Source: Candidatus Electrothrix sp. GW3-4
GTDB lineage: Bacteria > Desulfobacterota > Desulfobulbia > Desulfobulbales > Desulfobulbaceae
Direction: 5' to 3'
DNA length: 32,000 nt
Assembly (NCBI RefSeq): GCF_037902255.1
Contig: NZ_CP147990.1
Span: 1,020,001 to 1,052,000 of the forward strand
Below the pieces are notes generated by a model that worked only from the letters and a program-made list of their open reading frames with translations, ran no database searches and was not told the DNA's origin. Of the stretch, positions 1 through 32,000 are shown piece by piece. The position numbers and the translations under genes are program-made. The stretch's first letter is position 1. Every line of letters begins with the position of its first letter.

Positions 1-320
1 TGTTTAAACGATCCCTTAACGAAGGAACCACAGAGGCTCAGGTTGTCAATAAAACCGTTATATTTTCCTGCACTAAAATGAAGGCGTACAGGCCGTTGAA
101 CTGCTACTCGGGAAAATTTGCGCTGATTGCTGTTATCCATATCTTTGCACAACTTTTCTAATTCTTCGAGTTCTTGATGCAACTTTTCTAAATAATAGGA
201 ATTTGTTTCGTAGAGACTTGGGTGCTTGTTTTTATAATTATCTCGTACCGTTTCAGTGTAATAGATTTTGATCTTTAACTCGTTAATACGGTGTTGTTTT
301 GTTTCTTGATTGTTGAGCAT
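1..320 (-). CDS. Hypothetical protein, N-terminal part; the ORF runs off the left edge of the window
   Basis: There is an ATG at 320-318 on the minus strand. I checked every TTA/CTA/TCA in that frame and it stays open to position 1. The ORF track omits it because it is truncated. Translation begins MLNNQETKQHRINELKIKIYYTETVRDNYKNKHPSLYETNSYYLEKLHQELEELEKLCKD. It is AT-rich and I recognise no family. Confidence 0.4.
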   Translation of the reverse strand, partial: MLNNQETKQHRINELKIKIYYTETVRDNYKNKHPSLYETNSYYLEKLHQELEELEKLCKDMDNSNQRKFSRVAVQRPVRLHFSAGKYNGFIDNLSLCGSFVKGSFK

Positions 321-860
321 GTTGTTCTTTATGATTATCTGTACGGTTAACCTCGTTTTTTAAAACGATATTCTGTGTAAAAAAATATAAAGAACACGTC
401 AGTGAAAATAAGTCAATAAAGAATCAATAGGTATTGGTAACGATTCATACTCGTTGTGGGACAGGGTACCTTGCAAAAAGTATCTATAACGGTATGATGT
501 TACGGCCCTGAAACCAGATCGCTCCGTGAAGCTGTGTCAGGAAGTCGAGCCCCAGTGGGCAAAGGAGACTGGATCTTGGGGAGAAATCTGCACAAGATGA
601 CTTGGCCTGTCTTCTCCATAACCTGTCGGGCTTCCGCATACGAGGCGATAATGACAGCGGTCGAACTGATTTCAGAAGCGAGTTGCGGAGTACTTTGTCA
701 TGATTTGTCAGCCTGAGTTTGAAAGAATGATTCAGGGTGCTGTTATCTCATGAACTGATCAAAATGTCTTGTGAAAGTAAGTCAGCAAAAAAAATACATT
801 CCAACTTGTTGGCAATGCTCCCTCTGTACATGCATCTTGGCTGACGGCTGCTTTACAGGA

Positions 861-1259
861 TCAGCGCAAGACATGGCGTGTTAAGAACTCATGTAGTTTA
901 TACGCATCATTTTGTTTATAGAAGTTCATATGAATGGGGTCTCGGTCACCGCGAATCCAGATAGCAAGCTCAGCGCCAAAATGGTGTTTTTCGTTTCCAA
1001 AACTAAACTTGGCTATTCCCATGTAAGGTATGGATGTGCATTCGGTATTTCCGAAGAAAATTCCTTTGTTATCAATGAGGAGAAGTCGTTTCTTCGTGAA
1101 TGCATAGAGATGTTGTCTGCAACTTTTTTTGCATTTTTTATAGGCAGTCTCGATTTCCTCTCCATCCAGGAGAAGTCTTTTATACTTATGATTAAGCTTC
1201 GATAGATTCTTTTCTCTAACTTTTCTTACCTTGTAAAAAAGCCCTATGAATAATGGCAT
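861..1259 (-). CDS. Bacterial PH-domain protein (bPH_1 / DUF1696-like)
   Basis: 132-aa ORF. The pattern YAFTKKRLLLIDNKG...TSIPYMGIAKFSF...AELAIWIRGDRDPIHMNFYK...LHEFL matches the remembered bPH layout (fT.kRll.vD..G....siPY..I..f..e...el.iwi.g). It sits in the AT-rich patch. Confidence 0.65.
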   Translation of the reverse strand: MPLFIGLFYKVRKVREKNLSKLNHKYKRLLLDGEEIETAYKKCKKSCRQHLYAFTKKRLLLIDNKGIFFGNTECTSIPYMGIAKFSFGNEKHHFGAELAIWIRGDRDPIHMNFYKQNDAYKLHEFLTRHVLR

Positions 1260-1462
1260 ACCATCCTCCTTGTTCAGTCAGTACTTGTAAGGTAGCGCCC
1301 AGCATAGCACTAAACTAGTTGATATGGTATGTATTATTTATGTTTTCCTGTAAAAATGTCAATAAAAACAAAATAATGGTAGGGCAGTGTTGAGGCAGAA
1401 TTTCACTGTGACACAATAGCGCCCGTTATGATATCCTGTTTACTCATCAACTTTATCGTAAG

Positions 1463-3400
1463 ATGCAGCACGAGATGTACAGTAAAAGCAGTAAAGGAGC
1501 CCTTACCAATCCCTTTAGCAATACCCGGGTCGACAGCCCGTTTCAGCAGCATATTGATCTGGATGCGGTCCATCGTGATGCCTTTATCCGCATAACCAAC
1601 CTGATCGACGAGATCAGGGGGGATAAGAATCAGCAGAGCCGGGGTGCGGTGGTGCTGGGTGTGGCTGGCAACGGCAAGACCCATTTGATGATGCGGCTGG
1701 CCCGTCATACCCTGAAGACCAATCGCCTCTTTTTTATTCGCCAGCCCAATCATGAAGAGGCGGTGTTCTATCATATCTACAGCCGGATGCTGGAGTCCTT
1801 TATCGAGCCGATCCCGGACACCGAATACTCGCAGCTGGAGTATCTCCTGGGCCGTAGTTTTTCCAAGATTGTCATCAAGACCCTTCAGGGCAGGAAGACC
1901 CTGAACAAAAAGGATGAGCATATCCTGCACGGTCTGTCCCAGGGCCAGCTCAATATCTATACCGTGCTGGGCAAGGAGGGGTCAGAGACCAAGCGGCGGA
2001 ACTGGGATTATATCGAACGCCAGACCTTGCAATGGTGGCAGGAGAGTTACGGTTTCAGTGATTATGCCTGCAATATCATCACCGGCCTGATTCGTTTTTG
2101 TCGTTATTCTGATGCCAATAAAAAGGAGCTGGTTCGGCGCTGGCTGGCTGGTCAGCATCTCTTAGAGAGTGAGCTTCAGGCGGTCAGGCTGGATAATTGG
2201 GAGGCAGAGCTGAGCCGGGAAGACTTTGCCCTTCAGGCTATGGTGGTCTTTGGCCGGCTCTCGGTGGTCGATGAGCCCCTGATTATAGTTTTTGATCAGC
2301 TGGAAGGGCTCAAGTATAATCAGGGGCTGCTGATCCGTTTCGGTGAGGCGGTCAAGGAGTTGTTTACCCATGTGCCCAACTGCCTGATGCTCTTTAATCT
2401 CTTTCCTGATCGCTGGCGTTTTTTCCGGCAACTCTTTGATGCCTCGGTTACGGAACGGATGGGTCAGTACCAGGTCGCTCTGGAATTGCCGGAGAAAACA
2501 GTATTGGCAAAGATGCTGGCTCTGAAGCTGGCTGAGGTTGATCTGGATAGTGAGACCCTGTTCAAGCCGGATGAATTGGAGATCATCCTCAGTCATGGTT
2601 CCATCCGCTCTGTGCTTAACTGCGCAGCAGAGTATTATCGCTATAAGCTGGAAGGTATTCCTCTGCCCACCAATACCCTGAGTTTTGAGGCAAGGGTTGA
2701 TCGGACCTTGCAAGAGCTGCGGCAGGAAATTGCCGAGTTACGCCAGCATCTATGCCTGGAAAAGAAACCTGATGCCGTGCCGCTTAACCCTGTGTCCAGG
2801 GAGGTGGTCAGTTATATTGAGCAGAAGCAGGGGCAACTTGCAGCAGTGTATAGCAGGAAGCAGATTATTAGTGATACGGACGATCTGGGGAAACTGCGCC
2901 TGATCCTTGATGCCTTACAACCACTGTATGGTTTTCGTCTTGATTATCTACGGCTTGGGAGGCGGCGCCTACCCGAACATGTGGTTATTCAGCACCAACA
3001 GCAGGGGGGAAAGCATGTTGGGAGTAAAAAGGTGGCTGTGGCCTTTCTTCATACTGATGCGTACACTTTTGCTCCGAGGATTAAGAATTTCAACCAGCTG
3101 GTTGTCGAGCATAAGGACATTCGTTTTGCCCTATTTCGGGATATCCGGGAACCGGAGATAAAGAGCAGGGTGGGCAAGGGCGAGATCGAAAAACTCAACA
3201 CGACCGAGAATGGGCGATTTATTCTCATGGATCGGCCCCAACGCATCCATTTTGAGTTGGTTCATCAGATTATCTCGGATATCCAGAACCACGATCTCCA
3301 TACGGAACCAGATCAGGTCATGCCTTTACTGGTGGAGATGATCGGTAAAGAATTCTGGTTGTTTCGGGCTATGGGGGGGGATCATCATGAGGAGAACTGA
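1463..3400 (+). CDS. P-loop NTPase of unknown function (AAA+-like, DnaA/Hda-style Walker motifs)
   Basis: 645-aa ORF with an ATG start. Walker A is GVAGNGKTHL at about residues 66-75 (nt ~1658-1687). A Walker-B-like LIIVFDQLEGL lies at residues 273-283, about 200 residues downstream. The C-terminal ~300 aa match no domain I recognise, and there are no TM segments. Confidence 0.8.
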   Translation: MQHEMYSKSSKGALTNPFSNTRVDSPFQQHIDLDAVHRDAFIRITNLIDEIRGDKNQQSRGAVVLGVAGNGKTHLMMRLARHTLKTNRLFFIRQPNHEEAVFYHIYSRMLESFIEPIPDTEYSQLEYLLGRSFSKIVIKTLQGRKTLNKKDEHILHGLSQGQLNIYTVLGKEGSETKRRNWDYIERQTLQWWQESYGFSDYACNIITGLIRFCRYSDANKKELVRRWLAGQHLLESELQAVRLDNWEAELSREDFALQAMVVFGRLSVVDEPLIIVFDQLEGLKYNQGLLIRFGEAVKELFTHVPNCLMLFNLFPDRWRFFRQLFDASVTERMGQYQVALELPEKTVLAKMLALKLAEVDLDSETLFKPDELEIILSHGSIRSVLNCAAEYYRYKLEGIPLPTNTLSFEARVDRTLQELRQEIAELRQHLCLEKKPDAVPLNPVSREVVSYIEQKQGQLAAVYSRKQIISDTDDLGKLRLILDALQPLYGFRLDYLRLGRRRLPEHVVIQHQQQGGKHVGSKKVAVAFLHTDAYTFAPRIKNFNQLVVEHKDIRFALFRDIREPEIKSRVGKGEIEKLNTTENGRFILMDRPQRIHFELVHQIISDIQNHDLHTEPDQVMPLLVEMIGKEFWLFRAMGGDHHEEN

Positions 3401-3482
3401 ACGGATCTTTTGAACCCTTTCAGGGTAGTTGAGAGGCCCCTCTGAGAGAAGCAGAATCTATGGGGCGGAATATATCAGCCCG

Positions 3483-3509
3483 GAGGAATACGCCGAATAT
3501 GCCGAATAC
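3483..3509. repeat. Three tandem 9-bp units (gaggaatac / gccgaatat / gccgaatac), plus a further GAATA at 3468-3472 and an inverted TATTC at 3524-3528
   Basis: Read directly from the sequence. The repeats lie in the 145-bp gap upstream of the first URO-D-like gene and just upstream of its RBS (GGGGGAGGA, 3532-3540). Confidence 0.6.
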
Positions 3510-3545
3510 GCTGGCTGGTGCAATATTCATAGGGGGAGGAATGTG

Positions 3546-4604
3546 ATGATGGGTAAACGACAGGGCGCGATAATGACAGCAATGGAGCGTGTGCTCACGA
3601 CCTTGGGGTATCAGGAACCGGACCGGGTCCCTTTTTTTCTGCTCTTGACCATGCACGGGGCCAGAGAGTTGGGCCTGGGTATTCAGGAATATTTTGCCAA
3701 GGCCGAGTATGTGGTGGAAGGCCAGTTGCGCATGCGCCGGAAATATGGGCACGACTGTCTCAATCCTTTTTGTTACGCAGCCATGGAGATAGAGGCCTTT
3801 GGTGGAGAGGTTATCTGGTTTGAGGACGGCCCGCCCAATAGCGGTGAACCAATTATCAAAACGGCAACAGATATCTTTTCTCTGCAGGCCCCGGAGGTAC
3901 ACAGCAGTCCCTGTCTTAACAGGGTGTTGAATATCATTCACTCCCTGAAAGAACAGGCCAGGGATGAGGTGCCGATTATCGGTACGGTCATCTCGCCCTT
4001 TTCCCTGCCTGTCATGCAGATGGGCTTTTCTGCCTATATTGAGCTGATGTATGAGCAGCCAGAACTGTTTGACCGGCTCATGGAGGTGAACCAGGAGTTT
4101 TGCGTGAACTGGGCCAATGCCCAGATCCAGGCTGGCGCCACTGCCATCTGCTATTTTGATCCCCTGACCTCACCGACCATCACCGCCCCTGGCGTACATC
4201 TGGAAAAAGGCTTTGCCGTTGCCCGTCAAACCCTGGCCAGGATCCAATCACCAACAGCCTTTCATCTGGCCTCGGGCAGGACCCTGGCCGTGGTTGATGA
4301 TATTATTGCCACGGGTTCGGCAGCCCTTGGCGTGAGCACAACAGAAGATCTCGGAGAGGTGAAAGCCGCCTGTCAGGGCAGGATGGCGGTGTTGGGAAAT
4401 TTCAACGGCATTGAAATGCGTCGCTGGACCCCGCAACAGGCAGAGGACAAGGTTCGGGAGGCTGTGGCCAAGGCAGCTGCTGGTGGCGGCTTTATCCTCT
4501 CTGATAATCACGGTGAGATCCCCTGGCAGGTCAGTGAAGAGGTCTTGCTGGCTCTTGCCGAGGCTGTGCATACATGGGGGAGGTACCCGCTTGTTGATTG
4601 CTAG
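3546..4604 (+). CDS. Uroporphyrinogen-decarboxylase (URO-D) family protein, MtaA/CmuA-like methyltransferase, paralog 1
   Basis: The ORF-track entry 3429-4604 starts at a TTG. I prefer the ATG at 3546, which is 5 nt after GGAGGA and aligns with the N-terminus of paralog 2 (MTAMERVLTTLGYQEPDRVPF vs MTSMERVLTSLAHKEPDRVPF). URO-D-family hallmarks are present: AGATAICYFDPLTSP, VLGNFNG, GGGFILSDN. Confidence 0.85.
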   Translation: MMGKRQGAIMTAMERVLTTLGYQEPDRVPFFLLLTMHGARELGLGIQEYFAKAEYVVEGQLRMRRKYGHDCLNPFCYAAMEIEAFGGEVIWFEDGPPNSGEPIIKTATDIFSLQAPEVHSSPCLNRVLNIIHSLKEQARDEVPIIGTVISPFSLPVMQMGFSAYIELMYEQPELFDRLMEVNQEFCVNWANAQIQAGATAICYFDPLTSPTITAPGVHLEKGFAVARQTLARIQSPTAFHLASGRTLAVVDDIIATGSAALGVSTTEDLGEVKAACQGRMAVLGNFNGIEMRRWTPQQAEDKVREAVAKAAAGGGFILSDNHGEIPWQVSEEVLLALAEAVHTWGRYPLVDC

Positions 4605-4650
4605 TGTTGTGCTATCTGTTTGAAAAGTAAAAGTAAAAATTGTTGTTCGG

Positions 4651-4679
4651 TTGACAGGTGCAGTTTCTCCGTATACTAT
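4651..4679 (+). promoter_or_regulatory. Sigma70-like promoter: TTGACA (4651-4656), 17-nt spacer, TACTAT (4674-4679)
   Basis: Perfect -35 hexamer, 17-nt spacer and a TAnnnT -10. It lies between the stop of paralog 1 (4604) and the corrinoid protein gene (4821). Confidence 0.35.
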
Positions 4680-4744
4680 AGGGCTATATGGGAAAGAGAT
4701 TGAAGAGATAACATAAGGTAAAATAAAATAAACACTGGCAGCGT

Positions 4745-4770
4745 AAGGTGAAGCCCCCCACCTTTTTTTT
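4745..4770 (+). terminator. Weak hairpin (AAGGTG / CACCTT) followed by a run of eight T; terminator or attenuator inside the leader of the corrinoid protein gene
   Basis: The stem pairs 4745-4750 with 4759-4764 around an 8-nt C-rich loop, and the T run spans 4763-4770. A second 6-bp hairpin (CTGTCC / GGACGG) follows at about 4779-4800. Both lie downstream of the predicted promoter. Confidence 0.3.
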
Positions 4771-4820
4771 ACGTTTTGCTGTCCCGTTTTCAAAGGACGG
4801 TTTGTTGGAAGTATTGATTA

Positions 4821-5459
4821 ATGATATCGCAAAAAAAAGAAGTTCAGACCTTTGTCGCTAAGCTTTTAAGGACTGATCGATTAGGTGCAGAAGAGATATT
4901 TAACGCTGTGCAAGAGCAGGGCTCCATGCCCCAGACGGTTGATCAACTCATCCTGCCAGCCTTGGAGACCATAGGACAAGGATGGGAAAAGGGGACAGTC
5001 GCCCTGGCCCAGGTCTATATGAGTAGCAGGATTTGTGAAGAACTGATGATCCATGTTCCCCTGTCCACCGCTCTGCAACATCCTGGATATCCGCGTATGG
5101 CGATAGCTGTCCTTGACGACTACCATCTTTTGGGAAAGATAATCGTCTCTGCCTGTTTACGGGCCAGTGGCTATGCATTCCAGGACTATGGTCGAGTGAC
5201 TTCTCAAGAGTTGGCCTGTAAAATAAAAAATGATTCTATAGAGATTATTCTTGTCTCCGCACTCATGCTTCGCTCTGCCTTGCAGATTAAGGAGGTCAAA
5301 CGTTTGCTTGTAGAGGCGGGCTCGCCAACCCGGATTGTTGTTGGCGGGGCACCGTTTCGTTTTGACCCCCTGCTTTGGAAGGAGGTGGGGGCTGATGCTA
5401 TGGGCGCAAATGCCGCAGAGGCCCTCTCCGCTATCTCCTCCTGTATAAAAACAATGTAA
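4821..5459 (+). CDS. Corrinoid (cobalamin) binding protein, MtaC/MtbC/MtsB-like
   Basis: 212 aa. The N-terminal helical cap (LILPALETIGQGWEKGTVALAQVYMSS) is followed by a Rossmann-type B12-binding domain. That domain carries the base-off/His-on signature DYHLLG (DxHxxG, residues 100-105, nt 5118-5135) and later SALM...VVGGAPF. Confidence 0.85.
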   Translation: MISQKKEVQTFVAKLLRTDRLGAEEIFNAVQEQGSMPQTVDQLILPALETIGQGWEKGTVALAQVYMSSRICEELMIHVPLSTALQHPGYPRMAIAVLDDYHLLGKIIVSACLRASGYAFQDYGRVTSQELACKIKNDSIEIILVSALMLRSALQIKEVKRLLVEAGSPTRIVVGGAPFRFDPLLWKEVGADAMGANAAEALSAISSCIKTM

Positions 5460-5468
5460 GGACAGAGC

Positions 5469-6527
5469 ATGGTTGTTGGAAACAAAAAGTCCGCAATGAC
5501 TTCAATGGAGCGTGTCCTGACGTCCTTAGCTCATAAGGAACCGGACAGGGTTCCGTTCTCTCTTATGCTGACCGTACACGGAGCCAGAGAACTGGGCCTG
5601 AGTATCAAGGAGTATTTTTCCAAGGCTGAATATGTGGTGGAAGGGCAGCTACGGATGTTGAAAAAATATCGGCACGACTGCGTGAATCCCTTTTGTGCCG
5701 CAGCAATGGCCGTGGAAGCCTTTGGCGGTGAGGTCCTCTGGTTTGAGGATGGCTCTCCAAACAGCGGCGAACCGATTATCACCACGGAAACGGATATCCT
5801 CTCCCTGCAGGTTCCGGAAATAGAGAGCAGTCCTTCTCTTGTCAGGATGCTGAAGATTATTGAGATGCTCAAAGAAAAGGTGGGAGAGGAGGTCCCTATT
5901 ATGGGGGTCGTGGTTTCCCCCTTCTCCCTGCCAGTTATGCAGATGGGTTTTTCCTCTTATATCGAGCTGATGCATGAACGTCCCGCGCTCTTTAACCGGC
6001 TTATGCAGGTGAATCAGGAGTTTTGTATTGCCTGGGCCAATACCCAGATCCTGGCCGGAGCAACTGCTATCTGTTATTTTGATGCCTTGCTCTCACCCTC
6101 TATCACCGCAGGTGCCCATCTTGAGACGGGATTCAAAATAGCACAGGACACCTTGGCCCGGATCAACAGCCCTTCGGTCATCCACATGGCAACAGCTGCC
6201 ACCCTGCCTGTTGTCGAAGAGGTTATCGCTGCCGGAGCCTCGGTAATCGGAGTGGGTATCCTGGATGATTTAGCCAAGTTGAAGGCCACCTGTCAGGGCA
6301 GACTGACAATTTTGGGCAACCTGAACGGGATTGCAATGCGTCGTTGGACACCGCAACAGGTTGAGAAAAAAGTGAAAGAGGTTATTGCCCAGGCCGCACC
6401 CGGTGGCGGTTTTATTCTTGCCGACAACGGTGAGATCCCTTGGCAGGTCGGTGAAGAGGTATTGACAGCTCTTTCAGTTGCCGCGCATAAATGGGGACGT
6501 TATCCTGTCTGCTGCCAAATGGGCTAG
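5469..6527 (+). CDS. URO-D family protein, MtaA/CmuA-like methyltransferase, paralog 2
   Basis: 352 aa with an ATG start preceded by AAGGA. It aligns colinearly with paralog 1 and is roughly two-thirds identical by eye. Confidence 0.85.
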   Translation: MVVGNKKSAMTSMERVLTSLAHKEPDRVPFSLMLTVHGARELGLSIKEYFSKAEYVVEGQLRMLKKYRHDCVNPFCAAAMAVEAFGGEVLWFEDGSPNSGEPIITTETDILSLQVPEIESSPSLVRMLKIIEMLKEKVGEEVPIMGVVVSPFSLPVMQMGFSSYIELMHERPALFNRLMQVNQEFCIAWANTQILAGATAICYFDALLSPSITAGAHLETGFKIAQDTLARINSPSVIHMATAATLPVVEEVIAAGASVIGVGILDDLAKLKATCQGRLTILGNLNGIAMRRWTPQQVEKKVKEVIAQAAPGGGFILADNGEIPWQVGEEVLTALSVAAHKWGRYPVCCQMG

Positions 6528-8407
6528 GGGGAAGGGCATTGAAACCGAGGTGTTGCTTTATTGTCTGTAAAAATTTTTTTCCTGAAGTCCAGGCGGCTGT
6601 CCAGCAGCAGGGGCTTGAAGAAGTGGAGGTCCGGTCATTTCCTCCCCATTGCTGTTCCGCTCCGCTAACTTGGCCCGAACTTGTCGATACTGTCAGGCGT
6701 TCATGGGCGGACGCTGTTGTGATTTTAGGCAGCTATTGTTTGCATGAGCTGACTGCCCCACCAGAGGAATCCTCCCGATGTAGGATTTATCGAAAGGAGC
6801 AATGCCACCACCTGTTGTGCAGTCCAACCCTTGTTGATGCCGTGCAGCAGAACGGTACCTATCTTGTGACCCCAGGTTGGCTTCATTATTGGCGAACGCA
6901 TATCTCGACCTGGGGATTTGACAGACCAACAGCCATTGAATTTTTCGGGGAATCGTTGCAGAAATTGCTCCTACTTGATACGGGCACGGACCCGGAATCG
7001 GAACAACATCTTGCTGAATTCGGGGGTTTTCTTCAGCTCCCTACCGAAGAATTGCCCATTGGCCTGGAATTCCTTGGGCTTTCCCTGTCGCAAATCATCG
7101 CTCCCTATCAACAGCAGGAACTCATACGCCAAAAAGAAGAGGTTGAGCGCCAAGCTGCTGAATCGGCAATGACCTTGGATCTTATCCGAATGGTGACCAG
7201 GGTTAAGTCAAGATCAGAAGTCGTTTCCGCCATTACTGAGCTTTTCACCATGCTGTTTGATCCGAAGGAGATATATTTTATCCCAGTGAGCAAAGCAGCT
7301 GTGCAGTTTGAGCAGGCGCCCGGCTTAAGCGCTGGAGAAAGGCTTCAGGTGCAGCAGTTTGCAGCGGGGCAGGAAAGACATCTTTTGCTGAATAAAGAGC
7401 AGGGGAGTTTCCTGTTGCGTATAGGTCGAAGAAAGGGGGGCCTAGCGGTGCTCCTGATTTCTCAAGTTGCCTATCCACAATATATTCATCAGTATATCAA
7501 TACCGCTCTTGCTGTCTCGGAAGTTTGCGCCCTGTCCATCAAGCATGTGCAGGCCTTGCGGGAATTGGTTCGCACCTCCCATCTTGCCGGTAAGGCTGAG
7601 GTGGCCACCGAGGTGCTGCATAATGTGGGCAACACCCTGAACAGTATTTCGGTATCTTCGGAGCATATTCGGGAAACGGTCCAACAGAGCAGTAGTATCA
7701 GTTTGTCTGATATTGTCCAGTTGATACAAGAGCATGAGCATGATAGGGAGAGCTTTTGCCTTCATGATCCGCGAGGGAAGAAGCTTCCTGTTTATTTTGC
7801 TAAACTTGCAGAGAAACTTGCCGAAGAACGGGGGTTCTTGCTGGCCGAAACAACCCGTCAGCTTCATCATATCCGCCGTGTTGCTGAGATTATCCGGGCC
7901 CAGCAGGATACGGCAAAACGTATTAACTGTACGGAACAGCTTAACCTGACCGCCCTTTTGGAAGAAAGCCTGGAATTATTTCAGGATGCCCTGGATGCGC
8001 AACAGATTACCGTGGAACGACGCTATGATGTTCAGCAGACGATCTCTGGAGAACCGCATAAGATATTACAGGTCGTGAGCAATCTCATCCGAAATGCCGT
8101 GGATGCCTTTGATGGGGCATCGGTTGAGCAGAGGAAGATTTCTGTGCGCACATATCCCGTTGCCGATCAGGATGAGGTCGTTGTTGAGATAAGCGATAAC
8201 GGGAAAGGCATGCAAGGAAATATCTTACAGCAGGCCTTTACCTTTGGTTTTACCACCAAAAAAAGCGGACATGGTTTTGGCCTTCATAATGCAGCTAATC
8301 TGGCAGCGGAAATGGGAGGGCGTTTGACAGGGAAAAGTGCAGGACCGGAGCAGGGAGCGCAGTTCAGGATGCGACTTCCTGTAACAGCAACTGGGGGAAC
8401 AGGATGA
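6491..8407 (+). CDS. Soluble sensor histidine kinase: DUF1638-like N-terminal domain, coiled coil, GAF-like domain, LHNVGN-type H-box, HATPase_c
   Basis: 638-aa ORF. The ATG at 6491 overlaps the previous gene by 37 nt. An in-frame TTG at 6539, preceded by AGGGGGAAGGG, would avoid the overlap. The N-terminus (CCFIVCKNFFPEV..SFPPHCCSAPL..VVILGSYCLHEL..EQCHHLLCSP..GTYLVTPGWLHYW) follows the remembered DUF1638 layout. The H-box is EVATEVLHNVGNTLNS. The ATP lid is DNGKGM...GHGFGL. No TM helices. Confidence 0.8.
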   Translation: MGTLSCLLPNGLGGRALKPRCCFIVCKNFFPEVQAAVQQQGLEEVEVRSFPPHCCSAPLTWPELVDTVRRSWADAVVILGSYCLHELTAPPEESSRCRIYRKEQCHHLLCSPTLVDAVQQNGTYLVTPGWLHYWRTHISTWGFDRPTAIEFFGESLQKLLLLDTGTDPESEQHLAEFGGFLQLPTEELPIGLEFLGLSLSQIIAPYQQQELIRQKEEVERQAAESAMTLDLIRMVTRVKSRSEVVSAITELFTMLFDPKEIYFIPVSKAAVQFEQAPGLSAGERLQVQQFAAGQERHLLLNKEQGSFLLRIGRRKGGLAVLLISQVAYPQYIHQYINTALAVSEVCALSIKHVQALRELVRTSHLAGKAEVATEVLHNVGNTLNSISVSSEHIRETVQQSSSISLSDIVQLIQEHEHDRESFCLHDPRGKKLPVYFAKLAEKLAEERGFLLAETTRQLHHIRRVAEIIRAQQDTAKRINCTEQLNLTALLEESLELFQDALDAQQITVERRYDVQQTISGEPHKILQVVSNLIRNAVDAFDGASVEQRKISVRTYPVADQDEVVVEISDNGKGMQGNILQQAFTFGFTTKKSGHGFGLHNAANLAAEMGGRLTGKSAGPEQGAQFRMRLPVTATGGTG

Positions 8408-10194
8408 CAGCAATCGCACAAGGGGTTCGGCGGGTTTTGATTATTGACGATAACCCGGAGATTCATAACGATATAAAAAAAATTTTACAACCAACGACTG
8501 CGTCTGATGATTTTGACGCCCTGCTTTCGGATATTACCGGTAAGGCCGCTGCAAAGGCGCACCAGACGATGATCCTGGTGGATTCTGCCTTTCAGGGAGA
8601 TGAGGGGGTCAAGATGGTTCGGCAGGCGAGGATGGAAGACCGGCCCTATGCCCTTGCCTTTGTTGATATGCGGATCCCTCCTGGGCCTGATGGGTTGCAG
8701 ACGCTCAAGAAATTGCAAATGGAAGATGATCGGCTTCAATATATTATTATAACAGCATTTTCTGATTATTCCTGGCAGGATATCAGTGATGCGTTGGTCT
8801 CCAAAGATAATCTCCTGATTATAAAAAAACCTTTTGAATCCATAGAAATACGTCAGAGTGCCAGTGCTCTTCTTGAAAAATGGCATATTGCTATGGAACG
8901 GGAGCATATCCTTGCTGCCCTGGCCATGCAGCGTGATATGCTGGAAGATCAGGTGCGGGAGCGAACCGCTGAGCTGGATCGAAAAAATGTTCTGCTGGAA
9001 AAAGAGGTTGAGGAGCGAAAAAAAAACGAAGAAGAGATACGGCAGCATCGAAACATGCTGGAAGAAGAGGTGGCCAGGCGAAGTGCCCGGATTGTTGAGC
9101 AGAATAATTTTCTCCACACCGTGATCAATTCCCTGCCTCATCCCTTTATGGTGGTGAATACTGTTGATTATACAGTCGCTATTGCTAATAAGGCGGGCCG
9201 GGCTGGAGGCTCTGGCGTTCCCAGAGGGGAGAAATGTTACCAATGTCTACACGGGTTGCCTCATCCCTGTCACGAGATCGGTCTTCCCTGTCCCTTGCAG
9301 GAGGTCCTCTGGCATGATGAACCGGCATTGTTTGAGCAGAGCATCTCTGACCCTCAGGGAAATGAGCGCATTCTGGAGGTTTATACCTCTCCCGTGGCGT
9401 CTCAACAGGAGAGGGGTGAAAAGAAGCAGATCATAGAATATTGTATTGATATCACTCGTCGCAAGAAACTCGAGGCGAACTTTCTGAAAAATAGCAAGAT
9501 GGGATTGGTTGCCACCTTGGCTGGAGGTATTGCCCATGACTTTAATAATCTCCTGATGGCCATTATCGGCAATATTGAGCTTGCAGCCATGAATATACCG
9601 CCTGAGCATAATGCGTGTGGATTTCTCGATGATGCAACTGAGGCCTCTGATCAGGCAAAGGTGTTGACCCATAAATTTCTGCTGTTCTCAAACTTTGACC
9701 CACCTGCCCGTCAGGCTGTTCCTCTTGGTGAGCTGATCACCACCAGCTGTTTGGCGGTACTTGCTGGCTCGAATATTGTTCAAGAATTTCATTTCGCGCA
9801 GGATTTATGGATGGGGTATATTGATCCAAGCCAGTTGGATTTGGCCCTGCGTGAACTCTTTTGTAATGCCCTGGAAGCGATGGGAACAGAGGGGCTACTT
9901 ATCTTGACTGCTGAAAATATAATCCGTTCCGGGCAGGTGCATCCTGAAAAAACCAAAGGGAAATATGTCAGGATAACCCTCCGGGATCAAGGTGTTGGTA
10001 TAGACCATAAGGATCTTGTTAACGTCTTTGACCCCTACTTCTCAAGCAAAGTGCGAGGAAACGGCAAAGGCATGGGGCTGGGATTGACCATTGCCTCCTC
10101 AATCATCCATCAGCATCAGGGCTATATAGATATTGAGTCAATCCCAGGAAAAGGAACTACTGTATACATTGAACTTCCTGCGGAAACAGAGTGA
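8404..10194 (+). CDS. Response-regulator receiver, coiled coil, Cys-rich PAS-like domain and histidine kinase (REC-HK)
   Basis: 596 aa. Its ATG at 8404 overlaps the TGA of the upstream kinase (ATGA). The REC domain has RVLIIDDNPE, FVDMRIPPGPDG and IIKKPF. The PAS-like segment has EKCYQCLHGLPHPCHEIGLPCP. The H-box is GGIAHDFNNLL. The HATPase region has DQGVGI...GKGMGLGL. Confidence 0.85.
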   Translation: MTAIAQGVRRVLIIDDNPEIHNDIKKILQPTTASDDFDALLSDITGKAAAKAHQTMILVDSAFQGDEGVKMVRQARMEDRPYALAFVDMRIPPGPDGLQTLKKLQMEDDRLQYIIITAFSDYSWQDISDALVSKDNLLIIKKPFESIEIRQSASALLEKWHIAMEREHILAALAMQRDMLEDQVRERTAELDRKNVLLEKEVEERKKNEEEIRQHRNMLEEEVARRSARIVEQNNFLHTVINSLPHPFMVVNTVDYTVAIANKAGRAGGSGVPRGEKCYQCLHGLPHPCHEIGLPCPLQEVLWHDEPALFEQSISDPQGNERILEVYTSPVASQQERGEKKQIIEYCIDITRRKKLEANFLKNSKMGLVATLAGGIAHDFNNLLMAIIGNIELAAMNIPPEHNACGFLDDATEASDQAKVLTHKFLLFSNFDPPARQAVPLGELITTSCLAVLAGSNIVQEFHFAQDLWMGYIDPSQLDLALRELFCNALEAMGTEGLLILTAENIIRSGQVHPEKTKGKYVRITLRDQGVGIDHKDLVNVFDPYFSSKVRGNGKGMGLGLTIASSIIHQHQGYIDIESIPGKGTTVYIELPAETE

Positions 10195-10229
10195 GGGAGC
10201 AGGAAGAAGGCAAGGGGGCTGGCCTGCAA

Positions 10230-12512
10230 TCAGGCCTCATTATCAAGCACCTCCCGGACAATCTTTGCCAGTTCCTTGGTGGATAAGGGCTTGATAAGAT
10301 ATTTTTTAATACCAAGCTCAAGGGCCTCTTGTTCGGAAAAGGCAGCTGTGTAGCCTGTGCAGAGGATAATAGGCAGATCCGGCCGCAGTTGCAGGACAGA
10401 GCGGGCAAGATCACTCCCGGTGAGTTTCGGCATGGTATGGTCTGTAATCAGCAGGTCAAAGGCGTTCGGATCTTGCTGGAATATTTCCAGCGCCTTGAGG
10501 CTTTGGGTCGCAATGGTCACCTTGTAACCCAGGCTGCTGAGCAAGGAGCGATTGATATGGGTGATATCCACCTCATCATCAACAAAGAGGATTCGTTCAC
10601 TCCCCTCGGGTAGCGGTGTGTGAGGGATTTCTTGGCGCTTTCCTTGGCGCTTTCCCCCTGTTTTCTTATGTTGGGTCGGCAGATAGACATGAAAGGCGGT
10701 TCCTTGCCCGGTAACGCTTTCAACCTCAATAAAGCCGTTGCAGTCTTCCACAATACCGTGAATAACGGCTAATCCTAAGCCTGTTCCTGCTCCCTGCTCC
10801 TTGGTTGTGAAATAGGGATCAAAAATACGGCTCATGGTGATTTTATCGATTCCCTGGCCGTTGTCCTGCACAGTCAGTTTTACACTAGATCCTGGTGGCA
10901 TGGGTCTATCAGCAACACGTTCAGGAGAGAGCGTTATCGGCTTCAGACTGATCTTTAAGGTGCCCTGCTTATTGCCGATGGCATGAAAACCGTTTGTGAA
11001 GAGATTCAAGATGATTTGATGGATATTGGTTCGATCAGCAAGGACAATGCCGCATTGCTCGTCTATATCCTCTTGTATGTCTATGGTTGTTGGCAAAGAG
11101 GATCGCATCATCTTGACAGCCTCTTTGACGGTCTGGTCGATTTCGAGCTCTTTTTTTTGCTGTTTCTTTTTTCTACTAAAGGTAAGGATCTGCTTAATAA
11201 GATCGGTTGCTCGATTGCCCGCAAGAACGATTTGGTTTAAATCGTTTTCAAGAGGACTGGCCGCTGGCAGAGAGAGTTTGATTATTTCTGTATATCCGAG
11301 GATTGCAGCCAGAATATTATTGAAGTCATGGGCAATGCCCCCTGCCAGGGTACCAATGGCTTCCATCTTTCGGGCCTGAAAAAGTTCTTCCTCCAGCTTT
11401 TTTTTATCTGTTATATCGCGGGCGATATAGACAAGGTACTGGAACTGCCCCTGTTCGTCCAGAACAGGGGCTGAGCAGATATGAAAGAAATTTTCCAGGA
11501 ATTTATGCTCAAGCGTGCTGCAATGTTGGTAGTCGTCAAGCCTGGAGTGTACTCCTGGGCAGCTCGGACAGATAGTCGCTCCTTGTTGAAACAGGCTGTA
11601 ACAGGTGGTGCCAATGATCTCTTCTGAGGTTGTCTGAAAGAATTCATATGTTGCCCGATTCGCCCGGATAATGCGCATCTCACTATCCTGAAGGGTGATA
11701 ATATCTGGAATGGCGTCAAAGGTGTTTTGCCATTCTTCTGTTTGGCGCCGTAATTGTTTTTCAATAGCTGCCCGTTTTTTCATTTGCCTGCTTGTTTGCA
11801 CATAAAAGAGCACCAGGCCTGTTATTCCTATCAGATAAATCAAAAGATGATACAGGGCACTTGTTTTGAATTGTTTATGAAAGAGCTCAATAATGCCGTC
11901 AATGGGAAAGGTTATACTGATTCCGCCGCGAATATCACCGACTTGATCGCCTTTTCGCATATGGCATTGGATGCAGGTCTCTTGCGTAATTGCTGGCATC
12001 ATGACCCGCATTAAGGTCTTATCGCCTTGTTTCATTACCACGGAGGCCTCTTTTTCGCCTTGGGTAAAGGAAAGGAGGGCTGCTTTCTCCCAGTCATCTG
12101 GTGTATTTTCTGGTCGAACCGCATCAAGACTGGTGATATGACCACCGATCCCATATATCTCCTGTTCAAGCTGATATGCCTGACGGGTCATATGTGCTGG
12201 ATTGATCAGCGTGAGTTTTTTTCCGCTTGGCGTGACAATATCTCTGTCCGTAAAACCAATCAAATAGGGATTTGGCTGATTTTTGTCATTCACCGGGGCG
12301 TAGATCCCGCCGTTATGGGCATTCCATAACTCGTAAATATAGTCTTTGTTGACAGCGGTCAGGCCTATCTTCTTGCCGATAAATTCTACACTTTGCCATT
12401 CATGTTTCACATACAGGCTGAGGGAACCGGTCAGAAGGAGTGACCAGGAGAGGACGGCTGCTGCGCACCAGAGACGAAGTTGTTTGATCCCGACACTTGT
12501 GCTATTCTGCAT
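10230..12512 (-). CDS. Hybrid sensor kinase: signal-anchor TM, periplasmic DUF3365 (Tll0287-like, CxxCH), TM, Cys-rich PAS, HisKA, HATPase_c, C-terminal REC
   Basis: 760 aa. The DUF3365 pattern is GGHITSLDAVRPENTPDDWE...ETCIQCHMRKGDQVGDIRGGISITFP, with a c-type heme motif CIQCH. The H-box is GGIAHDFNNIL. The REC domain has ILFVDDE...LLITDHTMP...LIKP. Confidence 0.85.
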   Translation of the reverse strand: MQNSTSVGIKQLRLWCAAAVLSWSLLLTGSLSLYVKHEWQSVEFIGKKIGLTAVNKDYIYELWNAHNGGIYAPVNDKNQPNPYLIGFTDRDIVTPSGKKLTLINPAHMTRQAYQLEQEIYGIGGHITSLDAVRPENTPDDWEKAALLSFTQGEKEASVVMKQGDKTLMRVMMPAITQETCIQCHMRKGDQVGDIRGGISITFPIDGIIELFHKQFKTSALYHLLIYLIGITGLVLFYVQTSRQMKKRAAIEKQLRRQTEEWQNTFDAIPDIITLQDSEMRIIRANRATYEFFQTTSEEIIGTTCYSLFQQGATICPSCPGVHSRLDDYQHCSTLEHKFLENFFHICSAPVLDEQGQFQYLVYIARDITDKKKLEEELFQARKMEAIGTLAGGIAHDFNNILAAILGYTEIIKLSLPAASPLENDLNQIVLAGNRATDLIKQILTFSRKKKQQKKELEIDQTVKEAVKMMRSSLPTTIDIQEDIDEQCGIVLADRTNIHQIILNLFTNGFHAIGNKQGTLKISLKPITLSPERVADRPMPPGSSVKLTVQDNGQGIDKITMSRIFDPYFTTKEQGAGTGLGLAVIHGIVEDCNGFIEVESVTGQGTAFHVYLPTQHKKTGGKRQGKRQEIPHTPLPEGSERILFVDDEVDITHINRSLLSSLGYKVTIATQSLKALEIFQQDPNAFDLLITDHTMPKLTGSDLARSVLQLRPDLPIILCTGYTAAFSEQEALELGIKKYLIKPLSTKELAKIVREVLDNEA

Positions 12513-12771
12513 ACAAATTATGATGTGGCTAACGAGATAAAAAAGGAAATTTATGGAATGCTCTCAGAGAAATCAATTCCTCGTTCTGCCAATAGAAAAA
12601 TGATTGTGTTATGTAAAAAAGGAGACTCGCTTTCTTTCCTGATAGCATCATGGTATAGGGGGGATGAGGAGATGTCAAACAGGAAGAGCCGGAAGAAAAA
12701 AGAGGCCTTTCCAGAACGCCTCTCCAATCCTGAATTTTACGCTGTTTTATCAGCATGGAACAAAAAGTTTT

Positions 12772-14052
12772 ATGAATCCATACCTTATTTTTATTCTTAT
12801 CGTCCTGGTGGGCGGGTATTTGTTAAATCTGGTCGTGTCTTTTCTTGAGATACGTTCTCTGCAACCTGAGCTGCCCACAGAGTTTAGAGACGTCTATGAT
12901 AAGGAGAAATATCGCAGGTCGCAGAGCTACACCAAGGTGACAACCAGGTTCTCCTTGATACAGGATGCTGTCACCTTGATGCTTACCCTTGTCTTTATTC
13001 TTGCAGATGGATTTAATATGGTTGATCTGCTGGCCCGCAGTGTCGGCTGGGGAGCAATCAGCACGGGGCTGTTGTTTACAGGGATGCTTCTGTTCTTTTC
13101 CTTCCTGCTGGGGCTCCCGTTTTCTCTGTATTCCACCTTTGTTATTGAGGAGCGATTTGGTTTTAACAAGACCACCGCCAAAACCTTTGTCCTTGACCTG
13201 CTCAAGGGAGTCGTGTTGGCCATAATTATAGGGGGGCCGTTGCTTGCTGCGGTGCTCTGGTTCTTTGAGATCACTGGTCACATGGCCTGGGCTTTTTGCT
13301 GGCTGGCGGTTACCCTGTTTACCTTTGTTCTCCAATTTCTGGCACCGGTCCTGATCATGCCCCTGTTTAACAAGTTTACCCCCTTGGAAGACGGGGTCTT
13401 AAAAGAGGGCATTACTGCGTACGCAGCCCAGCAGGATTTTGCCATTCAGGGCATCTACACCATGGATGGCTCCAAACGTTCTACTCGGCTGAATGCCTTT
13501 TTTACCGGCTTTGGCCGCTTTCGTCGCATTGTCTTTTTTGATACCCTGATTGAAAAATTACAGCCTCAGGAAATAATAGCGGTCCTGGCCCATGAAATGG
13601 GGCATTTTAAGCACAAGCATATCCAGAAGATGATGGGTATCTCCATTCTCCAAACAGGGCTTCTGTTTTTCATCCTTTCTCTGTTTCTCGGTAATGAGCA
13701 GCTCTTTGCCGCCTTTGGCATGGAGCATATCTCGGTCTATGCCGGTTTGGTCTTTTTCGGTTTTCTCTATGCTCCGATTTCCATGTTGCTCTCCATCTTT
13801 TTTCATATCTATTCGAGAAGAAATGAATATCAGGCCGATACCTGGGCCTTGAACACAACAGCGGACCAAGGAGAAGGGTTGATCAATGGTCTGAAAAAAC
13901 TCTGTGTCCATAACCTGTCCAACCTGACCCCACATCCCTTGAATGTCTTTCTTCATTACTCCCATCCCCCGGTGTTGCAACGGATTGAGGCCATCCGACG
14001 GGTTGCACAGGAAAAAGAAGCTGCACCTTGTCAAGCAGGCGCCAAGATATGA
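12772..14052 (+). CDS. M48 family zinc metallopeptidase (Ste24/CAAX-prenyl-protease-like, polytopic membrane protein)
   Basis: The ORF-track entry starts at 12664. I prefer the ATG at 12772 (MNPYLIFILIVLVGGYLLN), which begins directly with the first TM helix. It has several TM segments, the HExxH motif LAHEMGHFKH, and downstream NEYQAD and HPPVLQRI, typical of Ste24-type M48 enzymes. Confidence 0.8.
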   Translation: MNPYLIFILIVLVGGYLLNLVVSFLEIRSLQPELPTEFRDVYDKEKYRRSQSYTKVTTRFSLIQDAVTLMLTLVFILADGFNMVDLLARSVGWGAISTGLLFTGMLLFFSFLLGLPFSLYSTFVIEERFGFNKTTAKTFVLDLLKGVVLAIIIGGPLLAAVLWFFEITGHMAWAFCWLAVTLFTFVLQFLAPVLIMPLFNKFTPLEDGVLKEGITAYAAQQDFAIQGIYTMDGSKRSTRLNAFFTGFGRFRRIVFFDTLIEKLQPQEIIAVLAHEMGHFKHKHIQKMMGISILQTGLLFFILSLFLGNEQLFAAFGMEHISVYAGLVFFGFLYAPISMLLSIFFHIYSRRNEYQADTWALNTTADQGEGLINGLKKLCVHNLSNLTPHPLNVFLHYSHPPVLQRIEAIRRVAQEKEAAPCQAGAKI

Positions 14053-15197
14053 CGAGCATAAGAATTCGTGAGGCTGCTCAGCAGGCATGGCTTGAACAAC
14101 TGGTCCACGAGTTCAAAACGATCTGCTTTCAGTATCGTGTCCAGCTTCGTCTCCCGATCTTTGAGCTATCAGCAGCTAAGCAACAGCTTGGTTGCTGGAT
14201 TTCAGCTCAGCGTATTCTCCGTATCAGTGAGCACCTTATTGTCTCGTCTTCCTGGGATGTGGTCCTGATGGTGCTGAAGCATGAAATGGCACATCAGTTA
14301 TGCAGTGAATATTTTAGGCTCCAGCATGCAGGTCATGGGCAGGAGTTTCAAAAGGCCTGCCAGCTGCTCGGTGTTTCTGCGCCCTATAACCGCGCTACCG
14401 GTGATCTGGATGAGGTCATTGCTGAGCCTTCGGGCTGTAAGCAGACAGCAGAGGGCAGGAGAATTATCCGGCGGATCAATAAACTGCTCCGCCTTGCTGG
14501 CTCAGAGAATGAGCATGAGGCGGCCCTTGCCATGCAGCGGGCGACTGAACTGCTTCATCGACATAATAGGGCAATGTCCGCCCTGGGCAATCCTCCAGAC
14601 TGTGTTCGGCTCTCTCTCAGGACCGGGAAAAAACAGATCCCCTCTTGGCGAAAGGCCATCTGTCGGATTCTGAGGGATTATTTTTTTGTGGAGGTGATTT
14701 TTTCTTCGCTCTATGATGCGCAGCGCCAGGAGTCCTATAAGACCATAGAGCTGTTGGGACGTTCGGAAAACGTGCCTGTTGCTGAGCATTGCTATTATTT
14801 TCTACAACAACAACTGGAGTCGTTATGGAAGAGGAACCGACAGCGGTTTCAGGGGAATGCCCGAACAGCAAAAAACAGTTATTACCTTGGGCTCTTGCAT
14901 GGGTTTGCACAAAAGCTTGCTGAGCAGGCCGGGAATATAGTGCAGGAAAAAACACCACAGGGTAATGAAAACAGAGAGGGTGCAAAAACAGCTGGAGAGC
15001 TTATTATCAGCAAAGATGGTCAGTTGCAGGGTTTTGTAGGCTTTCATTTTCCCCGCCTGCAAACCCGCTCTGTCCAAGCAGTGCGTATTCATCAGTATCC
15101 CTATGAGGAGGCCGTTGCTGCTGGCAAGGATATTATCCTTCACCGGAGCCTGACCGAGAAAAAACAAGGAGGAAAGGATCGGTTAATTTCATGCTAA
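14049..15197 (+). CDS. SprT-like metalloprotease domain fused to a DUF2786 / DUF7168-like region
   Basis: The ORF-track start at 14028 is a TTG. The ATG at 14049 overlaps the M48 stop (ATGA, 14049-14052). The SprT-like part has LKHEMAHQL (HExxH) and GHGQEFQKAC. The DUF2786-like helix pair is RRINKLLRLAGSENEHEAALAMQRATELLHRHN. The C-terminal part (IPSWRKAICRILRDYFFVEVIF...IELLGRSENVPVAEHCYYFL) resembles the module usually found after DUF2786. Confidence 0.75.
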   Translation: MTSIRIREAAQQAWLEQLVHEFKTICFQYRVQLRLPIFELSAAKQQLGCWISAQRILRISEHLIVSSSWDVVLMVLKHEMAHQLCSEYFRLQHAGHGQEFQKACQLLGVSAPYNRATGDLDEVIAEPSGCKQTAEGRRIIRRINKLLRLAGSENEHEAALAMQRATELLHRHNRAMSALGNPPDCVRLSLRTGKKQIPSWRKAICRILRDYFFVEVIFSSLYDAQRQESYKTIELLGRSENVPVAEHCYYFLQQQLESLWKRNRQRFQGNARTAKNSYYLGLLHGFAQKLAEQAGNIVQEKTPQGNENREGAKTAGELIISKDGQLQGFVGFHFPRLQTRSVQAVRIHQYPYEEAVAAGKDIILHRSLTEKKQGGKDRLISC

Positions 15198-15218
15198 GAT
15201 TTCATGCTATGAAATCTT
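15196..15218 (+). terminator. Perfect 10-bp hairpin (AAGATTTCAT gct ATGAAATCTT) overlapping the stop codon of the SprT-like gene
   Basis: Read directly: arms at 15196-15205 and 15209-15218 with a 3-nt loop. No clean T-tract follows. Instead there is a 12-bp tandem repeat, AATCTTCTCACA x2. Confidence 0.3.
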
Positions 15219-15236
15219 CTCACAAATCTTCTCACA

Positions 15237-15265
15237 TTGACAGCGTGAAGCCGGAAGTGATATAT
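15237..15265 (+). promoter_or_regulatory. Sigma70-like promoter for ppk2: TTGACA (15237-15242), 17-nt spacer, ATATAT (15260-15265)
   Basis: Perfect -35 hexamer, 17-nt spacer and an AT-rich -10 (or TATATT with an 18-nt spacer). It lies about 140 nt upstream of the ppk2 ATG. Confidence 0.4.
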
Positions 15266-15401
15266 TTTTATTAATTTTCTTGAGAAAATCTGGCCAACTC
15301 CTTGCCCTCTGGTAAGGGCTTGTTGGTGAAATTGTTACTCTGCATATCTTACAAAAATTTTTCAGAAATCCTCTCAATGAACTTCAACGACAGGACGTAT
15401 T

Positions 15402-16475
15402 ATGGCTGACCCGAGATTAGACATCGAAAAGGAACAAGAGGAACCCTCAGAAGCAGCATCAACGCCTGTGGAGGAACTGGAAGATCATCCTGGAAATCCT
15501 GCGCAAAAGATCCTTGGCGAGAATGAGGAACTTCCAGAAAGAACAAAGAAAAAGAAAAAAAAGAAGGGCAAAAAGTCCAATCCGAAAAACATTACGGTCG
15601 ATGGAAGCGAGGTCTGCCTTAAGGAATTTATAAAAGAATATAGGCAACTGGCTGATGGAGCGCCACGACTGAATAAGTTTCAGCGCAAGGCGATCAGGCG
15701 CTATCATAGAGAGGAAGCGTTGAAACCCTATCAGGCCGAGCTGATCAGATTGCAGAGGTATCTGGAGCTGAACAAACGGCGGATGATTATCCTCTTTGAA
15801 GGGCGGGATGCAGCTGGTAAGGGGGGCACCATTCGGCGGGTTACCCGCTATATGAATGAAAAACATTACCGGATTGTTGCCCTGGGCAAGCCGACAGAAC
15901 ACCAGAAAACCCAGTGGTTTTTTCAGAAATATGTCACTGAGTTTCCACGTGGTGGGGAAGTGGTACTCTTTGACCGCAGTTGGTATAACCGGGCGGTTGT
16001 GGAGCCGGTGTTTGGTTTCTGCACCAATGAAGAGTATAATGATTTTATGCGCGGTGTTACCGGTTTTGAAAAGGATTTGGTGCGCCAGGGAACCGTGCTG
16101 GTAAAGCTCTATTTCTCTGTAACCAAGGAAGAGCAGGCGAAACGTTTTGAGCGACGTAAGACCGACCCTTTGCGTCAGTGGAAATTATCCGAGATTGATG
16201 TCCAGGCCCAGAATCGCTGGGATGATTTCACCCGGCAAAAATATGAAATGCTCAAGCGTACCCATACCAATGTGGCCCCTTGGACGATTATTCGCTCCAA
16301 TGATAAGCATAATGCCCGTCTCAATGCAATGAAAATCATCCTTAATACCGTTCCCTATGATCGGGGCAATAAGGAACTTAATTATGTGCCGGAGCCGGAC
16401 GTGGTGATATCCGGGGCCCGGGAAAAGGAGTTGATGGATGCCCAGCTCCTGAAGCTGGGACGGTTTATCGGTTGA
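15402..16475 (+). CDS. ppk2: Polyphosphate kinase 2 (PPK2 family) with an N-terminal extension of about 75 aa
   Basis: 357 aa. The PPK2 core has LFEGRDAAGKGGTIRRV (Walker A), FDRSWYNR, and LRQWKLSEIDVQAQNRWDDF (lid). The N-terminus is acidic, then KKKKKKKGKKSNPK. Confidence 0.9.
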   Translation: MADPRLDIEKEQEEPSEAASTPVEELEDHPGNPAQKILGENEELPERTKKKKKKKGKKSNPKNITVDGSEVCLKEFIKEYRQLADGAPRLNKFQRKAIRRYHREEALKPYQAELIRLQRYLELNKRRMIILFEGRDAAGKGGTIRRVTRYMNEKHYRIVALGKPTEHQKTQWFFQKYVTEFPRGGEVVLFDRSWYNRAVVEPVFGFCTNEEYNDFMRGVTGFEKDLVRQGTVLVKLYFSVTKEEQAKRFERRKTDPLRQWKLSEIDVQAQNRWDDFTRQKYEMLKRTHTNVAPWTIIRSNDKHNARLNAMKIILNTVPYDRGNKELNYVPEPDVVISGAREKELMDAQLLKLGRFIG

Positions 16476-16512
16476 TTTTTCGGTTGCGCAGCCGGAGACG
16501 AGGAAGCGGTTC

Positions 16513-17256
16513 TTAGGATTGTCTTTTCAACGCAACAAAGGAGGCAAAGTTGATCCAGCGAAAAAACATCTCGGCCTCCTGAAAACCGCTTTCCTTGAGC
16601 AGGCTGATATTTTCTTCTGGCGTAAAAGGGATCAGGACATTTTCCAGGGCCTCTCGCTTAGCTGCAATCTCCAGTTCAGAATAGCCCTGATCACGTTTGA
16701 AATCATGATACAGGTCGATAAAGGTCCTGTTGAGGCGGCTGTGCTTGCTGATGATTTTCTCACTGACAAAGAGCAAGCCGTCAGCTGGTAGAGCAGCTGC
16801 AAGCCGGTTAATGAACTCCTGGCGCAGCATGGGACGGATAAACTGCAGGGTATAGTTGCAGAGAATGATATTGACGCCTTCAAGTGCTGTCGGGAGCCCG
16901 GCAGCGGTGATATCCTGCTGGTGAAATTCAATGACCGTACCCTTACCGAACATCTCCGCCTTTCGTCGCGCCTTGTCCAGCATGGCCGGGGCATTATCCA
17001 GACCAATGAAGCGCAGATGCATATCCGGCAGTAGGCGTGAGAGCTCCAGCAGGGTCGAACCCGTGGAGCAGCCGAGATCATAGATCACGCTTTCTGGTTT
17101 GGCCAAGCGGCGAATCATGGACGCCGTGGCCTGGATCACGGTGCGATAATGCGGCACAGAGCGATCAAGCATGTCGTCAAAGACTTCTGCGACCTTATCA
17201 TTAAAGGAGAAATCCTCTGTCACCTTACCGCTACTGTATAACTTGTCGTTGTTCAT
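16513..17256 (-). CDS. cmoA: Carboxy-S-adenosyl-L-methionine synthase (tRNA cmo5U34 pathway)
   Basis: 247 aa. It contains FSFNDKVAEVFDDMLDRSVPHYRTVI, the SAM motif IYDLGCSTGST, and NYTLQFIRP, all characteristic of CmoA. There is a good RBS (AAGAGG). Confidence 0.85.
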   Translation of the reverse strand: MNNDKLYSSGKVTEDFSFNDKVAEVFDDMLDRSVPHYRTVIQATASMIRRLAKPESVIYDLGCSTGSTLLELSRLLPDMHLRFIGLDNAPAMLDKARRKAEMFGKGTVIEFHQQDITAAGLPTALEGVNIILCNYTLQFIRPMLRQEFINRLAAALPADGLLFVSEKIISKHSRLNRTFIDLYHDFKRDQGYSELEIAAKREALENVLIPFTPEENISLLKESGFQEAEMFFRWINFASFVALKRQS

Positions 17257-17308
17257 CCTCTTTCCTGCTCTTCTTCAAAAAACAGTTTTCGCAATTTGTA
17301 AAATAGCC

Positions 17309-17337
17309 TTGCTATCTTGTCAAACTGAAAGTATAAA
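17309..17337 (+). promoter_or_regulatory. Sigma70-like promoter: TTGCTA, 17-nt spacer, TATAAA
   Basis: Lies in the divergent cmoA / biotinyl-protein intergenic region, about 80 nt upstream of the ATG at 17416. Confidence 0.3.
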
Positions 17338-17415
17338 ATGCATGTAATTATCGCTCATAAAGTGCCGTATCCTTCTCTTTCATAATTTTTTTAATTTTTA
17401 CGCAATTCGACAGCT

Positions 17416-18069
17416 ATGTCATCTAGTCAGGAAATACATTTTGATGAGATTCTCAGTCGTTATAGATCTGATCCCTATAATTATGTGGATATGCATGCTA
17501 TTCACACCGGCAAGGTCCGCTTTCTGGTCAAGGAAGGCTCTGAGGCAGAAGGGGCCTCGGGGGAATGGATGCACAGGTCGGGAACACGTCTGTACGAAAT
17601 TGATCGAGAGCGGAACACCAAGATCATCACCTCGAAAACCAACGGGACCATTTCCGCCCTCCGTGCAGAGCTGGATGGTCAATTTGTCGAGGCCGGTGAA
17701 AAACTGCTCACTATCCGCCACCCCCTTAAGAAAAAAGAAATCATTGAGGCCATCCTTCAGGAGGTCCTGTTCCTGTTTGAGGCCCCGGAACGGGCCCGCT
17801 ATTATTTTTCTCTGGATATTCAGTCCAGGATTGATCAGAAAGGCGCCCGCTCGGTTTTTATCCAGCCAGGAGATGAGATCATCACCATGTCCTTGATGAA
17901 GCGGGATACCCCGGTCTACTATACTGGTGAGCCTGGCATCATTCATTCTGTGTACTTCACTCCTGGTGACAGTATTGACCAAGGCAAGCCCCTCATAGGT
18001 GTCTGTCCCGAAGAAAAGTTGTCCCTTGTCCAGAAGGTCATTACCAGAGTCAAAGCGGAGTGGGAATAG
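17416..18069 (+). CDS. Tandem biotinyl/lipoyl-like (BCCP-type hybrid barrel) domain protein
   Basis: 217 aa. Domain 1, LYEIDRERNTKIITSKTNGTISALRAELDGQFVEAGEKLLTI, aligns with E. coli BCCP [41 protein letters not shown] but has R at the biotinyl-Lys position. Domain 2, GDEIITMSLMKRDTPVYYTGEPGIIHSVYFTPGDSIDQGKPLIGV, keeps the M-K. Confidence 0.6.
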   Translation: MSSSQEIHFDEILSRYRSDPYNYVDMHAIHTGKVRFLVKEGSEAEGASGEWMHRSGTRLYEIDRERNTKIITSKTNGTISALRAELDGQFVEAGEKLLTIRHPLKKKEIIEAILQEVLFLFEAPERARYYFSLDIQSRIDQKGARSVFIQPGDEIITMSLMKRDTPVYYTGEPGIIHSVYFTPGDSIDQGKPLIGVCPEEKLSLVQKVITRVKAEWE

Positions 18070-18087
18070 TTTTTTGAGTTTTTTGTA

Positions 18088-19032
18088 TTGATTCTATTTG
18101 TCCCCCTTTTGTACCTCTTGGTTATGCCTTCCTCTGTGCAGAAAATTCGTGAACACCGGCAGACCTTTTTGGGATGGTTGGATACGCGTTCTTTTTCTCT
18201 TCCAGCTGTCGAGAAAATTCTTGCCTATGGTGCCCCGGTCGGGGCGATGATCGAACACCATGGCCAACTTGCCCGCTGCATGGACCGCTTACAACAGTTG
18301 ATCCAGGATGAGGAAAAACAGGGTCGGGTCTTGGCTGCCGGTACTGTTGTGCTGGCTGATACCTTGACCGAATCCAGCGGGCGTTTTGCTCGCTCCTGGC
18401 ATGCCCCGGAAGGGGGCGTCTGGCTGGCAATGGCCTGGCCGGATATCCTGCTGCCGGAGTTTGCCCGTCTTTTACCTTTTGCCGTGGGGATAGCCTGTTG
18501 TCGTACCGTTAGACAGCATGGGATTGATGCCCGCCTGAAATGGGTCAATGACCTGCTGGTGAACGGAAAAAAACTGGCTGGCATTCTCTGCACAACCATG
18601 CAGAGCCCAAGTGGTGATCGTTACCACCTGATCGGGATCGGGATCAACAGCAATAATCAGGTCTTTCCCCGAGAACTTCAGGATACGGCGACCAGTTTAT
18701 CTCTTGAATTATCCAGAGAAATCAATCTTGCGGAACTGGTTGGTTGCTTGCTTGCTGAACTTCATTGGTCCCTTGGGCTTCTCCATTACGATGAGGAGCA
18801 GGCCTTGGAGCAAGGAGAAGGCTGTGAACAGGGCAGGGCATCTTTGCTGTTAGGTTTTTGGCAGGAGCTTTGCGATACTGTGGGGCGACAGGTTGAGTAT
18901 GGCTTTGATATCCAGCAGAAACCGCTTTACCAAGCCCATGCACGAGAGGTCGACCCCTGTGGCGGACTGGTCATGGAATTGGCAGACGGAAGCACGGTTA
19001 CAGAGTATTCCGGGGAGATTGTTTATCTCTGA
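18088..19032 (+). CDS. birA: Biotin--protein ligase (class I BirA, no N-terminal HTH)
   Basis: It contains SSGRFARSWHAPEGGVWLAMAW (the GRGRxGRxWxSPxG-type motif) and KWVNDLLVNGKKLAGIL (KWPND...KxxGIL). The ORF-track start at 18088 is a TTG; the first ATG is at 18124. The start is uncertain. Confidence 0.8.
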   Translation: MILFVPLLYLLVMPSSVQKIREHRQTFLGWLDTRSFSLPAVEKILAYGAPVGAMIEHHGQLARCMDRLQQLIQDEEKQGRVLAAGTVVLADTLTESSGRFARSWHAPEGGVWLAMAWPDILLPEFARLLPFAVGIACCRTVRQHGIDARLKWVNDLLVNGKKLAGILCTTMQSPSGDRYHLIGIGINSNNQVFPRELQDTATSLSLELSREINLAELVGCLLAELHWSLGLLHYDEEQALEQGEGCEQGRASLLLGFWQELCDTVGRQVEYGFDIQQKPLYQAHAREVDPCGGLVMELADGSTVTEYSGEIVYL

Positions 19033-19090
19033 AAAATAGTCTGCAAAGGAAATAAATTTTTTATCCTCAGCAGGTGAGGGGGGGGATCCT

Positions 19091-19750
19091 ATGGGTAAGA
19101 AGCAGGTAGCTGTTCTTTTATCCGGCTGTGGTAACCAAGATGGGGCGGAAATTCACGAGGCAACCTTGACCCTGTGGGCCATCCATAAACACGGAGCAGA
19201 GTACCGTTGCTTTGCTCCGAACATCATGCAGCATCATGTCTTGAACCATATCACTGGCCAGGAGATGGATGAGCAGCGTAATGTGCTGATTGAAGCAGCC
19301 CGGATTGCCCGGGGAAAGGTTGAGGACCTTGGCCAATTTAATGCCACAGAAGTGGATGCCCTGGTTATTCCTGGTGGTGTGGGCGCAGCCAAGAACCTCT
19401 GTACCTACGCCTTTGACGGCCCGCAATGTAGGGTGAATAAAGATGTGGAGCAGGCAGTCAAGGCCATGCATCAGGCAGGCAAGCCCATCGGTGCCCTCTG
19501 TATCGCTCCGGTTCTGCTTGCCAAAGTCCTCGGCGATATCACCCTGACCATAGGACAGGATGCGACAACAGCTGCCAGGATCCGCGAGATGGGAGCCACC
19601 CATGCACCCACCGGGATTGGAGAGATCGCTGTTGATCAGAAGAATAAGATTGTCTCTACCCCCTGTTATATGCTGGATTCACGGGTTGATCAAATCGCTG
19701 CTGGCGCAGATGCACTCATTCAGGCTGTATTGGGTTTTCTCCCGGCTTGA
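19091..19750 (+). CDS. elbB: DJ-1/PfpI-family glyoxalase ElbB
   Basis: 219 aa, colinear with remembered E. coli ElbB: VLLSGCGNQDGAEIHEATLTL, CFAPN, RNVLIEAARIARG, DALVIPGGVGAAKNL, MHQAGKPIGALCIAP. Confidence 0.85.
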   Translation: MGKKQVAVLLSGCGNQDGAEIHEATLTLWAIHKHGAEYRCFAPNIMQHHVLNHITGQEMDEQRNVLIEAARIARGKVEDLGQFNATEVDALVIPGGVGAAKNLCTYAFDGPQCRVNKDVEQAVKAMHQAGKPIGALCIAPVLLAKVLGDITLTIGQDATTAARIREMGATHAPTGIGEIAVDQKNKIVSTPCYMLDSRVDQIAAGADALIQAVLGFLPA

Positions 19751-19839
19751 GTCTTTTTGAGCCTGTTTATTTCACTCGGCAGGGATTACTCCGGCTGTGT
19801 GGTTATCAGGGGGACTTGAGGGATGCATGAATTACCCCC

Positions 19840-20379
19840 TTACCACCTTCTTGAATATTCCGGTGCACAGTCCAGGCAGAGCTTCTTCTCCTCATAGAGG
19901 CGAATCTTGCTCTCTACCGCTGGTTCTCCGCATTGTTCACAGGCCACGGTTTTAAAAATTTTGGCCTTAACAGGCAGGTCGTAGGCGGGTTCTGTGAAGG
20001 AAAAGATCTCCTCGTCTGGCAGGCTCAGGATCTCCTGCTGATAGGTCTTGCGGTCACCGGTTTCCTTGTTCAAGAGATGGGTGAGGCGAATACGGAGTTT
20101 TTTGTTCTGCTTACGGAGAAAGAAACTAAAGGCCTGTTTGCCTCGGTCTCTGTAAAGGAGATTACCCTTTCCAAGGGTGCAGCTGAGCAGGGCTTGGACC
20201 GCGTCCAGGCTACAGGAGTCATTTTCTGTCACACAGACCAACTCTTCGTCTGCGGCAGAGGTTACGCCCAACTGCTTCCGAGCCGCCATTGTCACTCGAA
20301 AACCTATTGCCAGGCCCGGACATTGATGGCCATGAAACGCTACACATCTCTCCCAGTCGCTTTTCCATGTTTTGTTCAT
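19840..20379 (-). CDS. FmdE-domain protein with a C-terminal zinc ribbon
   Basis: 179 aa. It has FHGHQCPGLAIGFRV (the FmdE-family signature) and a C-terminal CEQCGEP...CLDC. Confidence 0.75.
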   Translation of the reverse strand: MNKTWKSDWERCVAFHGHQCPGLAIGFRVTMAARKQLGVTSAADEELVCVTENDSCSLDAVQALLSCTLGKGNLLYRDRGKQAFSFFLRKQNKKLRIRLTHLLNKETGDRKTYQQEILSLPDEEIFSFTEPAYDLPVKAKIFKTVACEQCGEPAVESKIRLYEEKKLCLDCAPEYSRRW

Positions 20380-20483
20380 TTTTTCTCCCTTTGAAAAGTG
20401 TTGTCAGTGCAGAATGGTTTGATTTTTTTGTTTTTTTATATGTTCGTAACAGAGCTCCAGGGACCTTGCAAGCAAAAAAACGT

Positions 20484-21140
20484 TCAACTGATATCTTCCA
20501 GCAGGCCGAGTTTGGCTGCATAACGAACCAGATCGACCGTACTGTGGAGGTCCAGCTTACTGAGGATGTTGGCCCGATGATTAGTCACGGTTTTCGCGCT
20601 GATGCAGAGTTTGTCCGCGATATCCGCTACCGCAGTCCCCTGAGCCAATAGCCGGAAAATTTCCTGCTCTCGGGCGGTGAGGTTACCATAGGTTGAATCG
20701 GAGAGATCCGAGGATTCAGCAGCCTCAAGAAGCCGTCCAACGATCTCCCGGGAAAGGGCTGAATCCAGATAGTACTCATCCAGCAGGGCCGCCTCAAGCG
20801 CATTCTGTAAACAGTCGGAAACCGATTCCTTGACAATATAACCGATTGCCCCGGCCCGTAATGCGCCCATGATATAATCAATCTTTGAATGCATACTGAC
20901 AATGATAATGCGGGTCTCTGGCACTGCTCCCTTTAAGAGCCTGGTCAGCTGAATCCCGCTCTTGTCCGGGAGGGAGAGGTCAACCACCGCAATATCCGGT
21001 TTGATGGTGCGGACCACCTCTTCCCCATGCCGGGCATCAGCACCTTCACCGGCAACCTCAAAGTCAGAATATTTTTCAATAAGCTGTCGGAGACCGGCCC
21101 GAAAGGTATCGTGGTCGTCAATAAGGACTATTTTTTTCAT
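20484..21140 (-). CDS. NarL/LuxR-family response regulator (REC + HTH_LuxR)
   Basis: 218 aa. It has KIVLIDDHDTFRAGL, AVVDLSLPDKSG, and a C-terminal LTAREQEIFRLLAQGTAVADIADKLCISAKTVTNHRANILSKL. Confidence 0.9.
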   Translation of the reverse strand: MKKIVLIDDHDTFRAGLRQLIEKYSDFEVAGEGADARHGEEVVRTIKPDIAVVDLSLPDKSGIQLTRLLKGAVPETRIIIVSMHSKIDYIMGALRAGAIGYIVKESVSDCLQNALEAALLDEYYLDSALSREIVGRLLEAAESSDLSDSTYGNLTAREQEIFRLLAQGTAVADIADKLCISAKTVTNHRANILSKLDLHSTVDLVRYAAKLGLLEDIS

Positions 21141-21159
21141 GGCTCGCTCTTGCTGGTGT

Positions 21160-22695
21160 TCAGGTTAATCTGACCTCGGCCTTTTCTGGGACTGGGCCGG
21201 GGAATTCAATGATAATCTTGGTCCCTTGCTCGGGGGCAGAACGGATCTTAAAGGTGCCGTGCATCATCCGCACCCGTTCTTCCATGCCGAGTAAACCGAA
21301 GCGTTTGTTTTCCAGGGCCTTGCGAACCCCCTGTTCAGGATCAAAGCCGCAGCCGTTATCTTCTACACGGAGAATGATATTCGGATGAGAGGCTATCAGG
21401 CGTATTTCGACCTTTGTTGCCTGGGCATGTCGTTCAATATTATTCAAGCTCTCCTGAACCAGGCGGTATACATTGATCGCATCGTCAAAGGGGAAGTCCA
21501 AGGTGTCGACACCAGCCTTGGAGAACTGGATAAAGATGCCGGTCTGTTTGCTGAAATCTCGACAATAGTCAGCTATAGCGCTGGCAAGCCCTATCTGCTC
21601 AAGCCCGGGGGGACGGAGATTATAGGAGAGCTCGCGCACGGTCTTGATACAGTGATTCAGGAGCTTGGCCCAGTCAGCTCTTTCCTCCTCACTGGGAGGG
21701 CTTCCCTTGGCGGCGTCCTGGAGCAGGCTTTCGCCGGTAATTTTCAGGGAGGAAAGATTTTGCGCCACATTATCATGGAGGTAAAGGGAGATCTGCTGGC
21801 GCTCGGTTTCCTGCACGGTCAAGAGCTTCTGCGATAAATTATGCACCTGCTCCTCCGCCTTTCTGAGTTCTGCATTGGCATGTAGCAGTTCCTCAGTCCT
21901 TTCCTGGACCTTGAGGTCGAATTCATTATGATAACCGGCCAGTTGATCAGCCATCTTGCCGAATTCTTTGGCAAGAAACTCAAACTCATCACCTGAATTG
22001 ATATGCACCTGATGGCTGAGATTCCCCCTGCCGATTTGCCGGGTCCCTTCCTGTAGGATTTTCATGGGGCCCAGCACAGAGCGCATCATGAGGAAGACAA
22101 CAATGAGGGTCAGGAAGATAACTGCGAGCCCGGTTAGAGCGACAACTGCCAGGGTATGACGATATTGTTGCCCGACAAAGGCCTCGGTTCTGTCGATCTG
22201 GCGCAGATGGAGATGGAGATGTTTGTCAATGGCGTTTTCCAGATGCCCCAGCTCCTCCCGGATTGCCTCGGAGATCTTTGCAAGTTCCTCCTTGGCAGTG
22301 GGCCAACTCTGCTCGGATTTTTCCAAAAGGTATTGGGAGAGCGTTGTCGCAAAAATAACATGGTGGAGCATCTTATGGGCAGCCTGCTCATCTGGCGTTA
22401 AGGACTTATGCTTATGCTTGGCATGGGTCTCTATCATCACACTGAGCTGATTCGCCTTTTCCCTGATCAGGCTCCGGTCAAACTGTTTTTCCCGAATCCC
22501 TGTTTCCAGAGAGAGGAGCAGTTTTTTGAGATCCAGCATAGCAGAGGCATTTATTGTTGCCTCCTGTTGCAACTGGGTAAAATGGCTATGAACGGTTGAA
22601 AAGGTCCAGACGCACCACCCTCCTTGAATGAGGATGACGAGCAGCAGGGGAAGAAAGTAGAGAAGGAATCTCTTGCGGAGGCCGATTTTTAACAT
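21160..22695 (-). CDS. Sensor histidine kinase, NarX-like (2 TM, periplasmic helical domain, HAMP, HisKA_3, HATPase_c)
   Basis: 511 aa. The H-box is LHDNVAQNLSSLKI (HisKA_3). The HATPase region has VEDNGCGF...FGLLGMEERV. It ends 19 nt upstream of the response-regulator gene. Confidence 0.85.
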   Translation of the reverse strand: MLKIGLRKRFLLYFLPLLLVILIQGGWCVWTFSTVHSHFTQLQQEATINASAMLDLKKLLLSLETGIREKQFDRSLIREKANQLSVMIETHAKHKHKSLTPDEQAAHKMLHHVIFATTLSQYLLEKSEQSWPTAKEELAKISEAIREELGHLENAIDKHLHLHLRQIDRTEAFVGQQYRHTLAVVALTGLAVIFLTLIVVFLMMRSVLGPMKILQEGTRQIGRGNLSHQVHINSGDEFEFLAKEFGKMADQLAGYHNEFDLKVQERTEELLHANAELRKAEEQVHNLSQKLLTVQETERQQISLYLHDNVAQNLSSLKITGESLLQDAAKGSPPSEEERADWAKLLNHCIKTVRELSYNLRPPGLEQIGLASAIADYCRDFSKQTGIFIQFSKAGVDTLDFPFDDAINVYRLVQESLNNIERHAQATKVEIRLIASHPNIILRVEDNGCGFDPEQGVRKALENKRFGLLGMEERVRMMHGTFKIRSAPEQGTKIIIEFPGPVPEKAEVRLT

Positions 22696-23438
22696 ATTTT
22701 ATTATATCGTTACGTGCTGAGCTGTTTGTTTGTCACAGAGTTTTGAGGCGGCAAGGCAGACGAGCAGGTATTCAGGTATGTTTTGACAAGAAGTTGGTAG
22801 TTATGTGCGGGATGGAAAATACGTGCCCGTCATGTTTATGAGACTGTACGAGACGGTGAGTATAACGAATTCTGTCGGCTTCGACAAAGTATATGAGGAA
22901 AATGTTGCTATCTTGCAGACGGAATTTTGCGTGCATCCTTTATGGAAGGGAAAGAATGAATTTTTCTGGCCAGTTCATCTCAAAGGAAATGCTACTGTTA
23001 CGCGGTATAATACGACTTGGTAGGCTGTTGAAAGGGAGGGGGGGCACCGTGCTCCGCGCTCAGCAAAGCGCGTGGAACGTTGGAAGAGAGGGGTGGAGCA
23101 AAAAAGGGGGGGGTGACTGGTCAAGAGAGAAGAGATTCTAGAGAGGAGATTACGTTGTTCCCCGCCCCTTCTTTCTTTTGCTCATCTTGAGATATTTTAT
23201 ATGAAAATGACGGGTGACTCGGACGAGTTATCTGTTATCTTCATGTTCTTGTTGTGAGAGCGCAAGCTCATGACCGTTATATTGAATTGAGATAACCACT
23301 TGTTTTGCGACGTACAATGTAATTCAGTCACGAAAACAAGTGATATCTCCCGTAGGAGCTGTACCCCTTGAGCGAAAAGTGTTTCGTTCAAGGGTGACAG
23401 GGACCTACGATTTTTGCGAGTTGCGGTAATCTCTGGGA

Positions 23439-23639
23439 TTACTGGGCAACGACATTATCTGCTGCCGGTCCCTTAGGCCCGTCAACCACGTCAAAGCTTA
23501 CTCGCTGTCCTTCCTGCAGGCTTTTAAACCCCTGGGCCTGGATAGCTGAATGGTGGACAAACACATCCTGGCCGCCATCTTGCTCGATAAAACCAAAACC
23601 CTTTGAGTCATTAAACCATTTTACTGTTCCTTCTGCCAT
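23439..23639 (-). CDS. Cold-shock protein (CspA family)
   Basis: Only the last 66 codons of ORF 23439-23906 are the gene: [38 protein letters not shown] (RNP1 KGFGFI, RNP2 VFVHH). The ATG is at 23639. Confidence 0.9.
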
Positions 23640-23745
23640 TTTCTCATACTCCTTAAAACTGATTTCTTTTTTGAAATCTTTATAATAATAGGATCGCACG
23701 CTGTGCAACCCATTGTGTAGGCAGTCGTCTGTAGACTGCGAATTC

Positions 23746-25005
23746 TTAGCTTGCGGAGAAACCAAAATCACAGGAAGTTGAGCGCTGTTTTCTCGGCTTC
23801 CCTTTGTGTTTTCGGGGGGAAGTGGATGCACTTCTTTTTTTCTCATGTGTCTTGGTCGACGGCGCAGCTGATGAGGCGTTCTGGTTCTTCGTGTTGAGCC
23901 CGTCAACGGTCTTACGGGAGATGTTCTTCCCTAGGCTGCGTTCAACGGACCGGATCATCTTGACGTCTTCTTGTGTTGCAAAGGTGTAGGCATCACCTGT
24001 CTGCTGTGCTCTGCCGGTTCGTCCGACTCGATGCGTGTATGTTTCAACGGTATCTGGCACGTCGTAATTAACAACATGAGAAATACCTGACACATCTATT
24101 CCCCGGGCAGCGATATCCGTGGCCACCAGGATGTTGAATGTACCTGTCCGAAAGCCGTCCATAGCCTTTTTGCGTTGATTCTGGGACAGGTTCCCCTGGA
24201 GGGAGGTTGCCTTGAATCCGCATTGTTGCAGTTGTCTGGCCAGGTTCTTGGCCTTATGCTTGGTCCGGGTAAAGACAAGGGTGGTGGTCATCTTTTCATG
24301 CTGGAGGATATGCTTCAGCAGAGTTGTTTTTTGCCCTTGCGCTATCTGAAAAAGTGCGTGCCTGATGGTTGCTGTTGCTTTCTCGTGATCTATCCGAACC
24401 GTGGCCGGATTAGAGAGGATCTCTTCAACAAAACGGCGTATTTCTGTCGGCATGGTGGCGGAGAAAACCATGCTCTGCCGTTGGCGAGGTATCTGTTTGA
24501 GGATCCGGCGAATGTCAGGCAGGAAACCCTTGTCGCACATCTGATCTGCTTCGTCGAGAATCAGGATCTCAATCGAGGACAGATCAACCGTTTTCGAGTT
24601 GAGATGATCAAGCAGTCGGCCAGGGCAGGCCACGACAATATCCATGCCTTGCTTGAGCTTTTGTATCTGGCTAGCCTTACTCACTCCGCCGTAGAGGGTG
24701 CAGCTTTGCAGACGGGTACCCTGGCCCAGGAGCTGAATATTCTCATGGACTTGTTCGGCAAGTTCTCGGGTCGGGGTAAGGATCAATGCTTGTACTTTTT
24801 TTCCTGCTTTGCTCGTAAGTCGTTGCAGGGTCGGCAGGACAAAGGCCGCTGTTTTGCCAGTGCCGGTTTGGGCAAGTCCCAGGAGATCGCGGCCCTGTAA
24901 AAGATGTGGCATGGCCTGCTGTTGGATGTCCGTAGGGGTGCTGTAACCACATTTTTTGATAGCAGCTTCTATGGCTGGTTGAAAACCGAATTTTGTAAAA
25001 TTCAT
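23746..25005 (-). CDS. DEAD-box ATP-dependent RNA helicase (RhlE-like) with a basic C-terminal tail
   Basis: 419 aa. It has a Q-motif (TPTDIQ), [25 protein letters not shown] (DEAD), SAT, and [10 protein letters not shown]-like [10 protein letters not shown]. Confidence 0.9.
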
Positions 25006-25242
25006 GTAACCTCATGATATAAGCTCAATGAGCTTTTAAGTTCCTGCCTTTGTTCTGTTGCTGAAAGAGCAACTGAGACAGAAGAAAATACTGAGTAACC
25101 TGTGAAAGAGTACGACCAAGGGCGGAGTGTCAAATGTATCAACAGTTTTGTTTGTGTTGATAAGGCGTCCGAACTGGTCAATCAGGTCTGTTTATTGGTT
25201 TTTCGTAAAATTATAAGGAAGATTGCCGGTAAAAAGTTTCAT
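25002..25242 (-). pseudogene. Decayed RRM-type RNA-binding protein gene (in-frame TAA plus a frameshift), formerly coupled to the helicase
   Basis: AAGGAG sits 7 nt before the ATG at 25242. The ORF reads MKLFTGNLPYNFTKNQ, an RNP2-like start, then TAA. The same frame continues TDLIDQFGRLINTNKTVD. A second frame reads RPWSYSFTGY (a degenerate RNP1) ...[22 protein letters not shown]. That frame ends in a TGA overlapping the helicase ATG (ATGA at 25005-25002). Confidence 0.4.
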
Positions 25243-25608
25243 GCTGCTTCTCCTTAAAAGCCTTAAAAAATGTTCTTGTAAAATAAGGTTGGGAGAAACA
25301 GTCCGATGTCTGTAAAGAGGTTACGAAGTAAGCAAGCAGCTCTAGTGCAATACTTGCGATGTTATCTCTATATGGTAATAAGGGGAAACTTTTAAAGGCA
25401 CCAGAATGTGTACTGGACTCACCGTAATGACGATGAGGAAAAAGAAAGTGCTAAGGATTGCCAAATGCTAATTGAATATATAATACCCTTGTTTGGAGTA
25501 ATTGCAAGGTAAAAAATGAGTGTATGGTGAAATAAAAATATTATTTATTTTAATTCAGCATGTTGCAGATTCGTTTTTTTGCCTCATTCTGGACGGTGTC
25601 GAGCAAGA

Positions 25609-25643
25609 GGAAGCAGGGTGGTGGGGGCGGCCTGCTTCCTTTT
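25609..25643 (+). terminator. Orphan terminator-like hairpin: GGAAGCAGG, 13-nt loop, CCTGCTTCC, then TTTT
   Basis: Perfect 9-bp GC-rich stem (25609-25617 / 25631-25639) followed by TTTTCC on the plus strand. No annotated plus-strand gene lies upstream of it. Confidence 0.3.
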
Positions 25644-25800
25644 CCATACTCTGACCCCTTTTTCCGGGCGCTCCATTGAGTTACCGGATACACGGAAATG
25701 CCTTGGCACTGTTCTCCAATTAGAGTAGTCTGAGATTTTCTTTGTTGCGTCATTTATCCTGAGATATCTGGCTAAGCCTCCTCTTTTGACCAGGATACAT

Positions 25801-26469
25801 ATGACTCCCCCCTTGCGCATTCGTTACCAAACCATTGAGGTTGGTAGTATCGATATCCACTTATGTACGCTTCGTGATCGGCAACAATTTAGCGACCCTG
25901 ACAGGGTGGCCCGTGACCTTGGTATTTCCTCTGCTGCCTGGCCGATTTTTGGTGTGGTCTGGCCATCCAGTATCGTGCTTGCGCACTATATGTTGGGCTA
26001 CAAAATTGAGGGCAAGAGAATTCTGGAGATTGGGTGTGGGATGGCCTTATCGAGTTTGCTGCTTAATGAGCGACAGGCCAATATTACAGCTACTGACTAT
26101 CACCCTGAAGTCGAGTGTTTTCTTGAGCGGAACACGCTGCTCAATAACGGCCAAAATATTGCCTTTGAACGGGTCGACTGGGCTGATGACAAAAGCCAAC
26201 TTGGGCTCTTTGATGTTATTATTGGCAGCGACCTGTTGTATGAAGATCAGCATGTGCAGTTATTGGCTGATTTCATTCAAAACCATGCCCGCCCTCAGTG
26301 TGAGGTTATCATTGTTGATCCTGGCAGAGGAAGAAAAAGTAAGCTGAGTACCAGGATGATTGGATACGGTTTTACAAGCAGCCATGTTCAGCCGAAAGAT
26401 ACGGGTTATTTAGAGCAGGTTTTTAAGGGATATATTATTGAATTTTTTCGTGATACCTTTAGTGCTTAA
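25801..26469 (+). CDS. Class I SAM-dependent methyltransferase (Methyltransf_16 / protein-lysine-MT-like)
   Basis: The ORF-track start at 25786 is a TTG; I prefer the ATG at 25801. Motif I is RILEIGCGMALSSLLL. It also has ITATDYHPEV and VIIGSDLLYEDQHVQLL, typical of the Nnt1/METTL21-like group. Confidence 0.7.
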   Translation: MTPPLRIRYQTIEVGSIDIHLCTLRDRQQFSDPDRVARDLGISSAAWPIFGVVWPSSIVLAHYMLGYKIEGKRILEIGCGMALSSLLLNERQANITATDYHPEVECFLERNTLLNNGQNIAFERVDWADDKSQLGLFDVIIGSDLLYEDQHVQLLADFIQNHARPQCEVIIVDPGRGRKSKLSTRMIGYGFTSSHVQPKDTGYLEQVFKGYIIEFFRDTFSA

Positions 26470-26617
26470 TGCCCAGGATTGTCTTGTTAAAAATGAATGA
26501 CAGTCGCTATGAATGCCTTCGTGTTTCTTGCGAAGTTATTCTCTGATTCTTATAACCCCAGCCTGGGTGTATTTTTTGGGGCGACACCAGTACGCAGGTG
26601 GTGATTATGCCTTGATC

Positions 26618-27619
26618 TCAACGAATGTCCAACACATTGCCAAACTTGTGGTACTGCTGGAGGACGGTATTGACCTGTGCAATTCGCTCCTCAAGCGGGC
26701 CACTGACCCTAAAGAAGGGCACTCGTCGTTCGGCAAGATCACCGATGATCTGTTGCTGAAACCATTTCCGTTTTTGGTCCCCGCTCCGATCCCAGGTGTC
26801 TGCATAGGGAATATCCGTATCGCAGAGGAAGAACAGGTCATAGCGCCGTTCCGCCTCCCGTGCCAGTTGGGTCAGGAGCGGACCGGCACAACCATGGTAG
26901 TCTTTTGCAAAAACATAGGTGGTGAGAGGACTCGTGTCGCAGAAGAGGGTGTTGCGGCTTTCGAGCGTTAGCCTGTCCTCCCTGCGATTATGCTCAGGGG
27001 CTATCTCCTCGAACTGATCCAGGGTAATGCGTCGATCAACCTGGTGTTCCAGCCAGTACTCGGCCCCGTACTCTGGCATCCACCTTGTCTTGTGCTGCTT
27101 TGCCAAAGCACGAGCAAGGGTTGTCTTGCCTGTGGAGGGGGCTCCCATGAAACAGACCTTGGTTATCAGGTCAGCGTAGACGCAAGGGGGAATGTACTTC
27201 CGGCCCGCGAAATAATCGGCCCGGAGCTGCGTCCCACTGATGGGGACTGTCGAGCGTGCTTCGTCAACCCGTCGGTCCACGGCGTTGAGGGCCTGACTTA
27301 CGTGGTCGCCATAGAACTCACTGGAGTAGAAATGGGTAATGCGCAGACCGTCGAGCTTTTTGAGGATGTAGGTCTCCTGTTCATGGCATATCTCCGGTGT
27401 ATTGCCGTATCCTTCCGGTCCATCCCAGGCCTCGATGACCCGTACTGTTGGGTACAGCTCCTGTATCCACCCGGCCCGGACCTGAAGTGGCACGTCTGTT
27501 ACGTCCGTGGCATAGACCATCACCAGCAGCTCATCTACCTCGGCCAAGGCGGTCTCCACCATCAGCTGGTGTCCACGATGGAACGGTGCGAACTTACCCA
27601 GGGTTAGACCTCGTCGCAT
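26618..27619 (-). CDS. nadR: NadR-type bifunctional NMN adenylyltransferase / ribosylnicotinamide kinase, without an N-terminal HTH
   Basis: The likely start is the ATG at 27619 (MRRGLTLGKFAPFHRGHQ, the nucleotidyltransferase (H/T)xGH motif). The ORF-track start at 27724 would run far into pnuC. The kinase domain has the P-loop VCFMGAPSTGKTTLARALA. Confidence 0.8.
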   Translation of the reverse strand: MRRGLTLGKFAPFHRGHQLMVETALAEVDELLVMVYATDVTDVPLQVRAGWIQELYPTVRVIEAWDGPEGYGNTPEICHEQETYILKKLDGLRITHFYSSEFYGDHVSQALNAVDRRVDEARSTVPISGTQLRADYFAGRKYIPPCVYADLITKVCFMGAPSTGKTTLARALAKQHKTRWMPEYGAEYWLEHQVDRRITLDQFEEIAPEHNRREDRLTLESRNTLFCDTSPLTTYVFAKDYHGCAGPLLTQLAREAERRYDLFFLCDTDIPYADTWDRSGDQKRKWFQQQIIGDLAERRVPFFRVSGPLEERIAQVNTVLQQYHKFGNVLDIR

Positions 27620-28329
27620 GTTGCTTCTCCAGTGTCCTGCTCTTCTTTGAGCTCCGTTGCTTTTTTTGCACCCATGTGCCAACGCCAGGAGCCGAAGAGG
27701 GCGTTGAGGAGAAAGAGCGACCACATCAAGACCATCATATCTCCTGATTCACCCCCGGCCCTGGTGCGGAGGGTCCACATGATGATCGTGATGATGTTGA
27801 GCAGGATGTATAAGAACCACTGCTCCTTGTATCGCCACATCATCAGCAGGGTGGCCACGACGGAAAGGACGTTGGTGGTCGCATCGATAAAGGGGGTGTT
27901 CTGATGTGGGTTCTGCTCTAATACAAGACCAAGTCCTCCTGTGAGGAGGAAACAGAGCGCTGCTATGCATGCCCGCCAGGGCCAGGGAAGCTGGCGCATG
28001 ATAACGGTTTTTCCCGATGTCATGTGATACCGCCACATGACATACCCCAGGATCCCTGTTGGAATAAAGAAAAAGAGATTGAGATACACCTCGCCATAGA
28101 GATCATTGCCATAGGCGAGAATAGCGTAGGACAGGCTGTTATACAGGCCAATCAGGTATCCCTCCCGACGTCCGATGGCGATCAGACCCACGCAGAGTAT
28201 GCCGGAAAGGAAGATGCTCAGGTCGAAGAACCCTTCAGATAAAAAAACACTCAATATGCTTCCGGTAGCGGTGAGAAACACCAGCCAAGCGAGGTCAACT
28301 TTGTTGTATAACGATGTCTCTGCGTTCAT
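27604..28329 (-). CDS. pnuC: Nicotinamide riboside transporter PnuC
   Basis: 241 aa with about 7 TM helices. It has the PnuC-like WRYKEQWFLYILLNIITIIMW motif. It overlaps nadR by 16 nt, the classic pnuC-nadR pairing. Confidence 0.8.
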   Translation of the reverse strand: MNAETSLYNKVDLAWLVFLTATGSILSVFLSEGFFDLSIFLSGILCVGLIAIGRREGYLIGLYNSLSYAILAYGNDLYGEVYLNLFFFIPTGILGYVMWRYHMTSGKTVIMRQLPWPWRACIAALCFLLTGGLGLVLEQNPHQNTPFIDATTNVLSVVATLLMMWRYKEQWFLYILLNIITIIMWTLRTRAGGESGDMMVLMWSLFLLNALFGSWRWHMGAKKATELKEEQDTGEATCDEV

Positions 28330-28389
28330 TGTACCTCTCTTACGGTAGATGCTGTTGCTTTTGTTGGCTATAATTTACATTAACAAATC

Positions 28390-28445
28390 TTCAACCATTT
28401 CAACCATAGGGGAGTCAAAAAGTAAACAGCAAATTCCAATGGTTG
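28390..28445. promoter_or_regulatory. Candidate operator upstream of pnuC: TTCAACCAT x2 in tandem (28390-28407) plus an inverted ATGGTTG (28439-28445)
   Basis: Read directly. It lies 60-115 nt upstream of the pnuC ATG, next to a possible minus-strand promoter (TTGAAG, 16-nt spacer, TATAGC). Confidence 0.3.
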
Positions 28446-28534
28446 CGCGGAAAAATGCAGATCAGGATATCACCGTGTAGAGATAGAGGGAAGGGGGGGA
28501 CAGGTGAGAGTCTCAACGCCAGAGGGAAAAGGAA

Positions 28535-28566
28535 AACCGGGTTACGCGTTGAGCACGTACCCGGTT
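28535..28566 (-). terminator. Intrinsic terminator for the 59-aa gene: AACCGGGU ... ACCCGGUU, then UUCCUUUUCCC (minus-strand RNA)
   Basis: Perfect 8-bp arms at 28535-28542 and 28559-28566 with a 16-nt loop. The U-rich tract is encoded by the plus-strand GGGAAAAGGAA at 28524-28534. It starts about 50 nt after the stop at 28616. Confidence 0.4.
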
Positions 28567-28615
28567 GAGGGAAAAGACGAATTTAAAGAAACTTCAGTAA
28601 GATATCATTATGGGG

Positions 28616-28795
28616 CTACGCAACAGTTGGTATTGGTTCCTCAGAGAGAGCGAAGATCTCTATTAAGGTTTCGTATGTCTTATTTAGCGTCTGAATCGAT
28701 TTTTCAGCAATGGCGGAGGAATCGCTTTGAGCAAGTTCTTCGATTATTTTAATGGATTTTTCGAAAGCGTGTAATTGTTGCTGGTATGCAGGCAT
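28616..28795 (-). CDS. Small hypothetical protein, 59 aa, predicted all-helical (below the ORF-track length cutoff)
   Basis: AGGAGGAA lies 7-9 nt upstream of the ATG at 28795. Translation: MPAYQQQLHAFEKSIKIIEELAQSDSSAIAEKSIQTLNKTYETLIEIFALSEEPIPTVA. It has its own terminator downstream. It competes with the weaker plus-strand ORF 28504-28752. Confidence 0.45.
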   Translation of the reverse strand: MPAYQQQLHAFEKSIKIIEELAQSDSSAIAEKSIQTLNKTYETLIEIFALSEEPIPTVA

Positions 28796-29201
28796 GGCGA
28801 AGTTCCTCCTGTAGGTTTTCGTTTGAGAAGCCGGAAGCTTGATATTCTTGTCACCTTATTTTTTTTGACAAGAAAGACCGTCAGTTTTCACTGCCCGTCT
28901 TACTTTCGATAATTCAACTCGTTCGATTTTATTGCACTGTCTTTGCTAACCACATAGCTGGGTGAGGTATAATATGCCGTACAGATAATTATACCTAAGG
29001 GCTGTTGGTATAATTGTTTATACTTGTTTTTGTGTTGGAAAACAAATCATATCTGGTTTGGACCTAGAAAAAAGAAGTTAAGATGTAATTTGGAATGAAT
29101 TCATCTGGATAAATCAGTTGTTTTTTTAGAGGACAGCAGTGGGGCGCAGAAAGCTCTCGTTGGAAGCGGGGAGATTTGTGTCTCTGGTGCAAAATGGTGT
29201 A

Positions 29202-29235
29202 AACCTGATCCTCTGATATCTCAGAGAACCAGGTT
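29202..29235 (-). terminator. Stem-loop AACCTG-atc-CTCTGA-tatc-TCAGAG-aac-CAGGTT, about 110 nt downstream of the DUF4197 gene
   Basis: 12 paired bases with a symmetric internal loop, read directly. Only a weak U-tract (AUUUUG) follows on the minus strand. Confidence 0.25.
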
Positions 29236-29343
29236 GCACGCTGAAATAAGCATATGAGGCGCATCTTTGCGGAAGAGTCAATTTGCATTGTTCCGAGTTC
29301 GATGTTCAATATCCATAGGCACCTGTCGGAAATATCGCCCTTG

Positions 29344-30084
29344 TTATTTCGATAGAATACCGCCAAAAACATCCTTGAGCAGGGTCGTAACCTGGGCTTC
29401 GGGGTTTTTGCGGATTTTTTCCTCTTCCGCCGCCAGGATGGTGAACAATCCATTGATGGCCTTATCAGTAACATACTTATTCATGTCCAGTTCGATATCG
29501 CCTATAATGGCTAAAGGGCCGGAATTGGTGAGTCCGGTGGCATTGAGCAGGGATAGGGCTTTGCCCATGTCTCCGACCTTGAGTTTGCCCAGGTATTCAT
29601 CGTAGACTTTCAGGGCGTTTACCTCACCTAACGACTCCTTGACAATAGGATAAAAAGAATTTTTCAGGGCATCCCCGGAACTTCCCTGGAGATATTTTGT
29701 GGCAGCGGCATTCTTGCTGGAAAGTATCTCCATAGCATCATTAATCTGCATCCCTTTGATGGCCTTAATAAATATGTCCTGAGCCTCAGGGGCGGCCTTT
29801 TCTGCTGCTCGATTCATCTTCAGTACCAAGGTGTCGGAAATGGCACCACCCCCGAAACTCCGAATCATTTTATCCGCTTTTTGCAGTTTTTCCGGGAGAA
29901 GGATCTTGATATCCGGATTCTTGAAATACCCGTCTACGGCTCCTGCACTCTTCACAGCGGCCTTGATACCCACGTTCAGAGCCTCCTTCAGGCCATCAGC
30001 CGTTTTGTCATTATTCGCCAGGATCGGTTCGGCCATGAGGAAAAAAGTCATGCCTATCATCATGAAAAATATTTGGATTCTCAC
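29344..30084 (-). CDS. DUF4197 domain protein (secreted/periplasmic)
   Basis: 246 aa. The GTG start at 30084 is preceded by AAGGAG with a 6-nt spacer. It has a signal peptide (MRIQIFFMMIGMTFFLMAEPILA) and the DUF4197-like GLKEALNVGIKAAV...DGYFKNPDIKILLPEKL. Confidence 0.75.
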   Translation of the reverse strand: MRIQIFFMMIGMTFFLMAEPILANNDKTADGLKEALNVGIKAAVKSAGAVDGYFKNPDIKILLPEKLQKADKMIRSFGGGAISDTLVLKMNRAAEKAAPEAQDIFIKAIKGMQINDAMEILSSKNAAATKYLQGSSGDALKNSFYPIVKESLGEVNALKVYDEYLGKLKVGDMGKALSLLNATGLTNSGPLAIIGDIELDMNKYVTDKAINGLFTILAAEEEKIRKNPEAQVTTLLKDVFGGILSK

Positions 30085-30196
30085 CTTATGCTCCTTTTTT
30101 GCTTATTATTGAATCAAGAGTTCGTGCAGTAAGGATACTCGCGCTTGTCCCGTTACTATTGGTAGAAACTTTGTACTGTTTTCAACAGGATGGTTA

Positions 30197-30820
30197 TCAA
30201 GGAAAGCCGTTCTGCCTCGCCTGATGGAGGAAGTTGATCCCCTGCTCATCTATGGAGACAGGCTGCTGATTTGTCCGAAAATAAATTGCAGCGGCGAACT
30301 CAAAGAAGAGAGCCCGTTGCAGCATTTCTGGATAATCTTTGCCCACAGTCACTTGTCCGTGGTTTTGAAGAACCACCAGATCATGTTCTTGCAGGGCAGA
30401 GGTCACAGCCTGGGCCAGCTCATCTGAACCGGGCGTCATATAGGGGACTGTTGCAACCGGGCCGATATAGTAGGGGAGTTCAGGGATGAGGGGGAGGTCC
30501 TTGGCAGATTCTGTGTCCTTGCTGCATGCCAAGGTTGTGGCATAGGGGGATTGGAAATGGAGGACTGTGTTGATATCCCGGCGTTGCTTGAGGACAGCCT
30601 GATGAAAGCCGATTTCAATGGATGGCGCTTTTCCGTTGATGCAGACGCCGTCTTCAATGCGGCAGATTGCTATCTGCTCCTCAGTGAGATCCGAGAGCCA
30701 GGAACCGCTTGTGGAGATCAGCATGTGTTGCTCGTCCTTGCGGCAGGAGAGGTTGCCGCTACCGCAGAGGACTAAGTCGTGTTGGGCTGTTTTGTGGGCG
30801 GTGTTGATGAAGGAATTCAT
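30197..30820 (-). CDS. Class II aldolase/adducin-family protein
   Basis: 207 aa. It has GSGNLSCR, MLISTSGS, APSIEIGFHQAV, VLHFQSPYAT, PYMTPGSDELA and LQNHGQVTVG, which is the family pattern. Confidence 0.8.
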   Translation of the reverse strand: MNSFINTAHKTAQHDLVLCGSGNLSCRKDEQHMLISTSGSWLSDLTEEQIAICRIEDGVCINGKAPSIEIGFHQAVLKQRRDINTVLHFQSPYATTLACSKDTESAKDLPLIPELPYYIGPVATVPYMTPGSDELAQAVTSALQEHDLVVLQNHGQVTVGKDYPEMLQRALFFEFAAAIYFRTNQQPVSIDEQGINFLHQARQNGFP

Positions 30821-31077
30821 GTGGTTGTGGAGTTGAACCTGGGGAATTTCACATATCCACTCCAGGTTCCCTTTAACGCATGCAGGAGTGGTTCAAAAAT
30901 AAGACCGTGGGTGATCTTCTGTTCCGTATGCCTGGTAAACACCCTTCGTTATCGATGCTGGACATGGCTTCTGCCTCCGAGCTCGCTAGAAATATTGCAG
31001 GATAATAACTACACAAGTGATGTTGATGAATATGTGTGAAATATCCCCTGCATGGCCTTGTTTCTTGATTGGAGCAT

Positions 31078-31452
31078 TTAAAGTGTTATGTCAGATATCA
31101 TCTGCCTGATTGTTTCGCTAAGAGGAGGGAGATGTTTCTCACAAACCCAGAATATCTCCTCGGCATCAACATTGAAGTATTGATGGGCGATGATGTCTCT
31201 CAAGCCTTTTGCGCCTTTCCAATCAATCTCAGGATATTGCACGAGAAGCTCTCTCTTGGTTATTTTGTCGATGTTTTTTAAACTTTCTCCGATTGCTATC
31301 AGCTGCATGCAGATTGAATCCATCCGCTCCATGCCGAATGGAGAATCTGTAAAATCGGAAACCGTCTCGATTTGCTCGAAACGTTGCTGTATCTTTTCCG
31401 TTGCCTCCAGAAGCTGATGCAGGATATCCAGGACAAGGGTTTTGTCATACAT
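31078..31452 (-). CDS. hepT: HepT-like (DUF86) ribonuclease toxin of a type VII toxin-antitoxin pair
   Basis: It has the Rx4HxY motif RDIIAHQY. The ORF-track start at 31470 is a TTG. The ATG at 31452 (MYDKTLVLDILHQLL) gives an 8-nt overlap, ATGTATGA, with the mntA stop. Confidence 0.8.
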   Translation of the reverse strand: MYDKTLVLDILHQLLEATEKIQQRFEQIETVSDFTDSPFGMERMDSICMQLIAIGESLKNIDKITKRELLVQYPEIDWKGAKGLRDIIAHQYFNVDAEEIFWVCEKHLPPLSETIRQMISDITL

Positions 31453-31735
31453 ACCGGGCATCCTTTTCAATGCGTTTCTTGAGGTATGGATTCATGTTCT
31501 TTCTGTTGCGGATAAGATCGACAGGCTTGTTAAAGAGCGCCTCAAGTTCCTCTTTGATATGCACCAAGGTGTAGAGATCAGGATATGCGGTTTCGATAAC
31601 AACATCAATATCGCTTTTGTCGGTTGCCTGTCCGGTGGAGTATGAACCGAATATGCCGATGTTGTTAATGCCGTATTTGCTGGAATTTTCCCTTTTGTAG
31701 CGGGCTAAGATAGTTAAAATATCCGAGGGAGTCAT
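31445..31735 (-). CDS. mntA: MntA-like nucleotidyltransferase antitoxin
   Basis: 96 aa. It has the minimal nucleotidyltransferase motif IGIFGSYSTGQATDKSDIDVVIE (GSx10DxD) and lies upstream of, and overlapping, hepT. Confidence 0.8.
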   Translation of the reverse strand: MTPSDILTILARYKRENSSKYGINNIGIFGSYSTGQATDKSDIDVVIETAYPDLYTLVHIKEELEALFNKPVDLIRNRKNMNPYLKKRIEKDARYV

Positions 31736-31865
31736 GTTTGGTTTTCTCCAGAAAATTTGTTGAGTGAATCCTGTGTTACCTGAAGCGCATCAAGTAAGGT
31801 TTGTGAGTATTGGATATTGAGAAAGGATAATGGTTCCGCTGTACTTTTTTACCCGTTTGCCTCAT

Positions 31866-32000
31866 TTAGTTGGCAGTTATGTCAAGGGTATCTGCATGAA
31901 GTTTTTGGTAATCCTCTAGTGATTGAGACAGGAAACCACGTTCCACCTTTCCTCTACCTATGTAAAATACTTTTGATTCTGCTGGGAAGTAAGTCTCTTT
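31866..32000 (-). CDS. Hypothetical protein, C-terminal 44 codons; the ORF enters from the right edge
   Basis: The frame is open from 32000 to the TAA at 31868-31866: KETYFPAESKVFYIGRGKVERGFLSQSLEDYQKLHADTLDITAN. It is too short to assign. Confidence 0.3.
   Translation of the reverse strand, partial: KETYFPAESKVFYIGRGKVERGFLSQSLEDYQKLHADTLDITAN

Follow-up and report, generated by a model that had tools for sequence, protein, structure and literature searches.

The question raised by this locus of Candidatus Electrothrix sp. GW3-4 is why a corrinoid protein (CP) and two URO-D proteins should be encoded directly upstream of sensor kinases. In the initial annotation the genes were taken for a methyl shuttle controlled by its own kinases, in a background likened to that of a sulfate reducer. 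GW3-4 belongs to the cable bacteria (Desulfobulbaceae) and is no classical sulfate reducer, and the logic of the shuttle looks inverted: the partner protein has a conserved head with interchangeable outputs, and no metabolic genes are co-conserved. Such a combination marks a sensory input module and not a catabolic operon with a regulator of its own. With a probability of roughly 0.55 we read CP and URO-D, on the basis of sequence, as the part through which a cytoplasmic signalling protein receives its input and not as a catabolic pathway. If true, B12 chemistry would serve for sensing, by methyl or cobalt state, in a way so far undescribed; the literature searched gave no description of a CP/URO-D/GAF-head module, so that the earlier view of the system as undescribed stands.

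In the window, i.e. the whole 32-kb stretch of DNA that was analysed, the five annotated plus-strand genes are present in the order URO-D1, CP, URO-D2, HK1, HK2. URO-D1 (3546..4604; Pfam URO-D, E=6e-54), an extra upstream copy with the URO-D/MtaA fold and of a module-specific clade, follows a GGAGG ribosome-binding site and probably starts at the second ATG (3549), because its database copy P0001 has 351 aa. CP (4821..5459; 212 aa) is followed by URO-D2 (5469..6527; Pfam URO-D, E=2.5e-52), which takes the canonical place of URO-D ahead of the sensor. The longest open reading frame of HK1 begins with ATG 6491; judging from the sequence, its start is likely TTG 6539, located behind GGGGGAAGGG and 11 nt past the URO-D2 stop (TAG 6525-6527), which agrees with NCBI protein P0121 (622 aa, 100% identical). 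The ATGA overlap between HK1 and HK2 (8404..10194) was verified at 8404-8407. Pfam searches of nearly all large open reading frames in the window gave no MtaB/MttB-type MT1, pterin-binding MT2 or DUF4445/RamA activase; canonical MT1, MT2 and activase are thus missing from the cassette, as annotated, and they are missing at homologous loci too. A scan of the window returned no riboswitch or any Rfam match. In the 216-nt gap from URO-D1 to CP, a consensus scan placed a plus-strand sigma-70-like match, TTGACA-17-TACTAT (4651..4679; 10/12 positions), which may perhaps be an internal promoter for CP-URO-D2-HK1-HK2, a single match not being significant with 9 promoter-like sites observed in the region vs 6.3 expected.

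CP is built of a four-helix cap and a Rossmann B12-binding domain (Pfam B12-binding_2, E=7e-10; B12-binding, E=1e-12) and retains the full His-on cobalamin-binding signature. Its DYHLLG (DxHxxG) motif occupies aa 100-105 (nt 5118-5135), with His102 as the predicted lower cobalt ligand, and the D.H..G, S.LML.SAL and VGGAP motifs are at least 90% conserved among 75 family members.

URO-D1 and URO-D2 are 68% identical over 349 aa, close to the 'about two-thirds' given earlier, and sequence comparison identifies them as an Electrothrix-lineage duplication, not an MT1/MT2 pair. Two URO-D genes were seen only in the window and at loci L007 and L008, a single one being present at the other 78 loci examined, and in a neighbour-joining tree the duplication falls inside Electrothrix, URO-D1 clustering with the sole upstream URO-D of L009-L011. 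URO-D1 has every clade-invariant residue (H240, D320-N-H322-G-E324). URO-D2 is more divergent: H322 is deleted, HLASG is changed to HMATA (S243-G244 to T-A) and Y77 to A. A motif comparison showed these residues to be near-invariant elsewhere in the family, whose members also give URO-D1 the higher score of the two copies. One URO-D being the rule, with the Electrothrix-only copy lacking near-invariant residues, the suggestion that the paralogs perform the two half-reactions of a shuttle is not supported.

The AF2 model of URO-D1 (pLDDT 92.7) has MtaA (4ay7; TM 0.84/0.88) as top PDB match, while its NCBIfam scores are all below cut-off (MtaA/CmuA, 99-104 bits vs 235-244; hemE, 60 vs 303). Despite the MtaA fold, the clade is missing the zinc-thiol site of MtaA, HxC being replaced by HxA, which rules out a zinc-dependent MtaA-type enzyme. 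The proposed analogy to MtsA fails for the same reason, since thiol methylation by MtsA needs the zinc motif H-x-C and here it reads H-L/M-A. HemE identity was rightly rejected in the annotation and is ruled out by loss of the HemE catalytic Asp.

HK1 opens with a DUF1638-type alpha/beta domain (6539..7105; Pfam DUF1638, E=5e-10, 40 bits vs cut-off 27), in the AF2 model of which (pLDDT 91.6) C10, C38, C67 and C89 lie at the C-terminal ends of strands beta1 to beta4. These four Cys are conserved to 75-97% in A3 and to at least 90% in A7 and A8, and as modelled they may form a metal or Fe-S site. Between this domain and HATPase_c, the AF2 model and Foldseek place a GAF fold (7202..7570) joined via a long helix, with matches to GAF domains (5w10, 3e98, 3p01, 4y2f) and to a REC-GAF kinase (6oaq). 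Alone among the parts of the third gene, this domain is found in every module variant; it is near-invariant at D, L, F and Y positions, and its core has no conserved Cys or His. The kinase core (7571..8407; HATPase_c, E=5e-20) has a DHp helix with the H-box LHNVGN (His361, nt 7619-7621), and orthologous HK1 heads carry cores of either HisKA or HisKA_2/HWE type. HK2 comprises REC (Asp88), a coiled coil, PAS with three conserved Cys, HisKA (His378) and HATPase_c (Pfam), and is likely a phospho-acceptor and second integrator translationally coupled to HK1. Its orthologues directly follow HK1 only at Desulfobulbales loci (L009-L013, L017, L019, L039, L061).

Hundreds of bacterial species carry the module. 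Its URO-D clade is encoded at 534 or more genome loci, of which the best-scoring 80, from many phyla, were examined; the more distant loci could have other contexts than these. What is conserved is CP followed by a single URO-D and next by a protein that has a (DUF1638)-GAF head, and the called gene boundaries, with overlaps and gaps of at most 11 nt, point to translational coupling. CP adjoins URO-D in 78 of the best 80 loci, and the DUF1638/GAF protein directly follows URO-D wherever at least 700 nt of downstream sequence was available (73/73), which rules out chance juxtaposition and bears out the co-conservation of methyltransferase and corrinoid genes with the downstream sensor. None of the refutation tests proposed in the annotation overturned its claim. 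Reciprocally, four out of four independently chosen sensor-head proteins (an HWE kinase, a GGDEF protein, a HisKA kinase and one without output domain) have CP and URO-D immediately upstream. Outputs are swappable and include histidine kinase, GGDEF, HD-GYP, STAS and a Cys-rich tail: in 69 locus proteins we counted HATPase_c 31 times, GGDEF 12 times and GAF only, with a Cys-rich tail or PAS, 22 times, and in 64 wider homologues (359-1462 aa, the head match always N-terminal) HATPase_c 50 times, GGDEF 5 times and HD_5 and STAS once each. Median cross-phylum identity declines from URO-D (62%) through CP (46%) and DUF1638 (35%) to GAF (26%), a gradient as expected if a constrained catalytic core feeds transducers adapted to each lineage. 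In the immediate flanks of the best 80 loci only REC, kinase and PAS proteins are enriched, no metabolic or other gene family is co-conserved, and neither DUF4445/RamA nor a pterin-binding protein was found.

Gene content, folds, motif states and co-conservation across phyla are shown by these data; from them we infer a scheme in which URO-D would reversibly move a methyl group between a small molecule, probably a common one, and the cobalamin of CP, so that CP would be split between Co(I)/Co(II) and CH3-Co(III) forms. The (DUF1638)-GAF head of HK1 would bind CP or a CP-URO-D complex depending on this state and thereby set autophosphorylation at His361; the four-Cys DUF1638 domain may have the further role of re-reducing oxidised Co(II) or discriminating it. 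Phosphate would pass from HK1 to Asp88 of the HK2 REC domain, and HK2 would add a second cue via its Cys-rich PAS before signalling on to a response regulator. Other lineages would use this CP/URO-D/GAF head to drive GGDEF, HD-GYP, STAS or other outputs. A tie of DUF1638 to corrinoid proteins is on record from Phaeobacter inhibens (see below). No activase lies nearby, so that a cycle through Co(I) would depend on one encoded elsewhere or on DUF1638 as a substitute. DUF1638 is missing altogether at 22 loci and so can be no essential reader, and no DNA-binding response regulator is conserved that would define the output. Operon membership alone would also fit a kinase that simply regulates a two-protein enzyme system.

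The same architecture could respond to cobalt redox state, oxygen or corrinoid availability instead of a methyl donor, a reading that we hold to be rather unlikely. CP would be oxidised from Co(I)/CH3-Co(III) to Co(II)/aquo-Co(III), or be apo, the DUF1638-GAF head would recognise that form, and URO-D would only reset or protect the cofactor by methylation. The strand-end Cys of the head point to a redox-active site of metal or Fe-S type, and DUF1638 is genetically tied to B12 reactivation, as a Phaeobacter inhibens DUF1638 protein is needed for the split B12-dependent methionine synthase and its gene adjoins that of the B12-binding subunit (PMC5764234; PMC12478193). A redox-sensing neighbourhood is suggested by the Cys-rich PAS of HK2 and the heme-c type sensor domain of the convergent kinase, and most carriers live anaerobically or in gradients (cable bacteria, Parabeggiatoa, Thiomargarita, Desulfobacterota, Anaerolineae). 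However, URO-D is the most conserved part and is never missing, which argues for catalysis as central and not as housekeeping. DUF1638 is missing at 22 loci, only two of the four Cys remain in classical stand-alone DUF1638 proteins, and hemerythrin or other O2-sensor neighbours are sporadic (2/4 extra loci, none of the best 80).

More doubtful still is a minimal metabolic shuttle, with URO-D acting on CP as MT1/MT2 or as a bifunctional MtsA-like enzyme and the adjacent kinases controlling expression or activity. Its precedents are the corrinoid methyl-transfer enzymes of the URO-D superfamily, namely MtaA, MtbA, MtsA and the O-demethylases OdmB and VdmB (PMC10418091), and the sensor kinases adjoining corrinoid-methyltransferase genes in Methanosarcina; in the window CP is flanked by two URO-D paralogs. 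A catabolic MttB operon (TetR/URO-D/CobW/MttB/CP) stands beside the module in just 2 of the best 80 loci. Against the shuttle, the paired genes are confined to the window and two of these loci, with invariant residues gone in URO-D2, and the HxC motif for MtsA/MtaA-type thiol methylation is missing. Activase, transporter, MT1, folate enzyme and DNA-binding regulator are not co-conserved in the best 80 loci, GGDEF, HD-GYP and STAS outputs cannot serve as operon-specific transcription regulators, and niche catabolic enzymes are not usually conserved so highly across phyla.

Very improbable is a cobalamin light sensor, in which light would cleave the Co-C bond on CP, the head would sense the photoproduct and URO-D would re-methylate CP in the dark. 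Some carriers, e.g. Beggiatoa relatives and multicellular magnetotactic bacteria, are reported to respond to light. CP shares the cap and Rossmann layout of CarH, with a weak NCBIfam CarH match (E=2e-8), and B12-binding domains coupled to kinases or diguanylate cyclases are predicted photoreceptors (PMC11796333). However, the CarH light signature Wx9EH is absent from CP, which keeps GxxW, the whole family having [V/I]-Y in place of the E-H pair ten residues past Trp; many carriers come from dark, anoxic habitats (groundwater, Smithella, Aminicenantes), and the conserved GAF and DUF1638 domains would go unexplained. Methanosarcina MsmS GAF domains bind tetrapyrroles, as do the phytochrome GAFs matched by HK1 in Foldseek, and tetrapyrrole binding is a property of the URO-D fold; yet a corrinoid-loaded GAF as the real sensor, the single universal partner domain, with URO-D and CP processing or chaperoning its tetrapyrrole or corrinoid ligand, has just as slim a chance, since CP keeps every residue of a stable His-on carrier and not a transient chaperone, the GAF core has no conserved Cys or His and the HemE catalytic Asp is lost.

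The cassette is followed by a convergent minus-strand hybrid kinase (10230..12512; Tll0287-like domain with CIQCH, PAS, HisKA, HATPase and REC in Pfam), the CxxCH of which is at aa 180. A minus-strand kinase occupies this position also in L009-L012, L039 and L061; it is a conserved neighbour in cable-bacterium loci, of uncertain membership in the relay. Upstream, a plus-strand STAND-like NTPase (1463..3400; weak AAA_16 and nSTAND5 matches, below cut-off) has orthologues in that position only at L007, L008, L010, L011 and L013; it is syntenic only within Electrothrix and probably outside the core module.

The cassette may represent a previously unrecognised class of bacterial signal receptor. 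In it, an enzymatic cobalamin methyl-transfer couple, the corrinoid protein CP together with an MtaA-fold methyltransferase, would record a cue, either a metabolite or a redox change, by methylating or oxidising protein-bound B12. The state of the B12 would be read by a dedicated DUF1638-GAF head, which would in turn control outputs of histidine-kinase, c-di-GMP or other type. We give this reading a probability of about 0.45. The underlying module extends over more than 500 species from more than a dozen phyla.

All five genes of the cassette lie on the plus strand. The two enzymes, URO-D1 (3546-4604) and URO-D2 (5469-6527), match the Pfam URO-D family with E=6e-54 and E=2.5e-52, respectively, and are 68% identical. 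Between them lies the gene of CP (4821-5459), a 212-aa protein composed of B12-binding_2 and B12-binding domains, with the DYHLLG motif at aa 100-105. The next gene encodes HK1, a histidine kinase with N-terminal DUF1638 and C-terminal HATPase_c (E=5e-20) and with His361 in the H-box LHNVGN. Its most likely start is the TTG at 6539, located 11 nt past the URO-D2 stop and preceded by a GGGGGAAGGG ribosome-binding site; read from this codon, HK1 is 100% identical to the 622-aa database protein P0121 of Candidatus Electrothrix sp. GW3-4. The second kinase, HK2 (8404-10194; REC, PAS, HisKA and HATPase_c), is joined to HK1 by an ATGA overlap, which was confirmed. The cassette described in the initial annotation was borne out in every detail, the unannotated GAF domain of HK1 being indicated by AF2 and Foldseek and having no Pfam match.

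In Pfam scans of the large ORFs of the 32-kb window, an MtaB/MttB-type MT1, a pterin-binding methyltransferase and a RamA/RACE (DUF4445) activase were all looked for and not found; the remaining large ORFs encode ordinary housekeeping functions and further two-component proteins. A riboswitch or other RNA in the 216-nt gap between URO-D1 and CP was considered and dropped, as the window has no Rfam match. The host, a member of the Desulfobulbaceae, is a cable bacterium. Immediately 5' of the cassette, a plus-strand gene (1463-3400) encodes a STAND-like NTPase of 645 aa that matches AAA_16 and nSTAND5 weakly. It may be truncated or mis-started, because its orthologues in five homologous loci (L007, L008, L010, L011 and L013) have about 150 additional N-terminal residues. 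Elsewhere in the window, a minus-strand gene (19840-20379), whose product joins an FmdE domain to a DksA/TraR C4 zinc finger, adjoins a NarL-type two-component pair (20484-22695).

The UroD superfamily embraces several kinds of corrinoid methyltransferase, among them CoM methyltransferases and the O-demethylases OdmB and VdmB (PMC10418091). The best NCBIfam models for both URO-D proteins were those of MtaA/CmuA, at 95-104 bits, far under the subfamily cut-offs of 235-244 bits (TIGR01463, 235 bits; PRK06252, 244 bits). With the hemE model TIGR01464, whose cut-off is 303 bits, URO-D1 reached 60.4 and URO-D2 63.1 bits. Where solved HemE structures have the catalytic Asp of F-S-D (Asp86 in the human enzyme), the aligned residue is Y77 in URO-D1 and Ala in URO-D2, and the consensus of the clade at this motif is F-F-Y-A. 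That the paralogs might be HemE, a case raised against the original proposal, is contradicted by these scores (60-63 bits against 303) and by the lost Asp. In profile alignment to 4ay7, the MtaA of M. mazei, the zinc motif H-I-C faces H-L-A (H240-L-A242) of the clade and H-M-A in URO-D2; the His is invariant in the clade and the Cys is missing. The AF2 model of URO-D1 (pLDDT 92.7) adopts the URO-D TIM-barrel fold and superposes best on 4ay7 (TM 0.84/0.88), with several HemE structures nearly as good (TM about 0.82), and in these structure matches the protein is about 20% identical to MtaA and HemE alike. We therefore regard URO-D1 and URO-D2 as members of a separate clade of the UroD superfamily, their relation to MtaA, MtbA, MtsA, CmuA and OdmB being judged from NCBIfam scores and motifs. 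Neither the NCBIfam matches nor the solved structures matched included one of the OdmB/VdmB type. This clade is large, with 3,882 matches at E<=1e-10 among the 8,000 candidates scored, and it is unusually conserved.

A scan of one genome per GTDB species returned at least 534 loci, the best-scoring 80 of which were examined with 10 kb on each side, all their ORFs being searched with the proteins of the window. These 80 loci, one of them from the isolate Desulfonema magnum 4be13 (L065), come from Desulfobacterota, Chloroflexota, Riflebacteria, Gammaproteobacteria (Parabeggiatoa, Thiomargarita, Methylobacter), Nitrospirota, Acidobacteriota, Verrucomicrobiota, Planctomycetota, Leptospirales, Bacillota, Actinomycetes, Ignavibacteriales and SAR324. 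CP adjoins URO-D in 78 of the 80 and lies immediately upstream of it in 72, while the gene following URO-D was a homologue of the HK1 N-terminus in every locus with at least 700 nt of downstream sequence (73/73). Boundaries between the module genes range from an 11-nt overlap to an 11-nt gap. The reciprocal test gave the same picture: all four sensor-head proteins inspected, which have different outputs, are preceded directly by CP and URO-D, the genes being frameshifted in one case, on a long-read contig. All-against-all clustering of the locus ORFs yielded no further conserved family in the 80 loci; the leftover multi-locus clusters consist of antisense ORFs within the three genes or of generic receiver and kinase proteins, and the genes immediately upstream and downstream of the module are enriched solely in REC, kinase and PAS proteins. 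No recurring MT1 or RamA/RACE activase was found within 10 kb on either side in these loci, MttB being nearby in only 2; an activase or a response regulator may be encoded farther away. Median identity across phyla falls from 62% for URO-D through 46% for CP and 35% for DUF1638 to 26% for GAF, and the conservation of URO-D at 62% suggests that its input is a common metabolite rather than a niche substrate.

Two candidate associations of the module were followed and dropped. In two Desulfobacterota MAGs, a canonical-looking catabolic corrinoid operon stands immediately 3' of the sensor module (L033:12301-17415 and a similar region of L068), comprising TetR, a URO-D whose C-terminus is thioredoxin-like, CobW, a methyltransferase of the MttB family and a corrinoid protein. 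A catabolic link was rejected, as these are the only 2 of 80 loci with such an operon; its proteins are distant from those of the module (42-52 bits). A hemerythrin, which would have hinted at O2 sensing, directly follows the sensor gene in two metagenomic loci, L089 (6924-7358) and L090 (6849-7253), and in 0/80 of the genome loci, so that this association is sporadic.

Both domains of CP, the B12-binding_2 cap and the B12-binding Rossmann domain, score beyond the Pfam cut-offs, and the D-x-H-x-x-G, S-x-L and G-G loop elements are at least 90% conserved in 75 family members. With 60.5 bits against TIGR02370, CP stays below the cut-off of 215. The family is by its sequence a separate clade of corrinoid proteins, and CP itself is predicted to be a bona fide cobalamin carrier and not a CarH-type photoreceptor.

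The sensor head was modelled with AF2 as residues 1-344 of HK1, numbered from the TTG start (pLDDT 91.6). The model shows an alpha/beta domain corresponding to DUF1638, a helix of about 45 residues and a domain that Foldseek pairs with solved GAF domains (Lcd1, PA5279, KdpD, those of PDEs and the REC-GAF dual-sensor kinase 6oaq) at probability 1.00 and E 1e-4 to 4e-3, in a region with no Pfam GAF match. The DUF1638 part (PF07796; 40.0 bits, gathering score 27) is only about 23% identical to classical stand-alone members. It has four Cys at the C-terminal ends of strands beta1-beta4. Their conservation is 75-97% in one alignment and reaches at least 90% in each of two more; the classical stand-alone proteins retain just two of them. 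In the model, such placement suggests a putative metal or Fe-S site.

Among the best 80 of the at least 534 loci, the partner contains DUF1638 and GAF in 54 and GAF without DUF1638 in 22. The C-terminal parts of 69 locus proteins include HATPase_c (31), HisKA (16), GGDEF (12), REC (7) and PAS (6). GAF-only proteins close with a conserved tail, about 55 residues long and rich in Cys and His, which in some is preceded by PAS. An exhaustive phmmer search with the head over 1.84 billion cluster representatives gave 1,156 clusters at E<=1e-3, of which 498 reached E<=1e-30; it always matched the N-terminus, in proteins of 359-1462 aa. In 64 wider homologues of the head we noticed DUF1638 (63), HATPase_c (50), HisKA (40), HisKA_2/HWE (5), GGDEF (5), the HD-GYP-type domain HD_5 (1) and STAS (1). 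Signal-input domains are classically recognised by a head that stays constant while the output enzymes attached to it are exchanged, and as the head of the third gene shows this pattern we take it to be such a domain. The idea that the kinase ATPase domain serves as an ATP-driven corrinoid activase was rejected, given that GGDEF, STAS and GAF-only variants exist.

The tail of the GAF-only proteins reads LSGLLPIC(S/M)xCKKIRDDKGYWxQ(I/V)ExYIxxHSxAxFSHGICxxCxxKxYP, that is CxxC...H...H..CxxC; it has no Pfam match and resembles an unnamed zinc-ribbon-type signalling output element. Its carriers are L020:11163-11885, L021:11098-11781, L045:11053-11784, L060:11040-11756, L062:11107-11751 and about 15 further loci, and the same tail closes L027:11042-12175 and L033:11042-12181. 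There are also split variants, where the four-Cys DUF1638 head makes up a whole protein of about 200 aa and the next gene downstream encodes the GAF-output protein (L016:2264-2953 with the next ORF; database proteins P0363, P0373 and P0375).

The pair of URO-D genes is a local feature. Among the window and the 80 loci, URO-D flanks CP on both sides only in the window, in E. marina (L007) and in a Desulfobulbaceae MAG (L008); both paralogs are also among the protein matches from Desulfobulbus sp. US4 (P0015, P0032). The order URO-D, CP, kinase occurs in E. aarhusensis, E. gigas and E. laxa, and the canonical order CP, URO-D, kinase in Electrothrix sp. YB6 and another MAG. In a neighbour-joining tree, computed without bootstrap values, both copies fall within the Electrothrix branch, where the nearest companions of URO-D1 are the upstream-only genes and that of URO-D2 is the canonical-slot gene of YB6. 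The URO-D2 clade has changed at otherwise near-invariant positions: H322 of D-N-H-G-E, which aligns with the His of the HemE G-H-G motif, is deleted, H-L-A-S-G has become H-M-A-T-A, and Y77 is replaced by A. Family members elsewhere are closer to URO-D1 than to URO-D2 (median identity 62% vs 57%). A split of MT1 and MT2 labour between the two paralogs is therefore not a property of the system, which elsewhere has a single URO-D; it would be at most a recent elaboration in a few cable bacteria.

The kinase part is likewise lineage-specific. The HK1-HK2 pair together with a convergent heme-c type hybrid kinase is conserved in Desulfobulbales only. The latter (10230-12512, minus strand) is Tll0287-like with the heme-c attachment motif CIQCH, followed by PAS, HisKA, HATPase and REC, and a minus-strand kinase occupies the same position in L009-L012, L039 and L061. 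The REC domain of HK2 has the DD...D88...T...K pattern, which is kept in orthologues. Its PAS domain contains a Cys cluster, KCYQC...PCHE...LPCPL (9229-9300; aa 276-299), three of the four Cys being kept in orthologues from six other Desulfobulbales loci, and this suggests a candidate metal or Fe-S cofactor.

The gene content, folds, motifs and co-conservation observed here come from sequence, predicted structure and gene context. From them we infer methyl transfer, binding events and a phosphorelay, and the most likely mechanism, its steps taken together, has in our judgement slightly better than even odds. URO-D would equilibrate a methyl group between a small molecule and the cobalamin bound to CP. 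Whether the DUF1638-GAF head binds CP, or CP complexed with URO-D, would depend on how the partner is methylated or oxidised, and the binding would set autophosphorylation of HK1 at His361. HK1 would then phosphorylate Asp88 in the intact REC domain of HK2, which may contribute a second input through its PAS domain with the three conserved Cys.

The strongest competitor, which we consider unlikely, holds that the same hardware senses redox state, O2 or corrinoid availability. The Cys cluster and the ecology of the carriers speak for it, but it does not account well for the central place of URO-D nor for the variants without DUF1638. Still less probable is the regulated metabolic shuttle of the initial annotation. 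Against it weigh the single URO-D of most loci, the missing zinc site, the finding that no gene for metabolism, transport or an activase is co-conserved, and the occurrence of GGDEF, HD-GYP and STAS among the outputs. Tetrapyrrole delivery to the GAF domain has a very small chance of being correct.

A B12 light sensor is just as improbable. The signature of CarH-like light response is GxxW with E-H ten residues on (PMC11796333), in TtCarH W131, E141 and H142. CP of the window keeps GQGW and has V-Y at +10/+11, the family [V/I]-Y, and a CarH-type photoreceptor was rejected because the E-H is replaced. Regulators of CarH/AerR type and predicted B12 photoreceptors do share with the module the use of a B12-binding cap and Rossmann domain for signalling and not catalysis, but the module lacks the Wx9EH adenosylcobalamin/light signature, its CP is a separate protein and a methyltransferase-fold enzyme is obligatory.

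For the receptor reading, an organisational likeness lies in H-NOX/HnoK-type systems, where a stand-alone cofactor protein shares an operon with a histidine kinase or diguanylate cyclase. In both cases the gene of a small cofactor-binding protein directly precedes that of a soluble kinase or GGDEF protein and one sensor is combined with different outputs by species; the module differs in using cobalamin instead of heme, in its obligatory third partner, the enzyme URO-D, and in a receiver with a DUF1638-GAF head of its own. MtaA, MtbA and MtsA with MtaC or MtbC share the URO-D TIM barrel and the adjoining cap-plus-Rossmann DxHxxG corrinoid protein, whereas the module is about 20% identical to them, has H-L/M-A in place of H-x-C, lacks MT1 and activase, and has a signalling protein as partner gene. 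In Methanosarcina, the sensor kinases MsmS, RdmS and MA4377, some with a cofactor-binding GAF, adjoin the corrinoid-methyltransferase fusion genes mtsD/F/H and act with Msr transcription factors on catabolic mts genes; these loci have neither a conserved CP-URO-D-head operon nor output swapping. Msr regulators were considered as carriers of DUF1638, which would have made the module a known regulatory theme, and dropped, since the literature gives HTH and DUF1724 for them.

Type 1 mlp clusters combine widespread bacterial MtaA-like URO-D proteins with a corrinoid protein and have no folate methyltransferase (Kountz & Balskus, PMC10418091). They encode Mlp proteins of two or three lineages that separated long ago, along with a Ram/RACE activase, occur chiefly in Firmicutes and stand beside sulfur/selenium metabolism genes (PMC10418091). 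Assignment of the cassette to this type was rejected: Ram/RACE is missing, the URO-D pair are recent paralogs of 68% identity and not Mlp2 and Mlp3 lineages, and the context differs. The text of PMC10418091 makes no mention of sensors or two-component systems, 'kinase' denoting metabolic kinases in a figure legend only.

The only functional data on DUF1638 come from the marine alphaproteobacterium Phaeobacter inhibens, where a DUF1638 gene adjoins that of the B12-binding subunit of a split methionine synthase and is required for methionine synthesis; across Alphaproteobacteria the domain co-occurs with a RamA-like activase (PMC5764234). A later study refers to it as having a predicted part in reductive recharging of cobalamin (PMC12478193). 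As DUF1638 is already tied to the state of protein-bound cobalamin, it is a plausible reader or resetter of CP. The split methionine synthase likewise sets DUF1638, required for a corrinoid-dependent reaction, beside a B12-binding cap and domain protein. The P. inhibens protein, however, stands alone, goes with a RamA-like activase and serves a metabolic enzyme, while the DUF1638 of the module belongs to a divergent subfamily with two extra conserved Cys and is fused to GAF and signalling outputs.

All parts of the module are from known superfamilies: UroD/MtaA, methyltransferase-type corrinoid proteins, DUF1638, GAF and two-component kinases. In the literature searched (DUF1638/PF07796; corrinoid with kinase or diguanylate cyclase; Electrothrix with cobalamin) there was no description of a corrinoid protein-methyltransferase couple hard-wired to a dedicated sensor head. 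If the receptor reading is true, B12 chemistry serves chemosensing or redox sensing besides catalysis, riboswitches and light-sensing, and bacteria have a new signalling input, the message being the carried methyl group or the oxidation state of cobalt. It would also provide a role for two uncharacterised families, the very conserved URO-D clade and the DUF1638 subfamily, and account for at least 534 loci in genomes and, at 50% identity, about 1,150 clusters of proteins. The cue would then be one of importance for cable bacteria, large sulfur bacteria, sulfate reducers, Anaerolineae and numerous further inhabitants of sediment and groundwater. Database names of the module proteins are generic or wrong ('uroporphyrinogen decarboxylase', 'MtbA', 'ATP-binding protein'), and in metagenomes the genes could be miscounted as markers of methylotrophy or heme synthesis.

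In two Riflebacteria loci (L003/L005:5517-8925), a 364-aa B12-binding protein is encoded between two SpoIIE-type phosphatases 5' of the module, and this may be a second B12-linked signalling unit.

Follow-up and report, generated by a model that had tools for sequence, protein, structure and literature searches.

A histidine kinase gene of Candidatus Electrothrix sp. GW3-4 lies directly after genes for a corrinoid protein and MtaA-like proteins, and the first part of its product resembles DUF1638. What does DUF1638 do in front of a kinase, and is the kinase linked to the state of a corrinoid? An earlier note, made from the sequence alone, had proposed that DUF1638 serves as a sensory or ligand-binding input module. 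We analysed the 32,000-nucleotide stretch around the gene (referred to as the window) and compared it with homologous loci in other genomes.

A DUF1638 domain at the N-terminus of a histidine kinase

The kinase is encoded on the plus strand, where the maximal ORF extends from ATG 6491 to position 8407 and comprises 638 aa. Because the homologues of cable bacteria begin with MK(S/P)xCCF(I/V)VC, the start is most likely TTG 6539 rather than ATG 6491. The TTG, with GGGGGAAGG just 5' of it, lies 11 nt past the stop of the preceding gene, and codons 6491–6538, which overlap that gene, are probably untranslated. On the evidence of the ORF, Pfam matches, homologue starts and motifs, we therefore describe a sensor histidine kinase of 622 aa (6539..8407), and its residues are numbered from the TTG. 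The earlier note held that a start far downstream would undo its domain assignment. The start does move, but the DUF1638 domain stays whole with either codon, and all five motifs quoted for the assignment are present in the 638-aa ORF.

An AF2 model built from an alignment (pLDDT 94.5) shows the order of an α/β DUF1638 domain, a 44-residue helix, a GAF-fold module and a kinase core. It was taken in place of a single-sequence AF2 model of the full kinase, which reached a pLDDT of 40 and was unusable. The highest 19-residue Kyte-Doolittle hydropathy is 1.22, so the kinase has no transmembrane helix, in line with the earlier note. The kinase is apparently functional and soluble.

The DUF1638 domain covers residues 1–176 (6539..7066, plus strand), as delimited by the Pfam match, AF2 secondary structure and conservation. 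Residues 1–220 alone match PF07796 with 42.8 bits (E 6.5e-11), above Pfam's own gathering threshold of 27 bits, and the match spans profile positions 23–157 of 161; the full protein scores 40.0 bits. The domain, formerly assigned from sequence motifs, is thereby identified by its profile. PF07796 also matches 76 of 78 relatives at E≤1e-3, with the Azoarcus member at only 22.5 bits. In 150 sequences at ≤50% identity, the motifs of the earlier note coincide with the most conserved columns of the family: C10 (98%), E16 (95%), C38 (94%), G64 and C67 (93 and 91%) and C89 (98%). In the same sequences, the stretch G106..P112-G113-W114-L115..W118 is 91–99% conserved, with W114 and W118 at 99%, and D147 reaches 98%. 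TPGW (111–114) and LLDTG (145–149) are further conserved motifs. Each conserved Cys sits at the end of β-strands 1–4 or 3–4 residues beyond in the AF2 secondary structure, and from this topology we infer that the four Cys cluster in space.

Sequence and profile searches of the PDB with the DUF1638 domain gave no significant match. Comparing it by hhalign with the B12-binding, URO-D-like and GAF-like profiles of the neighbouring genes and module gave probabilities of ≤1%, so by this test DUF1638 is not a cryptic B12-binding domain. A word-indexed protein search with the profile (E≤10) returned 9–18 close or fragmentary matches, and the canonical stand-alone DUF1638 proteins were not among them. 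Short matches with the appearance of stand-alone proteins are the same cassette carrying frameshifts or an in-frame stop. The family is not the complete orphan that the earlier note took it for. In Phaeobacter inhibens, a stand-alone DUF1638 protein is encoded beside the B12-binding subunit of a split methionine synthase and is needed for methionine synthesis, and stand-alone DUF1638 co-occurs with a RamA-like activator (PMC5764234). In Ruegeria, glycine betaine induces stand-alone DUF1638 along with RamA (PMC12478193).

Behind DUF1638, residues 177–220 form a long connecting helix (7067..7198, plus strand; AF2, pLDDT 86–98), likely a dimeric signalling helix. The GAF-fold module follows at residues 225–345 (7211..7573, plus strand; AF2 and Foldseek). 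Foldseek retrieved the GAF structures KdpD 4y2f (target TM 0.71), Lcd1 5w10 (E 6e-5) and 3p01 for this module, and no Pfam model, including the GAF models, matches it even at E≤1. Its best columns are 75–86% conserved and mostly hydrophobic, and none is a strongly conserved polar residue. In the kinase core, the sequence motif LHNVGN (residues 360–365; 7616..7633, plus strand) forms an H-box-like segment, with His361 (377 in the 638-aa numbering) as the putative phospho-accepting residue. No HisKA-type Pfam model matches this kinase, although HisKA does match 42 of 78 relatives. The HATPase_c catalytic domain (8054..8386, plus strand; Pfam, 72.5 bits) has N, G1, F and G2 boxes, located as the GHKL ATPase motifs NLIRNA, DNGKG, FTFGF and GHGFGL. 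The reading of a coiled coil, a GAF-like domain and a kinase core from the sequence thus finds support in the AF2 model, for the GAF-like domain also in Foldseek and for the kinase core in Pfam.

The corrinoid protein and its URO-D/MtaA-like partners

Upstream of the kinase, a small corrinoid (cobalamin-binding) protein with cap and Rossmann domains (referred to as CorP) is encoded at 4821..5459 on the plus strand and matches Pfam B12-binding_2 and B12-binding. It has the His-on motif DxHxxG (D-Y-H-L-L-G). Among 49 cassette homologues, DxHxxG, SALM, GGAPF, W55 and QVYM are ≥95% conserved; with DxHxxG, SxL and GGAPF kept, CorP looks functional. It scores only 60.5 bits against TIGR02370, whose cut-off is 215, and on this ground we assign the cassette corrinoid protein to a distinct clade.

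Two URO-D/MtaA-like proteins flank CorP. Copy 1 (3546..4604, plus strand; Pfam URO-D, PF01208, 183 bits) is of the canonical cassette type, with FHLASG and SDNHGEIPW, and shares 74–78% identity with the single URO-D-like copy of other Electrothrix loci. Its ORF opens at 3429, and ATG 3546, preceded by GGGGGAGG, is the probable start. Copy 2 (5469..6527, plus strand; PF01208, 178 bits) is a divergent paralogue next to the kinase, and its divergence is shared only with the loci L001 and L002. It carries IHMATA and lacks the near-invariant His of DNHGEIP, which counts against the explanation that we favour below.

The NCBIfam MtaA/CmuA models (TIGR01463/NF004889) score 94–104 bits against cut-offs of 235–244 (copy 1, 98 against 235). 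Aligning copy 2 to MtaA 4ay7 revealed that HxC is changed to HxA and that the C-terminal Cys ligand is gone. HICG of MtaA becomes HMAT and PGCG becomes DN(H)GE, so that the zinc-site pattern HxC...C turns into HxA...H. HxA is found in ≥95% of 55 cassette URO-D-like proteins. Judged by these alignments, the cassette protein is devoid of the MtaA zinc-thiolate site. It looks functional, with 45–80% identity across phyla and invariant motifs of its own, and it has >550 metagenomic relatives.

A three-gene cassette in many phyla

An exhaustive phmmer search, clustered at 50% identity, yielded 1036 cluster representatives, and for 867 of these the match was at E≤1e-10. About 1000 protein clusters carry the N-terminal DUF1638 module fused to HK, PAS, GGDEF or REC outputs, and the fusion is thus no isolated case. 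Almost all of the top 150 matches are 400–1479 aa long, with the domain at residues ~4–195. The outputs in 78 representatives are HATPase_c (52), HisKA (42), PAS (14), REC (8) and GGDEF (6).

For gene linkage, we compared 56 genome loci, 53 of which are informative. The hosts belong to Desulfobacterota, Chloroflexota, Actinomycetota, Thiocapsa, Planctomycetota, Acidobacteriota, Spirochaetota and others (>10 phyla), and include cable bacteria, sulfate reducers, anammox bacteria, Anaerolineae and purple sulfur bacteria. CorP and the URO-D-like protein are encoded immediately upstream of the sensor in 52 of the 53 informative loci, a corrinoid link far stronger than the earlier note could know from one neighbourhood. 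The corrinoid pair is absent from a single genome locus (L025), whose DUF1638 is truncated at the N-terminus and lacks C10 and C38. The usual gene order is CorP, URO-D-like, sensor, and three Electrothrix loci have URO-D-like, CorP, sensor. Between the URO-D-like stop and the sensor start, the gap is −35 to +38 nt in most loci, with frequent overlaps, which implies that the products act together.

Beyond the three cassette genes, the flanks of the 56 loci are unconserved and contain no methyltransferase pathway genes. We found no RamA-like (DUF4445) activator within ±3.5 kb in the 56 loci or in the 32-kb window, and no conserved substrate methyltransferase or pterin methyltransferase near the cassette in these loci or in the window. 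The absence of a linked RamA-like activator leaves the upkeep of a Co(I)/methyl cycle unexplained, and this, too, counts against our favoured explanation. Since the three genes are accompanied by neither RamA nor a substrate or pterin methyltransferase, we regard them, from their gene content, as an autonomous unit and a dedicated sensory cassette, not a catabolic operon. The earlier view of the upstream genes as a metabolic corrinoid methyltransferase cassette is abandoned on the same grounds, together with the missing MtaA zinc ligands. An Rfam scan of the whole window gave no match, so the window has no cobalamin riboswitch.

The current annotation of the cassette reads only 'cobalamin-dependent protein / uroporphyrinogen decarboxylase family protein / ATP-binding protein'. 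No description of it was found in the literature searched, and the cassette is apparently previously undescribed.

Downstream of the kinase, a REC-PAS-HisKA-HATPase hybrid protein (8404..10194, plus strand; Pfam) begins with an ATG that overlaps the kinase stop (ATGA), and its REC domain is on this account the likely phosphoryl acceptor of the DUF1638 kinase. The REC domain scores 34 bits (cut-off 30.2), and its acidic pocket and Lys are present (DD...FVDMRIP...KKP). The hybrid is conserved only in the cable-bacteria-related loci L002–L009. A convergent Tll0287-like-PAS-HisKA-HATPase-REC hybrid kinase (10230..12512, minus strand; Pfam) is found at the same position only in these loci, and it may be part of the same phosphorelay in cable bacteria.

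Sensors without DUF1638

A reverse linkage scan was anchored on the URO-D-like protein and covered 71 loci. CorP adjoins the URO-D-like gene in all 71, and a helix-GAF sensor lies downstream in 70. In 19 of the 71 loci, the sensor is without DUF1638, while the helix and the GAF-like module are retained and the rest of the cassette is unchanged. The helix motif (R)QxA(D/E)(Y/S)AM is kept in sensors both with and without DUF1638, and the GAF-like module is found in 131 of 133 DUF1638 fusions and in 19 of 20 DUF1638-less sensors. By this distribution, the invariant partner of the corrinoid pair is the helix plus the GAF-like module.

The URO-D-like proteins from DUF1638-less loci nest inside the diversity of the DUF1638-containing ones, and DUF1638, present in about 72% of loci, appears ancestral. 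With 19 of 71 sensors lacking it, DUF1638 is, on comparative grounds, frequent yet dispensable in cis, and it cannot be the sole route from the corrinoid pair to the output. The proposal of a sensory or ligand-binding input is thus partly sustained: the link to corrinoid is strong, whereas DUF1638 itself is only a candidate input, as these 19 sensors do without it.

A proposed model of corrinoid-based sensing and its alternatives

On the basis of these results, we give roughly even chances to a model in which three proteins form a corrinoid-based sensing unit, with the kinase as its read-out subunit and the corrinoid state as the signal. The dedicated Zn-less URO-D/MtaA-like protein (3546–4604; paralogue 5469–6527) would act on the His-on cobalamin-binding protein (4821–5459), and the primary signal would be the state of the bound corrinoid, namely methyl-Co(III), Co(I) or oxidised Co(II). 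This state would be read by the kinase's N-terminal module, which is composed of DUF1638, the 44-residue helix and the GAF-fold module. DUF1638 has a candidate four-Cys/Glu site on the C-terminal edge of its β-sheet, which may hold an Fe-S cluster, Zn or reactive thiols. We propose that DUF1638 makes physical contact with the corrinoid protein, as its stand-alone relatives appear to do with the B12 subunit in split methionine synthase. Through the helix and the GAF-like module, the change would reach the DHp/HATPase core, where His361 would be phosphorylated. The hybrid kinase (8404–10194), which is translationally coupled, would then receive the phosphoryl group on its REC domain.

More tentatively, and with the balance somewhat against it, we propose a new mode of perception. 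An enzymatic event on protein-bound cobalamin, either methyl transfer by the Zn-less URO-D-like protein or oxidation of the super-reduced cofactor, would be the primary sensing step, which the DUF1638/GAF-like module would read into histidine-kinase and c-di-GMP outputs in >10 phyla.

It is unlikely, though well worth weighing, that DUF1638 is instead a cis-acting maintenance factor for CorP (cofactor loading, repair or reductive reactivation via the Cys site), fused to the sensor only for proximity, with the helix and the GAF-like module as the true signal receiver. The near-universal helix-GAF module fits this idea, both in the DUF1638 fusions and in the DUF1638-less sensors, where it comes directly after CorP and the URO-D-like protein. 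The P. inhibens phenotype and the co-occurrence with RamA point to a B12-protein helper (PMC5764234, PMC12478193), and the conserved Cys/Glu/Asp/Trp set looks catalytic or cofactor-binding. However, no strongly conserved polar residue marks a ligand or contact site in the GAF-like module, and DUF1638 is kept in most loci and appears ancestral. Moreover, enzyme-like helpers are rarely N-terminal to a signalling helix unless they modulate the output.

We consider it improbable that DUF1638 senses redox, oxygen or metal on its own, with an Fe-S cluster or Zn bound by the four Cys, and that its state directly controls the kinase, the corrinoid pair being a co-regulated client. Fe-S based kinase inputs such as NreB exist, the four Cys are 91–98% conserved at the ends of β-strands 1–4, and the hosts are mostly anaerobes or microaerophiles. 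Such a sensor would leave unaccounted for the obligatory tight linkage to CorP and the URO-D-like protein, the overlapping genes, the varied outputs, and the same corrinoid pair beside DUF1638-less sensors.

Light sensing is more doubtful still. CorP would hold a photolabile alkyl-cobalamin like CarH, the URO-D-like protein would re-alkylate it, and the sensor would read photolysis. The CorP cap does align to CarH (E 4e-6) and keeps a CarH-like Trp as GxxWxxG, and the cassette is present in phototrophic Thiocapsa species. The CarH-type motif, which we take to be W-x9-E-H in the cap plus a MerR DNA-binding domain, differs in CorP, where the Glu-His pair is aligned to the invariant Val-Tyr of QVYM and no DNA-binding domain is present. 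The nearest PDB relatives of CorP are methyltransferase corrinoid proteins (methylamine and methanol), followed by CarH, and most hosts (cable bacteria, Desulfobacterales, Anaerolineae, Brocadiaceae) live in dark sediments, groundwater or sludge, even though B12-binding proteins in signalling operons have been proposed as photosensors (PMC8717448).

Least probable is an ordinary substrate-responsive two-component system over an adjacent methyl-transfer catabolic operon with DUF1638 binding the methylated growth substrate. The kinase does follow genes annotated as MtaA-like and corrinoid protein, which was the starting point of the earlier note, but we rejected such a regulator on its neighbourhood, with substrate-specific methyltransferase, methyl-acceptor methyltransferase and activator absent from the window and unconserved in the 56 loci. 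Also against it are a URO-D-like protein lacking the MtaA Zn ligands and far under the MtaA/CmuA cut-offs, outputs that include GGDEF and hybrid kinases with no linked DNA-binding regulator, and gene overlaps, which imply that the products act together.

Relation to known systems and significance

The stand-alone DUF1638 proteins (PF07796; PGA1_c13340 of Phaeobacter inhibens, SPO2162 of Ruegeria pomeroyi) belong to the same Pfam family as the kinase domain. They are likewise encoded beside a small B12-binding cap and Rossmann protein and are genetically tied to corrinoid-dependent methyltransferase function (PMC5764234, PMC12478193). The stand-alone form is free and serves a metabolic enzyme (split MetH or glycine betaine demethylation) together with a co-occurring RamA-like activator. 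In contrast, the kinase DUF1638 is fused to the helix, the GAF-like module and the kinase, has a Zn-less URO-D-like partner and lacks a linked RamA.

MtaA and MtaC of the methanogen MT2 system (4ay7, 2i2x) share their folds and the adjacency of their genes with the cassette pair, one being a URO-D TIM barrel and the other a B12-binding_2/B12-binding protein that carries DxHxxG. The cassette differs from them in having HxA...H for HxC...C and no MtaB-type partner, and its pair is wired to a sensor, not a pathway. MsmS and RdmS of Methanosarcina acetivorans are soluble GAF-containing kinases near corrinoid and methyltransferase genes. Without a DUF1638 domain, they sense via a GAF domain to which haem is covalently bound. 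They control metabolic Mts fusion proteins, and corrinoid proteins are their targets, not sensor parts. MecA, the kinase of the dichloromethane mec cassette, is unrelated and uses a PocR domain. CarH/LitR, AerR and the B12-binding/photoglobin operons likewise employ a B12-binding protein as the sensing element for a regulatory output (PMC8717448). CarH has a cap similar to that of CorP, with the conserved Trp in common. Unlike CarH, the cassette has no MerR domain and Val-Tyr in place of Glu-His; its URO-D-like enzyme and DUF1638 partners are obligatory, and it acts through a kinase or a c-di-GMP enzyme.

The genetic phenotype of DUF1638 is clear, as it is required for a B12-dependent split methionine synthase, but it lacks a mechanism. 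The fusion to an output provides a convenient read-out, as kinase activity or c-di-GMP, and the obligatory three-gene context names the likely direct partners of DUF1638. If the new mode of perception proves true, DUF1638 would gain its first mechanistic role, as a partner of a corrinoid protein whose state it recognises or resets. Should the corrinoid state be the signal, bacterial signal transduction would gain a sensory modality that is based on B12 but is not a photoreceptor, and this might be how anaerobes keep track of methyl donors, low-potential redox state or oxidants.

Architecture and start codon of the kinase

The kinase ORF at 6491–8407 (+, 638 aa) contains all the motifs by which the earlier note had recognized an N-terminal DUF1638 domain. 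Residues 1–220 match Pfam PF07796 significantly (42.8 bits, E 6.5e-11; gathering score 27), so this assignment, for which a missing profile match had been named beforehand as refutation, stands. On the whole kinase, the score is 40.0 bits and profile positions 23–157 of 161 are covered. HATPase_c scores 72.5 bits, no Pfam HisKA model matches the kinase, and an H-box-like LHNVGN motif is present together with the N, G1, F and G2 boxes. The kinase is soluble, since its most hydrophobic 19-residue stretch reaches only 1.22 on the Kyte-Doolittle scale. Its stop codon shares bases with the ATG of the following gene (ATGA), which encodes a REC-PAS-HisKA-HATPase hybrid (Pfam).

The nearest kinase homologues come from cable bacteria throughout (Candidatus Electrothrix, Desulfobulbus sp. 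US4) and begin with MK(S/P)xCCF(I/V)VC. The equivalent start in the window is TTG 6539, directly preceded by GGGGGAAGG and located 11 nt past the stop of the upstream gene. Judged from this comparison of sequences, TTG 6539 probably replaces ATG 6491 as the start codon, and the 16 codons from ATG 6491, which overlap the upstream gene, are probably untranslated. Residues are numbered from TTG 6539 (622 aa) below. Two database homologues are irregular. P0004, from a Logan assembly, does not differ from the window protein until a frameshift into the +1 ORF 6918–7172. The terminal tail of P0001 (345 aa, from Desulfobulbus sp. US4) resembles what the kinase gene would encode if translated from its opposite strand, a sign of an assembly artefact or an inversion.

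An AlphaFold model of residues 1–345 from an 84-sequence alignment has pLDDT 94.5 and pTM 0.80; prediction from the single kinase sequence (pLDDT 40) was unusable. In the model, DUF1638 is an alpha/beta domain with strands at 5–10, 29–34, 59–64, 81–85, 107–110, 142–147 and 169–173 and helices between them. A 44-residue helix (residues 177–220) follows, and then an alpha/beta, GAF-like module (residues 225–345), after which comes a long exit helix.

The DUF1638 fusion family

When 1.84 billion representatives were searched exhaustively (phmmer) for the first 220 residues, 1036 matched at E<=1e-3, including 867 at E<=1e-10. Of the 150 best matches, nearly all are 400–1479 aa long and carry the domain at the extreme N-terminus. 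PF07796 matched 76 of the 78 relatives scanned with Pfam, whose outputs comprise HATPase_c (52), HisKA (42), PAS (~14), REC (8), canonical GAF (8) and GGDEF (6), with HisKA_2, HWE and STAS in a few each. The helix-GAF-like module directly follows DUF1638 in 131/133 long DUF1638 fusions.

We measured conservation in the window protein and 149 representatives, mutually at most 50% identical. Four DUF1638 cysteines are conserved (C10 98%, C38 94%, C67 91%, C89 98%), as are E16 (95%), W114 and W118 (99%) and D147 (98%). The GAF-like module has no polar residue conserved comparably to this set among the same 150 sequences. In the AlphaFold model, C10, C38, C67 and C89 each locate at or just past the C-terminal end of strands 1–4, respectively. 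C-terminal strand ends form the customary cofactor edge of beta-alpha-beta domains, and by this topology the four cysteines would line the cofactor edge of DUF1638.

Linkage to a corrinoid protein and a URO-D-like protein

A forward scan with the motif FD[RQ]xTAx[EQ]FF, one genome per species, yielded 56 loci. Their hosts include Desulfobacterota, Chloroflexota, Actinomycetota, Thiocapsa (Gammaproteobacteria) and Planctomycetota including Brocadiaceae, as well as Acidobacteriota, Spirochaetota, Verrucomicrobiota, Aminicenantes, Riflebacteria and others. Loci with enough sequence upstream of the sensor were probed by tblastn with the neighbour genes of the window. Homologues of the corrinoid protein (CorP, 4821–5459; 39–78% identity to the window protein) and of the URO-D/MtaA-like protein (44–81%) lie immediately upstream of the sensor in 52 of 53 such informative loci. 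The corrinoid link of the DUF1638 kinase is thus real and much stronger than had been proposed. In the sole exception (L025), DUF1638 is truncated N-terminally and lacks C10 and C38. The URO-D-like stop mostly lies no more than 35 nt past or 38 nt short of the sensor start, the commonest junction being an 11-nt overlap; in three Electrothrix loci, the URO-D-like gene comes first, followed by CorP and the sensor.

The same three genes occur at three more short database matches and in the cultured Azoarcus sp. KH32C, on the 738-kb plasmid pAZKH (NC_020548.1 271288–276437), where an HK-REC hybrid follows. This cassette is annotated as ‘cobalamin-dependent protein / uroporphyrinogen decarboxylase family protein / ATP-binding protein’. 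The sensor is named only ‘ATP-binding protein’ in RefSeq because its DUF1638 scores 22.5 bits, under the Pfam cut-off, and this clade seems to be scored too low by the model. Two further loci have unusual arrangements. An uncultured Anaerolineales (L023:2944–9230) carries tandem cassettes downstream of a REC-HK hybrid, so that corrinoid protein and DUF1638 sensor are each present twice. In Ca. Rifleibacterium amylolyticum (L139:2078–4591), one in-frame stop separates DUF1638 from the GAF-like-PAS-HK-REC part, which could be a natural two-gene split, a sequencing error or a recoded stop.

CorP consists of a B12-binding_2 cap and a B12-binding domain (Pfam). DxHxxG (DYHLLG), SALM, GGAPF and the cap signature W...QVYM reach 95% conservation or more among 49 homologues. 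Its nearest PDB relatives are the methylamine and methanol corrinoid proteins, followed by CarH, which aligns via the cap; the CarH-like Trp is kept, whereas the Glu-His pair of CarH aligns to Val-Tyr.

By score, the URO-D-like protein is about as close to uroporphyrinogen decarboxylases as to MtaA, and it falls far under the NCBIfam MtaA/CmuA cut-offs. Unlike MtaA, it lacks the zinc ligands: HICG is replaced by H-x-A-(S/T), found in at least 95% of 55 cassette members, and PGCG by DNHGE. Identity across phyla is 45–80%, with PDRVP, SPFSLP, Y-x-D, GNL and GGF-L-x-DNHGEIP as invariant motifs. The window and two close relatives hold two copies. The upstream copy (3546–4604) is of the canonical type. 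In the sensor-adjacent copy (5469–6527), a one-residue deletion removes the near-invariant His of DNHGEIP, and IHMATA stands where others have H(L/M/F)ASG; both changes are common only to the two closest Electrothrix loci, L001 and L002. As a paralogue, this copy may be degenerating or have become neo-functionalised. A 216-nt spacer (4605–4820) separates copy 1 from the corrinoid gene and contains, by consensus match only, a promoter-like TTGACA-17-TACTAT (4651–4679) and a terminator-like hairpin with a T-run (4745–4764). Copy 1 may be transcribed apart from the corrinoid-copy 2-kinase unit.

Sensors without DUF1638

In a reverse scan of metagenomes anchored on URO-D-like motifs alone, we analysed the best 80 of 551 relatives. 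CorP is adjacent upstream of the URO-D-like gene in all 71 informative loci. A DUF1638 sensor lies downstream in 51 of the 71; since the 80 analysed loci were the nearest ones to the query, this share (72%) is approximate. Of the remaining 20 loci, 19 have a downstream gene that opens straight with the helix (..RKQxSDYAMAxDL..) and the GAF-like module, and continues into HK, PAS-GGDEF or a Cys-rich tail of ~70 aa (LSGLLPICSHCKKIRDDKGYWNQIE...FSHGIC..C). The fuller tail pattern, LSGLLPICSHCKKIRDDKGYWNQIE..YI..HS.A.FSHGIC..C, occurs where the corrinoid and URO-D-like genes are followed by a gene for a protein of ~240 aa made up of helix, GAF-like module and tail (L069:5232–5948, L081:2244–2990, L083:1826–2542, L086:5055–5777, L088:1984–2727, L094:3416–4165, L095:2186–2905). 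The tail matches no Pfam or NCBIfam model and may be an uncharacterised output domain.

Loci without DUF1638 have URO-D-like proteins that fall inside the diversity of the DUF1638-containing class (mean identity 0.64 between classes, 0.61 within the DUF1638 class), which suggests that DUF1638 was lost in one sub-lineage. The helix-GAF-like module is kept with and without DUF1638, and therefore the invariant core is the corrinoid protein, the URO-D-like protein and the helix-GAF-like sensor. DUF1638 is frequent, dispensable in cis, and probably an ancestral addition to the cassette sensor.

Genomic surroundings of the cassette

Among 114 downstream and 112 upstream neighbours, Pfam revealed no conserved gene beyond the cassette trio, only scattered REC/HK genes. 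RamA/DUF4445 is absent (Pfam) from these flanking genes of the forward loci and from the rest of the window, as are MttB-, MtaB- and MtgB-type substrate methyltransferases and pterin-binding methyltransferases. No riboswitch was found in the window.

REC-PAS-HK and Tll0287-like HK neighbours occur only in cable-bacterial relatives. A hybrid kinase convergent to the cassette (10230–12512, -; Tll0287-like periplasmic-type domain PF11845, PAS, HisKA, HATPase, REC) is kept beside it in the cable-bacterial loci L002–L009, so a three-kinase relay may run in cable bacteria. Directly upstream of the cassette, a 645-aa STAND/AAA-type ATPase (1463–3400, +; weak AAA_16/nSTAND matches) is 72–88% identical and in the same position in Electrothrix L002, L003 and L007, and is not found in other phyla. 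Elsewhere in the window, a small protein with an FmdE domain and a DksA/TraR C4 zinc finger (19840–20379, -) adjoins a LuxR-type response regulator (20484–21140) and a HAMP-HisKA_3 kinase (21160–22695).

A possible corrinoid-based sensing mechanism

We argue that the three cassette proteins form one sensory device whose signal arises in corrinoid chemistry, because the linkage is tight and spans phyla, the outputs vary and pathway genes are missing. In the reading that we hold likeliest, at about even odds, the URO-D-like protein and the redox environment would set the state of the cobalamin on the small corrinoid protein. The DUF1638-helix-GAF module would read this state, and the read-out would pass to the kinase and from there to the overlapping REC hybrid. 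The stimulus might be, among others, light, an oxidant of Co(I), a low-potential redox state, or a methyl donor or acceptor.

Within the module, the part that engages the corrinoid protein would be DUF1638, by analogy with the stand-alone members of its family. In Phaeobacter inhibens, growth in the absence of methionine requires a stand-alone DUF1638 whose gene closely follows the one for the B12-binding subunit of a methionine synthase in three parts; it is distributed over the phylogeny like a RamA-like activator, and the authors offered no mechanism (PMC5764234). In Ruegeria pomeroyi, DUF1638 is induced together with RamA while glycine betaine is demethylated, and the recharging of cobalamin is given as its predicted function (PMC12478193).

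The strongest competing idea, which we hold to be unlikely though worth weighing, is that the signal is received by the GAF-like module, while DUF1638 does no more than maintain the cofactor. Sensors that lack DUF1638 speak for this idea; against it stand the absence of conserved polar residues from the GAF-like module and the retention of DUF1638 in most lineages. The earlier proposal of DUF1638 as a corrinoid-linked input holds for the link (52/53 loci), but the input role is only putative and not obligatory, given DUF1638-less sensors in 19/71 loci. Clearly less probable is that DUF1638 acts as an autonomous Fe-S, thiol or metal sensor; a B12 photoreceptor is slightly more doubtful still, and least probable is that the kinase is an ordinary substrate-sensing regulator of a catabolic operon.

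The cassette is akin to sensor kinases with accessory proteins and to B12-based regulators. It differs from the dichloromethane mec kinase, which uses PocR, and from photoglobin/B12-binding operons, a different system. We found no description of a corrinoid/URO-D-like/sensor cassette in the searchable literature; it is widespread and generically annotated, appears undescribed there, and has a credible chance of representing a new principle of sensing.
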